Assembly (NCBI GenBank): GCA_047967505.1
Contig: CM106538.1
Source: Dipteris shenzhenensis
Lineage: Eukaryota
Reading direction: 5' to 3' (one strand)
Length of the DNA: 64,000 nucleotides
In this document: positions 1 to 64,000 of the stretch, piece by piece
How positions within the stretch are numbered: position 1 is the first letter of the stretch
Layout of the letters: the number at the start of each line of letters is the position of its first letter
Translations under genes and position numbers: made by a program
The notes under the pieces: generated by a model
What the model was told of the DNA's origin: nothing
What the model saw: only the letters and a program-made list of their open reading frames with translations
Database searches by the model: none

Positions 1-1726
1 TCAAGCAAGAAAAGAAAGAATCTAAGCTTTTTATAAAATAATTGCTTGAAGTACAAAGTATTCAAAAAGGTGGTTATGTGTCACAAAATTTATATTCTGA
101 TGCACACAAGTTTTTAGATGGTGCAAAAAGGCATGATATTTATCTAAATCATGCCTTGTCATTTGATTTGATATGTAACATTATGCCATTTATATTTGAT
201 AATCAAAAGATGCACGAATGTTAAAAACTCATCTTTTGGGCCAAAACAATCAAATGTTGACATCCTGCCAAAATATAGGGATGTTTAACGCGCTCCCTAT
301 TTTGGCCCAAAAGAGGACATTTTCACATCCCTGTATCTTTTGTTTACAAGTCCAAACGGGGTCATGTTACATATCAAATCAAATGGCAAGGTGTACTTTA
401 GATGATTATCATGTCTTTGTGCACCATCTAGTAAAATGTAATGCACCAAAATATGAATTTGTGGTCAATTTGCTGCATTGGTAAGATTAGTGGGAGGTAA
501 GGATAAATCATTAGGGAAGGATATTTTTGCAGTAACAAAGAAACATGGGTTTTGTTCCAAGAGTGAACAGAGTTAAAAAAGTGAAGCATTTACATATGCA
601 TGGAATCTAGACTAATCCATGCAAGGAGTCCTTGGAAAGATGATCTCAATTACTCTAGTGGAAAGAGAGAACTTGATTGCAGTAGGGTTTGTCTTTGATA
701 CAAACAATGACTTGGAAATTAAACATACAAACTGTCTCATGGATGATGTGAAATTAGTGTTAATGGCTTTAAAGTTATATGCATGTTTAACCTTCTAGCA
801 TTGAGGGAACATATGCACTTTTGAATAAGTTATTATTTTTTGCTACTAAAATGGTTTTTGATCGCTCGCTTTTTTTGGCTCGCTCGCTTTTTATTGCTCG
901 CTTTTTGGTAATCCTCTTCAAGAATGAACTTACCTATATAAGGTTTTTACCCTTATTCTATAGGGCATTCAAGAATGAACTTACCTATAGAAGGAATTCA
1001 TTAACCTAATCCTTGGGCCACACCATGCCTCCTTCTAGGGTCTCCTTCTAACCCTAGGGCTAGTTACTCAAAACCTAGGGTTAGCCAAAGATGTACTAAC
1101 TTTATATGATTGGCTTTTATATGCGTGTGTCTTCATTTGCCATCTTATTTTGTACAAACACATGGATAAGCATAAACTAGGTCAACCTAACATACCTAAA
1201 CCCAAGCATCAACTTTTTGGATTATATGTCTATTTTGTATCAAACCCTCCAACTTCACTAGGGAAGCCTTAAAATGCTTCCATGAAGGAATCAATTCGCT
1301 ACTATTCCTCCCAAAAACATAGCAATACACATTGCAAGGCTCCTACAAATTTGCATAGAGGGGTGGTATTTGTGTTGTATGTAAAGGAAAAAGATGAGAG
1401 GTTGTTTAAGAAGAGGTTGCCAAAGTTCAACCAACAAGTATAGCTTGAGTGTTGAAATATGTTGAATCATTCCATGCCTTTTAATCCCTAAAAAATGGGA
1501 TCCTATTCTAGTTCCCAAGGAAGGTCTTGAGGTCATTCTTTTCATAGAGTTATATTGGTCATGAAGGACTTTCCTATATACTGTTCTAGTTATCGATTGG
1601 GCCCATACGTATGACCATCGTTTGTAGAATCATGATACGATCGTATATGAAATTATGACCAGTTTCTAAGGTGGAGAGAACATTAGGCCATAAAAATTCT
1701 ACCTTGCATTCTTCTTTCTAACGATT

Positions 1727-1866
1727 TGATGGCTTGAATATGAGGGAAACTATTCTTAATGTGTCCTTTACATTTAAAGTCTCATGAACTCTTTCTTACA
1801 ATGTGATGGCTTGAATATGAGGAAACTATTCTTGATGTTTTCTTTTAGTTTTAAAGCCTCATGACT
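1727..1866. repeat. Imperfect tandem duplication, unit about 78 bp
   Basis: tgatggcttgaatatgag(g)gaaactattctt...taaag.ctcatga occurs at about 1727 and again at about 1805. Confidence 0.8.
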
Positions 1867-1947
1867 TAAATGCATGCCTCTACAAGGTCATGATGGCCAC
1901 AATTTTGTTTGCTTTTTTTTTGTGTGAGGTGGTTATACAGTGGTGGT

Positions 1948-3328
1948 TGTAACATATGACACTCTATGGCTCAATGAAAAATAGTCATAATAAAATATGG
2001 TAGTGAGTCTTAATCTATCACAACATGTGCCACTTTATGGCTTATTAGAAGGCCATCCTTATTCTCCTATACTACTCAAACTAAATAGTCCTTAAAAGCA
2101 CATATGAGTTAATTTCCTCTTCCCACAAGGAATTTACTTATATTAAAAGTTTGTAGCTATCCTTTTCAAGGAGGTACAAAGAGATTTAGTACCTCAATTT
2201 TGGGGGGTAAATTAGAACTTCAATTTGGATATACCGTCTTGCATGTTCCCTTGTCATAGATATTATCATAAGGGTTAAAATTGCATGTGTTCTAGTGTGT
2301 ATTGTATTACTTCAAGAGGAGGTTAATGTGAGGTATCATAACGTCGAAGGAGGATGTGTAATATTGTGCATATTTGGTGTTTTTTAAAGCAAATGTGGTC
2401 CATAAAGAATAAATATGGAAAAGGTGGATGATGTGTAAAGAAGTCTCCATGGGCCATCCTGCCACATAAGTGGACCCATGGAAACATTAACTCAGCTATG
2501 CAAAAGGTAATTGGTTTGGCAATATAAGATGTGAGTTATCATAACGTAGAAGGAGGCTATATAATGTTGTGCATATTTGGTATTTGTTTATGCAAGTGTG
2601 GTCCATATAGAATAATAAGGAAAAGGTTCATGACGTGTAAAGGAGTCTCCATGGGCCATCCTACCACATAAGTGGATCCATGGAAACACTAACTAAGCTA
2701 TGCAAAAGGTGATCAATGGTTTGGCAATAAAAGGTGTAGAGAGATTGAGGTGGCCCAGGAATCTTGTGCCAACCTACCTCTAGGAATATTTTAATGTATG
2801 AGTGGGAATGGGGTGATAGAGCATTTTTATTAATTGATTGACCTTGGCCTATAAAATGAGGACTAATGTTTGATGTGAAGAGAGGAAGGCTCTCCACTCG
2901 ACACCTCTCCATTTTGCGATTCTCCTCATTCTTTAGTTCTATCCTTGTACATAGCCATAGTGCTTTGATTAATATAAGGAGTCCTCCTTTGCCTCCATCT
3001 ACTTCTTCCTAGTTATTCTAACTCTTCTCTTCCTCATCCTCCCCATGAAACCGTGATGCTTTGTTTATCTCATCGTGGCCTTCTAGAGGTAATCCACCTC
3101 CTTGTGCATAAGAAGGATCTCTTTTGTCTACTTCATCCTGAGTTCATGCCACCGTCTCTATCTGTAATTTTATGGTGTTACTTTGCCCTACCAGTCATCA
3201 TCCTTCCTTTGGTAGCAGATTCTTTGCATAATGCAACTTTGTTTCATAGATGGATGGAATTTCGTGCTACATAGACTATGTTCTTGAAATGCTCAATTGT
3301 GAGAGGACAAAATTTTAACCCTCTTACA
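1948..3328 (+). mobile_element. Probable 5' LTR of a Gypsy-like element (left boundary uncertain)
   Basis: Ends ...ctcttaca at 3328 just before a PBS-like motif; TATA-like cctataaaat at about 2848; candidate tgtaa start at 1948 is a guess from terminal symmetry. Confidence 0.45.
2327..2737. repeat. Tandem duplication of about 203 bp inside the LTR U3-like region
   Basis: tgtgag.tatcataacgt.gaaggagg...gtctccatgggccatcct.ccacataagtgga.ccatggaaaca...ggtttggcaata repeated at about 2327 and 2530. Confidence 0.9.
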
Positions 3329-3332
3329 ATTT

Positions 3333-3352
3333 TGGTGTGATGTGTGTGGAAC
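3333..3352 (+). promoter_or_regulatory. Decayed primer-binding site, best fit tRNA-Phe
   Basis: tggtgtgatgtgtgtggaac versus the recalled complement of the plant tRNA-Phe 3' end TGGTGCGGTGAGCGTGGATC: 15/20 match, three of five mismatches are C>T/G>A; 4 nt after the LTR end. Confidence 0.5.
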
Positions 3353-3476
3353 ATTCCAATTGGCTCAAATTTGGTATTCTCTTCTTCAAGAGGAATTTGT
3401 TGATCTTGTTCTTTTCAATTCATTCTTTTAAGGGAAAACATATCCACTTCACTTCCCCTTAGTTTCCTCACCCCCC

Positions 3477-3479
<3 letters not shown>

Positions 3480-3541
<62 letters not shown>
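3480..3541. repeat. (CT)n microsatellite
   Basis: Direct reading. Confidence 0.97.
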
Positions 3542-5915
3542 CCCCCCTCACCCTCACCCTCTCTTCTCTCTCTGGTCAGTAGAGCCAACCAGTTTGCCCT
3601 TCCTACCACTTTTCCTTGTCTTTTTTCAGCCCCTTATCCTTGGTCTCTACGCAACCATCACCTATATAACCTCTTCTCCTTGGTCTTCGTGTAGCTACTA
3701 CCACCTCTCCTCATTGTTCATGTGGCGTTCTCCCTGGTCTTCATACAATCGCTACCCATCCTGATTCCTCATCTTTTCTGCTTTGTCTCCTCCTTGTATT
3801 CCATGTTTCACTGCCTCCTCTAGCCTTGTGTCCCATCTTCTCCTTGCCTTCCACATGGCTCTACCCTCGTGTCCTCTTCTCATGCCCCACATGTCTCTGT
3901 CAACACCATGTCACTACCTACCCCACCATGGGTCATCTATCACACTTGCCACATGTAATCCACCATGTTAGCACCTCTCACATTATCATCACCATGTGTC
4001 TATTAGTGTCCACATCAACATTGATTGCCTTGACTAGACCGATTGACCATTGACCACCACGAAAAAGGAAATATTGGTGCTGAAACCCAAGACCTCCTCT
4101 CTAGTAAAATATTTATTTACTAATAGGCTATGTACCTTTTGATGTAATATAAGAGGGAGAGGGAGGCGGGAGGGTGGGGGGGGGATTGGGAAGTACTTAG
4201 GCAAAACTAAAAAATACAATCTTCAAAGGGTCATATCTTTTTAAGGACAAGAGTTTTGAAGCAATGGAAAAGGAAAATTTACACTATTTCTTGTACTCTA
4301 CCTTTGTATTATGTCACATTCATCAAGAGCCGCTCCTAATTTATTGCCATAATTCAAAGTTGCATGCCACCAAACAATGTCCAAGGAGGCTCAGGTTATA
4401 GTTGGTTATAACTTTTGATTGTGACATTAGAATGAGCCATTGTAAAGATGTGGCCTTTCATTTTTTGAGCTCTGTGTAGAGTTCTAGTCCATTTTAATAA
4501 ATGGTGAAAACATTTTTCATGGAAGTCATCAGAATGTTTAGAGGTGTTCATTAATTAGGCCACCTTGACACCAAGGGAGATTCTTGCATAGGGCATTGAA
4601 GCCATGACCTCCCCACTCAATAAGGCTTGAAGGTTGTTCCAAGAAAAGGTCTCAATCATGTCCCCATTGCCCCCTTAAATCCACATCTTGCATTCTAGTC
4701 ACTCTAATCACTCATTGAAATCTTGCACTTGAATCACTTATTGAAAGCTTCCAAGAACTATGCATTGCCCTTAAAATAGATTGCCACACCTTCATTGATC
4801 ATCTTTCCCACCACTTCTAGGAATGATTCCACAATTATTTCCCCAAAGTAACATGTTTACATCACTAGCCTTGACAAAGCTACCTAAACTTATGTCATCT
4901 TCTACAAGTTTCTAGTTTAGAAACTAGCTGTAAATAAATAAATTCCCTTGAATTTTTACCTTTTCCAAACTCTCCATCTGATACACTTACCTCCATCAAT
5001 AAAACTCTTGATGACCTTGACCTTCCTCATTTTTTCAATATACTTTTCTTTCTCATGTGCACTTACAAGTGCACTTACAAGGCACACCAAAACATCTTGC
5101 ATTGGCTCACCAATACTCATAATTGCATTCTTTCATCAATTGCTAACCAGCCTTAAAGAATTAAAAATCATGATCTCTATTAAAGGAGATAACCTCCGTT
5201 GCGCCTACTACAAGAGGTTTCCCAATACCATTTGGGGCATTGAATCCAATCTAAACTGCCTCGTTAACATTCCCATTGAGATCTACCCTTTTTACTCAAT
5301 AGAACATTGCAAATTACTTTGAGGCTATTCCTTATCATGGAGAAAACAACCTTATGTCCTCCCTTACTTACATCTATAAACTTGCCTGTAATGTTGGTTT
5401 CAAAGGCTTCTATCTAAAAAATAGTTAATTTTATATCACAAAGCATTACCATGTCAAAAAATTGCTCCTCTTTGGCACCTCTTTTAGTTACAATCACTTA
5501 TTCTTGATCTTTGTGTTATCCAAGTTGGATCCCAATGCTGGACTCAAACTAAAGGCATTCTTATGTTCTCTTGCTCCTCTTGGTTCCATCTCTATTTGAC
5601 TATTTTTGAATTTAAGTTCATCAAAAAACTTGTTAGACTTGGTAGAATAGATCTTCTTCCTCTGTTCCTCCACACCTTGCATTATGCCAATGACATTTTT
5701 TTAATAAAAAACCGTATAAGTAAATTTCTTAACCCCTCTCGATCCCTTGCTGCAAATCATCCCTTCACAATCTATCCCCTACAATCATTTCTTTCAAATA
5801 TAGTCTCACCTCTTCTTTTACTTATCCCAAGCAAAACCTCATAGAGCCTTTCTATTATCATTCTATATACCAAAATTTCTTCTTCTCCTCCTTCCTTGGA
5901 GAATTTTCAAAAACT

Positions 5916-7330
5916 TTGTATGGAAGAAAAACTTTTAAACTTTCCCACTATCTCCCTCATGGTGATATCAGGGATCTAGACAAAGTCAATGATTTTAGCT
6001 TGAGTGTTGATGGCAAGGCTGGACAATGGTTTAGAGCCTTAAACCCTCAAGAGAAAATAAATTGGAACACTTTGCGTAAATCCTTCATTGTGGGGTTTAC
6101 CCCCAGTGGTCCTAAGTGGAGCCCAATTAGCCAGCTTTATGAGCTGAAGCAGAAGAACATGGAGTCCTTCAGAGACTATATCACCAGGATTAAACATCTG
6201 AACTCGCGATGTGATCCCCACAAGATCTTGCCATGCTTCCTCATAGGGCTATGAGATGCTAAGCTACATGATCATTTGTTTGCTATGAATCCTACATCGT
6301 TTGAGCTATACAGCAAGATGATGATACGCCTAGGGTATAACATGAGGGAGACGGCCTAAAAGGATAAATCCTTAGCTTCCTTAGATATGTCCCAAATAGC
6401 ATAGGCTTCAACCTCAGAAGCAACTAAGGATGCAAGCATGATGCCCAAGGTGCTCAACATGGAAGAGTTGGCCACAGATCTATTAAACAAGTTGAGCCAA
6501 CAATGGAAGATAGAAGAACCAAAAGATGCTCCTAGCAACCCCCATCTATTTCCATAAACAGATAACATATGGTGTGGAGTATGCAATGGAAATCATCCCA
6601 CTAAGGAATGCCCTCATCTTAGAGCCAAGCCAACACTCTACTATGCCCATTGTGTTCATTGGTGGGGAAAACATGACACATCTCAATGTCATTATCCTAG
6701 GGTGATTCCTCAACCCATTTATCAACAAGGGCCGCATCTAGCATTGCTTGCACTGCCTAATCCATCCAATAAGGCACAATGGGCAATACAAGGAGCCACA
6801 TCAGCTAATTAAGGGCAATTTAGGGCTTAAAATATTCCATTACCCCCGCCAGTACTGGGACCTCAACCACCACCTCCATGCATTACTCCCTTGAATCAAG
6901 TATTGGTGGAAGAGATACCTAGTGAATTAGGGAGACCCCAGACCTACCTTTATTGGTGGACACAACTATCCCCAAAATGGTGACAATGCAAATCAATCTA
7001 GCATTATAAGTCACTACATTATACAAGGTGACCAAAACATTCTGGTCTACCAGACGGCATCGATTCCTTAAAAAGAACTTGACCAAGACAACCCATTCAA
7101 TGCCATATGTGTCAAGGGCCACACCCAACCAATGAGTGTCCATATAAGGGGAAACTAATCACATGTGCACCAGCATCTAATACACCACCGCCATTGTGCA
7201 CTAGGTGTGGTGTGGACCATCTTTTTAAGGATTGCTCGATGAGAAGGCCATCTAAGTCCACAAGCCTTAACTTGTTAAGTATTGAGAGAGGCCAAGTGTC
7301 ATCAGTATCCTTGAATGTAATCATGAGGTT
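5916..7330 (+). pseudogene. Retrotransposon gag remnant with several Cys/His knuckles
   Basis: KAGQWFRAL...INWNTLRKSF...LYELKQKNMESFRDYITRIK (retrotransposon-gag-like); knuckle-like CGVCNGNHPTKEC, CQGPHPTNEC, CTRCGVDHLFKDC; many stops. Confidence 0.75.
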
Positions 7331-8189
7331 ACAAGCTAAATCCCTTAATAAAGATCTTTGCAAACAAGCCAAAAGGGATAAAACTAGTACGTCACAGCCT
7401 AGAGAGGCAACTGAATCAACACAAGTAAGCACCAAGGGTGCAACGAAGATTGGGAAGGGAAAAAATAAGGTCATCATCCAAGATGGGTTGGATGAAGATA
7501 CAGCCTCCCTAGCAACATCATCTTCCTTTGGTGATACTCTCTCAAATGGTACTAGCAACAACCACCCACATGAGGCAAATGAGGCAACGATAATGGGGTT
7601 TCAACCCGCCACATTACCTAATGGTCACGGTGAATATCCCAACCCATGGGTGGGGAAACAAGGTCTCACCGAGGTGCATAAATTGGAATGCAAGTCCTAA
7701 GAGGATGCGAGTTCAGGCTCAAGGCAAGCAAGAATACTGATACAATTCATCCTAGACATGAGATAAACGCTCGAGTCTTAAAAGCCTTGCAAATACCTGA
7801 AAAGGTAGAGGAAGAAGGTGTGTCATGCCCTTCAATAGAGGGATCCACCCTAATGCAACAGATGTTTCAATAAGACCCCCACCTTGCAACAACTAAAGGA
7901 AGTTGACAACATGTTCTTATATGACTTAGAAGGGTTGAAATCAATAGGCATGGAACCAATCATTGGCCCTCAAGACATCATAGGATTAGCCTCATTCTTA
8001 TCCAGTGAGATCAAGATGCCCATCACCACTATTACAGGGGAATCCTACTATATGGGGAGACCTCTTGGATTGCATGAATGGGCAAATAGTGACACCCCAA
8101 TCCACTAATCCTGAGAATATTGAATCTTCCAATCAAGCACAAGACCTTCCAAGGGTGCCAATCAACAAACTGGGCCAATACTTTGAGAG

Positions 8190-8560
8190 TGATGGCACGA
8201 ATGCAGTGTTACCCATCTCCTTCCATGATTAGAAAGCAATGGAAATCTTAGATGAAGGAGCAAGTGTTAGCATCATCACGAAATAATGCTTGGAAAAATG
8301 GGATAGTCCCAACCGAGAGAGTACTTCCTTGGTAGTGAAATTAGCTGATGGAGGCATGGCTCATCCCATAGGAGTACTCAAGGACATTAAAATCAAAACC
8401 TTTGGTCTCTCATATTAGGTGTGCCTTGTTGTAATGGATTTCCAAAACAACCCTGGGTATGAGGCTATACTAGGGAGATCTTTCTTGCATATGGGAGGAT
8501 TGATCCATGATTGGCACTCCAACAACATTTATCCAAGGAAAGATCAGCAAGTCATGAGGG
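8190..8560 (+). pseudogene. Retropepsin-like aspartic protease remnant
   Basis: ILDEGASVSII...VKLADGG..HPIGVLKDIKI...YEAILGRSFL...IHDW. Confidence 0.75.
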
Positions 8561-8874
8561 TGATCTCCAAACATGGAAGGATCACACTAGGTTCAAAAAT
8601 ATATTTGTAGTTGAATCGAATACCACCAATAGGTCTGTGCCGGTAAAGCTGGTTAAAAATTATGAGAAAGAGGGCAATGAGAAGAGTCTTGATGAACCTT
8701 GGTGTGCTCCTTTACAAAAACTAGAAGACTCACTTGATTAGATTAATGCACTGGCAGTAAAAGATCTACCAACTACTGAGGGCACTCAGATGATGCACCT
8801 TGATGATGAACAACTTTCCATTACACCTTTTTACACCATAAGAGCAGTACACCCTTAATCCTAACGAGATAGAT

Positions 8875-9270
8875 ATGACTCCATCTCAACTTTGGGTAGA
8901 GCTAACATCAGCAGGTGCAACATGCCGATTACAAGCCATGGTAGATTGGCCAGCAAGAAACCTCATCTCCTGGGAGACATTAAAGCATCGCGGCCAAGTA
9001 TGTGATTCTAAAATTCAGTCCATAGAGGGTATGGTTATTATGTTGAATGTTTCCTTCGACAATTACATTGTGCCTTGCAAGTTTTTTTGTAGCTCCTTCA
9101 AGTATGTGATTCTAAAATTCAGTCCATAGAGGGTACCTCTATTATGGTTATTATGTTGAATGTTTCCTTGGACAATTACATTGTGCCTTGCAAGTTTTTT
9201 GTGGCTCCTGGAGGTACCTTAATGGAAGCCACCATTCCTAGTAAAAGCTAGATCCCCCAAGACACTTACA
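8875..9270 (+). pseudogene. Second, more degenerate protease-like segment
   Basis: LQAMVDWPARNLISWE...IVPCKFFV...TIPSKS*I resembles the D(S/T)G..N.I...ILG..W layout. Confidence 0.35.
8997..9209. repeat. Tandem duplication of about 103 bp
   Basis: aagtatgtgattctaaaattcagtccatagagggta...gtgccttgcaagtttttt occurs twice back to back; the second copy has a short insert. Confidence 0.9.
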
Positions 9271-11449
9271 AAGGATTATTTGGTGATGAGTCGACCCAAC
9301 AGGATGTACTAAGCACTACCAAACCAGCCCAACATTCAAGCACCAATATCAAATCCAATTTCACTTCTCAACATCAGAAAGCACCTCACCAAGCAAAGAA
9401 AACAAAGAAGAAGAGCAACCAAGCAAATATGGGTCCAAAAGGATCTATTGAAGGCTCAAGGATACTTTGAGGGTGAATCATATTTTTGGATTCCAAAGAA
9501 CCCTCAACATATGAAGCCACCCCCTCCTCTAAACACCAAGCCTCACCATTGCCAATCACCCCCTCATGTAAACAACAAACCTCAATGTCAAAGAAGAAGA
9601 AGACACCATCCAACAAAGAAGGTACATTACCAATGGGTTCCCAAAAGACTACTCGAGGATGAGGGATATTACCTTGGCAACACTTATATATTGGTACCCA
9701 AGCCTCTCCAGAACAATAATCAACATCCCATCCATGCTTTCCCTAAGCCTAAATGTACACTTCCTCCATCACAAAAACAACATCAGTTCCCCAAATCTAT
9801 CAATACAAAATGATCAACCAGTGCAAAATGCACCAGTATTAATCACACAAAAACCTACTTTGCAAAGATGCCACGAATAGTGAGAACCCACTTGCAGTGA
9901 TAAAGGAAAAGCACTAATTCAGGAGGATCATATGCAAAGGAATTCATCTACCTCCTCTTAAGTAGTTACACAAGAACCTATCTCAAAAAGGGAGATAGTA
10001 ACATAAGAATCTGCTCGTCGACTGCAAGTCTTTCAAAAGGCATGTCAATTTATTACATCATCTTCAAGGCAACTGGCAGTAACACAGGAACTTGTCTTGA
10101 AAAAAGAGACAGCAACACAAGAACCTGCCAAGACGGAAGCTGAATCCACATTGGGAGCCATACAAGAACCTTCTCTACTGAGAAATTTGGCATCTATCAT
10201 CGGCGAAGCTACACAAGAATCGGCCACACAAGTAATGCCCATCACAACGAAAGTCCCACAAGAACCTTCCAATGTGAACCAACGAATTATCTTCATCCCT
10301 AACAACTTTCTCAACTGAAACTTGGGCTCAACAAAAGCAAAATATATCTAGTTCTATAAATGAAAACTACTAGGGTTAGTATTGTTGTCACATCTAATTG
10401 TAATTAATGTTAGTAACCCTAGGCTAGAAGGAGATATTAACCATGCAACATAATCAAATAAATCCTTCCATTTGGTTAGCCATAATAGTTGTATTTTTTC
10501 TTAGTTAGTCTATGAGGGATTGGTTCTTATAAAAAATCCCATCAACAATCTCATGTATTAACATATAGTAATGCTTGGATACTAGAAACCTATATTCTCA
10601 TTATAGGATATCCAAGTATTATGATATTTTCCGTTAATTGATGTTCATGAGAAAATGCATAATCTCTTAGATAATCGGAATTGAGATGCAATGGGGTAAT
10701 GGAATGACATACACTTGCAAGGAAAAGCTTGTAATAATGAAAATGACAAATATTCATTTTAGATATGGGACAGTTTTTTATTTTAAAAATGGTTAAATAG
10801 TATTTAATTCCAAAAATCTTGAATTAATTCTTTAAAAACGTTATTTCTTATCAGGTCAAAGAAAACCTTAAAACGTGCTAACTTGCACATGGGACTCCTC
10901 AGCATGAGACACATTTCTCGGTAAGGCATCAGCATGAGGAAGTCTTCAATATGAGGTAGTCCCACTCATATCAGCACAATCTAATTCCAGTGATGTACAA
11001 CCATCACATTCATGCATGGATCTGTCTCCACATCTATTGCCACCATAGTTGCAAATACATAGAAGGATTTTTCCAGTGATCATGCAGTTATTCACACATC
11101 AACACATGCTTTCCCTGCCACATAAGCCTCCCTAAGGTGCCAACTCACATCACGTAGTTGATGATATACTAGTCATGACTTTAGATGAGATCCTTGAGTG
11201 GAAAGAGAATCTTCTTTGACCATTCATTGCCCACAAGGTATGTACCAATTTATGACACAGACTCAAGCCTCATTGGTTTTGAGAGATCAAATGATGCAGA
11301 TGCTTCAAATGTTAGCATGGATCCTCCCACACTTTTTGATCATGCACCTTCCTCGGTAATCCCTCAGCACAAGGCACATTCAGTAGTGGGTGGTTCTAAA
11401 CTAAGGTTGTCCACCTTTGTGCCACTCCGAGCAAAGTGGGACACCAAAA

Positions 11450-14357
11450 TACAAAGGATTGAGGGGTCGTGCAGCAATACCTTGATCAAGGTATTGTCAA
11501 TCAATAGCATGGTGACCTATGGCAAGGTGCTTAGGCTCAGTGTCCTAGGTGGAATCCCCAAAACCTTGATCGAGGTAATGACATGGCATTCCACTGTGTG
11601 AAAGCTTCCACTATGGGGCTTACGCTAAACGGTCAAAACCAAGTCATGTGAGAGAAGAAGTGTGTATGGTAGGGATCAAGCTGTAATCGAATGATGACAA
11701 CTGATGATGACAACTGTGTGTCACGCATAGCCAAGAGGCTATACAAGGATGATGTGTATGTGTAGAAACCAATGCCAAAAAATAGCCAACAAATGTGACT
11801 ATACATGGGTGGCATGTGTGTGTGTAATAAGAATGCAACAATCCTAGATTTGAGAAGGAGAACTCTGCCAAGTATCATACTATGTGATGAACTACAAAAT
11901 GCCAAGAAAATGAGCTCGTGTTAGATGTGTGAGTGTGTATACTGATGATATATCCGATGGGACTATTGTCGGTGGGAACTAGTCAGGTAATGCAGTAATG
12001 GCTTACTTAGCTTGGTGGAGTTGAATCTCCTCTATGGCAGTGCTAGTCTATAGCTAGACTATAAGTTTAAGCATCAAATGCAGCAAAAGTATTTTATCTT
12101 AATTCATTTTAAGTGCTGGGTATGCTGCAATGGATCAAGGTGTGGTTTTCATGAAGAGGAATGGATGATGCTGACATCTGGAAAAGTCAGATGTGAAATC
12201 TGAGGTGATGGGTGTGTAGAGCGCGAGTTGCCAATAAATTTTGCTTTTAGGAGCCCTACAAAATTCCCTCTAGATCAAAAGATACGGCCCTCAGAAGGAT
12301 AGTCAAATTTTGATTACAAGAGAGGGCAAAATGATGATGTGGCTTTGTGACGACATGGCACTGTGTCACATGCAGAGAGAAAAAACTATGCCTATGTGGC
12401 ACACTATGCTTAGAAGGCACATTTTGATTGTGTAGATGATGTGGCATTGCCACATGGACATGCTGACTATCCAGCTAAGGTGTCACTGCTTAGGTGGCAA
12501 GTGACACATGGCTAATGACTGACACTGGGGTATGTTGATGACATGGCTACTAAATATACAAATGACATGGCAAGCTAACTGTAGAAGGTTGTGATGATGT
12601 GGCACATGCTGATGATGTGGCATGATTCACGGGGTGTGATGTGGCACACAGGCCAGTGGTGATGTGGCACTAGGGCCGACCTACTGACATGGTAGCCAAA
12701 CAACTAGGATGACATGGCATGATAAGGAAAGGGTGCCTGAGTGCCACGTATTAAGTGTTTTGAGGTGCCACATGTTGTAGGCATGGAGATAATATTTCAC
12801 AGAATCCAATGGATGCTACCAGAATCTTCTAAAAGGAGAGACAAAATCTTTGAGGAATTACCGAAATATGCAGACGGTATTTTTGATCCCTCTTCTTCCT
12901 CATCGTGGAGGAGGCCTTTTGTTGCATCACTCGTTGCAGCAGGCTAGAAGGCATCAAGGTGGACGGTTGCTTGGTCGCTACAGTTTGACATTGTAGCTTC
13001 AAATACTTCTGGAGGCGTAGAAGTCATCCACGTTGCAAGCTTGCAGTTAGAGCATGAAGTCAAGGCACTAGACATGTTGGAGGGCTCATCATTGTGTGCA
13101 TTGGAGATGTATGCAAAGGCAAAAGTTGCCCCTTTGTGTTTAGTTCGCTATTGTTGCTCATGTCTACATGGACATTGAAAGGAAGCATTTGTGTGTTTGC
13201 CATTGAAGTTGTTGCATGGGCGTTGTTGCAGAGGCTCAATGCAGTGCAACTGGTTGCATTAGAGAGCATTGGAGGCACGGTATGGTTCTGTCAGCTATTG
13301 GGATATGGGAGAGTGCTATTTGTAGCTTTATTGAAGGCGTACGTCGTAGTCCTTGTGCTTGTGGGAGCTAATGCTAGGTTGGAGGAGCCTAGGAGATGCT
13401 CGTATGGCTGTCAAGCCTGGAAGGTTGATGATGGAGGCTAGGAGCTACCAGAGATAAGGCTCATTGGTTGTTGAAGCCTATCTGCCAAGGCTTGTCGGCC
13501 ATGTGGAGCTTATGATGGAGATGGTTGACGAGTCGCCTCTTGCAGGATTGAATGGAGCATGGAGCTTTAGTTGTAGCAAGCTGGTGGAGACTTTGGTCAC
13601 TGGTGTGTTGAGCCACAAGGGCTAGTCTACTATTGAGCTTGGTGAAGTTTCTCTTGCATGAGGCTGGCCGACTGGTTGCATCATGGTTTCTTAAGGCCGT
13701 TGCGGGAGGCACTGTAGAGAGGCTTGGTTGTCGATGTGTTGAGAGGCTAGAGGTGCCTTTATTATCATGGATGCCTTTTGGAGGAGGCAACTGCTGGTTG
13801 TTACTACACGAAGGAGTGGATGAGCAGTGCTCGTTTGTCTCAACTTGCAACTCGTGAGGCTCGTGGGTTCCTTCAGAGTAGTCTAGACCCTAGAATACAT
13901 GGAGAGGAGCCTTTGAGGTAGCTGTTATGAGAGCCAATCAAGGAGGATTAGAACAGAGTGCCTTTCAAAGGCCTTCAGTGTGCCAATCTTGACTATTGTA
14001 GGCTATAAATATCTGTATTTTCCTATTTCTCAATGAATCTGTCTTACCAAAAAATCTCTAAACACATAGAGTGTGAAATGGTCATATCTCAAGCTCCATA
14101 AGGAAAAATCTTGAGCTTTCTAAATTGAATAAATGATTGAAAGGAGCTCTACAAGATGAAGTAGAGAAGATGATAAAGTTGCCTCGGACGAAGGGCTTAC
14201 ACCTTGATTGAGCAAGGCCTTGTGTGCCTTGATGGAATAAGGGCTTAATTCTCTCTCAACGGAAAGTCTCTCTCAATGGTAGATGCCTCATGCATGGAGG
14301 GCTTGACACTCATGAAGGGATTGGGAGCACCTGGTGCTTTGATATTATGAAAGTGGA

Positions 14358-14414
<57 letters not shown>

Positions 14415-14545
14415 TACACACAATATAGCTACCTATACACTTAGTTGTATTGAGCATGAACATGAAGATATACATGCGAACCCCTTAGGGTTAGGGTTTT
14501 CCCCTATTGCCTAGAGGTATGGTGCAATTTACACCATCCTCAACA
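11450..14545 (-). mobile_element. Decayed LTR element: 5' LTR 14348-14545, PBS-Met 14336-14347, non-coding internal region running leftwards
   Basis: gctttgatatta is a decayed reverse complement of tggtatcagagc and abuts TG...CA (tgaaag...ctcaaca); LTR holds (GA)n and ttagggttaggg and resembles the LTRs at 28469 and 55955; cluster of gatgtggca/gacatggca motifs at 12330-12760; left boundary uncertain. Confidence 0.5.
14361..14410. repeat. (GA)n microsatellite inside LTR
   Basis: Direct reading. Confidence 0.97.
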
Positions 14546-15982
14546 TTTTTGGCTTTGGGGGCACTACCCCCGAACCCCTGCCAAGGGGGGACTAATGCAT
14601 GTCACTAGAACCCCTGGGAACCCCCCAACGATGTCCTAGGGGGGGCATTGCCCCCCCCTTCATGGAATGGGTATAAGCATGTCTAGGTCCAAAGCATAGC
14701 CCAAAAAATAACCACTAAAAAACGATCAAGCTCCACATACAACAATCTCCCACTTGGAGATTGATGATAGTAACTCCACTGGTACTACACTCACTGGAAT
14801 TCTTTGGATCTAGTTGTCCCTCATATTGTTCCTCATTGTTGAAGACCAATTGAAATTGAGCTAGAGCTTAACTTCTCCCCAGTGACCACCTTAGTCAGCA
14901 TGTTTGTAGGATTCCGGTTAGTGTGGATCTTTTCTAGCTTCAAATGTCCATTCACCAAAATAGATCGAATGAAATTGTATATGAACTGTATATGTTTGGT
15001 TCTTGAATGGAAGGCTGAATTATTTGCGAGATGAATAGCACTGTAGCTATCACCATACAAGCTGCAATTTTTTAACTTCTTTCCAAGTTCCTCCATAAAC
15101 CTCTACAATCAAATCATCTCTTTATAGTGCCTTTGTAACTGCAACATATTATGCTTTTGTTGTAGAAAACGCAACCACCTTTGGCAACTTTGAAACTTTT
15201 GAATACATGCTTCATAAGATATACCTTATGAGAAGCTAATGGTTTTTCATACAATGTATCCAGTGTGCTCATCAAGTCCTTTGTTGTCTTTTGTTTAAGA
15301 ACGATGAGCCATTGATGATCCAAAACACATTTGTATCATTTCTAGTGTCTTTCTGCCAAGAATCTCCTGTCTTCGGCTGACATACTCGTAGGCATCTTTG
15401 TGATCCCACCTAATGGCAAGAAAAGGTCCTTCTGATACCGATAACCCTTAATCTGCATCTTACAATGCTCGTAGTTCTTGCCATCGAACTTCTCAATTGT
15501 TAACTTGCCTTCTTCCACCATTTCTCCCACTCAAACCAAAAACCTCCTTCCTAACAATTCAATGGACATTGCTCAAACAAATGCTCTGATACTAGTTGTT
15601 GGGAGAAACATAATAAGAAGCGAAATGTGTAAAATACATAATACCAAAAGTTCACGGAATGGAAGAGACAAAGAGACACTAATATACATGGTTCACCCAG
15701 TGTGGGCTATGTCCACAGAGAAATAGGCAGTCTTTCATCTTTCTTATCTAGCACAAGTGAGAAAATACGAGGTATAATCAATATATCCACTACTCTCCTA
15801 CTATGTGAGCCACACCCTTATTTTACAATTTTAACCACACAAGTCATAAACAACTCATGCACCAAATTCATGTATTTTTGGCTTTGGGGGTACTATTCCC
15901 AAATCCCCACCAAGGGGGTCCTAATGCATGTTGCTGGCCCCCCTTGGAACAGCCCAGCTATGTCCTAGGGGGTGTTGTGCCC
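14546..15982 (-). mobile_element. Internally deleted Ty1/Copia element (gag N-terminus joined to RNase H C-terminus), both LTRs truncated
   Basis: PBS gctctgatacta 15583-15594; 5' LTR from 15597; PPT atctcccacttggag 14745-14759; LTR segment atttttggctttggggg...gtcctaggggg shared at about 14546 and 15873; IEKFDGKNY..KMQI (gag) and YGDSYSAIHLANNSAFHSRTKHI...NMLTK (RNase H). Confidence 0.85.
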
Positions 15983-16700
15983 TGTTGTGTTTACATAGTT
16001 CCATGAATTTCAGTTCACTCAATTTGAGCTTATTCGTTCTCAATCTAGCTTGGTGGAGAGAGATACATTAGAAGCGAGAACATTTTTCCTCCTCACCTTT
16101 CGAGTTGGAGACCTCAAGTGGAGATCCCAATTGTGCACCTTGTTGTAGGCTATAGAACTTTTGAGCACTCAAAATCTAGTCATGCACCTTCATGAGACCC
16201 ACATCATCACTTGCTGCCTCAATGGAACCTACATGTTTTGTGGTCTTGCAAGCAAGGCTCAAAGACTACTTGACCCATGAGAACCATTTCCTTTGGATCT
16301 CAAGCCATCATTTGAATATGTAATGTGTGATGCCATATTGGGAGCCAAAGGCTCTTGAGAAGACTCATGCAATGACTTTGATTATTTTTCCACCTGTGCA
16401 CATTGAAGACGTGTGTATAGCCACTACATGTCCCACGTGACTCAACTCCTTGATGCTATCATCATGTTCAACATCTCATGGTTCCCACTTCAAATTTATA
16501 GCCCTATCTAAAATATTGTGACTTACACACTCATAAAATGTATTTCTTATATTGTACTAGACTTTGGTTGTGCTAGTACATGCACTTAAAAGAATTATTC
16601 AACCCTTTTCTTTTAATAATACTATATTGGACTCTTCCTTCAAGCTAACATGGGAATGATACTAATGTCACACTCCAACAATTGATGCCATTTGTTGGCT
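15983..16700 (+). mobile_element. LTR (15983-16680) with decayed tRNA-Lys-type PBS, inserted into the Copia 5' LTR
   Basis: TGTTG...CAACA termini; followed by at-tgatgccatttgttgg versus TGGCGCCGTCTGTGGG (11/16, four of five mismatches are transitions); start coincides with loss of Copia LTR similarity. Confidence 0.45.
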
Positions 16701-19361
16701 CATGTGTCCCTTTAGCTAGAGAATATTGTGTATAGTTATGGCCAATCATTGATTGCATTCTTTGATTATGTATAGCTATAACCAATCATTTATTGCATTC
16801 ATAGCTTGCTGGTGTGATATTTAAGACATCAAAAGTTTTGCTACTACATCTTCCTTTGATCTATTAATCCCCTTGATATAGGCATTTCTTCGCCTAAATG
16901 TTGTGTGGCTTGCTAAGGTCCTAATTCTTGGCTTCCTCTTGAGTTGGCTCTTTGTTAGCTTCCTCTCATGGGTTGTGTGATCCTTATAGCTCCTCTTGAA
17001 TCTCATAATTTCCTCTTTATTTCATGTGCCCCTGTTGCTTATTGCAGTTAACTATTCTTTGTTGCATCTAATGAGGTGATTTATGTTGGTTATTGAATCT
17101 TTCAACTAAGGGTAGTTTTTTTTTCTTCTATTAAGGAAATTATTCCTACAAGTGAGGAAACACTTACTTGTTATTGAAACCTTCAAATAGCTCTTGGTGT
17201 ACTTCCACATGAGAAAATTCCAACTATTGAGGGAGTTTCCACTTGAAATAGGCAAGAATAGCAAGGAGGGTCAGCACCTCCAAAATAACAATATAAGTAC
17301 AGAGGGAAATGGATTTCTCATGACTCCCAACCCCTCCTTCATAATCCCCTACAATATTCAATTCTCAAACTCTTCCTAATACCAAATCTTAGAATATAAG
17401 AAGAGTCAAAAAGAAATGTAAGAAGGATGACACAAGAGTACTTCCACCTCACATGCTAAAAGCAATTCCCATTTGAAAGAACACTTGCTTGCATGTATGT
17501 GTAGAACAAAATTTTGGATATTTCTGAATAAATTTATATGTCCTACATAGTTTAGGATAGATGCATCACATACAAAGAAGAATTTGCAATGGTTTTATGA
17601 TCTCATTCAAAATTTGAATTTCATGATGGTTTGGTCTCATATTTAGGGCCAGAATATGTAGATTAGTTTAGACAACAATTATATCAAATTCCATTGAGCA
17701 AAGCAAAAGCTATGGATTGAGCAACTAATATTCCCTGAATCTCATAAAAAGCAATCATAATTTGGCCCAAATGGCCTACATCATGAGAGTACTAGTGCTG
17801 ATTAACCAAACTATTGGAAACTCAAATTGTGTAAAAAGTATTAAATTAGCATTGTTTAGATCTTTAAATATTTAGGTGATAGTTTTGATTTATTTAAAAA
17901 GAGAATCATGGTTTATGTGGCCACTTATGCTAGCCTTAGACGATACATGAATAAAAATACCATTGTTTTGATAATTTAAGGTTACAATATCTGATATTTG
18001 AATGACGGTCAGCATATGTGGCACAAATGAAAAATGTAGTAAGGAAAAATGCACTGATGAGGCATGACATGTCTTGATGGATGTGCTATCAAATTTTTTC
18101 ACAATGAGAAAAAAGTCCCAACAATTAGCACTATGGCTACTAATACAAGTAGTGTGTTTGGAGGTGTCATAGAGGTCTTAGAGTCGATGGTGACTAGGGC
18201 AGACAAATGTTGTATGGACAATGCTGTAGAGGTGAATTTTGGCTGAGATTGGTGGCAAAACTATCACTACAAATTGACAACTATTGTGGATGGGTCTAGC
18301 ATTGAGGTAGAAAAGGGAAGCATAAAACTGAAGTAGGCCAGGAAAAGCATGTAGCAAGAAGGTGTGGGAGATATAACTACATTGTAACATAGGGTAGCTC
18401 TAATGGTGGGACACATGGGGTGCATGGCCACATACTCGATGCATGTGCTATTAAAAAATGATTGGTTTGTCACAAAAATATTCTCAAAAGCCTATGGCTC
18501 CCATCATGGCATCACAGGTCACATAGGCTAATGATTACCTGATCTCCAAAGGAAATCCTAACTAGTCATAAAGACATCATGCAGATATCCTGGGTCAACA
18601 AGGAGACTTCAAGCATCATTATTTATGGGACTACAAAGTGTGTAGACAACGACGGGACTTTAAGCCTTACTTGTGGGACTACATAGTGTGTGGGATTGAT
18701 TGAGGCAAATGATAGTGCAAGTCTTATCAAATTGGATGAGAAGATGTGATGCGTTCAAGTCACTAAAAAACTAAAAGAATCTTATCTCCTCTAATGGACT
18801 TCTATCCCCCAAATTGGAGAGAGAACTAATAAGATTAAACTAATTTTACAAGAATTTGAAGGCTTCAACTTAGAATAACTTGAATTATAGATCTCATATC
18901 AAGACGTTGTAAAAAGCAAAGTTGTTGCTCTGCAATTTGTTCATGCTTTGGTTGTCCTTTGGAAATTCTCACTGATGGAGGAACCTCTTTTTTGTGCATC
19001 TGCACATCCCTGCTTCTGCGCCTCTAGTATGCCTGCAGTTTCGGCGCATCTTCTAGTTGGCAAATCTTTTGGTCGTACCGGTCGCATCTACAAAACTATA
19101 ACATCTGCGCTTCTTCTGGGGTCATGTGCACGCATTCGCACGTCTCCTGGGTGCACCCGCACATCTCTTTGTCATGACTGGCACATTCACGCATGTGTCG
19201 CACATCTTCTAGCCATGGACAGATCACGTCTTCTAGTCGCAACAGATTTTTTGAGCTTCTACAAAACTGTAACAGATCCTCACATCGCGCCCCTCTGCTC
19301 TATCTCTATCTTCTTCTACTTCTACTTCTCTTTCTCTTCTCTTCTCCTCTCCTTTTATTAA

Positions 19362-19425
19362 GGAGTGGGAATTGAACCCAAGACCTCCCCATTCACAAAA
19401 GGGAGACTTATCAATGGGCCAGCAA
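19362..19425 (-). other. tRNA-like motif (A-box/B-box), antisense in the retroelement leader
   Basis: Minus strand: tggcccattgataag...ccctt ttgtgaa tgggg aggtc ttggg ttcaatt cccac; B-box GGTTCAATTCC; no acceptor stem found. Confidence 0.6.
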
Positions 19426-19635
19426 ATAGGAAGTGATGAGAATGTAATGATTTTGCTTATATATTGAAATCTCGAGAACTGTAACTCTCTAACCGTGGGG
19501 AGTTTCCTCTTGCTGCAAAAAGCAAAAGTATTTCATTTCATGTGCTCTATTCACATCTCCTACTAGATCGCCGATTCGGAACTTTTTCAAGTTCACTTCT
19601 TGGGGACGCACGCCACATGAGGAGGGTGGATATTT

Positions 19636-20046
19636 ATGTCACTTCTCGACGAGTTCAAGGATTTGGTGCTTGGTCCTCCGCTCATTATGGCTACCAATTG
19701 GCGAGATCTCTTTCTTGATCTTCATGCTAACCTTCAACGGCTAATTGTCCAATGCATTGTTCAAGGAGATGATGGGTGGAATGATACACCGTGGTTGATT
19801 CAAGGTGAAGAACTGGTGATATACTGGGAAGACTTTGATTTCACTTCTACTCATTGTGCGGTGATTGAGCTACTTGCTGCATCAGAGGTAATTAAAAGGG
19901 TGACATTATTTGAAGGGTGGGATGTTCCCCAAGCTTGGGGGGAGATTTGGCACATCTGCTTATTAATTCTAGTGGATAAGCTCATCTTGAATGATTTCTT
20001 CTCGATCTCGCTACAAAGGTTTCTAGGGCTTGGCTATGGTTGGTAA
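19636..20046 (+). CDS. Accessory ORF1, unknown function (136 aa; alternative start 19687)
   Basis: Open in copy A; homologue at 40360-40769 is frameshifted; stop overlaps the next ATG (TAATG) in both copies. Confidence 0.55.
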   Translation: MSLLDEFKDLVLGPPLIMATNWRDLFLDLHANLQRLIVQCIVQGDDGWNDTPWLIQGEELVIYWEDFDFTSTHCAVIELLAASEVIKRVTLFEGWDVPQAWGEIWHICLLILVDKLILNDFFSISLQRFLGLGYGW

Positions 20047-20270
20047 TGTTTCAACCAAGGAATCCCTTTGTACCTAATCAACCCTTTGTGCCTCATTTTG
20101 AGCTTTAAGTTGTAATTCTTTTTGGTCTAAAGATAAACTATCAACAAAGGATTGCAAGTTTATTTGGTGCTGAACGTCTTGCTCAAGTGTTGAATTCTCC
20201 CCACCCTCTCCTTCTACCTATCTTGGATAACCGAGAAACTTGGGATGTTTGGATTTTGGTCTTGGTGTAA
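20046..20270 (+). pseudogene. Accessory ORF2 (74 codons; one CAA>TAA stop here, open in copy B)
   Basis: Exactly 225 nt between two TAATG junctions; copy B 40769-40993 is open (MFRPRNPFVPNQPF...ILVLV). Confidence 0.6.
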
Positions 20271-20734
20271 TGACATCTTGGCTACTTCAATTTGACGGAG
20301 CATACAAACCTTCGACCAAGGCTGCTGGTGTGGGTGTGAAGCTCACTTCACCGAGGGGTGAGGTGTATTATTATAGCAAGTTTGCACTTGCGAGTACTTG
20401 CAACCAAGTTGAGTACTCGGCACTCATTTTTGGGCTACAAAAGGCACAAGAGCATCACATCAAGCAACTTGAGGTGCAGGGAGATTCTCAACTCGTGTGT
20501 GAACAAGTTAGTGGAATGTGGAAGGTGCGGAGTGAAGGCTTGGTTCCATGACATCAACAAGCATTGGAACTATGCCAACAATTTGAAGAGGTAAACATTC
20601 AGCATATCCCTCGAGCTCAAAATATAGTTGCTGATTTCTTGGCACATGAAGCTTGTACTTCAATCACGCATGACGCGAGTGGAAGCACCACCCCAACAAA
20701 GCCGCAAGCCACAAAGGAGGGTGATCATTTGTAA
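20270..20734 (+). pseudogene. Free-standing archaeal-type RNase HI (aRH), 154 codons with one internal TGA
   Basis: LQFDGA...GVGV...CNQVEYSALIFGL...LEVQGDSQLV...W.V...QHIPRAQNIVADFLAHEA: D-E-D-D catalytic set with Arg in the HIPR motif; stop at 20549-20551. Confidence 0.85.
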
Positions 20735-20870
20735 GGAATGCAAAGGTTGTGGTCATCATGAAACTAAGTGTTGGGCATATTTGATACGAGTTTACCGACT
20801 TCGAAAGATCATCAGAAAGGTCCTCAAGGACATTGCTCAAAAGAAGGATGCCAGACTGCACACCCCTTGA
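20670..20870 (+). CDS. Small basic CCHC zinc-knuckle ORF (66 aa)
   Basis: CKECKGCGHHETKC = CX2CX4HX4C followed by an R/K-rich stretch; open in both copies (41394-41594). Confidence 0.6.
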   Translation: MTRVEAPPQQSRKPQRRVIICKECKGCGHHETKCWAYLIRVYRLRKIIRKVLKDIAQKKDARLHTP

Positions 20871-21012
20871 AGAAATAGCATGGCGATTACAAGAACTGGA
20901 AGAAGCTAAAGGTGATGTGCAAGCTCTCCAACTGTTGACATTTGTCATGGAATTCTTGTTTGCCTTGATGAACAACCTCATTCAGCGCCGTGTCTCTAAC
21001 CCTCTCTTGTAA
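20848..21012 (+). CDS. Accessory ORF5 (54 aa), unknown function
   Basis: Manual translation MPDCTPLEEIAWRLQELEEAKGDVQALQLLTFVMEFLFALMNNLIQRRVSNPLL; overlaps the previous stop; copy B has ATG>ATA and CAG>TAG. Confidence 0.4.
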   Translation: MPDCTPLEEIAWRLQELEEAKGDVQALQLLTFVMEFLFALMNNLIQRRVSNPLL

Positions 21013-21028
21013 AGATGGATGTGATATC

Positions 21029-21244
21029 ATGAGGGTTGGTCCTTTTAAGATTGTCTATGAGCTATTCTATGCTGAAGATTCTTCCCGTGTACTATTTCAC
21101 AATACACCAGTCACATCCTGCCCTGCCTATGTGTGCTTTGTGGATGTATCTTCACCTGATTTTCAGTTCAAGCTACTCTTTCCATTGTTTGCCCATAGAT
21201 TAGCCTCATTTCGTCTCTCTTTTCCATTTTCCAAGCATGGCTGA
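21029..21244 (+). CDS. Accessory ORF6 (71 aa), unknown function
   Basis: MRVGPFKIVYELFY...FSKHG; ATG lies in an ATGA overlap with mini-ORF 21015-21032; stop overlaps the gag start (ATGGCTGA). Confidence 0.45.
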   Translation: MRVGPFKIVYELFYAEDSSRVLFHNTPVTSCPAYVCFVDVSSPDFQFKLLFPLFAHRLASFRLSFPFSKHG

Positions 21245-22200
21245 CATTCTCGTGTTCTGTGGATGGGTTGAAGAAAATACAAATGAGTATCTTGTGGCTT
21301 TCAAGTGCCGTTGTGTTTCTCTCAACTTTCTTACTGAAGATAGATGGCTGTTGGTTCTTCCCACATTTCTAGAGGGTTTGGCTCAAGTGTGGTATGAGAA
21401 GTAGGCTGATGACATTTGCCAAAGCTGGCCAAGGTTAACAGCAGTGATGATTGAGTATTTTGGCAACAAAGAAGAGGAGTCGAAGAATGTGTACTTACAG
21501 GTGGCAAACTTGAAGCAGTCAGAAGGTGAGACGACGCATCGATATGTGGATCGAGCAGCCGTGCTCCTCGACCGTTTAATTGCAATGCAGGAGGACAATG
21601 CCAGATTTTGAGCTAGAATGACTCAGCATGTGCTGGGCTACCTTATAGCAGGAGCAAGTGACGAATTCTGCCTCAAGCTTAAATGGGAGAATCCAGAAAC
21701 TATGGTGCTAGCACATGAGATTGCTCAAAAGTTTGATAAAGTTCAGTCTGACCCCGCTTCAAAGAAGACGATTGTCCCTTCGCAACCCCCTCAATTCTTG
21801 CAACAACAACCTGGGGGGTCTAACTCAGGGGCATACCCCCACCCCTCATCAGGGATGTATCCACCACCTCCACCTCAAATGTATGGTCCTCCCTTAGATG
21901 CTTACCCTCAACAAGGAGTATATCCTCAACCTCCACCTGGAAGATTTCCCCAACCTCGCCCACGAGCCCCCCTCCTTCCTACTCCCCCGGCCCCTCCTGC
22001 TAAAGAACCCGGGGTCAATGACCTAGCCAAGGCCCTGAATGATCTTTGGCTTGAGATGGTGGGCATCAGAAATCAATCCAATCGCCTCCAAGAGAACGTG
22101 CTAATGTTGTGTGCTACGAGTGCCACCAGAAGGGTCATTATCGCACAGAATGTTCCTATATTCCAAGGGTGAATCTTCTAAGTGAATCAAGCACTGAGGA
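21237..22200 (+). pseudogene. Gypsy gag remnant (copy A)
   Basis: MADI.VFCG...FLEGLAQVWYE...NLKQSEGET...YV, Pro/Gln-rich linker, CYECHQKGHYRTEC; stops and frameshift. Confidence 0.85.
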
Positions 22201-22399
22201 TTGGGGGGCATTCTTCAGTTCTATCTCTGGGTAGACGTTGTCCTTCTCAATGCAAGCCAATAGACTATTACAAAGCATAGGAGAGTGCTTGTGTGCTTCA
22301 AACAAAGCTCTCACGTATCAAGAGTCTTTGAATCATTAAAGCAAGGACACATGGTTCACAGTACCGATGTTAGATATTGGAGTTGTTTCAATAATTGGT

Positions 22400-22740
22400 T
22401 CAAAGTGGGGGGAGTGTGCAAAAGTATCGTCATATAAGATCCATAATGGGGTTGACAGATTTCCATCGCCACACTACATATATATCTTTCCAGTTGTAGA
22501 TGACCACATCTATATTGGTCTTTGAAGGAATTTTAAAAGCCACACAATAGAAATCCATCTCCCCAAAGATCACCGTGTGATATTGGAACACTTATTCATG
22601 TAAGGTATTTGTTGTGTATTTTGACTCTGTCCTGCTCAAGTATAAAGCTCAAATTTAAATATGTGTTGAAGCAATTTATTACTTATTGGTCATTGTTGTG
22701 CAAGTTTGAAAAATAGTCACCTATTGTATAATCATAATGC
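22400..22740 (-). pseudogene. Possible OTU-like cysteine protease remnant
   Basis: Fragments in shifting frames: GDYF, GDLWGDGF, IDVVIY, LYDDTFAHSPHFEPI, in OTU motif order. Confidence 0.25.
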
Positions 22741-23399
22741 ATGACACAGCTCAAGTTCTGTTCATGTTGCAAGATGTTATCAATTGTTTTGTTTTGATCC
22801 ATCATTGTTGTTCTGAATGCCAGGATATGGGTGACCTTTATAGTTTTAAATGGATCATTTCATTGCCCCTTCTAAAAGCCTTGCATAGTTGGAAAAAATA
22901 AAAAATGCAATGAAAAGTACTAAAACAATGAATACTTTTAGAATAATACCTCTTGGACCAGCAGTTCCATGCAAAGTTTTAATGGCAACCTTCTTTTTTT
23001 TCTTTGCTTTTTTGTTTCTATTTAGTAAACAACAGTCTTTTTACTAGCAGGCATAAAGTCTGTTAGCTAGGCACTCGACAAGCATAAAGCCTGTTTGGTA
23101 GTTATAAAGCTCATTTGGCAACAAGTAAAAAGCCCGTTGGCAGGCAAACAACCTTTTCAGCAAACTTCTTCTATTTTATAGAGAATAGCTTTATTGGGTT
23201 TTTCTTTTTGTTTAAAAATAAATAAAAACGGAAGAGCCACTTGAAAAATAGCTTTTTTTTTCAAGAAAACATCTTTTTCAAGCAAACAGGTTTTTGGATA
23301 ACAAATTTTTTTTCCTAGGTGACGGCTTTAATAGTGATCTCATCCTTGGTTTCTGAATTTTGCAATGGATCTTTGTCTTCAAGTTCTGATGTTGGTGTG

Positions 23400-24780
23400 T
23401 ACGAAACTAGTACATTCCCATACATTAGCCAAAATTGTCCTGGAGCCTATACTAAAGTAATTTTCCATTGAGAATATTTCTTGGTCTTGTTGAAGTATTG
23501 ATCAATAGTGGTACTTATTTCAAGTAGCGGTGTTATCCAAGGATCTTTAACATTGACCCACATTCGATTGCCATCTTTTGTTTTGATTGTTGCAATCATA
23601 TGATTGATAATTCTGGGCTCGATAGGATGCTTGGATTGAGCATAGTTGTAAGTGCTCTTTCCTATTTATTGCAACTCGGCCTGCATCTTGCAAAGCATAC
23701 AATCAAAGTAGAATGGCCAAGCGGTTTAGACAAATGTTAATTCACCACAAATCTGAACAAGAATCAATGTTATAATAAATGGGACACTGGTCGTCGATAA
23801 TAACAATGAGAAAAAACACAAGTACTATACTTTGCTATCACTCACCAACTCAATGTTACTCTCTTGGTTTTGATAATGTTCAAAAACCTCTATAAGCCTC
23901 TATGGTATCTTCATTAGTCGCTAGTGTTGCTATTGAGTAGGTAGCACACTGTAGCTGCTTCCTAGTCATATATCTTCCATTTGTTGTGTTCTTAATCACA
24001 TATATAGCAGGATGGACTTCATTTAGTGCACACAACATCTCATCCATGATATGCTCATGGTTATGGTAGAATGCCAACTACATAAAAAAGGCAAAGAATA
24101 CATGACATTAATAGTATTAGTCATAGGTCTGCTCATAATTGGAAAAAATAGGCATTATTGCAAGGCTACTTTACAATTGAGTAGTCGTCTGGACCCGTTC
24201 CATTAGCCACCTTTAATAAATAGTTTGAGAACCTTTCATTTGTATGTATTACGGCAACTTCCAAAACCACAACCGCAATGTCCTCAGCTGGATATGTTTT
24301 GAAACTATGTAGTAACTCTGCTATGGTTGTATTATCATAGAAATTCAATAATTCAATTGAATTGTAGGCACTGGAAATGCCATGATAATTGTATTTGTTG
24401 TCCTTTTAACATCAAATTTTGGCTTTTTCAAAATCTAAAAGTACTCGATTCTCACATAGTTACCAAGATTGATTGTTTCCTCATGTTTTTCAATCAACTC
24501 TTTATCAAGTTGCAATGTGATTGTTGTGAGGCCACTTTTTTCCATCAAGTCTGCCCTTATGTTTGGGTATGACAATTTTCTTTTCCTATCATACGTGCCA
24601 TATAATGGTTTAAAATTAACCCCTCAAATAGAATCTTTTGCATTTTTGGAATCATATCCTTTAACATTACCACTTGTAATTTAGATGCATCTCTCTTCTG
24701 TGCCTTATTATAGCTTGTGATAGCATGATTGTTTTCTAGCCTTACACATGGGTAAACCAGTAGGTCAACAATACTTGCCA
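23400..24780 (-). pseudogene. Possible Helitron/Pif1-like helicase remnant
   Basis: ERFSNYLLKVANG and ATLATNEDTI resemble Pif1 motifs F..(W/Y)LL.(I/V)G(N/D)G and ILAPTN..V; heavily decayed. Confidence 0.3.
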
Positions 24781-24799
24781 CCTAATGCTACTCTATGAA

Positions 24800-25344
24800 C
24801 TAGCACTACTATGCTAGGAGTGCTAGCACTTAGCACTTAGTACTTAGCACTCGGCACTTAGAAATGCTAGATACTTATCACTTAACACTTAGCAATTAGC
24901 AATGCTAGCAGTTACAACTTAGCAATGGTTGTACTTAGCATATTACTCACCACTTAGCAATGCTAGCACTTAGCACTTAACAATACTAGCACTTTTCAAT
25001 ACTAGCACTTACAATTCTAGCACTAAGCATTGAGCAATGCTAGTACCTGGCAATTAGTAGTTACCGATTCTATCATTTAGCACTTAGCAACATTAGCACT
25101 TAGCACTTAGCAATACTAGCACTTAGCAATGCTATCATTTAGCACCTAGCACTACACTTGACTTATCAGGATTAGCACTTAGCACTAGCACTAGCACTCA
25201 GAAATGTTAGCACTTAACACTTAGCAATGCTATCATTTAGCACTTAGCAATGCTAGCACTTAGCACTTCACAATGTTAGCACTTACCACATAGCAATGCT
25301 AGCACTTACCACTTATAGCAATGGTAGCACTTATCATAGCACTT
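24800..25344. repeat. Minisatellite of TTAGCAC units mixed with TTAGCAATGCTAGCAC units
   Basis: Direct reading, about 545 bp, degenerate. Confidence 0.95.
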
Positions 25345-26022
25345 TTTTGGGATCAACTATACTATGTGTTTTATAAGCTCCTATTTTATAATGGTCTTAT
25401 AGGGCAATAGCCATCTCCCCTTGTCTGATCCTTCAACATCAACCTTTTCAAATCTCCTTCATTTTACAACGATAGGGTTATCTTCCTTGAATTCATTTGA
25501 GCTGACAGATTTCTTCTCCTTTGCACCATAGTATGGGCATGTGCAATGAATGCATTGAATGTGGTGCCTGCCATAATCTCCTTTGGAACAATGCTTTCAC
25601 TGGCTCCCACAGAGAACTTAGAGTGTCAAACTCGCATGCCCTTGCAACCCATGATGAGGTTTCAACCAGCTCATATGTAGGACATTCATGTAGGAGACAT
25701 GTGCATCTATCGTCATGAACCAATGCTCTAGTATGACCAAATCTCAAGTCATTCAAAGCTTGCCAAGCTATGTCAAAATCTATGTGTGTTTTGTAGCAAC
25801 ACATGCTCCTATCTTTGAGTCTCATGACATGCACGGTGGCAACAATGCTCAAAGCTTCACCACTCAATCCTTATGTTAGGGTTCTCACCTTTTAACCTCA
25901 GGTACATCTCCATCTACTAATCCAACAAATTGTAGAGAGTTCATTAAAACCCTATAAAACAAATGCAACTACCATTGTAGTGCTTGCAACTAGCAAAAAA
26001 ACCACCCTTCTGGCAAAATAAT

Positions 26023-26024
<2 letters not shown>

Positions 26025-26076
<52 letters not shown>
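26025..26076. repeat. (CT)n microsatellite
   Basis: Direct reading. Confidence 0.97.
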
Positions 26077-26397
26077 ATTTACTATTTATAAAAACAAAAT
26101 TTACTATCAATAGCATGTACTATTCCAAGAAACAAAAGCCCTTGAGATATGAAGATAGAATTACTAATACTATTTCTAGTGGTAAGGGTATGATACCATC
26201 AGTAACAAGCATACTGCTACTGATAGTAGCTCTATTACTACCAAATAGTAGAGTGAGACTATTATGAACAATAGTCCCACCTATAGAAAGAGACCATCCA
26301 ATTGGGAAAAATCAACAAAACATTAATTGGTTGAAGGGAAACATTAATTGGTTGAAGGGAATGTGGTATGCACTTATAAGCATCATCTCTTCATTCT

Positions 26398-26825
26398 CCT
26401 TCATTAGATATGCTTGCAAGAAACTTTATAAAAATACTATTATAAGGAAATTTGTTTTACTTGAACCAAAGCCCATGACATGGGCTAGAATGCAGCCACC
26501 AATTTAGTCCCTAGAACGTTTTAAGAAAATAAATTTACCTTGAATCTTTGTTGATCCATCTTCTCCATATACCATGTGTGCAAACTGAGGCCTTAAAAAC
26601 TTGACTACTAAACGTTTGATTGCCCTTGTTTAGTACTTCCTTTATAAAATCCCATGCACTTTGGGAAAAACATCACTTGTTATTATTTCTCTTGCAATTA
26701 TGTCCCTTCATCAAATATGATTGCAAGAAACTTTGCAAAAATACTATTATGAGGAAAGCTTTACTTGAACCAAACCCCATGTCGTGGGCTTGAATGCAAA
26801 CACCAGGTTTAACCCCTAGAATGTT
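26398..26825. repeat. Direct repeat of about 120 bp spaced about 308 bp apart
   Basis: gcaagaaacttt..aaaaatactattat.aggaaa...tacttgaaccaaa.cccatg...tgggct.gaatgca at about 26398 and 26706. Confidence 0.8.
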
Positions 26826-27685
26826 AAATATAAAAAGGTACACCGAATCAAAAGGAAAAAATAAAAGTAGATGTTCTTTTGTTTTTCCTTTTTGATACTT
26901 TTATATTTTTTAGAATTATATAGACATACAAGTGAAAAAAAATTAAACGACATCTTTCCAAAACCACGTGAAGTATTATAGAGGAAGAATTACATGGAGA
27001 ATATACATCACCAAAGTGAGTATGTTTTTGCTACTCTTGTCATAGTGTGCCTCCTACTTAAAGATCTTGTCTCCATAATTATATCTTTTCAAAGGCAAAT
27101 TTGGTAAAAATTACCTCTTTGGAAATCTTATACCTCCTATAATCTCTAAAGCATTCATTGGCTTGTAGTTGGTTGATGACCCCTATCCCAACATGCTAGA
27201 TATTGGAGTAGTTGACCACTTTTACAACCACAATTAATACTCTCTCTCTCATCCTCACTCATGATTCAATTTTGGTCCACCTTATCACACCATGCTAAGT
27301 GTAGAAGCTTGGACTACAATATTCTTGTCTAATAAAGAGCGCTCCCCACTCTTACATGCTTTCTACAGGGAAAAAATGGGCAAGAAACATGATAGATATT
27401 TCCACTAGTAAATGCTAAAATATCGTTGGTATTTATCATAATACCAATAGTATATACACTATTACCACTAGTACCACACAGCAGCCCATTGATAATGTAT
27501 CAATTACCATTGGTATCATGGCTACTATTGTTGGTATTAGGGCTATTAGCACTTGTATATTTAGCCCATTCACCAATTATTTGATGTTATTTTTACACTA
27601 ATTTGGACCAAAAATGACAAACGGGAATGACACATTATTGCATAAATGAAAACATCAACAAATTTCTGGATTGAAAGAGTCTATA

Positions 27686-27853
27686 GTGTTTCATCACCCC
27701 TAGCAATCAAAAAGACATGTCTTGGAGCTAGTAGAAAAGCTAATGGCAATCAACAAAGCAAATCACTCTGTGACAGTGTTTTCATCGCTGCCCCTAGAAA
27801 TCAAAAAGACCTATCCTAGAGCTAGTAGAAAAGCTAATGGAAATCAACAAAGC
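27686..27853. repeat. Tandem duplication of about 90 bp
   Basis: cccctag.aatcaaaaagac...gagctagtagaaaagctaatgg.aatcaacaaagca occurs twice. Confidence 0.85.
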
Positions 27854-28468
27854 AGTCCATGCCCTCTTACAAGGGATGCTTCAAGCCCTTAAAGGTGGAT
27901 TCTTTGCCACTCCCTTCTCTATAATAAGACTTTCTTCTTGCCCTTCTAGTCCCAAAAAAATTCTTGGTTCTCCATAACTTCCTACCTGCAAAGAAAGAGC
28001 AAAGAAAATAGTCTCTAGAAAGATATAAATGGTGCATAAGGAGGTGCCTATCTAGCAAAGAGAGTTGTAGGGCCATCAAACGATCCATGATAATTTTACA
28101 CTGAGGGCCATCAGCTTCTACTTTGAGGTAACTGCATTTTCATATCACCACTACAATAGATTCAATGGAATTGTTGAAAATGCATCCTTTAGTGTGTTTC
28201 CTACCTAGATCTCATCCCCCTATTGCATTCCTTGAAACTTAGGTGAGAAAAGTCTTGTCAACCACAAATGTGTGCTTTTTAAAGAAAAGATACTATGCTT
28301 TTCTCTTTGAGAAAGTAGAAAATATGTGCTTTCTAAGGAAAATATACTGTGCTTTTCTCTTTGAGAAAGTGGAAATGGTAGCCAACGTCTTCCATTAGGA
28401 ACTTTGGACCATAAGGAATTAGCCCCTCTACTTAGAGAGATCATCTATTGTCTACCCCAAATTATACT

Positions 28469-30010
28469 TGAACAAATATTAAGATGGAGAGGAGAAGAGT
28501 GGAGATGAGGAGAAAGGGATTAGCTAGAGAGCACATCACAAATAGCTGACTATACACTAGATTACTTAAAAATAATGAATATGTAAACCCCTTTAGGGTA
28601 AGGGTTAGGGTTAGGGTTAGGGTTAGGGTTTCCAACCCTTGTGCCTTTTTAGAACTCTATGTGTTAGTGCACATACAATAACACATGATGTTGAGATGAA
28701 TCCTCAACGCCTTCCCTCAAGATCAACATCATGAAGTAGGCCTTCCATGAAGATGATGATTATGGGGAATGGAAGCAATATTGAACATTACATTCCATCA
28801 CACCTCTTTAATGGGAATGTCCTTGCTCTGAGTCAATCCAAGAGCTTGTCGATGTTTCCTGAAAATCTCTTTCCCAAGTGGTTAGGTAAAGATATCTACA
28901 ACATTCTCTTTGGTGTCACAATGTTGCTATGTGATGTCACCCAGTAACATTCTTTGTTTGATGAAGTGCTCAGTGACATCAATGTGCTTTGTCGTGGAGT
29001 CATATACTGGATTCTTGGCTAATACTTGAGCTGATTGATTATCACAATATATTGTTGTTGGCTTTGACTCATCAAAGTAATCTATTTGTGCCAATAGTCT
29101 ACTGAGCCATATGGCCTCACATGCACCTATTCTGAGTGCCTTATATTTTTCTTCTATTAAAGGCAAAGAAGTAGTTGGCTTCTTGTTTGTTGACAACCAT
29201 GATATAGCATCTTGACCAAGGAAATATGCATATCCTTATGTGGATATCCTAATCTCATGATACTCTGCATAGTCACTATCACAATATCCATGAATCCTTG
29301 GATGATTTTCCAAACTGTCTTGTACCTTTGCTGTATCTCAAGACTCTCTTGGCTACATTCTAGTGAGACTATATTTTGGATTTGCCATAAAGTATGCTAG
29401 TGAGCATACTGCATAACAAATACCTAGCCTTGAGACATTCAGATATATGAGAGATCCGAGGAGTTGCTGATAGTACTTGTCATTGATTGTAGGATTTTTT
29501 GGATCTTTTGTAAGTTTTAAACTCTGCTCCATGAGAGAGGCCGCAATCTTGCAATCTACCATATGAAACTTCCTTAGGAGACTGTACCCACATATTTGTG
29601 TTGGCTCATGAAGGTGTTGTTTGAGTCTCTCTAGAACTGCACAAGTCCAAGATATTTCAAATTGAACTCCACAAATAAGTCTTGTTTAAGCTTCTTGATG
29701 AAGCTCTCACTACTTCTTGTCGCAATCGAATCATCTACATACAAAAGGGTGATAGTATTATCTTCTTGATGAAGCTCTCACTGCTTCTTGTCACAAATCA
29801 AATCATCTACATACAAAAAAGTGATAGTATTATCTTCCCCTTGAAATTTATAGTGGAGAGTATGATCTGCATTGGACTTTTTGTATCCTAGATTAGCAAA
29901 ATAGTTATCATTTTTGCTATACCAACTTTTTAGTGCTTGCTTTTCAAGCCATAGAGACTTTTCTAGAAATACCTCTTGCTCGAGAGGTGCTTCTCCCAAA
30001 ATTTGCTCTT
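28469..30010 (-). mobile_element. 3' part of a Ty1/Copia element: RT, RNase H, PPT, 3' LTR (28469-28709)
   Basis: LKSWYSK, FLYVDDL, YQQLLGSLIYL (RT); IYCDNQSAQVLAKNPVYDSTTKHIDV (RNase H); PPT ccttccctcaag 28710-28721; LTR is the reverse complement of the family at 55955-56184. Confidence 0.85.
28592..28630 (+). repeat. (TTAGGG)n-like tract inside LTR
   Basis: tttagggtaagggttagggttagggttagggttagggttt. Confidence 0.9.
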
Positions 30011-30149
30011 TTTTATTTTCCAAAGCAATATGCTTTGCGAACTTTCCATAGAAAATGAAGTTTTGGAATACCAAGTGGATTTCTTAGTTCCAAATTGAAA
30101 TTTCCATATCTCTTATGCCATATAGCAAAAAGTGGCATCGATTGATGTC

Positions 30150-30800
30150 AAGCTGACATGGCATCCAAGTCTAGTATTGAAGCTAAGTTAGACATTATGA
30201 AAGAGATTGCCACGAGAAGCAGTATGACCAAGGAGGTCAATCTAGCAATAATAGAGGGAATTTTTATAGAAGATGAAATCACCATGGTGGACATCAACAT
30301 CACAATTATCAAGCCAATGAACCACACACAATGTATCTTGCAAGTGAAGATATGCAAAATACTGACATAGTGTATCTTGACATTGATTGTGATTCCAAGG
30401 GGAATGCAATTATCAAGTTGACCATGTAGATCAAGATCCTTGGTACGTTGATAGTGGTGCATCATCTCACATGACAAAGCATCAAGAATGGTTTACAGAG
30501 ATGAAACCATTAGAAGGACTAAAGAATGTTATCTACACTATAGATAACACACCAAATCTAGTTCAAGGGAAAGGCACAGTCCCTATGAACAATCTCACTA
30601 GTATGAAAGGATTGGTGAAAGATGTACTTTGTGTTCCAGATCTAAGTAAGAACCTCTTCATAGTTGGAGAAACAATGGAACACAACTATCGAGAGTCATC
30701 TTAAATGGAGATGAATGCATAATCAGAGACAAATCCAGCGGAAATCAGATAGTGGGAAAAGCTATTAAGGAAGGATGCTTGTTCAGAAAGCTTATGATAG
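30150..30800 (+). pseudogene. Copia gag C-terminus and protease fragment
   Basis: WYVDSGASSHMTKHQEWF...VQGKGTV...VKDVLCVPDLSKNLF. Confidence 0.8.
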
Positions 30801-31150
30801 TAGCTACACTAAATTTTTGACACATTGGTGGATGCATTCCCTCCTCCTTGAAATCTCCCTCAATTGGAATAATTTCCTTTTGGATGCTAATGTTGATGCT
30901 GTTGTGGATGTTGATTTTGATGTTGATAAACACTTCTTGGAGATGCTCTACATCTGCTTTTACCTTTGTCTGAGGCTATGAATGCTTGATCATTGGAATG
31001 CCCTTTTTCATGCTTGAATAGATTGATTCCACATCTTCTTGGAAGTGAAGATTATGGAAAGGAGAATGTAGTGTAATCTCCCTCTCCCCCCCATAATAAA
31101 TGAAGTGTTTTCATGAGCATTATGTGGGTTGTCCTCTCTCCTCTTATGCA

Positions 31151-31171
31151 TTGACATTGTGGTATTAGAGC
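31151..31171 (+). promoter_or_regulatory. LTR end plus tRNA-Met PBS of a further decayed element
   Basis: ...ttgaca ttg tggtattagagc (11/12 to tggtatcagagc). Confidence 0.6.
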
Positions 31172-32797
31172 AACTGGGAAGCATCTGCTATAGGAAATAA
31201 GTAGCAAGTTTAGGACTACGCTCCTATAATTGCAGATGGAGTTCGGGTGTCCAGCATAGTCGAGGCTTTGGGTCAGCGAAAGCAACAATTGTGGAAGATG
31301 TGCTTTAGGTAGCTACTGCAATATTGAGAGAACAGCTAACCATAGTTGTTAGATGGGTGCCATCAACGAAGGGAAAGTTGTGGGCTGAAAGTCTACACAC
31401 GGGAAAGTTCAAAAGGGGTTCGATGGAAAGAAACTAGCCTCCACAGCTGGAAGATATGGAAGACGAGAAGAGGAGAAAAGAGGAATTGAAAAGCAAGCTT
31501 GAGGGTCTGTGCAAGGTGATGAAGGATGTTCTGGGTAACAAAGTGTAGAAGAAACATAGTGAAGGCTTCATCAATTTTATGCATTCATAGATATGCAAAG
31601 TTCACACATTCATAGATTTGCAAAGTTCACACATTCATACTAGCTTGCTTTGCCTAGGAGACACAGAGTTCCAAACATAGATGAGCACTATACTCTTTGC
31701 AAGTTTTGTAGCCTTTTCTTTTCTAGCTATTGGATTTGCCAGATATGACTTTGTCCACCACTGCATAAAACTATGAGCCTAGGTGTTCCACAATATATGC
31801 TAAAGTGATCTTGGATATGGGCTATTGACAACAGTAGCTATCTTTAAAAGGGATCACGCTTTTCCTTATTAACGTTAACCTATTTTCTTAATGGTAAAGT
31901 ATCTTAGGTGACCTTCTAGCCATTTTTGAGGATCAAATACAAGTCTCTTTCAAAGGTTGTGGTGATTCAACAAATGATGAACCACAAAGACTAGATTTAA
32001 GCATATGACCATGAAGATGCATGCCTTTACAAACACTGTACGAAGCTCATTCAAAAGAACAAGGGCTAGTGTGCATTGTTTGTGACTTTCCCTTACATAT
32101 TGGCATAGTACGCGTGGGTAGCACGGTGGAAGAGTTTGCCTTTAGGGTAGAATTTTCTTGCAGGAATTCGCTCAAAAAATCAGAGAATTACATCTTCAAG
32201 TAAGAATAAGCATGATACCAGAAGCATGAATGCCCAGTTGGTGAGGCATGGATGCATTTGAGCACTTGAAATAAGGTTGTGCCTATAAATTTTGAATTGG
32301 AGGATGCAGATAAGGGTGTGTGCCCAAAATTGGATGCTTGTGATGCCCAAAAGCATGGGCTAACTTTTAGTTTGGCAAATCATTGCAAGAGGAAGCATTT
32401 AGTGGCCCATTGATGCCAAAATACACACAAAGTGCATTGGTACATGCTTCAATTGATGCCCAAAAGTGCACTGTTTAGTGCCCAAATTTGATGCTCTTGA
32501 ATGCTTGAAAATAAAGCAAGTGTAAGCTCTTGAAAAGAAGGTGAATTCTCAGATTTTGATACCATTTATCTCACTTGAAGTGAATGTGGTCAGGAAAATT
32601 AAAAAAGCACCATTGATTTGAGGTTTGCTAAGTTGCATTTGGAAGCAAGAATTGTCAATCAAACATGGCTGAGACCTCACAAGTAACAAAAATAGTGGGT
32701 GAAATATTGGCCAAGGATATTTAGAGTGTGTGGTCTTATCGAATAAATGATTTTCTCATGGGAAAAGGTGTTTGGGGATTGATTACAGGCAAAGATG

Positions 32798-35440
32798 TGT
32801 TGGTAAGCTGAAAGGAAAGCAAAGAGTGGACACAAACTCAGAATACTTGCATTATGGAATGAAGAAGAGTGAGGTCCTTAAGTAGGCACCTCATACATGC
32901 TCATTGACATCACTGATGACTTCAGAGCTCCACAATCATCTCCTCAATCTACTCCTAGATTCTCTCAATCATCCTATGTGGCTCTCCACCACCTAACTGT
33001 GCTTGTGGGCACCTAACTGTGCCTCTAGCACTCACACATAGAAACCAAGGTGTGCCTGAGGCATACACCTTGAGATATCCCATCAAACCCCCCCTCAAGG
33101 GAATGCCTCAGGCTATGTCAAGGATACATCTAGTCTCATAGTTTCTCATGCCATCTCATGGTGGTCAAGGATAAATCTATGGCTAGGTTCTCATGCTAGC
33201 AAGGGTTCCCATGGGTGTAAGGTAAACAAAAAGGGATACAAAAAGACCTTCCAATGGTTATCTCCCCTGCATGTACATGCACACAATGTCTGCAGGAGGT
33301 ACCATGGAGCAAAACATACACATGGCCTACATCATAAGGTGACCAGAGGTGTTTACAAAACACACAAAACACAATAATTTATTTCATTCATTTTGAAGGA
33401 CTATCCAGGCTGAGTACCTTGACATAAAAAGAGAGATCTGGAGCATACATAGAGATGATTTAAAATGCATAATCTTCAAAGGATGCCTCATCTTGTGGAG
33501 GCTCATCAACTGAAAGTAGATTTGCATTTTCAGTCTTTGCTTTGGCTCTGCAAAACTTCTCATGATGGTTGTTCTTGCCATAGTGTTTGCATGGGTTAAT
33601 TTTGAAGCAATCCTTTGAAAGGTGATTTGTCTTTCCACAGTGATTGCAAGGGGTATACTTGCCCTTCTGGACTTTTATAGCATAAACAGTGTCATTGCCT
33701 TTCCTGAGCTCCATATGCCTTTCTTTTTCTTGGAGAGCAGAGATAATACCTTCAAGATTAGGATTAGGAAGATTCTTCAAAGTGGTAACTATGTGATCAT
33801 AATCTTCAGGCATACTCTTAAGTAACACTGCCATAGCATCATCTGGAGTAATAGGAGAGTTGATAGAAGTTAATTGAGTCATAAGACTCCGCATATAGTT
33901 GACATGAGCTGCCAAAGTAGTGCCACTAACCATCTTCAATTCAAAGAAAGAGATTTTAAGTGATAATTTAGAGATGTGAGAGCTAGCACCAAAAATCATG
34001 TCAAGCTTCTGCCAAGCTTTTGAAGGGGACTCTAAGTCAGAGATGTGGTGAATATAATCATCTCCTAAAGCAAGAGCAATGATACCATATGCTTTCTCCT
34101 CTCTAGCGGGATCCCTTGCCGGGCGTGTCGGAGTTGAGGATTCTCCAGCATTGGAGGCTGTAGAAGAAGCAGTTGGAGTTGGTTTGACAAGTCCCCAGAG
34201 GTTCTCCCTCATCAATGCAAATTTCACCTTCATCTGCCATGTGTGGAAGCCCTTTCCATTGAACTTCTCTAGATTCAATAGGGTAGCCATGAGAGGGTCT
34301 AACCTAGATATTGGGCAGTGTCTTTCTCTCTTACAAGGCAAAAAATAACTGAAAGGCTTCCAAAATATAAGCACTTGATGTAGCAAAGACTAGTATATTC
34401 AATCAATGATGCTTCTTCTTACATGCTTCATAGAGGTGGCTAAAATGAATACTTTCCAATCAAAACCAGGTCTAGCAATTCAAAGAAAAACTGAAGCCAC
34501 ACTTGTACTGATGCTATTAAAAACTTCAAAAACTCAGAAGTGCTAGAGTAGCATTTTATGTAGCATCATCTTCAAAAACTTGTCAAAACTGTCAAAACCA
34601 AAGGACTAAACTTAGAGGGCTTATAGCTCACTCTTCAAAGCAAGGAAAAGAGGGCTTCATGAAGCAAAAGAAAGCTCATATACCAGAGAGGATCTAGCAC
34701 AGAGGTTGGACGAAATGGTGCGCGCTATTGCCCGGGGGAGTTGCTGCAGGCTGAACCTGAGTTTTGACAATTTCTCCTTTGTTACTAAACCAAATGAGCT
34801 GAAAAATGACTCAAAATCTTCGTCTTGAGGTCGCCCATCTACTCCTAAGAGGGCTCAAGCAATGGCGCAGCAGGCAGGGAGTATTGAGCAATAGAAGAAT
34901 GGCAAAAAAATGCACTGTTTGAAGAATGGCAGCCAACAGAGATGTTTTTTTTTCAATTGCTTGCAGGTGAAAGTTTGCCCATACTAGAGGAGTTTACAGC
35001 TCAGAGGGTTTGGGCAATGGTCATTTGTAGGCAGAGAACCAAGCTCTCAAAGATTTTGGGAAGAAGGAGGAAAATGGGGAAGAAGAAGATGAAGAAGAAG
35101 AAGATGATGTGGCAGAAATGGGCTCAAGGGGGATCAAAGGGCTCTGATACCATGTTGGTAAGCTGAAAGGAAAGCAAAGAGTGGACACTAACTCAGAATA
35201 CTTGCATTATGGAATGAAGAAGAGTGAGGTCCTTAAGTAGGCACCTCATACATGCTCACTGACATCACTGATGACTTCAGAGCTCCACAATCATCTCCTC
35301 AATCTGCTCCTAGATTCTCTCAATCATCCTATGTGGCTCTCCACCACCTAACTATGCTTGTGGGCACCTAAATATGCCTCTAGCACTCACACATAGAAAC
35401 CAAGGTGTGCCTAAGGCATACACCTTGAGATATCCCATCA
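32798..35440 (-). mobile_element. Complete gag-only LTR retrotransposon (TR-GAG-like), 2643 bp
   Basis: LTRs 32798-33085 and 35153-35440 (288 bp, TG...CA, about 7 mismatches by eye); TSD AGATG at 32793-32797 and 35441-35445; PBS-Met 35141-35152; PPT from 33086. Confidence 0.95.
33460..34290 (-). CDS. gag: Copia-type Gag, 276 aa, intact
   Basis: EKFNGKGFHTWQMKVKFALMRENLW; DAMAVLLKSMPEDYDHIVTTL; knuckles CNHCGKTNHLSKDC and CKHYGKNNHHEKFC; no pol downstream. Confidence 0.88.
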   Translation of the reverse strand: MATLLNLEKFNGKGFHTWQMKVKFALMRENLWGLVKPTPTASSTASNAGESSTPTRPARDPAREEKAYGIIALALGDDYIHHISDLESPSKAWQKLDMIFGASSHISKLSLKISFFELKMVSGTTLAAHVNYMRSLMTQLTSINSPITPDDAMAVLLKSMPEDYDHIVTTLKNLPNPNLEGIISALQEKERHMELRKGNDTVYAIKVQKGKYTPCNHCGKTNHLSKDCFKINPCKHYGKNNHHEKFCRAKAKTENANLLSVDEPPQDEASFEDYAF

Positions 35441-36964
35441 AGATGAATGCCCAGAGTTGCCATGGGATGAACCAAACGGATAAGCCAAAATTGGAGTACA
35501 AAACATGGGTGGAAAAATCAAGAAAAGTATTGCATTGGATATCTCAATGCATTTCCAATACACTCATCCCTCAAATCAAGAAGGTTAGTACACCTAAAGA
35601 ATCTTGGGATATCATTCACAAATTATATGGTGCAAGCATGGAGGCAAGGAAAATTCAGCTCAATCAATGGCTCCATAGAATGTGGAGGGGAAATAGAAGC
35701 ATCATGGACTATGTGGCTAAGATAAGGCAAATTACAAAAGACTTAGCCTCTATAAATTGCAATGTGTTCAATTTTGTGTCTATCACCTTGAATGGTTTAG
35801 GGGAAAAAGAAGCATCATGGACTATGTGGCTGAGATAAGGCAAATTACAAAAGACTTAGCCTCTATAAATTGCAATGTTGAAAATGACAATTTTGTGTCT
35901 ATCACCTTGAATCGTTTAGGCCCTCAATAGAAATCATTGGACACTTCTATTTCCGTGCAAGGGACTATGCCTGATTTTTTGCATTATGCATGACGGAAGA
36001 GGTAAAGCTTGGGCTCAAAACCTCCACAAGTAGTGGAGGAGATAATTTGTTTTATCATTGGGGTGGTAGAGGTGATTTTAGAGGGCAATGAAGAGGCCGT
36101 GGCCATATGCCTATCAAAACACTATGGACAGAAATGAGTTTTCTCAAAGAGGACTTGTTTTATGCCAAGGAAGGAGGAATATGCTTGCATGGTTATACTG
36201 ATGCAAATTGGGCTAGCAGCATTGATAGCAGAAGGTCAACTAGTGGGTATGCATTCTCTCTTGGGAGTTGTGTGATTGGTTGGAGCTGCAAGAAACAACC
36301 CACCATTGCTTTGTCTAGTATAAAAGATGGGTATAGAAGGCTACCCTAGCGGCATGTGAAGAAACTTCGCTGAGATTGCTCCTTCATAAGTTGGGTGTAT
36401 GCATTGATGGTCCAGTAGTGATCTATTATGACAACATAAGTACTAGCACGCTGGCCTAGGAATCCCATTTACCATGCAAGGACAAAACATATAGAGGTCC
36501 ACCATCACTACATCAGGGAGAAAGTAATAAGCGACAAAATAGACTTGAGATATGTGAGGACAAATGCCCAGATTTCCGATCTCTTTACCAAGTGTTTGGG
36601 TAAAGCAAAGTTTTTTCTCTTTAGATTTGCTTTGGGTCTATGTGATGTACAAGCTCATGCTGAGCTTGAGGGGGAGAATGGTTGATGTATAGATGTTGTA
36701 TGCATGCATGTAGAGAGAGTATGTAGTTGATGAGGTGGCTTTTCTCTCTCTCATGGACAAACAAGTAGGCATGGTTTGAGTGTGCTACTCACACAAAAAC
36801 AACTTCTAGCTGCAAGTATGGTTTCTTCAGACGAGTCCATGAGGATGTTGTAGTGGAGACTTTAGCCATTGCACAAGCAAGAAAACATACAAAATTAGAA
36901 AAGAGATCAAAGGTGCAAAAAGAGAAAAGAAGCACAAAGGAGGTCATAGAAATCCAAAACACTG

Positions 36965-38550
36965 ATGACTACCATTACCGAAAGCAGATATTGTGGTATT
37001 TCTGGTACACTTCAAAATAGAATCTGTGCAAAGATAGAAAAAGAGAACCTTGTGTATCATCAAACATTCTTCTTGCACATCAATCAGATTCTTAGACCTC
37101 CTATTGATACCAATGGCCTATGTCCATTAGAGGTATGTGTCACATATCAGATTCATATTGAAAATTTGAAGACAAAGCTGAAGGATGATCCCCATGCACA
37201 AGTTGTCAACTTTATCATACTCATGTATCCGACACAATGTCCTAGCAAGCAAGATTTTGATCGTCGTGTCAAAGGGAAAATGATTATCAATACTTTGTTC
37301 TTAGAGTCCCACATTTAGCAGAAGCAAAAAGGTAGCTACATATTGAGTTTCCATGCAATCATTATTACAAGACATGTAAGTGTAGTATGTATGCTAGACT
37401 GACTCCTAAGGTGGCAAAGTTGTCCTTTGACCACCACAACAATCACAATGACTATCGAAAGTCGATGTCATGGATTGAACAAGTATGCTTTTATCACAAT
37501 GAGTTTGTTGTACAACTTAAAGAGGATCATTCTACCATCACCCCAAAGTTTTTTTTGTCTTTGTTAAATGAGACTGGGATTTCAACATCTATAAAAGATC
37601 CATCAATGCCAAGTGACAGCTTTAAAGAGTGGGAGGGAATGTTCCAAATTGCATTTCGCATTGGTGAAGTATGCAGTTTTCACAAAGTGGTAGAACTTAG
37701 ATATTGAAGGGCAAAAAAAGGCTGGAAGAGTATGCAACTTGCAAGGAATAAAAGATGAGACTCTCATTAAGTCCACTCTTGGTAGAGTTGTGTTTGGGGA
37801 TCTATATCTTAAATAAATAGGCAATTAGTTTGATGAGTAAGTGGACATCTCTTGTTTTCCTCCTGAGGCTTCCAGTGATTTTCCATTATGCTCTATCTAC
37901 ATTGTTTGTGAAACTTAGTTTTGTGACAGTAAGATAAATTATGCAAGTGTTTTAATGCAGGCATAAAATATATATGAAAATGCAAGAAACAATGATCCAA
38001 CAATTGAACATGCCAGATTGGAATGCAGTTCGGGAGGAGTATCCTGAAAGTAGCAAAATAGAGAGCCTTGCTCCATACTTTAATGTCTTAAAAAGCATGG
38101 TATGTCAAAATCTAGTATGCAAACCTAAATGAAACATATCTTTTATAATGCAAAATTTTTGATGCTCAAAAGAGATGAAATTGTTATTTTGACTACTATC
38201 TTTAGAGACATAGCAAGAAGGGTACTGAGTCTTACCATTATGCCCCCAAGCTTCAAGCAACTCATTGATTGAGCTACCAAAGAAAAAGTGCATCGAACAT
38301 GACAACAATCAATTGTTCTATTTGATGAGATGTTAGAGTTTGATCGGGAGAAGACAATCAAGTTCGATTTTTATTGTGTGACAAACGGTTCTTGTAATCA
38401 AAATAAAGCAAAAAAGATCATGAGTTTGCTTGAGCAATTCATGACAATTGCAATAGCAACAATTTGGCGGGTTGTAATATTTCATTTAGACTTGCAATCC
38501 GAGATGGTGATGAGTGTGAGCAATGAGACAAATGTTGCGGGCGTGACCAC
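36965..38550 (+). pseudogene. Decayed intron-containing gene with a ParB/Srx-like domain, truncated by LTR insertion
   Basis: Joined frames give HIENLK..L...VVNFIIL...YQYFVLRVPHLAEAKR*L...CSMYARLTPKVAKLSFDHHN, matching the ParB layout Y.VI.G.H...A...L...(I)Y...T...A..L...N; putative intron gtaagt 37837 to atgcag 37960. Confidence 0.45.
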
Positions 38551-39540
38551 TGTTATGGATAAATTTGTCTAAGGAAAAAGGCATTAATATGTGTGTGTGT
38601 TTGTATGTGTGGCAATAGTATAATAAAATATGGTGTGCATAGGGCCCAGGGTTGAGGTGGCAGGGCATGACCATGTGCCACTCTTCCACATAAGAGGACC
38701 CATAAGGTGTGTTGTACATAATCCATGGTAGTAATATTATAAAATGTAAGGTGGCATGGATCCTCCATGTGCCACCCCTCCACCTAGGCTGCATTTAGTG
38801 AGATATGGCTCAAAGTCTATGGGAGAAGTAATATAAAATAGGTGGAGATGGATATTATATTGGGTTATTCCCTCCATATAGGATAGGCCCATGTGGGGGA
38901 GGTATAAAGGTTCAAGAGAGCAAGTTAAATAATGGGGAAAGTAGGATGAGATGGCAAGATTCCTTGTGCCAACCCTCGACTTGTCCTCCTAGAGGTTTGA
39001 ACGTATTATAAAATTGGGAAGAGACCAAGGGAGTATCATAGACGTGAGATATGGGGCTTGATTTATGTGGAAAAATGAGGCAAAGGGTTGTCGCACACAA
39101 TTGAGAGTGCGTAACCGCCTAGCCCACATGGGAGACTTTTCCACACACACCATGCATGTGGGAGGATGCATTTATTGGGAGAGACCCCCTCTCTTGGCTA
39201 TAAAAGGAGGGGGCTATTCCTTGATGGGACACGCTCATTCTTGTAAAGCCACCTAGCTAGTACTTTGATTTCTCCTTTCCCTTCCTTTCAAAATAAAGCA
39301 TGGTCCTCTTCCCTTGATGTCTCCATCTTTACATTCCTCCTCCCATAATGTACATGCTTCTCTTCCCCCTCTCCCTTTCCCCTTGTGTCATAGTCTCCCT
39401 CTTCATTCCCTCCCCTTCTAATTCCTTTTCCCCTCCCATGATAACGTTTCGCCCTCACGTTCTCCTTTCCTCTATGGCCCCCGAGCATTGCCATGCTTAG
39501 CCTCTAGCCCCTGGTCCTGATTTCTTTTCCAGCTAATAGA
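38551..39540 (+). mobile_element. 5' LTR, about 990 bp (TG...GA)
   Basis: Highly similar to 57622-58620; tataaaagg at about 39198, aataaa at about 39292; PBS 2 nt downstream. Confidence 0.85.
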
Positions 39541-39542
39541 AA

Positions 39543-39560
39543 TGGTGTGGTTGCTGGGAT
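39543..39560 (+). promoter_or_regulatory. tRNA-His primer-binding site
   Basis: tggtgtggttgctgggat, 17/18 to the recalled complement of the plant tRNA-His(GTG) 3' end TGGTGTGGCTGCTGGGAT. Confidence 0.8.
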
Positions 39561-40086
39561 CAAAATCTCCATGGCTAGTGGTGTAAAACCTGTTAATCCT
39601 ATGACTAGGTGCGGCTCTGCAGCCTCTTCCATACATAGTTCTCTACTTTTGCACCTCCAAACTGTGTACCTTCCCTGTCCCTACGGCCGCAAAACCTTCC
39701 TTCTTTTGCACTTTTAGTCTGCCTGCTTTCTGCTTACGGTTCCTACGTGTATTCTGGCTGGCAAATCTTCTTCTCATATCGGTCGCATCTGTAGAACTGT
39801 AACATCTGTGCTCCTTTTGAGTTCCTGCCCGCGCATTCGATTCGCGCGTCTACTGTGTTCACCTGCATGACAGTTTTTTGGGCTCCTGCATCTTCTGGTT
39901 GCGAACAATTTTCTTGCTTGACACGTCTACTGTGTTCACCCGCGCGACAGTTTTCTAGGCTCCTGTGTCTTCTGGTCACGGACAGTTTTTCTGAGTTTCT
40001 GCAAAACTCTAACAGTAGATCCCGCGCCCCCCCCCTCTCTTCTCTTTCTCTTCTCCTTCTCCTCTCCTCTCCTCTCTTTTTATTAA

Positions 40087-40150
40087 AGAGTAGGATTTGA
40101 ACCCAAGACCTCCCCCTTCACAAAAGAGAGACTTATCATTGGGCCAACAA
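40087..40150 (-). other. tRNA-like motif antisense in leader (copy B)
   Basis: Minus strand: tggcccaatgataag..ctctt ttgtgaa ggggg aggtc ttggg ttcaaat cctac. Confidence 0.6.
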
Positions 40151-40768
40151 GTTGGAAGTGATGAAAATGTAATGATTTTTGTTTATATATTAAAATCTCG
40201 GGAACTGTAACTCTCTAACCGTGGGGAGTTTACTCTTGTTGTAAAAAGCAAAAGTACTTCATTTCATGTGCTCTATTCACATCTCCTGCTAGATTGCCGA
40301 TTCGGAACTTTTCCAAGTCCACTTCACGGATGCACGCCACACGAGGAGGGTGGATATTTATGTCACTTCTCGACGAGTTTAAGGATTTGGTGCCTGGTCC
40401 TCCGCTCATTACGGCTACCAATTGGCAAGATCTCTTTCTTGATCTTCATGTCAACCTTCAATGGCTGATTGTCGAGTGCATTGTTCAAGGAGACGACGGG
40501 TGGGATGATACACCGTGGTTGGTTCAAGGTGAAGAACTATTGATACGCTGGGAGAACTTTGATTTTAATTCTACTTTGTGCAGTGATCTGAGCTACTTGC
40601 TGCTTCGGAGGTAATTAAAAGGGTGTCCTTCATCGAAGGGTGGGATGCTCCCCAAGCTTTGGGGGAGATTTGGTGAATCTGCTTGTTAATTCCTATGGAT
40701 AAGCTCGTCTTGAATGGTTTATTCTCAATCTCACTACAAAGGTTTCTAGGCCTCGGCTATGGTTGGTA

Positions 40769-40993
40769 ATGTTTCGACCAAGGAATCCATTTGTACCCAA
40801 TCAACCTTTTGTGCCTCATTTCGAGCTTCAAGTTGTAATTCTTTTTGGTCTAAAGATAAACTATCAACAAAGGATTGCAAGTTTATTTGGTACTGAACGT
40901 TTGGCTCAAGTGTTGAATTCTCCCCACCCTCTCCTTCTACCTATCTTGGACTACCGAGAAACTTGGGATGTCCGAATTTTAGTCTTGGTGTGA
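40769..40993 (+). CDS. Accessory ORF2 (74 aa), open
   Basis: Bounded by TAATG (40767-40771) and TGATG (40991-40995). Confidence 0.6.
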   Translation: MFRPRNPFVPNQPFVPHFELQVVILFGLKINYQQRIASLFGTERLAQVLNSPHPLLLPILDYRETWDVRILVLV

Positions 40994-41458
40994 TGACATC
41001 TTGGATCCTTCAATTTGATGGAGCTTACAAACCTTCAACCAAGGTTGTTGGCGTGGGTGTGAAGCTCACTTCACCGGGTGGTGAGGAGTATTGTTATAGC
41101 AAGTCTACACCTGCAAGTATTTGCAATCAAGTTGAGTACTCGATGCTCATTTTTGGGCTACAAAAGGCACAAGAACATCACGTCAAGCAACTTGAGGTGC
41201 AAGGAGATTCTCAACTAGTGTGTGAGCAAGTTAGTGGAAGGTGGAAGGTTGCGGAGCAAAGGCTTGGTTCCATGACATCAACAAGCATTGGAACTTTGCA
41301 ACCAATTTGAAGAGGTAAAAATTCAGCATATCCCTTGAGCTCGAAATCTAGTTGCTGATTTCTTGGCACATGAAGCTTGTACTTCAATCACGCATGACGC
41401 GAGTGGAAGCACTACCCCAACAAAGCCGCAAGCCACGAAGGAGGGTGATCATTTGTAA
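40993..41458 (+). pseudogene. Archaeal-type RNase H (copy B), frameshifted
   Basis: FDGA, NQVEY, QGDSQLV, ADFLA motifs; +1 insertion near 41250 and TGA stops. Confidence 0.85.
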
Positions 41459-41594
41459 GGAATGCAAAGGTTGTGGTCATCATGAAACTAAGTGTTGGGC
41501 ATATTTGATACGAGTTTACCGACTTCGAAAGATCATCAAAAAGGTCCTCAAGGACATTGCTCAAAAGAAGGATACCAGACCGCACACCCCTTAA
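41394..41594 (+). CDS. Small CCHC zinc-knuckle ORF (copy B)
   Basis: CKECKGCGHHETKC, open reading frame of the same length as in copy A. Confidence 0.6.
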   Translation: MTRVEALPQQSRKPRRRVIICKECKGCGHHETKCWAYLIRVYRLRKIIKKVLKDIAQKKDTRPHTP

Positions 41595-41963
41595 AGAAAT
41601 AGCATGGCGACTACAAGAACTGGAAGAAGCTGAAGGTGATGTGCAAGCTCTCCAACTGTTGACATTTGTCATGGCATTCTTGTTTGCCTTGATGAACAAC
41701 CTCATGTAGCGCCGTGTCTCTAACCCTCGCTTGTAAAGATGGATGTGATATCATGAGGGTTGGTCCTTTTAAGATTGTTTATGTGCTATTCTATGCTGAA
41801 GATTCTTCCCGTGTAGTATTTCACAATACACCAGTCACACCCTACCCTGCCTATGTGTGCTTTGTGGATGTATCTTCACCCGATTTTCAGTTCAAGCTTC
41901 CTTTTTCTATTGTTTGTCCATAGATAAGCCTCGTCTTGTCTCTCTCTTTTCCATCTTCCAAGC

Positions 41964-44900
41964 ATGGCTGACATTCCCGTGTTTTGTGGATGGGTGGAAG
42001 AAAATCCAAATGAGTATCTTGTGGCCTTCAAGCGCCGTTGTGTTTCTCTCAACTTTCTTACTGAAGACAGATGGCTGTTGGTTCTTCCCACATTTCTAGA
42101 GGGTTTGGCTCAAGTGTGGTATGAGAAGCAGGCCGAAGACGTTCGCCAAAGCTGGCCAAGGTTGACAGCAGCAATGATTGAGTATTTTGGCAAAGAAGAG
42201 GAGTCGAAGAATGTGTACCTGCAGGTGGCAAACTTGAAGCAGTCAGAAGGTGAGACGGCGTGTCGATATGTGGATCGAGCGGCCGTGCTCCTGGACCGTT
42301 TAATTGCCACGCAGGAGGACAATGCCGGATTTTGAGCTGGAATGACTCAGCATGTGTTGGGCTACCTTATAGCAGGAGCAAGTGACAAATTCCGCCTCAA
42401 GTTTAAATGGGAGAATCCAGAAACTATGGCGCTAGCACATGAGATTGCTCAAAAGTTTGAGAAAGTTCAGTTTGACCCCGCTTCAAAGAAGACGATTGTC
42501 CCTCTGCAACCCCCTCAATTCCTGCAACAACAACCTGGGGGGTCTAACTCAGGGGCATACCCCCACCCCTCATCAGGGATGTATCCACTGCCTCCACCTC
42601 AAATGTATGTTCCTCCCTTAGATGCTTACCGTCAACAAGGTGTATATTCTCACCCTCCGCCTCGAAGATTTCCCGAGCCTTGCCCATGAGCCCCCCTCCT
42701 TTCTACTCCCTCGGCCCCTCCAGCTAAAGAGGCCCCCCCTGCAACAAAACCTGGAGTAAATGACCTAGCCAAGGTCCTGAATGTGATCTTTGGCTTGAGA
42801 TGGTGGGCATCAGAAATCAAGCCAACCACCCTCCTAGAGACCGTGCTAATGTTGTATGCTATGAGTGCCACCAGAAGGGTCATTATCGCACGGAATGTCC
42901 GAATATTCCAAGGGTGAATCTTCTAAGTGAATCAGGCATTAAGGATTCTGATGTAGAGATCCTTGACCTTGGGAAAAGAAGTCGTACCACCTCGGACCCC
43001 TCTCCATCCGGGCCACCCCAGGAAGAAGGTGTCCTTCTCAGAGCCCTCAGATGCTGAGATGGCAGACCCACCAACAGAGAAGACTAAAAGATCCCGTAGG
43101 AGTAAGTGGTCGCCCTTGGATTTTCCTATCGGCTTGGGGCAAGAAGACTATTCGGTCGTTTAGGACCTTGCTCACCATTCTTTGAGCATCACGCTCCCTC
43201 AACTAATAGCATTAAGCCCTAAGGTGAGACGTGAGCTGTAGCAAGGGCTCTCAACAAGGAGGAGCAAGAAAAAATGAAAGGTACAAGAGGTATCTTCTAT
43301 CTCTGAAGAAATTGATCGGCACCCACATACAATCAATGTCATCATAGATAATTGCCGTGTCAAAAATATGTGTGCTGATGGGGGAGCTGCATGTAATATC
43401 ATGGTGCCCCGAATCATGATGAAATTGAATTTGAAATGTACAAGGCATTCCTCCACTCGAATCAAGGTAGCAGATGGTCGACGACTTGCCACCCTGGGAG
43501 TCATTGAGGATTTGCCCATCACTATCAATGGGTTGACCACCACCGTCAATTTCTATGTAGTGGACATTGAAGATACAGGTAGGAGTTACCCAGCCATACT
43601 CGGGAGACCATGGTTGAGAAAGAGTGATGCAATCAACTATTGGAAGACAAGACACATGTCTTTTGGTGCTTCTAAGGAGAAGATCCCGGTGCAACCAGGT
43701 GCCACAGAACCAGAAGAAGAAGAGGAGCAAGACAGTGATACTCTCTCATCCTCGGTGTTTGAATCAGTGGAAGAATCAGACAAGGGGGAGGAGTTCTCAA
43801 AGGAGGAAGTTTACATGATGGGGGTGTCTCCGACCCCACCACCTGCAGAAAAGGTAATAGCTAGTCCTCAATAGCTTGAATCTATGCTTTCCCCAGACCT
43901 CACTCCAAGTGAGAAAGATGAGTTCCTAGAAATGTTCAAAGATTTCCCTGACCTTTTCGCAACTAGCTACCGCCACCTTTGCCATGTGACTGCCATAAAA
44001 CACAAGATAGAGTTGAAGCCTGATGCGAAGCCTGTGGCTCAGAAGTATCGGAGATTAGGGCCCCTACAGACCGATGCTTTGCGCTCAGAGTTACAGAAAC
44101 TTGTAGAAGCTGGGTTTATTGTTCCGGTTCACAATACTGAATGGGTTTCACCAGTGGTAGTCACCCCAAAGAAAAACAACAAGTGACGGGTCTGCATCGA
44201 CTATAAGAAACTCAATGCGGCCACCAAGAGGGATCATCATCCTCTTCCCTTTCAAGACCTCATTCTTGAGAAGGTAAGTGGTCATGAGATGTATACTTTC
44301 TGTGATGGTTACTCTGGGTTTTATCAAATCAGTATTGCCGAAGAAGATGTGCTTAAAACCACATTTGCCACACCTTGGGGGACATTTGCATTCAAAGTAA
44401 TGCCATTTGGCCTCACCAATGCCCCTGCTACCTTTCAAAGATTTATGTAGATGGTGTTTGCTCCTTATTTGGGGGATTTCTTGGAGGTATTTTTAGATGA
44501 TTTTGTATATTCTCATCACGTAAGGAGCACGTCATGAAGGTTGGATTGGCCTTCCAAAGGGTCAATGATGTGAATGGCAGTCTCAACCCTCAGAAATGCA
44601 CCATTGGAGCCACTCAAGGGAGGTTACTGGGACATATTGTCTCATCTGAGGGCGTCAAGCCTGACCCCGAGAAGGTAGAAGCCATCCTCAAGCTCTCCCC
44701 ACCAACAACCAAATGTTAAGTACGCTCATTTGTCAATCTAGCAAGATACTATCGCCGCTTCATTGATCAATATGCTACTTTGACACGACCCATGACTATG
44801 CTATTAAAAGATGGGGTTGATTTCTCTTGGGATGAGGATTGTGATCATGGGTTTGCACAAATTAAGAGTGCTCTTGCTTCAGAACCCATTCTGCGCAATC

Positions 44901-44990
44901 CTGATTGGTCAAAGGCTTTCTATATCAATCCTGGGTTTGGTGAGCACACTCTGGCAGGTATTCTTCTCCAGCAAGGGGAGGATCGCTAAG
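41964..44990 (+). pseudogene. gag-pol remnant (gag, CCHC, protease, RT, partial RNase H)
   Basis: CYECHQKGHYRTEC; CADGGAACNIM...AILGRPWL; RT at about 43900-44760; ALASEPILRNPDWSKAFYI; several stops and frameshifts. Confidence 0.92.
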
Positions 44991-47365
44991 ACGTTGGATT
45001 GAAAGGTGAAAATTTTGATATAGACTCAGTCACAAGAGCCTCAACCTCTAGAGATATTGAAACTCGATTTTATGGAGCCAGGTGACACTTGGGAGAGGTG
45101 GAGAAAGAGAAAACAAGTGAGACACGAGTAGAAAAGCTTAGATCGAGGAGGATCATGGAGATGACCTAGATGAAACATATGGTAGAATTAAGTAGATAGA
45201 AGATGTGTATTTCTATTGAGTAGATGGAAACATGACTTAGATGATGCATCTAGTACAATTGAGTGGAAAGAAAGATCTGGATTTCTATTGAGAGTTTTGT
45301 AAATATGTTTGGCCTGAATATGAGTTCTTGAGACTTTTGTGAATCTGTATGCTTTGAATATTTAAGCAAGGAGGCATTAAGCTTACTTCATTATCTTGAT
45401 AGCACTTTTCTATTCTTTTTGTAAGTTATGTCTGGTTTGGATAGCATTGAGTAGAATATACTCTACTATGTGCAACAACCTAACATGTATCATGTGGTCT
45501 TTTAAAAGAAACACAAAGATCAAGGGAAGGGAAAAAATTCCAGACTTAGAGATTACATAGAATAGATTGATATTTTGAGATATAGTAGAGGTCCTTATTA
45601 ACTTGTGGGCATGATGTTTGAAAATTGCATGAATTTAAGAAGTTTTAAAAATTTAACTACGCAAAATATGACTATATTTTGAAAAAGTTATAATTTTAAT
45701 TATTTTTTAAAGGGAATCTTAAAATGGGTACCAATGTTACGTGCCCAAAATAGATGCTACACTATTCAATGTTTTAAGCCCGCAATGAAGTAGCTCCATA
45801 CATATGGAGTGCATTTTCTAAAAATAATTTGCTTTCCAACCAAATAAGGAAAAAGTTATCGAGTGTGCCCCCAAATGTATGCACATGATTGTAGTGCAAT
45901 ATTGGACACCCCCTAAACCATAGCAAAGGTTATCAATTCATTGCCTCCTCTGGTTTGTGGGAAGCTCAAGTAGTACACTTTTCAACTGAACAATTGCTTC
46001 CATATATGTGTGGAACAATTATCAGATGTTTTTAAAATAATTTGAATATCCTATATAGTCCAAGATACATCCTTCATAGGCATAGTAGCATTTATAATAG
46101 TTTAACGATCTCATTCAAGATGCCGATCGTGTAACTATGTAATGTTTTGATTTGATCTCACATTCAAGGATTAGTTTAGGCAGCCAATTTGTCAATTTCC
46201 ATCGAGCAACACATAAGTTACAAATTGAGCAAGTTATCCATATGCAATATATTCCCTAAGCTTCACAAAAAATGCCTACGTGCATTCATGCATTGGCCCT
46301 ATAGGCAGGCACAAACTTTAGGAAGAGTTGTTACAATTGAGAGTGTCATGTGTCCCTTGTATGTCTGATTGAGATTGGTTGATGTTGCTAGACTATCCTA
46401 GAAAGCACCCTTAGGTGTTAGGGAGGGAGAATTTAGAAGATAGTAATTACATGTATAAGAAGAAGTGGGCTAGGAGCCCTAAGCTTGGTTGTGGGAGGGG
46501 GCCATGATATTCCTAGTCACATATGGTTAACCAATTGCAATGACCCATTATGGATTAGCACTATTTAGTGGTCTATCTGCAGCCTTTGAATCAAGTTGGT
46601 GATCGGTAGCTTTTGGGTTGGCTTGGACTATAATGACATTATTGGGCTACCCACTTTGATATGATAATTAGCTACTATTGGAACTTGTTAGTATTTTAAA
46701 GAAGATCAACAACGTAAACTAAATTACTATAGTGATATTAGCTCTAACAAGTTGTCTATTGGCTCAATTAGTGAGAGATAAGGTTCAAAATTGACTCAAA
46801 AAGGTTGTGATTAGGCCATCCCCAAGACTTTGGGTATGATGATCGAATTGGGGTTCCATAGAATTCCAAACCCATGGATAGTATGATGCCTTCTGAATGA
46901 ATGTATGTTGGACCCCTATTCTTATTCGAGATCAAAAGGTGAAGGCTTCATGCAGGTGTTGCAAGGAGATACAACTAGTGGGGTTCTGAGGCATCATCTC
47001 ATAGCATCACCACCATTACAAGAGAAAGTCTTCTTATGATGACACGAAGCTTGTGAGTTCCGAAACGGATGGAACAAATGTATGCCATGTATGAGCAGAA
47101 AGACCGGAGTACATGCGAGCGATGTTCAATGTATGCCATGTACGAGGACAGAGAGGGAGTACACGAGAGTGCTTAAAATTTGAAACCTACTTGTTGTCAA
47201 CGGCTAGCATAAACGAGATGAGATTAAGGAAGGATTAGTGCTAATGAGGGTAGAAACCGGTTTTAGTAGAAGGGGCCAAGGTTCTTCCTTTCCCGCTCTG
47301 CTGCCTCAATTGTGCCTCGCGAGCTCTCTTCTCTGTCCATCAAGCTCAAGCTCAAGCTCCCAGCT

Positions 47366-50300
47366 ATGTCGCTCCGACCCAATGCTCGCGCTGAGAGCCG
47401 CAAGAAGACCTACAAGATCTCTGTCGACGCTGATGAAGCCCGCCGCAAGCGTGAAGACAACCTCGTCGAGATCCGTAAAAGCAAGCGCGAAGAGAGCTTG
47501 CTCAAAAAGCGCAAGGAGGGCTTGCCCCCCCAGCAGCAGCAGCAGCTTGGCTCCGGCCTCCAGTCCAGCTCCATCGAGAAGAAGGTATGGCCCTGCCTGC
47601 CCTTTTCAATCCAAGCGAACTTTTAGCGATCCTCCCTCGGTGCGTGCGAAAGAGTCCCTCTTGGATTCTCTTGCCCTTGCTATCCATTTTTTTGGGTTTA
47701 AGATTGCAAGCGCTGTAATAACAGCATCTGGGTTTGTACGGGCTAGGAATTGGATTCTTGTCTATGTATTTTGGTATATATTGCCCTTCATGGTGCCCTA
47801 GCAGCAGTTTAAGAGCGCTGCTCCTCTTTCTGCAGCTGGAGAGTTTGCCGGCGATGGTGAGTGGAGTTTGGTCTGAAGATCCGAATACGCAAGTGGAGGC
47901 TACATATCAATTCAGGAAGCTTCTTTCTATCGGTAAGCACTCTCTGCTTGATAAGTAACGCTCGTCACCCTGCCCATTCGGTCATATCTGAGTCTGCTCT
48001 TAACCTCCTCGGTCTGTCTGTGTACAGATGTGTGATAATGAAGTGTCACATACGTAGGAATGTCTGTTGTTTGAAGCTTGATGATTGGACGTTTGCCGAT
48101 AACCTGGGTGCTAACACTGGGCTTTCAATTGGTTTATCCTGGCTATCTCCTTACGCCTACTGTATGCTTGTGCTTACCTTGCCACTAGTGTCAACCTTCT
48201 TATAAATCCATGTGCTTTCTTATTCACAGAACGCAGTCCTCCTATTCAGGAAGTCATCCAAGCTGGGGTGGTTCCTCGGTTTGTTGAGTTTCTTTTTCGA
48301 AGCGACTTCCCTCAGCTGCAGGTACTCAGCAGTGTTTTTTGAGGAGGATCTGATGAATGACAATAAAGGTAGCTTGTCAAAAATGTATTTTGTTCTCCTG
48401 CAAGCACAGGGCTAAAGCTTAAGGATTCAAAATCTATAGGTTTGTACCCTGGGCATGACGCAACTATATTATGACGCAATCCATATTATGACGCAACTAT
48501 ACATGCATGTAGTCCGTTTGTATGTACACAATTGCAGATAGAGATTGTGCACACACGCGTAGGTAGGCAGGCAGGCACTCACTCTCTGTCCCTCACGTGC
48601 ACACTTCTCTACACCTGCAATATAAGTTAATCAAATTTGTGTAGATGCTGATATTGCATGCTTTATATAAGTGAACGGAAATAAATAAAATGTAGATATT
48701 TATGTAGCCCCTACTGCCTGCCCACTTATTTGGACCCTTTGGAGGCATCATTCCATTTGCACTGCCAAGTTCGCAAGCCTGTAGGTTTGCCCGAGTCTTT
48801 CAGCAGATAAGATATTTTTTTCCTGATTGAACCTAAATTAATCGGTTACTTGCTTATCCAGTTTGAGGCAGCATGGGCTTTGACCAACATTGCGTCTGGA
48901 ACTTCAGATCATACTAGAGTAGTCATAGATCATGGTGCAGTTCCTATCTTTGTGCAGCTTCTCAGCTCTCCTGGGGACGATGTCCGCGAACAGGTATTGC
49001 TTTTTATTAGCATTTTCTATCTCTTATGTTATACAGTAGGACTTCAAATAGAAACTTTTACCAGAACAGGAAGGAACCATGTGTAATAAGGGTTTTCCTG
49101 CATGGTGATGATTGTATGAGTGCCCCAATGTTTTTTTTAAAAGAAAGAAAGGTGTGCTTTCAATAACACATGTAAAAATGGGTTCAGGCTGTGTGGGCTT
49201 TGGGAAATGTTGCCGGTGATTCACCAAAGTGCAGAGATCTGGTTCTTAGTCAAGGTGCCATGTTACCGCTTCTCAGTCAACTGAACGAGAATGCAAAGCT
49301 TTCAATGCTTCGGAATGCAACCTGGACCCTCTCAAATTTCTGTCGTGGAAAGCCTCCGCCTCCTTTTGAGCAGGTGCTTTGGGATAGAGCTTCTCTTGTT
49401 TTTCAGGCTAGGTTTCAGGATTTTATCTAGTTTTGAGTCCTTTGGGGATGCGATTAAGAATCTAGCATTTTGCAGGCTTAATTACATTTGAACATTGCAA
49501 ATTTTCCTTCATGTTCTTACTTGTGTCCAGACCAAAGTTGCTCTGCCTGCTCTTGAGCGGTTGATCCACTCGATGGATGAGGATGTTCTGATAGATGCTT
49601 GCTGGGCACTCTCATATCTCTCTGATGGCACAAATGATAAAATTCAGTCTGTAATAGAAGCTGGGGTCTGTAGAAGGCTTGTCGAGCTACTAATGTGAGG
49701 ATAAGAATTCATTCTGAAGGACACTCATGCTATCACTCAACCTGATGTTATAGACCTGCAAGATATGACTTTTGATGTGTGAAATGCATGATTCATGTTT
49801 CCCAGTCACCTTTTAATTGCTGGTCGGTTCTTGGTGATGTTTCAGGCACCCTTCTCCGTCTGTTCTCATACCTGCCTTAAGGACAGTGGGGAATATAGTC
49901 ACAGGGGATGATATACAGACACAGGTCAGTTCCTTGTTACATCATGTGCATGTTTTACGTACAACTTATGGAAACTGTCTGTAAGCTTTGCTATTTCTAT
50001 AGCATGATCATTATAGGTTGTTGTATCGTGCCTCATCATATTATGAAACGACTATTTTCACAGATCATGATCAACAACCAAGTGCTTCCTTGCCTTCTGG
50101 TGCTGCTCACTCATAACCACAAAAAAAGTATCAAGAAAGAAGCATGTTGGACCATATCAAATATCACAGCAGGGAACAAAGAACAGATTCAGGTATGCCA
50201 TTATTATACTAAGAGCTAAACTTTATCTTTTAGGGTTGTCCGCTTACTTTTTACTATCTATGGCTTTCAGGCTGTAATTGATGCAAATATTATATCTCCT

Positions 50301-50934
50301 TTGGTAGCATTGTTGGGTTCTTCGGAGTTTGACATCAAGAAGGAAGCTGCCTGGGCAATGTCAAATGCAACATCAGGAGGAACTCATGAGCAGATTAAGT
50401 ACTTAAATTTATGAGATTAAAACTGAACACTGTTGTGTTCTTAGAGGATGAGTCTGGGCATGTTTCTGAATTCATCTAGCTATAATTAACTGTTCACCCA
50501 AAAAAAGGTATTGCTCTGGGGAGCTGCTGAAGTTTGTGCTTTTGGTATTGAGATTGTGCAGATATCTTGTGAGTCAAGGTTGCATCAAGCCATTGTGTGA
50601 TCTTTTGAATTGCCCCGATCCTCGTGTCATTACTGTTTGCTTGGAGGGGCTTGAAAATATATTAAGAATCGGTGAGGCAGAGAAGGACCTTGGGCATACA
50701 AGTGGCATCAATATGTATGCCCAGTTTGTGGATGAGGCAGATGGCCTTGAAAAGATCGAGAATTTGCAGACACATGATAACACAGACATATACACGAAAG
50801 CTGTGAAGCTTCTAGAAAAGTACTGGTTGGAGGAAGAGGAGGATCAGAATCTTGCAGCTGCTGGCACTGATCAACCTGCTTATAACTTCGGTGGATATCA
50901 GCAAGTTCCAAGTGGAGGTTTTGACTTCACTTGA
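47366..50934 (+). CDS. IMPA: Importin subunit alpha (IBB domain + ARM repeats), 10 exons, 532 aa
   Basis: Exons 47366-47584, 47836-47932, 48230-48321, 48862-48993, 49188-49373, 49531-49694, 49846-49924, 50064-50192, 50271-50398, 50562-50934; all introns GT-AG, phases consistent, total 1599 nt; motifs [63 protein letters not shown]. Confidence 0.97.
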
Positions 50935-51997
50935 TGGGTAATCATTCTTCCACATTGGGGTCTTCAGCCTGCCCATATTGGCAAGCATTTTTCCAGTTTT
51001 GGACTTATTCCTTGCTGTTTCCAAATTCACAGGACTGCTCTTTAAACCTTAATGGTTCCTCAAGAAGCTCGTTGAGGTGATACATACCACAGCTGCAGAT
51101 CTGTACTGAATGTTTGTTTTTCATGAGTCGTCAAGGCTAGCTGTTGCCTTTGAAAAAGTGTCCGTCTTTCAACAGCACTTCTAACCTGTGATGTGTTTGA
51201 GAAAGAATTCTCATTGGTTGTATGCCATGAGAAGTCGCATGTGCAGCTTGGCTCCTGGCAAGGAATACGGTTGGAGAGCTTTCTGCATGGTCTGGCTGTC
51301 TCCAGACCTGCATTGTTCACTTGATGCGGGCTGCACTTGCCGAAGAGATTGCCTAGCTCATATCTGGAAAATGCCTTGATTTGCATGAAGATAGCTATTG
51401 TGGCAATAATCTTAGAACGTCAAAGGCATGCTTATGCTTCTTCATTGTGAAGCGAACTGAAGTGTAAAATGGTTCTGAGAAGGGATCCTCATTTTGAGAA
51501 TGGTCAAAGACTAATTTCGTATTAAAGGCAGTGTCTGGTATAATCAGGTATTAATTATTCAACTTCTTGAATATTAAGACCAGCCGTCATGAGTGTTTGT
51601 TGATCTTGGTATTTTTTTGGAGTTGGTAAATCTGAAATCGTACTCTCTAAACTCCGAAGTAAAAGCATCTCAAGCCTTTTTGGCCGGAAAGATGAAATTT
51701 ATTCGTATGATGAAATTTATTCGTATTATGCACAACTCTTGCAAGGTAACTATTGTTCAATCTACTTGACCATTCCAAAGTGTCATTTTGGTAGTTGCTC
51801 CATTGTAAGAAATAAAGCTCAATTGTACCATTTTGCAAGCCTCATTTCAGAAAGTTATCAAGCTCACTAACATTGTATGACTAGGTCATTCCAATTCAAA
51901 TAAATTGAAGATGTAAGATGTGTGATGACAAAGTCATACAGTAGATGTGGTGATTTTAGTGGTCCAAATGGAGATCATTTTTGTAAATTGTGTGGAT

Positions 51998-52450
51998 CAT
52001 AGGTTAAAAATATGCAGCTTTGGCTAGTGATATATACTTATCAAAATGCCTAGCATGCCCCTTTCTTTCTACATTTACCACTTCATGCTTTTGGGCTTTG
52101 GACACCTTGCGAAAAGTACATGACCACTTTGTCTAGCAATGTTTTCTCCATCTAATTGAGATGGGTCAGGGGCCAAGCATTAATCTTGGTTGCAAACAAG
52201 GCATGTCAAGCTAGTTCTTTCGAAAGAAGATTTGTAGTTTTTTCTTTTCATAGGTTAAAAATATATAGCTTTGGCTAGTGATATACTTATCCAATCCCTT
52301 TCTTTCTACATTTACCACTTGCTTTTGGGCTTTGGACCCCTTGCGGAATGTATACGACCATGTTGTCTACCAATGTTTTCTTCATTTAATTGAGATAGGT
52401 CATGGGCCAAGCTAGTTCTTTTGAAAGTAGGTTTCTTGTTTTTTCTTTTT
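51998..52450. repeat. Imperfect tandem duplication, unit about 250 bp
   Basis: cataggttaaaaatat..agctttggctagtgatata...ctttctttctacatttaccactt...aagctagttcttt occurs twice. Confidence 0.9.
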
Positions 52451-53069
52451 ATTCTCTCTTTGTCTCTCTCTCTTAGAGACTCATGAGCAAAAGGTCGATG
52501 TCCCAAATCCCCTATCTTGAAAGTAGTGGTTCTTTACAAGGAGTTTTTGTTTTGAATAACAATTAAGTAGTGAGACTTATGCTAGGTCATCCCTAGCACA
52601 AACTATGAATGGAAGTTTTTGTCTTGAACGACAAGAAGTAGTGAAGCTATGCTAGGTCATCCCTAGCACATACTAGGATTATAACTCTCATAATTTGGGT
52701 CCACAGCAATCTGCGATTGCTTGTCTTCCCACAAACAAAGAGATGAGATGGGCATTTCGCATAGGAGCAAAGCTGAGGCTTATTGAGATGGAGGCAGTCG
52801 ATTGGGCTATGGTGGTTGCTTGCTTTATATAAGTTTACTCCAACTTGTAATCTCATTTTTTAAATTGTTTTATTCTTTAAGTTTCAATCTAACTTCAAAT
52901 TAATATAGTTTCACTCTTAGGGTGTAAGCTTGAACGTCCCATCAGCGAACGCAAGCGATGATGAGAAGGCAGGTCTTGAGGGATTATGCTTAGACGGCTT
53001 CGACAAGGTCAGGGATCACACGGTCACGAGATCCAGGGCGACGACGATGACGATAACGACTTTGATGAT

Positions 53070-53400
53070 TCAGATGAGAAGTAGTAGTAGTAGTAGTTTG
53101 TATATACTTCAGCATGTATATGCTTTTGTCTGTCGGCTCGTTTAAGCGATTTTATATCACTCTTTTCGAAAGGAAAATTTTGTAATCAGATGAGAAGTAG
53201 TAGTAGTAGTAGTTTGTATATACTTCAGCATGTATATGCTTTTGTTTGTCAGCTCGTTTAAGCGATTTTATATCACCCTTTTCGAAAGGAAAATTTTGTA
53301 ACAAACAAGGTTGTATATACTTCGGCATGTATATGCTTTTGTCTGTTGGCTCGTTTGAGCGATTTTTTATCACCCTTTTCATAAGGGAAATTTTGTAACA
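53070..53400. repeat. Three tandem copies of a unit of about 100-116 bp
   Basis: ttgtatatacttc.gcatgtatatgcttttgt.tgt..gctcgttt.agcgatttt.tatcac.cttttc..aaggaaa.ttttgtaa x3. Confidence 0.92.
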
Positions 53401-53639
53401 AACAAGGTTTAAGAGTTTTATCTTGTCTGTTTGTTTGTAAACATTCTTTTGTAATGTAAAAAAATAAACATTAGTGGGGCAAAATGGGATCACACAGCAA
53501 GCCGTGTTTTGTTCCACTAAATTTTTTTAAAAGTTCTATTAAGGGTTAGTATATACCGACGCTTTACCAGTGTCAGTATATATCGATCTTTACCAACGTC
53601 GTTATATACGGACGCTTATATAGTAGGCCTAACTCTATT

Positions 53640-53868
53640 GTCTCTTCATTTTGATGATTTGTAGTTTTTCACTTGCACAAAAAAAATTGTGAGTACTACC
53701 ATTATCAAATAACACATGAAATTGTTGAACATTAACATCAATAAAATTGCGAGTACTACCATTATCAAATAACACATGAAATGGTTGAACATTGACATAC
53801 CCCACCATGCGGATTAAATCATGGTGACCAAACATATCAATATTAAAATGGCATTTCTCATGAGTCAC
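53640..53868 (-). pseudogene. Retropepsin-like fragment with duplicated active-site motif
   Basis: IRMVGYVNVQPFHVLFDNGSTRNFIDVNVQQFHVLFDNGSTHNFF. Confidence 0.55.
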
Positions 53869-54819
53869 AATCTAAATTACAAGAAAAGACTTTAAGACTA
53901 AAAATGTAAAAAAGGATTACCTCGCATACATGATTCAATGAAGTGGATATCCTTTCCAAGCTTAGAGTTGGAAGCTCAATGGTTTTCTTTTTTTTTTCCT
54001 TTTAGGATTTCCATTTTATGTGGCCAATGAAGATCTAGTTTCTTTGCGTTCATGATTGATGTCATAGATCTTTACAAAATGGATATAGCTTCCTCCAGTG
54101 TCTGTAGTTTTTTCCTTTGGATTTCATTTTGATAATCCTTAGGTAAACTATATCACAAAGAACGAGTGCAAGATTTGTTGATTGAAGTTATGAAAATTTG
54201 CAATTATATCTTTAAAGTCCTAAAGATAAGATTCCAAGGACTTCAATTAGACAATGTAACCTAAAATCCTCATCCTGCATTTCGTGAGTCTCTCGTCCGA
54301 AGGCCCAATTCCCCTCCAAAGATCTAGATCACTGCATCCATCAAAGGAAGGATAGAATCAAGACCTGCCACATAACGCCACAAGACCATAGATAAAGCAC
54401 TCATTCGACACCCACAATCTGTTCTTTTCCAATAGACAATGGATCTAAGCAGAAATTACATGCAAGTGTCTCTTTTAGTTCCAAACAGGGACCCAATTTG
54501 AAGGGAGGAAGATCAAAGGTATGCCTAATTAATAATCTCAAATGGGAAAAGATCAAATTCAAAGAGATATAGAAACCACCTTTTGCCCATAGCCCATTTC
54601 AAATACTTGAAGGCCTCCTTCAAGCCCATTTGGTCTTGCCATCCGGAATGTTTGCCAAGCTTGTGAAATCAAAGATGCCTAAAGTGTTCTTAGCGTGCAT
54701 GTCCGACACGTTCTTAGGAACGCACATAGCAATGCCAAACTCATTGTACTCTTGTGCAAGCTTCTTGAGCTCATTACAATAGAAAGCTAAAATAATGGCA
54801 AATTATGGTGTGATTGCAT

Positions 54820-55328
54820 TTACAACCGTTCGATCCTCATTGTGTGGGACATTTGCTATTATGATATGATTTGATGTACCACCATCTATATCAATCTTTA
54901 TTATTACAAATGCGATTGTTCCTATCACAGAAGAGATGGTTTCCTTGTCGGACTTGATGAGAAATGAAGCCCAAGGTATGTAGCACGAAATTGCATTTTA
55001 TGGGAGAAAGCTAATGGAGCCATCAAAGGGCTCTGCCTTAATGATAGTGGTGGTTGTGTTCGTGCAATGATAGTTTTGAAGTGTCAATATCCCCTTGTCC
55101 CTTTTTAGAAATATTGGTGCCCTCTACTCTATAGTAAGAGTCAACTTCCAAGATCTCTTTAAATTGTTGCACATAACCTTGATGGATAACTAAGGTAATT
55201 GTATGACAAACCTCATTAGTAATGGCAGCTCTGATGCATGTGGCAACTAGGGTTGTGAGCCTTGTAAGTCTCACATTTTGCCTGCAATTTGCCCTCAAAT
55301 GCAAATCAATGTTGACGAATTCAGACAA
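54820..55328 (-). pseudogene. Possible RPA70-like OB-fold remnant (Helitron-associated type)
   Basis: HTITLVIHQGYVQQFKEILEVDSYYRVEG resembles I.A.I....V..F...L.EG..Y.I. Confidence 0.35.
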
Positions 55329-55369
55329 CTAGCTTATGCACAACAAGATAGTAGTGGACTAGTACTAAG

Positions 55370-55950
55370 ACACTGTCGATCATGATGCTCTCCTGCATGA
55401 TTCGAGGGACTAAGTGCACATCACATGATCTTATACTGGCTGAGTTTGTAGCACATCCGATGCCCATGGGCCTTTCATTCTAGATCATTGTGTACTTGGA
55501 TAGGGTCCACGGATATGGTTTGATATGGGTAGACATTAGCTATGATGTAGAGCCCTCTCAGTGCCGATGAATTTGGCAATCGATAGAGATATGATTATGC
55601 TAGTACACATAAGGCTAGTTGCTTCATGCATGCAGCATGTCCATTGATTAGTTCCCACATATCAATACTCTCTAGATGGTCCCACTCTATGCCTTACACA
55701 ATAGGAGATCCATATGTCTTTAGGGATGATCTATGGCAAAACATATATCCAGCATGTCTGGATGTCTTCGACTTGCCCCCATGGGACTAAGATGGCCTTG
55801 TATAGGGAGCCTTTCCTTCACCTCACTAAGAATGGGTTCATTCAACAATCAAGTTACCTACAAATTAACTTACCACACGTTGTATTCGATAGCCATGAGC
55901 CAACTCTGGACAACCTCTCACATTGAGTTTGGTTGAGAGGTTGAGGCCAC
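55370..55950 (+). mobile_element. Decayed 3' fragment of an RTE-like LINE
   Basis: LILAEF, LYREPFL, IAMSQLWTTSHIEFG resemble the RTE C-terminal A.LR.SSH.L.IE.GR region. Confidence 0.4.
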
Positions 55951-55954
55951 CAAC

Positions 55955-56195
55955 TGTTGAGAGATCACGCTCAACATCATGTTATCATATGTGCATAGCA
56001 CTAACCCAGTAGAGTGCTATAAAGGAAAGGGTTAGATGCCCTAACCCTAACTCTAAATGGGTTTGTATATATTCTACATTTTCAACTAAATCTAGTGTAC
56101 AGTTAGTCATTTGTGGTGTGCTCTCTAGCTGTGCCCTCTCTCCTCATCTCCACTCTTCTCCTCTCCCCTCTTTATATTTTGTCATGGTATCAGAG
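55955..56195 (+). mobile_element. 5' LTR (55955-56184, 230 bp) plus tRNA-Met PBS
   Basis: tgttgag...ttgtca then tggtatcagag; ctataaagg; same family as 28469-28709. Confidence 0.85.
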
Positions 56196-57537
56196 TTCCC
56201 TTGCCTTCCGCTAAGGCAATGCAACCCTTGAGAGTGAGAGTGATTGAGAGATTGAGAGTTCTCTTGAGTGTTTTCCGTGAGAGTTCACTTCTGGTGAGAG
56301 ATCTTCATCCATTTCTTGAAAGTAAATTTCTGCCACTTAAGAGAGAAAATTTCCGTCTATCCATTTCGAGAGAGATTTTTGTTCATTAGAGAGAGAGAGT
56401 TACTCATTCCTATGATATTTAGCTCTTCATTTAGAGCTTTCCTCCATCTCTGATTTGGTTCAGAAAGTTCATCATTTTGACCTATGGAGCTTCATCTATG
56501 CTCATTTTAGTGTTCAAAGTTCTTTTATGAGATGTTCTGAGTTTTGTAAGGTTTTGAGATAAGAGAGACGCGACAACACTCTGCAACAACAACAGCAAAG
56601 GATCGACAGGCTCCTTGATCTGCACAATCTTTGTAGACAACAACAAAGCTCAATGTCTTTGAGTTTGTAGTGCCCTCCATGCCAATAGCCTTCTACTACG
56701 ACTTTGCATAATTCCCAAGCTTCAACTGCGACGTAAACAGTGAGAGAGAATTTTTTTTATTTCTTTAAGGATGCACATAAGTCAATTGTGCAATAGGGAA
56801 TGATGGGGGAGAGGAAAAGGGGGGGGCTCCAAAGTTCTACAATCCGGGAGCCGCTTAAGTGACATTTGCAGATAGCTCATGCTTTGCATTGCTCTCACAA
56901 GGAATTGCTTGGAGTGGAGGCTCCATCGGCATTCCTTCAAGATCCCCACGACGCGTGAGTCACCATTGAGACTACACATCTTTGGCGCTGCTGTCGGGGA
57001 GTTCAAGGTATGCTTTTGCACTGTACTTGCCTTCTCTCATCATTTACCCATTGCTCATTGTTTCAAGCTTAAACAAGAGCTTTGATAATGGAGTTGTAGA
57101 AGAGGAATGAGTGAAGAAGTGTGTGTTTGGATGGAAAAAATATGAAAACTGTCATTTTCTGTTGGAAAGCATTTTTTATCACGTGAAGCTTGTTTTTTAT
57201 GTTTGTAGTGTTCTGAATTAATAAGAAGCTATTTAGAGGATTGCTAAGGTGTGTGTGATATAAAACTCCAACAACAACACTTAAAAATGAAAATGGAAGC
57301 TCAAATTCAAAGTGGCTTTTGAGTGTTGACAATCCCACATGTAGAAATCTCTCATTCGTGCAACCAAAGTGGATGTTTTTTGCTTCTTTTTGCTTCGTGT
57401 AGGTAGTTTAGATAGGGATTAGAGGAGGTATGGGAGGATTAGTGGGCTTAGTGTTTGGGGTGGTTAAAACGAGAGTGTAAAGGGAACATTTCATGGGGGG
57501 TACATAAAAGAATAATTTATAGTTGGAAAAGTATACA

Positions 57538-57583
57538 TGTGTTTGTGTGTGTGTGTGGGTGTGTGTGTGTGTGTGTGTGTGTG
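57538..57583. repeat. (GT)n microsatellite
   Basis: Direct reading. Confidence 0.95.
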
Positions 57584-57621
57584 ATTGTGATACATTTACT
57601 AATCAAAATTTATGTGTGTGT

Positions 57622-58750
57622 TGTTATGGATAAATTTGTCTAAGGAAAAAGGCATAAATATGTGTGTGTGTTTGTATGTGTGGCAATAGTATAATAAAAT
57701 ATGGTGTGCATAGGGCCCAGGGTTGAGGTGGCAGGGCATGACCATGTGCCACCCTTCCACGTAAGAGGACCCATAAGGTGTGATGTACATAATCCATGGT
57801 AGTAATATTATAAAATGTAAGGTGGCATGGTTGCTCCATGTGCCACCCCTCCACCTAAGCGGTCCCATGCCTCCATTTAGTGAGATATGGCCCAAAGTCC
57901 ATGGGAGAAGTAATATAAAATAGGTGGAGATGGATATTATATTGGATTATTCCCTCCATGTAGGATAGGCCCATGTGGGGGGGTATAGATAGTCCAAGGA
58001 TGCAAGTTAAATAATGGGGAAAATAGGATGCAGTGGCAAGATTCCTTGTGCCAACCCTCCACTTGTCCTCCTAGAGGTTTGAACATATTATAAAATTGGG
58101 AAGAGACCAAGGAAGTATCATAGACTTGAGATATGGGGCTTGATTTATGTGGAAAAATGAGGCAAAGGGTTGTCGCACACAATTGAGAGTGCGTAAACGC
58201 CTAGCCCACATGGGAGACTTTTCCACACACACCATGCATGTGGGAGGATGCATTTATTGGGAGAGACCCCCTCTCTTGGCTATAAAAGGAGGGGGCTATT
58301 CCTTGATGGGACACGCTCATTCTTGTAAAGCCAAGTAGCTAGTACTTTGATTTCCCCCTTCCCTTCCTTTCAAATAAAGCATGGCCCTCTTCCCTTGATG
58401 TCTCCATCTTTACATTCCTCCTCCCATCATGTACATGCTTCTCTTCCCCCTCCCCCTTTCCCCTTGTGCCATAGTCTCCCTCTTCATTCCCTCCCCTCCT
58501 AATCCCTTTTCCCCACCCATGATAACATTCGCCCTCATGTTCTCCTTTCCTCTATGGCCCTTGAGCGTCGCCATGCTTAGTGTCTATCCTCTTGTCTTGA
58601 TTTCTTTTCTAGGTAATAGAACTGGTGTGGCTGCTGGGATCGAAATCTCCATGGCTAGTGGTGTAAATTTCCTTCTCCTACGACTGGGTGTGATTCTGTG
58701 ACACCTTTCATCTGTGGTTCTCAGCTTCTGCACCTCCAATCTACTTCTGG
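57622..58750 (+). mobile_element. Third piece of the His-primed Gypsy family: 5' LTR 57622-58620, PBS 58623-58640, short leader
   Basis: Colinear with 38551-39660; tggtgtggctgctgggat is 18/18 to the recalled tRNA-His complement. Confidence 0.88.
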
Positions 58751-58754
58751 TTGA

Positions 58755-61721
58755 CTTGGATCTCAACTCATCTGGCACATGAACATAGGCAATGCAACCA
58801 AAAACTTTCAAATGAGAAATATGTGGTTTCCTACCAGTATACCTCTCCTTTGGCATCATGCCATGTACTGCTACAGTGGGAGTCCTATTCATTATGTAGA
58901 CTACTGTAGCAACTGCTTCAGCCCAATAATAATATGGTAGGTCTTTTTCGTTGAGCATGGCACGAGATACCTCTCCAATATGCCTGTTTTTCCTTTCTGC
59001 AAGTCCATTTTGTTGTGGGGTATGACTACATGAATATTGCTGCTCTATGCCATGCTCCTGTAGGAACTTTGCAAACTCATTTGAGAGGTACTCTCCCCCT
59101 CCATCTGACCTTAGGCATTTTATTTGCAGGCCTATTGCTTTCTCAACCATAGCTTTAAAAGCTTTGAAATTCCCAAACACTTCACTTTTCTTTTTCATAA
59201 AATACACCCAAACTCTTCTGTTGTAGTCATCAATAAAAGTGACAAAATAATGACAGCCTCCAATAGATGCAGTTTTAGTAGTCCACACATCAGAGTGGAT
59301 TAATTCCAATAGCCTCTTACTCTCTTGAACATGTCTAGGAATGGTTTCCTTGCCTGTTTTCCAAATTGACAGGCTTCACGTACCTTATGCATTTCTGCAA
59401 CCTTGAACTTAGGTAATCCTGCAATAATATTTTGGGCTTGCATTAATTTAAGTCGTTGTACATTAACATGACCAATGCGTTTATGCCAGATATCAATATC
59501 TGCAACTACACCAATCCCATGTGCAAACATTGTTGCACTCAATTCAAGCATGTTCACATCCAACGTAAACATCCTGCCCTTCTTCTTCACTTTTGCTATC
59601 AAGCGACCTTTATTTTTCATATCCTCAACAAAGCATCCATGAGGATTAAATCTGACCTACAAGCCCTACTCAACCATTTGACAAATAGAAACCAGGTTCT
59701 TGGTGATATTCGGGACATGAAATACATCAGACAGGTATTTCTTTTTCCCATCCTGCATACACAAAGGAATTTTACCAATCTACACAATAGGATGTGCAGT
59801 ATCATTACCAGTCTCCACAAATCCTGGTCTTTCCATTTTCCTTGCATCTTGCATCCATTCTGCATGACCTGTCATGTGGTTTGATGCACCTGAGTCAACA
59901 GACCACACATCATTGCTTTCTTCTGCACTTGTCACAGAATTGGTCATGTGCTGCACCATAAACAAATGCTCATTTCTGTCATCACCCTATCTACTAGAGG
60001 ATGCATAATTGCCTTGCTGCAATTTTCCAGTTATGATGTCATTCTGCTTTTTATAGCAGTCTTTAACCATATGACCCATTTTACCACAGTATCAACATTG
60101 CTGTTTGCATTTTGGCCTCTCTGCCATCCACCACGACCTCTTTGGCTCCCCCTACCTCTAAAGTTACCACGTCCTCCTCCATAGGACTGGTTTTCTTAAA
60201 TTTGCTACATATTCTGATTTTTGCCATGGCCTCCAGATCGGATTGGTCTACCTCTGCCTCTACCTCTTCCAACATTTGAGTAGCAGACAGTTTCTTTTAA
60301 AGTTCCTCCTGAAGAAGATGCACCACCATTTCTCTGCTCTTCAGAAATTAGAAGAGCAATCAACTCCCCAAAATCAGGAAAATTCTCATGGACGGCAATG
60401 GATGTCCGGAACTATGCATAATCCTTTCCTAGACCATTCAAGGTCACAGAAACTAAATCATCATCTTCCACTGGCGAGACCCGATGGAAGCAAGTGCATC
60501 TGCAATCTTCTTCACCTTCATGAGGTAGTCATTGATGCTCATATTTTCTCTCTGCACATTATGCAACTCCTGCTTGAGCTGCATTTTCCTGGCTTGCGTA
60601 TTTGTGCTATACATTTTTGTCAAAGTATCCCATGCCTCCTTCGGCGTGCTTGCATCCTGAATATGCACAATCATAGAATCTCAAATATTGATAAACAGCC
60701 AGTACATAACTTTTATGGCTCTCTCATGCCATCCTTTAAATGCGTGCAACTCTTGTTGATTGGGAACATTAGGAATAACTGGTTCTTGTTCAGCTCCAGT
60801 AATGAACTCCCAATAGCCTTTTCCCTTAAGGAAATGCATCATTCTAAACTTCCATGCTTGGAAGTTCTTCTTGTCAAGCTTTTCAGTGACTATCTGTGAA
60901 AGAGCATCAGACACCATTACAGAACACAGCAAAAATATTCTGTCACTGCAAAAAACACAACTTCTGCCTCACAAGGGCAAATCTGCAAAACTGACGAAAG
61001 TGGTATTTGACCACCCAGTCACTTCCTAGTGACGATTTTGCATCAACAGGCAATAAGAATGATTATGTCACTCCCAATATCTCTGTGCAGAGGCATATGA
61101 TGCAATTTCTATGGCAACTTTTCATCGACCTGCAGAACAGTGGTCGCACAGCAAAAACAAGGCACTTTTCTGAGTGCCTACGGAAAACTTCCGCCACCAA
61201 AACGGGCCCCGAAATGGCCTCGAATCAAAAAAATAATGTCACCAAGGGCTTGGCCCTATCTCGCAACATATACTGCCCTCTCGCCACACCGCGAAGGGCG
61301 TCCCAATCTGAGACAGTGCACTCTTGCACTTTCCGGCTATGCTTCCTGCAAAGATTTGCTCCCAAACTCGAAAAAGGAAAGCAAATTGATCCTCTTACCA
61401 AGACACCGCAAACTTGGTTTGCTTTCTTGAGCTCCTTACCACGAACCAGGCTCTGATACCATGTGAAGAGAGTGGGAGAGAAGTAAGGAGTCTCACTTGC
61501 AGCTTTCTCACATACACAATGGGGGAATATACACAAAGGTGGAGGCTGAAGACAGTTTTCCTCTTCTTAGTTGTGAAAGCCAAAAGAACTCTCTAAGTAC
61601 AAAAGGAATAGGTGAACCCTATATGTGGGTCTCAAACCAAACTCAGCTAACTAAGGTGGCATACTAACTGAGCCACTAACTAGAGTACATAAGGATAGTT
61701 GTCATCCAACTATAATTCATG
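58755..61721 (-). mobile_element. Ty1/Copia, 5' half: LTR (about 61462-61721), PBS-Met, gag, protease, GAG-pre-integrase, integrase
   Basis: gctctgatacca 61450-61461; EKLDKKNFQAWKFRM; WSVDSGASNHMT; WHKRIGH; HSDVW...FIDD...LRSDGGGEY...PQQNGLAERKNR; RT, RH and 3' LTR absent. Confidence 0.92.
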
Positions 61722-64000
61722 GGCGGTGTACCAACCGCATCTGCAGCTAACAAGTCAATGACATAAATGCACAACGGTTACCTTGGCATATCACGAGTGG
61801 AGCTTGATATCTCAACAGTGCATACCAGAATTCATCAGACTCATTTTCATCATCTTCCCTTTCACAGTGTTGGAACAGGTTTAGGGATGTGGTTCGGATG
61901 GTTGTGTCAGATTCTGTGACAAAAAGATGTCGTGATGACAAAGGGTGGGCCTTGTAGGTGCACAAGTCCATTCACATGATTTGTTCCTCGTGTTGTAAAT
62001 AGATGTTATCGGTATGCTAGTCATGTACGAGCCCAGACATTCATAAGAAGGATCTGCTGACCAAGATAGCCTCATATCCTGGCTGTTGGGTGAAGTCCAC
62101 AACTATGAATTTGACGGGGTATGTGAATCTAAATACTTTAATGTTAATACCAGTAAGGACTCCGAAGGGTTCTACAGTTTTGCATCTAATTGTATGATAC
62201 GGTTAATCTCATATCGTGGGATCAACTCAGGGGGTGCATCCATATTGTACTGAAAAGGAGGGAGCTTGTCCATCTAAATCCCATGTCTGGCAAACCATGT
62301 GGATATACGTGCCCACCCCACTCTCAGCTAGTCGTCTGGATGACTCTAGAGCTAGCCTTAGTAGTCTCCATTGAGGTAAGTCCTAGACTCTCATGTGAGA
62401 CTGAGGGCTTTGATCCAAATCATCCTAGATCCCATAGTCACCTGTAGCCGTCCAAATCTCCTTCACTCTACTATTGGTAGATCACATCCTCGGAAGGGTG
62501 CTGCATACATGGCAATCGATCATACTAGCGTATCGAAGAGCCAGCACTTCGTGGTGGATCCTGAAAGTGTGCCTAGAAGCACTATCTCTCCAATCGAGCT
62601 AGAGCACCACACCCCCATGTGAGTCATGCGTGGGTTGCATGTGTTATAGTGAAAAGGGTCCTATGAAGACTACTCCTAAATAGGTGTAGGACTATACTAT
62701 CTCCATTGGCTACCATAACCTTAGTCTTCCCAAGGTTGACTGTCAAGTCTGTCTCCACCTCTAGGGCCTCCAAATGTCTCTACAACCCCTCCACTGAAGA
62801 TAAGATAAGGACTATGTCATCAGCGTATAGCAATATCTGTATCATGAGATCAGCCAGTAGTGATCCTTTGCCTCCTAGGTGGTCTATGAAGGAAGTGATC
62901 TCATCAATGTAAAGCCTAAAGAGGGTTTGTGAGAGGGGGCAGCCCTGCTTCATTCTAATCGTACTCTCAAACCCAATTTGATATACCACTTGGGGTACAA
63001 ACTCTGCCTCTCACTGACTCATACAAGCTCATCACCCCCCATATCAGTGTCTCTAGAATCTATAGTTCCTATAGTCTCTTGATCATGCAAGACCATGGGA
63101 CAGTGTCAAAAGCCTTTTGAAAGTATACAAAACATCTGTAGAGCTTTTGGTGTCTAGACCTCGCCTCCTCAATGATAGCCCTTAGAGTGAAAATGCAATC
63201 TAGGGTAGAATGTTGTCTTCGGAATCTTGCCTGCCCTAGTGCTCGTTGCCCCTGAGCCTCTGCCCCCTCTCTACAATTGATCCATAAATCTTGGCTAGAG
63301 TGTGGCCAATCATGAGGATATGGTAGTTCCTAGTCTCCATAGGGTCCCCAGCTTTGTGTATCAGTACAATGGCGGTAGTGCTCTAAACAAGCAGGAAGCC
63401 ATGGCACACAGCCTGATTGAACATATGTGCTAGGACACGGCTAGGACCTCCTGCAAAGTGCTCAGTCTGTAGGCCCTCATGGTCATGCGTTCTTTGATTG
63501 TGTAATTGTTGAAGTGCAACCCATACATTTTGTGTGGTGAACAAGTGGGAAGTGATGGGCATGGGTATAGAGGACATATTCAATGGTGAATAAGTGGCAA
63601 GTGGTGGGCTTGGGCATAGAGGACATGTCTGGTGGCGTCTGCATCTGGGCATCATAGAGGCAACATGCATACGTGTGCCACACATGTGGATCGATGATGG
63701 GAATAGGTGGCTTCCCCTCTAATAGAAACCTCCATCCAGTGGTCGGGTCTCCTCCTCAAAAGGATATGACAATCTTGTCCATCCTATGTGTGAAGAAAAC
63801 CTGTCTCTTACAACATGTTAATTGTCAAAAGATCCTCTATGTCTCGAGTGGCGTCAGATGACCCAAAGCCCACTCCTGTGTAAAGTAGGCTCTTGCCTCT
63901 CTGTAATCATCATCTAACCAAGCATTTTGGGGCATCTTCCCATCTCAGATCCGCATGGGTCGGGTTGTGGGAAAGGACTTGGTAGTAGCATCTTGTACCA
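61722..64000 (-). mobile_element. Decayed RTE-type LINE, RT region (runs off the window)
   Basis: QARFRRQHSTLDCIFTLRAIIE; CFVYFQKAFDTVP; MKQGCPLSQTLF; LLYADDIVL. Confidence 0.85.

Follow-up and report, generated by a model that had tools for sequence, protein, structure and literature searches.

A putative stop-start coupled cassette of two small genes and a stand-alone RNase H upstream of gag in a probable Tat-type Ty3/Gypsy family of Dipteris shenzhenensis

Among Tat elements, "structure #4", also called "pre-capsid", carries an additional RNase H (aRH) in an ORF of its own upstream of gag (PMC10508981, PMC13468544). It has been reported from four mosses and Selaginella tamariscina through domain-based mining (Biryukov & Ustyantsev 2023, PMC10508981). 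Ogre-type and other Tat elements possess an extra sense ORF upstream of gag, the PMD or Tr28 eORF, according to the consulted part of PMC4408406. The polycistronic pregenomic RNA of Caulimoviridae contains small ORFs with short overlaps or fused stop/start codons, and in the leaky-scanning type the upstream ORFs have to be AUG-free, as described in the cited sections of PMC5902531. Excerpts of PMC10275272, PMC2699510 and PMC5902531 describe termination-reinitiation at UAAUG or AUGA overlaps for influenza B M1/BM2, caliciviruses, the hypovirus CHV1 and the SART1 LINE.

We analysed a window of 64,000 nt of Dipteris shenzhenensis DNA (contig CM106538.1; positions are counted from its first letter) containing two truncated, decayed copies of a repeated Ty3/Gypsy family, both of which are dead fragments. 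The two copies are 90.25% alike over 3006 nt (pairwise comparison of 19228-22202 in copy 1 with 39967-42947 in copy 2). Along copy 1, the contig word depth of the family climbs at 19228, drops to 2-8 and then falls to 0 past 22192, and the copy itself terminates at ~22202, without pol. Copy 2 keeps the order gag (Retrotrans_gag PF03732, 3.5e-6, with its own zinc knuckle, zf-CCHC 1.2e-3), protease, RT (RVT_1, 1.1e-8) and the start of the native RNase H (RT_RNaseH_2, 6.2e-9); integrase is absent because the copy ends at 44983. The features of the two copies are as follows.

19051..19635, + strand: leader, common to both copies, with weak likeness from 19051 and good likeness from ~19340
19636..20046, + strand: ORF1, 136 aa, open in copy 1
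20044..20048, + strand: junction 1, TAATG, where the ORF1 stop overlaps the ORF2 start (copy 2, TAATG at 40767-40771)
20046..20270, + strand: ORF2, 74 codons, cut by a TAA in copy 1 and open in copy 2
20268..20272, + strand: junction 2, TAATG, where the ORF2 stop overlaps the RNase H start (copy 2, TGATG at 40991-40995)
20270..20734, + strand: additional (archaeal-type) RNase H, aRH, 154 codons, stand-alone, with an RVT_3 match
20735..21236, + strand: spacer from the RNase H stop to the gag ATG, the best conserved stretch of the family, with no supported genes
21237..22202, + strand: copy 1 gag, with in-frame stops at 21402-21404 and 21609-21611
38551..39663, + strand: LTR-like 1.1-kb direct repeat (partner 57622-58742, 91.5%) with a TATA-like box, a candidate LTR only
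39752..41458, + strand: copy 2 leader, ORF1, ORF2 and RNase H, from the alignment with copy 1
40360-40769, + strand: copy 2 ORF1, frameshifted
40769-40993, + strand: copy 2 ORF2, intact, 74 aa
40993-41458, + strand: copy 2 RNase H, with a +1 insertion and two stops
41964..44983, + strand: copy 2 gag, protease, RT and start of the native RNase H, from Pfam and tblastn; truncated thereafter

The family probably belongs to the Tat pre-capsid type of Ty3/Gypsy elements, an assignment made with moderate confidence from the layout around aRH and the likeness of the RNase H. Identity of the RNase H with aRH from Tat polyproteins is 34-45%, and in tblastn six polyproteins with an aRH share 35-40% of residues with the RT fragment at 43881-44507. 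Only the first half of the native RNase H survives, with a weak alignment (E=0.03) to the MLV RT connection region; the site that we take to be that of its first catalytic Asp has no Asp in copy 2. In common with Tat structure #4, the window family has an archaeal-type aRH in its own 5' ORF before gag, followed by PR-RT-native RH. It differs in adding ORF1 and ORF2 ahead of aRH, joined to it by stop-start overlaps. An initial annotation of this DNA did not recognise the architecture, left its novelty unverified and named a described lineage with the same layout as grounds for refutation. These grounds apply in part, since a stand-alone aRH before gag is the known structure #4; for ORF1, ORF2 and their coupling no description was found, and they are absent from the main texts of PMC10508981 and PMC13468544.

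Likeness to the other systems is partial. With the Ogre-type and other Tat elements, as far as the consulted part of PMC4408406 describes them, the family shares an accessory gene between the 5' LTR and gag. However, ORF1 and ORF2 show no match to PMD or any other Pfam family and are much smaller (136 and 74 aa), and the family has three genes with overlapping stop-start codons instead. With Caulimoviridae, as presented in the same sections of PMC5902531, it has in common that accessory ORFs precede the capsid-polymerase ORF of a plant reverse-transcribing element, but the window element is an LTR retrotransposon and not a pararetrovirus. Leaky scanning of the Caulimoviridae type was considered and rejected, because the upstream ORFs are not AUG-free: ORF1 contains 9 internal ATGs, which by themselves make leaky scanning unlikely, ORF2 contains 1 and the spacer 14. 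No transactivator-like protein was recognised among the scanned ORFs. The UAAUG/AUGA systems, in the excerpts cited above, share an out-of-frame stop and start with common nucleotides after long ORFs, whereas the window has two serial junctions, in an LTR element and before gag rather than near the 3' end, and the coupling here is putative.

The proposal that a Gypsy-type element carries genuine extra genes upstream of gag is borne out by a coding signature in ORF1, ORF2 and RNase H. Between the two copies, dN/dS in the claimed frames is 0.29, 0.15 and 0.33, respectively, against 0.47-1.91 in the other frames (0.92 and 1.42 for ORF1). Third positions account for 23/46 substitutions in ORF1, 9/15 in ORF2 and 19/38 in RNase H (pooled 51/99, p=1.4e-4). 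The gag gene, intended as a positive control, has no such excess (25/67, p=0.28), which leaves 99 substitutions in a single copy pair as the basis of the selection signal. Read in this way, the substitution pattern indicates that ORF1, ORF2 and RNase H are, or were, under purifying selection. The three genes and the two conserved junctions are not within chance.

ORF1 is open over 136 aa at 19636-20046, exactly as initially annotated. It encodes an acidic small protein of a new family without a Pfam match: for ORF1, ORF2 and four ORF1 relatives, searches at E up to 1-10 gave nothing beyond chance-level matches. Public data yielded 7 matches to ORF1, with distant subfamilies at 30-36% identity. 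The best relative (P0075) has 136 aa, is 63% identical and aligns residues 1-136 to 1-136; the same length is found in 9/11 members of the ORF1 cluster, and the alignment retains 18 invariant columns across 20 sequences. A neutral simulation with 20% substitution left the ORF1 frame without stops in only ~2% of runs. Searches for more remote likeness gave little. The ORF1 profile reached a best E of only 0.7-0.9 against PDB sequences, and the ORF1 alignment gave 166 pattern matches in JGI metagenome data, 0 of them confirmed. Atlas look-ups with ORF1 and ORF2 returned nothing firm, the LRR/F-box-like rows at 0.82-0.88 being mere leads, and none of seven window ORFs was present in the protein collection by exact look-up.

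The other two genes had also been annotated as open in copy 1, which neither of them is. ORF2 is cut after 20 codons by a TAA at 20106-20108, the equivalent codon of copy 2 being CAA. Aligned from the same Met, its relative P0052 matches it in 74% of residues across 70 aa, and the evidence for ORF2 consists of three sequences. The RNase H frame, with its own ATG at 20270, is interrupted by a TGA at 20549-20551, at which the ORF from 20270 stops, and the copy 1 gene is thus a pseudogene. With the in-frame TGA read as X, 20270-20731 matches RVT_3 at 4.4e-27; the match to RNase_H is 3.1e-7. Its own stop lies at 20732-20734, and ~500 nt separate it from the gag ATG at 21237. Two relatives, P0044 and P0045, have 154 aa, are 80-81% identical over the full length and carry R where the window RNase H has the TGA; P0044 matches RVT_3 at 1.1e-28. 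A length of 154 aa is found in 8/15 listed members of one RNase H cluster and in 6/8 of the other, and relatives keep the DEDD residues: in the RNase H alignment (A5) D9, E48 and D72 never vary, and D122 hardly does.

Elsewhere, in other copies or in relatives, the predicted ORF1 and aRH proteins are thus intact and constant in length. Contigs of identical size (8128, 1403 and 1283 nt) carry ORF1 members and RNase H members, so the two sets of relatives probably share these contigs, and the 8128-nt contig appears to carry both P0086 and P0119. These relatives are gene-caller products on short contigs, where the junction letters are inferred from protein lengths only.

ORF1, ORF2 and RNase H lie in three successive frames, each -1 relative to the preceding one, and the first two junctions were confirmed in the second copy as initially reported: TAATG at 40767 and, through a stop-to-stop change, TGATG at 40991. 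In both copies the junction 1 pentamer falls within a loop of 7 nt on a stem of 7 bp, a placement shared by 127/5705 positions of the background, and a 5-bp hairpin carries the junction 2 AUG in its apical loop. Of 124 AUGs in the background, 11 lie in hairpin loops, and these include the four ORF2 and RNase H AUGs of both copies; none of the other claimed starts has this position. The hairpin-loop observation was made post hoc. Among 733 ORFs of at least 20 aa, 50 end in a stop codon that shares letters with the ATG of a further ORF of at least this length.

The reading that we favour, with moderate confidence, is that aRH is the third gene of a compact ORF1-ORF2-aRH cassette in a Tat pre-capsid family, joined by UAAUG/UGAUG and read by reinitiation. 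Termination-reinitiation at the two junctions is a plausible mode of translation. The full-length RNA of the element would serve all three genes, with ribosomes terminating and restarting at each of the two overlaps, and a small hairpin would present each restart AUG in its apical loop. The stretch of 0.5 kb from the aRH stop to the gag AUG would act as a conserved non-coding control region and not hold four extra genes. The gag gene, whose AUG has the best context, would be reached otherwise, for instance through a shunt, at an internal entry site, from a spliced RNA or from a second start site. More tentatively, two serial reinitiations at stop-starts held in hairpin loops might read a cassette in which ORF1 and ORF2 encode partners that enable a free RNase H to work in reverse transcription. 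If true, the family would be the first case of an LTR element with an accessory operon coupled by stop-start overlaps, and it would explain how pre-capsid Tat elements express and use a separate RNase H.

On the question of expression, the favoured reading offers a testable answer: conserved stop-start overlaps link three genes, of which the RNase H comes last. It also brings in two genes without annotation, invisible to domain-based mining of transposable elements, one of which founds a Pfam-less protein family. Should the coupling be real, a translation trick of viruses and LINEs would be extended to LTR retrotransposons, and the layout would be brought closer to that of plant pararetroviruses.

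It is also conceivable, though rather unlikely, that the three upstream genes are real and uncoupled. Spliced or subgenomic RNAs, a shunt or internal entry would then account for their expression, and the overlaps would reflect no more than compaction of the element. The junction folds are no better than those of shuffled sequences (z -0.08 to -0.70), an upstream ribosome-binding structure was not detected at the junctions, and a clear 18S-complementary motif is lacking, all of which suits such a reading. TGGGA is the 18S rRNA-complementary motif of TURBS-type reinitiation. It lies 25-29 nt ahead of the RNase H AUG in both copies, and none lies within 100 nt of junction 1; its density in the window is that of chance (161 matches versus 164.6 expected). 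Reinitiation after ORFs of 136 and 74 codons would normally require special elements or factors, to judge from the consulted parts of PMC10275272 and PMC5902531. Scanning cannot reach gag past the 14 spacer ATGs either, so another route to gag must exist; the leader segment 19340-19635 holds a further 6 ATGs. Against uncoupled expression, two serial junctions of one pentanucleotide type survive 10% divergence, one of them through the stop-to-stop change, and both restart AUGs, of ORF2 and RNase H, are found in hairpin loops. Overlaps of this kind between ORFs of at least 60 aa are, moreover, rare in the window (2/120), and one of the two is this element's junction.

The initial annotation had continued the chain beyond RNase H through four further small ORFs into gag, whose positions in copy 1, including the ATGA, were reproduced.

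20646 (or 20670)-20870, + strand: CCHC-pattern ORF, from the ORF list, unsupported as a gene
20848-21012, + strand: ORF5, from the ORF list, unsupported as a gene
21015-21032, + strand: mini-ORF, with ATGA at 21029-21032, unsupported as a gene
21029-21244, + strand: ORF6, whose 3' end overlaps gag (ATG 21237), unsupported as a gene

This continuation was not supported: the four ORFs have no coding signature and are broken or shifted in copy 2 and in other copies of the family. A full chain of seven or eight ORFs, read by serial reinitiation into gag-pol, is accordingly very unlikely, even though all of its ORFs are present in copy 1, the CCHC-pattern ORF is open in both copies, basic (pI 10.6) and of the pattern C-X2-C-X4-H-X4-C, the ATGA between mini-ORF and ORF6 is kept in both copies and no part of the family is better conserved than the spacer. 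The CCHC-pattern ORF shows 0 synonymous versus 5 non-synonymous changes between the copies, ORF5 has a dN/dS of 2.09, and ORF6 one of 0.6, without a third-position excess. In copy 2, ORF5 has ATA for ATG and has gained a TAG, and ORF6 is shifted by +1 and +2 and ends at 41923, 41 nt ahead of the gag ATG at 41964. Indels in the ORF6 frame recur in the family, with +C at 21175 in about half of the contig depth and +TC at 21213 in all of the X5 depth there. For the CCHC-pattern ORF, Pfam gave no match at E up to 1, and relatives are absent among database proteins of 40-130 aa, where its 64-88-nt overlap with RNase H may hide it from gene callers. BLASTP matches of this ORF and ORF5 among 74 database proteins (E 0.06 and 0.009) were judged to be chance. 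Outside the two copies, ATG-initiated ORFs of at least 50 aa number 149 in 110.8 kb-strands (1.35 per kb) and those of at least 70 aa number 59 (0.53 per kb). Given these background counts, chance can account for the small ORFs after RNase H and for any single ATGA or TAATG overlap.

Taken together, the CCHC-pattern ORF, ORF5, the mini-ORF and ORF6 are probably non-coding. The spacer itself is 95-99% identical between the two copies, and the contig word depth peaks at 20482-21165. CpG density does not explain the low divergence of the spacer, its fold is no better than those of shuffles, and third positions account for 9/27 of its substitutions. From its high conservation and the CCHC pattern, it could hold a fourth gene.

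That ORF2 and RNase H form one protein, through a fused ancestral ORF or programmed -1 frameshifting with an incidental TAATG, is likewise highly improbable. It is true that the P0052 frame begins at the ORF2 Met and continues without a break into that of RNase H, that the RNase H frame is open for 13-32 codons upstream of its own ATG and that each frame change is -1. However, P0052 is a single sequence of 145 aa with an aberrant C-terminus, whereas at least 14 listed relatives start at the same Met as the RNase H and have 154 aa. The ORF2 coding signal also stays in its own frame up to the stop, and inspection of the overlap by eye revealed no canonical slippery heptamer. That the region is devoid of function, its ORFs owed to chance and its RNase H a captured relic within a dead element's leader, is scarcely credible: every copy in the window is broken, small ORFs are common and the element was practically not seen as RNA (1 partial read and 0 reads in two runs, too few to bear on expression), but the intact, length-conserved relatives at 63-80%, with the distant ORF1 subfamilies beyond them, already refute it for ORF1 and RNase H, and the frame-specific third-position excess and the neutral simulation speak against an unconstrained frame.

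Around the two copies, the LTR-like repeat at 38551..39663 stops ~90 nt ahead of the start of the homology between copy 2 and copy 1, and it has no counterpart upstream of copy 1. The pair of 1.1-kb repeats was considered as the two LTRs of one element and rejected, as the 5-mers that flank them are not the same and a host gene separates the two. tRNA and Rfam searches gave no match, including at E up to 1 on 19000-21400, and a tRNA-like stretch at ~19362-19422 is consequently unsupported. Some of the in-frame stops are common to both copies (RNase H 20549, gag 21609), and these could derive from a common defective ancestor instead of parallel CpG decay.

The region upstream of gag (ATG at 21237) had been initially annotated as a chain of small ORFs: ORF1 (19636-20046), ORF2 (20046-20270), an RNase H ORF (20270-20734) and, in the spacer that follows (20735-21236), a CCHC ORF, ORF5, a mini-ORF and ORF6. 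Within the family, ORF1 and RNase H certainly count as genes and ORF2 probably does, and this first part of the chain stands. Gene status is unsupported for the CCHC ORF, ORF5, the mini-ORF and ORF6, as is the continuation of the chain to gag.

Self-comparison of the window revealed two copies, 19228-22202 (copy 1) and 39967-42947 (copy 2), that are 90.25% alike across 3006 nt, with a second, weaker match between 19051-19161 and 39752-39867 and no further family sequence in the window. For two DNA runs from this organism (X1 and X5), contigs were aligned to 19000-22400 at a likeness cut-off of at least 85%. The two runs gave 189 and 249 pieces, mostly 90-99% alike and below 90% in 53 and 65 cases, and contig depth climbed at 19228 and dropped to about zero past 22192. 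The family is therefore repeated and diverged, with copy 1, which ends at about 22202, a 3-kb fragment of it. Copy 2 continues into pol, breaks off midway through the native RNase H and lacks an integrase:

43278-43874, plus strand, protease
43881-44507, plus strand, reverse transcriptase (RVT_1 1.1e-8)
44519-44983, plus strand, native RNase H, first half (RT_RNaseH_2 6.2e-9)

Some family contigs lack 19389-19476 or 19389-19608. The minus strand of 19362-19422 and about 40087-40147 resembles most of a tRNA by eye, with GGTTCAATTCC resembling a T-arm and a GTG loop resembling that of an anticodon, and without CCA; ARAGORN and Rfam gave no match to the stretch at 19362-19422. Two short 73-77% matches (17479-17724 and 45988-46232) link DNA upstream of copy 1 to DNA downstream of the truncated pol of copy 2.

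The annotated ORF coordinates in copy 1 were correct. ORF2 and RNase H, which had been taken as uninterrupted, are cut there by an in-frame TAA (20106-20108), leaving 20 codons, and an in-frame TGA (20549-20551), respectively; two further stops, at 21402 and 21609, interrupt gag. Copy 2 has an intact ORF2 (74 aa), a frameshifted ORF1 (-2 followed by +1), an RNase H with a +1 insertion and two stops, and an ORF5 with ATA for its ATG plus a TAG. Insertions of +1 and +2 make ORF6 of copy 2 terminate 41 nt upstream of the gag ATG; both are also present in other family copies (+C at 21175, depth 72/141.3 in X1 and 173.6/425.8 in X5; +TC at 21213, 0/39.3 in X1 and 101.2/101.2 in X5).

We computed the chance background on the window outside the element copies. 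ORFs of at least 50 aa and at least 70 aa occurred at 1.35 and 0.53 per kb-strand, and 50 of 733 ORFs of at least 20 aa had an overlapped stop/start. An ORF of at least 60 aa overlapped into another such ORF in 2 of 120 cases, one of them this element. The dN/dS between the two copies, one of the criteria by which the initial annotation had proposed to judge the ORFs, favored ORF1, ORF2 and RNase H (0.15-0.33) and not the CCHC ORF, ORF5 or ORF6.

Substitutions between copy 1 and copy 2 in the three upstream ORFs.
ORF1: dN/dS 0.29 in the claimed frame, 0.92 and 1.42 in the others; third positions 23/46
ORF2: dN/dS 0.15 in the claimed frame, 0.47 and 1.91 in the others; third positions 9/15
RNase H: dN/dS 0.33 in the claimed frame, 0.49 and 0.83 in the others; third positions 19/38

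Pooled, these three ORFs had 51 of 99 substitutions at third positions (p=1.4e-4). When neutral evolution was simulated at 20% substitution, the ORF1 frame remained stop-free about 2% of the time. No coding signal was detected between the copies in the CCHC ORF (0 synonymous, 5 non-synonymous), ORF5 (dN/dS 2.09) or ORF6 (0.6), and the ORFs beyond RNase H together had 9 of 27 substitutions at third positions (p=0.57). The intended positive control, gag, had no third-position excess (25/67), so the substitution test is weak; divergence between the copies is probably mostly post-insertion decay.

Public protein sets provided further evidence. With the window stop read as X, the RNase H query matched 31 of 44 candidate proteins, whose lengths were 84-270 aa. 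P0044 and P0045, the best relatives, are 154 aa long, align at full length with 80-81% identity and have R at the position of the window TGA, which fits CGA-to-TGA decay; members of 154 aa make up 8 of the 15 listed in one cluster and 6/8 in the other. Of the four columns that we take to be catalytic (D, E, D, D), the first three do not vary in the relatives alignment and the last D is nearly invariant. ORF1 had 7 matches among public proteins of all lengths, the closest being 136 aa with 63% identity (1-136 aligned to 1-136). The close cluster has 136 aa in 9 of 11 members, three remoter clusters have 131-147 aa at 30-36% identity, and 18 columns are invariant across 20 sequences. ORF1 and RNase H cluster members lie on contigs of equal size (8128, 1403, 1283) and are therefore probably side by side. 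ORF2 was found one further time, as the N-terminal 70 aa of the public protein P0052 (74% identity, same Met start), which then enters the RNase H frame via a frame change.

The spacer is unusually conserved: 20650-21150 is 95-99% identical between copies, vs 86-94% elsewhere, and contig word depth is highest in the spacer. Our interpretation is a conserved region that acts in cis. Alternatively, it may encode a small basic knuckle protein. Seven of the eight copy-copy substitutions within 20689-20908 fall in one codon phase (p about 0.008). This phase corresponds to third positions in the RNase H frame, which is stop-closed after 20734; no open frame on either strand accounts for the bias. 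The CCHC ORF had no relative among public proteins of 40-130 aa, and Pfam gave nothing for it up to E=1, whereas the element's own gag knuckle scores 1.2e-3. Spacer CpG content is ordinary, and the spacer did not fold better than shuffled sequences (z +1.5 and +0.9). An antisense ORF crosses the spacer (20664-20981, minus strand, 105 aa; in copy 2 41412-41705, minus strand, 97 aa), with nearly all substitutions non-synonymous and a stop at its 3' end in copy 2.

Both annotated junctions do persist in copy 2, ORF1/ORF2 as TAATG (40767) and ORF2/RNase H as TGATG (40991) in place of TAATG. The 9 ATGs inside ORF1 make it unlikely that ribosomes reach ORF2 or RNase H by leaky scanning. Stop/start overlaps of this kind are used in termination-reinitiation (PMC10275272; PMC5902531), and ORF2 and RNase H may be reached in this way. 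Local folds of both copies place the ORF2 and RNase H AUGs in apical loops of hairpins with at least 5 bp. Counting these four, 11 of 124 AUGs overall are so placed; the other claimed starts are not. The junction 1 UAAUG is predicted entirely within a 7-nt loop, which holds for 127 of 5705 positions. We regard these placements as post-hoc leads. The folded 141-nt junction regions were not unusually stable, and TGGGA 25-29 nt upstream of the RNase H AUG was at chance level. The spacer holds 14 ATGs, and gag, with the best context among the starts, cannot be reached by scanning.

The initial annotation had not recognized this architecture. An additional archaeal-type RNase H (aRH) in its own ORF upstream of gag is already described as Tat "structure #4" in four mosses and Selaginella tamariscina (PMC10508981), where the question of how an upstream, separate RNase H could function was raised. 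A 2026 paper calls the same layout "pre-capsid" (PMC13468544), and PMD or Tr28 ORFs precede gag in other Tat elements (PMC4408406). The window aRH is 34-45% identical to that of Tat polyproteins, in which aRH lies between the native RH and integrase. The accessible main text on such Tat elements makes no mention of ORF1, ORF2 or stop-start coupling, and our literature searches listed no report of such coupling in an LTR element. As far as could be checked, ORF1, ORF2 and their conserved coupled junctions have no earlier description.

Other features in the window are as follows:

5733-7700, plus strand, other Gypsy-type gag (Retrotrans_gag 1.3e-12), then a cysteine-rich ORF, unrelated to the studied family
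28927-30083, 33460-34389 and 58584-60968, all minus strand, Copia-type pieces
32798-33086 and 35153-35441, 289-nt direct repeat, 97.6% alike, 2355 nt apart
38551-39663 and 57622-58742, 1.1-kb direct repeat resembling an LTR (91.5% alike), starting TG, with a TATA-like box
47270-50934, plus strand, importin-alpha gene with introns (IBB 1.8e-15; C-terminal exon 5e-57 vs a solved plant importin alpha)
53070-53409, tandem repeat, three copies of an about 116-nt unit

The 5-mers flanking the LTR-like repeats did not match as a target duplication; the copy at 57622-58742 adjoins a Copia integrase. The Copia pieces are an integrase (rve 4e-13), ORFs resembling RT/RNase H and a knuckle-bearing gag (Retrotran_gag_2 1.2e-30), and the 289-nt pair may be the LTRs of a small element flanking the Copia gag region.

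Follow-up and report, generated by a model that had tools for sequence, protein, structure and literature searches.

Two dead copies of a probable pre-capsid Tat retrotransposon, with a separate archaeal-type RNase H reading frame upstream of gag, in the fern Dipteris shenzhenensis

Results

The window, its host gene and its two element copies

The window, i.e., the whole 64,000-nt stretch of Dipteris shenzhenensis DNA that was analyzed, is plant nuclear DNA with a G+C content of 40.7% and a CpG observed/expected ratio of 0.31. It holds two related retroelement copies, A (19228-22202) and B (39967-42947), which are 90-91% identical over 2.9-3.0 kb. Copy B extends beyond the stretch matched in copy A, to about position 44986. 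The features are listed in Table 1. Part of the stretch was present in 12 of the 16 public sequencing runs listed and half of its words in none of the 16; among the runs listed, no RNA run contained it. Contigs of four runs (X1, X2, X5 and X4) covered the element from 38501 to about 45010 at a likeness of at least 80%, as well as the importin-alpha exons, with no cover on 46313-47180. A search of the whole window against Rfam at the gathering threshold gave 0 matches.

The importin-alpha gene starts 2.4 kb downstream of the truncated copy B. Its exons were taken from RNA-like contigs; all nine introns (9/9) are of the GT-AG type, the 533 codons contain no internal stop, and splicing as predicted was seen in contigs of two RNA-like runs. 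In a phylogenetic tree, the protein was placed in a 100-supported clade with nine of nine fern rows (Ceratopteris, Adiantum) and two rows without a species label. Rows of Sphagnum, Diphasiastrum, gymnosperms and angiosperms lay elsewhere in the tree, and the best identity of the protein was 87%. By this gene, the host of the element is a fern, though neither a Ceratopteris nor an Adiantum.

Other repeats are scattered through the window. The weak matches to fern Tat polyproteins near its start (25-30% identity) appear, from their sequence, to be another, more distant gypsy remnant. One member of the short repeat listed in Table 1 lies 1.5 kb upstream of copy A, and its partner 1 kb past the truncated end of copy B. 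CCHC knuckle patterns also occur on the minus strand, at 33607-33648 and 60056-60097, one of them with an internal stop; these are presumably nucleocapsid remnants of other retroelements.

Table 1. Coordinates of the features in the 64,000-nt window.
Feature	Position	Strand	Remarks
Gag-like and protease-like matches	5973-6503, 8245-8559	+	weak, to fern Tat polyproteins
Short repeat	17479-17724 and 45988-46232	+	73-77% identity
Leader, copy A	19228-20269	+	weak similarity to copy B from 19051
Leader ORF, both copies	19636-20046 and 40330-40614	+	94-136 aa
aRH ORF, copy A	20270-20734	+	154 codons, ATG to TAA; DEDD present; one in-frame TGA
Antisense ORF in spacer, both copies	20664-20981 and 41412-41705	-	97-105 aa
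Gag, copy A	21237-22202	+	broken, truncated at 22202
Candidate 5' LTR, copy B	38552-39655	+	TG...CA; TATA-like box near 39200
Leader, copy B	39656-40992	+	candidate LTR to aRH ATG; 16 ATG triplets; ORF at 40330-40614
aRH ORF, copy B	40993-41458	+	broken; own ATG and TAA; one extra base, two in-frame TGAs
Spacer, copy B	41459-41963	+	aRH stop to gag ATG; 505 nt
Gag, copy B	41964-43054	+	Retrotrans_gag; stops and frame changes
Protease and RT, copy B	43278-44513	+	two in-frame stops, then a frame change
RT C-terminal/tether region and start of native RH, copy B	44519-44986	+	element ends here
Importin-alpha gene	47366-50934	+	intact; 10 exons; 533 aa; IBB and Arm repeats

An archaeal-type RNase H reading frame in both copies

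In each copy, an ORF lies upstream of gag that opens with its own ATG (20270 in A, 40993 in B) and closes with a TAA (20732-20734 and 41456-41458, respectively). In copy A, the motifs FDGA (residue 8), NQVEY (45), QGDS (70), HIPR (112) and ADFLA (121) supply a DEDD tetrad, i.e., D9, E48, D72 and D122, with H112 and R115 coming from HIPR. The copy A translation, with an X at its stop, matched the Pfam RVT_3 profile from position 2 to 123 of 123 (E 4.4e-27), and RNase_H (PF00075) at E 3.1e-07. For copy B, the longest open piece (ORF 40897-41307) matched RVT_3 at E 2.1e-11. The PDB relatives found by sequence were type-1 RNase H chains, namely 4e19 (E 2.8e-17), 3hst, 2ehg, 3aly (ST0753), 3u3g and 4h8k, of which we take 4e19 and 2ehg/3aly to be archaeal enzymes. 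Judged by sequence, the ORF is an archaeal-type, type-1 RNase H (aRH) domain with a DEDD tetrad.

Both ORFs are interrupted. They share an in-frame TGA, which lies at codon 94 of copy A (20549-20551) and at 41273-41275 in copy B. Copy B additionally has a single extra base at 41249, which is missing from contigs in three of the four runs, and reads TGA at 41336-41338, where HIPR has its arginine. Both aRH ORFs in the window are dead, and both copies are inert.

A Pfam scan of the 60 plus-strand stop-to-stop ORFs of at least 60 aa between 38303 and 58937 found no endonuclease, LINE RT or zf-RVT domain. The aRH domain begins three residues after the ORF start. In layout, the ORF differs from a plant LINE (L1) ORF2, in which the RNase H forms the C-terminus of an endonuclease-RT protein.

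Intact relatives and coding constraint

A protein search identified two proteins, P0001 and P0002, each of 154 aa and 80-81% identical over 100% of the 154 residues; both are carried on short ENA contigs, and the next-best matches reached at most 43% identity. The clusters of these two proteins have 25 and 8 members, i.e., 33 in total, and the figures that follow come from the 23 that were listed. Amongst these, 14 are 154 aa long with the same first and last residues and share 89-99% identity with one another. The residues D9, E48, D72, D122 and H112 are invariant in 14/14 of these intact relatives, and R115 is kept in 13/14. Variable columns are fewer in the domain (20/130) than in the C-terminal tail (10/24; Fisher p 0.009). 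Comparison of the two window copies gave a pN/pS of 0.36 for the aRH frame and of 0.51 and 0.84 for the other two frames, values based on 37 differences.

At the site of the TGA that is shared by both window copies, all intact relatives have an arginine. Three of the nine shorter listed members are 93 aa long, which is the length of the truncated ORF of copy A. The common TGA and these 93-aa members together suggest that part of the aRH family may be long dead.

Further copies were sought in several ways. Among the pieces listed from the four runs, no contig bridged the aRH to gag in other copies; a metagenome scan with P0001 for full-length copies returned one unrelated locus (33% identity); and the Protein Atlas returned only generic RVT_3 clusters for P0001. 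One cluster member, P0437, is carried on an 8128-bp contig.

Taken together, the two window copies and the 14 intact 154-aa relatives, with the same limits and an invariant DEDD tetrad, argue that the stand-alone aRH ORF is a family trait and not a nested insert. Limits that are fixed, in an ORF that is open in many copies, are unlike those of a nested passenger fragment.

Leaders and element ends

A 1.1-kb LTR-like repeat precedes the leader of copy B (Table 1), and one X4 contig bridges the end of this candidate LTR into the leader (39452-39863). A second copy lies at 57622-58667 on the plus strand (93.7% identical, with about 70 nt more at weaker similarity). It is followed by unrelated sequence, and thus represents either a solo LTR or the terminus of a different element. 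The two LTR-like repeats, about 19 kb apart, bracket copy B and the importin-alpha gene. Judged by eye, no TGG-led primer-binding site adjoins the candidate LTR end. No polypurine tract, 3' LTR or target-site duplication of either copy was found in the window, nor any LTR upstream of copy A.

The leader ORF shared by the copies matched no Pfam family at E up to 0.1. For its copy A version (19636-20043), the Atlas gave no family and a recognition of 2086, short of the 2300 mark. The ORF is unlikely to be a gene.

Copy A breaks off in gag, at 22202, and copy B at about 44986, inside the native RNase H (RH). A tblastn search of the whole window with six related proteins detected neither an integrase nor a second aRH, and the pol match stops at 44974. 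The copies are thus fragments. No full-length copy was seen, and both end before the site that a pol-internal aRH would occupy.

The spacer and gag

The gag ATG (21237 in A, 41964 in B) follows the aRH stop by 502 nt in copy A and 505 nt in copy B, a gap that is unrepeated in the window apart from the A/B pair. The spacer (41373-41900 in B, and its counterpart in A) is the best-conserved stretch between the copies, at 96-99% identity versus about 91% overall, and a cis-acting RNA role, e.g., in packaging or internal initiation, is possible. In copy B, the ATG of gag is preceded by 14 other ATG triplets within the spacer, which would make simple reinitiation at gag awkward. The antisense ORF in the spacer (scanned as 20664-20978) had no Pfam match at E up to 0.1. 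Gag of copy B was recognized by Retrotrans_gag in ORF 41928-42332 (E 3.5e-06) and by a CCHC nucleocapsid knuckle at 42857-42898 (ORF 42764-43054; E 0.0012, just under the curated cut-off).

Upstream of the knuckle of gag itself, a perfect C-x2-C-x4-H-x4-C zinc knuckle, CKECKGCGHHETKC, is encoded on the plus strand at 20730-20771 and 41454-41495. Read in the +1 frame, it begins at the stop codon of the aRH and is contained in ORFs that span 20628-20867 (A) and 41352-41591 (B) and have no Pfam match at E up to 0.1. Six such patterns were observed in the window, compared with 0.05 expected from 100 shuffles. In the frame of the knuckle, 5/5 differences between the copies are non-synonymous, by which the ORF resembles a relic more than an active coding segment. 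Joining of the knuckle to the aRH protein by a +1 frameshift was also considered; the same five differences, and the silence in the aRH frame of both differences that fall in the overlap, leave it unsupported.

A further reading would make the aRH the last, 3' ORF of another element lying in tandem upstream, with gag belonging to the next one. Such a post-integrase aRH exists in gymnosperms, according to the text of PMC10508981 (structure #3), and the window holds no 3' end of the family with which to compare. However, the gap from aRH to gag is only 502-505 nt and recurs nowhere beyond the A/B pair, an integrase match occurs nowhere in the window, and the candidate LTR is upstream of the aRH and not between it and gag; we consider this arrangement highly improbable.

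The initial annotation had described an aRH recognizable by its motifs in both copies, with the HIPR arginine intact in copy A, as a separate ORF with its own ATG and stop about 500 bp before gag. The profile match, the DEDD residues, the measured gaps and the intact relatives of the same limits bear this out, with the qualification that in-frame TGAs interrupt both copies. It had also named a nested insertion or an upstream tandem element as what would undo this description. In the window there is no integrase upstream of the aRH, no LTR between aRH and gag, no repeat flanking the aRH segment and no LINE domain nearby.

Pol, its degenerate native RNase H and the RT lineage

In copy B, gag is followed by an aspartyl protease (ORF 43278-43871; E 6e-4, below the cut-off), RVT_1 (ORF 44187-44447; E 8e-13) and RT_RNaseH_2, marking the start of the native RH (ORF 44720-44986; E 1.4e-08). 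As no aRH lies between protease and RT, structure #2 is excluded. The presence of the native RH is as first annotated, but its first catalytic Asp is already lost: in an alignment with relatives, copy B reads INPGFGEHTLAG (NPGFG) in place of the DAS of canonical gypsy elements. The position is NPSVG in dual-RH fern relatives, and copy B thus shows the type of loss that is found where an element relies on an aRH. The truncation of copy B falls before the remaining three catalytic positions. A loss of catalytic residues in the pol RH, for which the initial annotation had advised looking, is thereby seen at the first Asp.

A search with the protease-RT read-through of copy B retrieved mostly Adiantum nelumboides polyproteins, at 45-76% identity. 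Twelve relatives were scanned for domains: ten have the order RT, RT_RNaseH, RVT_3 and, where present, integrase (structure #1), and RVT_3 is absent in two. A quick IQ-TREE analysis was then performed on 90 rows, i.e., the window read-through (370 residues, with X at four breaks) and the 89 of 120 hits that aligned over at least 300 residues. The window sequence had as its sister group (SH-aLRT 95) a clade with a support of 99, made up of 48 rows that are all fern or without a species label and of which 37 have an aRH. It fell inside a 91-supported group that includes a Marchantia element, apart from the Pinus and angiosperm gypsy rows, and its long end branch (0.55) is as expected for a decayed copy. 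Going outward, the next outgroup is P0056/P0058, followed by the Marchantia element. From this tree, which was built on rows other than named Tat A-L or Athila references, the RT of copy B is assigned to the Tat lineage.

P0056 and P0058, which are carried on ENA contigs, have a Tat-like pol with a degenerate native RH (NPTAS, HAGLL) and no aRH between RH and integrase. These elements may keep their aRH in a separate ORF.

The RT placement raises the question of a second aRH inside pol. The family could have retained the usual pol-internal aRH (structure #1), in which case the 5' ORF would be a second, redundant aRH, in a layout outside the published list. The nearest RT relatives are of structure #1 (aRH in 37/48 rows; RH-aRH-integrase order in 10/12), the pol of copy B is cut at 44986, before the position of an internal aRH, and two aRHs have a precedent in structure #5, as described in the text of PMC10508981. 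Against this, the DEDD tetrad of the 5' aRH is invariant in 14/14 intact relatives and its pN/pS is 0.36, which is hard to reconcile with a redundant copy in decay; in structure #5, it is the redundant aRH that is degraded (PMC10508981). In addition, the close outgroup P0056/P0058 combines a degenerate native RH with a pol that lacks an aRH. A retained internal aRH therefore seems unlikely, though of the alternatives weighed here it is the one that we take most seriously.

Lineage and origin of the aRH

An exhaustive HMMER search with P0001 retrieved 14423 proteins at E <=0.001, and identities above 48% were found only in fragments of the P0001 family. For tree building, 278 of 337 domain hits covered at least 80% of the model, and 277 rows remained with the fragments P0003-P0009 left out; the rows included no LINE RNase H. 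By FastTree, the window aRH group was placed in a 69-row clade (support 85) that takes in every LTR-labelled (Tat) aRH row of the tree (49/49). In a second tree, made by quick IQ-TREE from 83 rows (28 random outgroups and 55 inner-clade rows left after dereplication at 70%), the group was placed in a 25-row clade (SH-aLRT 91) with 13/13 LTR rows. In these free trees, the window group lies within a polytomy inside the Tat clade. When the window aRH was constrained to group with eight fern-type aRH rows, the tree was 29.4 lnL better than the free quick tree, with a p-AU of 0.888; sisterhood with the fern aRHs is thus not rejected and is favored by likelihood.

The nearest rows by path are P0300 and P0348, metagenome proteins labelled 'ribonuclease HI' in JGI/IMG. 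These are stand-alone RNases H of 135-138 aa, each found on 16-19 metagenome contigs, which would suit a repeated element.

The initial annotation had left two origins side by side, i.e., independent capture or relocation of an aRH, and had advised comparing the domain with Tat aRHs, plant L1 RH and cellular RNase H1. The aRH groups with the Tat aRHs and apart from the cellular RNase H1 rows; plant L1 RH is outside the rows of the tree. Since the window aRH falls with the aRHs of Tat elements, we favor relocation of an aRH that the lineage already had over a fresh capture. Two cellular sources that were considered for a capture, RNase H1 of the HBD type and SAP-multi-RNase H, were rejected, their rows lying outside the clade of the window aRH.

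Compared with the aRHs of 33 polyproteins, the window aRH shows 32-42% identity; for 32 of these polyproteins, the RT identity to the window, measured over a 191-residue piece, is 56-71%. Among the relatives themselves, aRH identity in pairs with an RT identity of 0.6-0.7 (n=28) is 0.47 on average and 0.39 at the lowest. By this comparison, the window aRH appears more diverged from its RT-nearest relatives than simple co-divergence would lead one to expect. Faster change after leaving pol would fit this excess, as would descent from a separate old Tat branch.

The same divergence could be taken to mean that the aRH is a functionless passenger, i.e., a fragment of a LINE or of another Tat element that was inserted in the leader of an ancestor. 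Both copies in the window are dead, ATGs are numerous in a leader to which no function is assigned, and a stray CCHC knuckle sits beside the aRH in another frame, all of which would suit a passenger. On the other hand, 14 intact variants have the same ORF limits and unchanged catalytic residues, variation is greater in the tail of the protein than in its domain, and pN/pS is 0.36. Moreover, the native RH has lost its catalytic Asp, so that some other RNase H would be needed, and neither a LINE domain (38303-58937) nor repeats flanking the aRH were found. We accordingly regard a passenger as quite improbable.

Discussion

The window probably contains two dead, truncated copies of a fern Tat Ty3/gypsy element with a pre-capsid (structure #4) layout, whose pol is seen only as far as the native RH. 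The layout would run from a candidate LTR through about 1.3 kb of leader, the 154-codon aRH ORF and about 0.5 kb of spacer to gag, followed by protease, RT and the degenerate native RH.

The arrangement is not new; it is already in the literature. Tat aRHs were described inside or at the end of pol (PMC4408406, Ustyantsev et al. 2015), and the text of PMC10508981 (Biryukov and Ustyantsev 2023) defines five aRH structures in Tat elements, reporting that the native RH is degraded in all of them and that the aRH phylogeny is unresolved. A separate aRH ORF before gag is structure #4 in that text and 'pre-capsid' in the text of PMC13468544 (Prokopeva et al. 2026), which credits the discovery to the authors of PMC10508981 and to Wang et al. 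In the main texts of both papers, the hosts of structure #4 are four mosses (Tat B) and Selaginella tamariscina (Tat C), ferns having structure #1 only, and the published origin is 'Bryophyta plus Lycopodiophyta'. In literature searches that covered main texts, we found no report of the pre-capsid layout in a fern. What seems to be new here is the fern host group, along with a position of the lineage as sister to the fern dual-RH clade.

How an aRH in a separate ORF could serve reverse transcription is a question asked in the text of PMC10508981. In active members of the family, the aRH may be translated from the full-length RNA as a separate protein, and this free aRH would supply in trans, during reverse transcription, the RNase H activity that the degenerate pol RH has lost. 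We infer a trans-acting enzyme from three observations: the active site is intact, the reading frame shows coding constraint, and the native RH is degenerate. The 5' position would have arisen by rearrangement or recombination of the lineage's own aRH, and not by a new capture.

A wider proposition, which we put forward tentatively and think less likely than not to hold in full, is that the pre-capsid layout arose or survived in ferns sister to the dual-RH Tat clade, and that a trans-acting RNase H has been kept by selection in a euphyllophyte retrotransposon. If so, either the aRH has left pol a second time, convergently, or structure #4 is older and more widespread than its published origin. 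A bolder version would have full-length members with both a 5' and a pol-internal aRH, i.e., a sixth architecture. In any case, a fern family would extend the known pre-capsid hosts past mosses and a single clubmoss, with a bearing on whether the layout had a single origin or multiple ones. The many intact 154-residue ORFs would offer a further natural set of proteins for activity and packaging tests. In the annotation of fern assemblies, a small stand-alone 'RNase HI' gene may be part of a retrotransposon.

Several known systems resemble the one described here. With the structure #4 Tat elements of mosses and Selaginella it shares a degenerate native RH, and its RT lies in a branch that also holds fern Tat elements; the difference is the fern host. 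The closest RT relatives, the fern dual-RH Tat elements of structure #1, have a similarly degraded native RH (NPSVG vs NPGFG) and an aRH of the same clade. Their aRH, however, is located in pol between native RH and integrase, whereas that of the window is separate and before gag. Structure #3 elements, which occur in conifers, Cycas and Ginkgo (text of PMC10508981), likewise have the aRH outside pol in an ORF of its own and raise the same question of how a free RNase H serves RT, but there the ORF is downstream of integrase rather than upstream of gag. Ogre and other Tat elements also have an extra ORF between the 5' LTR and gag, but these ORFs carry other domains, i.e., PMD or transposase-28 (text of PMC4408406), and no RNase H. 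Finally, in the dual RNase H of retroviruses, an acquired RNase H has replaced a native one that lacks catalytic residues and persists as a degenerate tether (connection), a replacement to which Tat elements are the plant parallel. The acquired retroviral domain is fused in pol beside the tether, whereas the aRH of the window is a separate gene.
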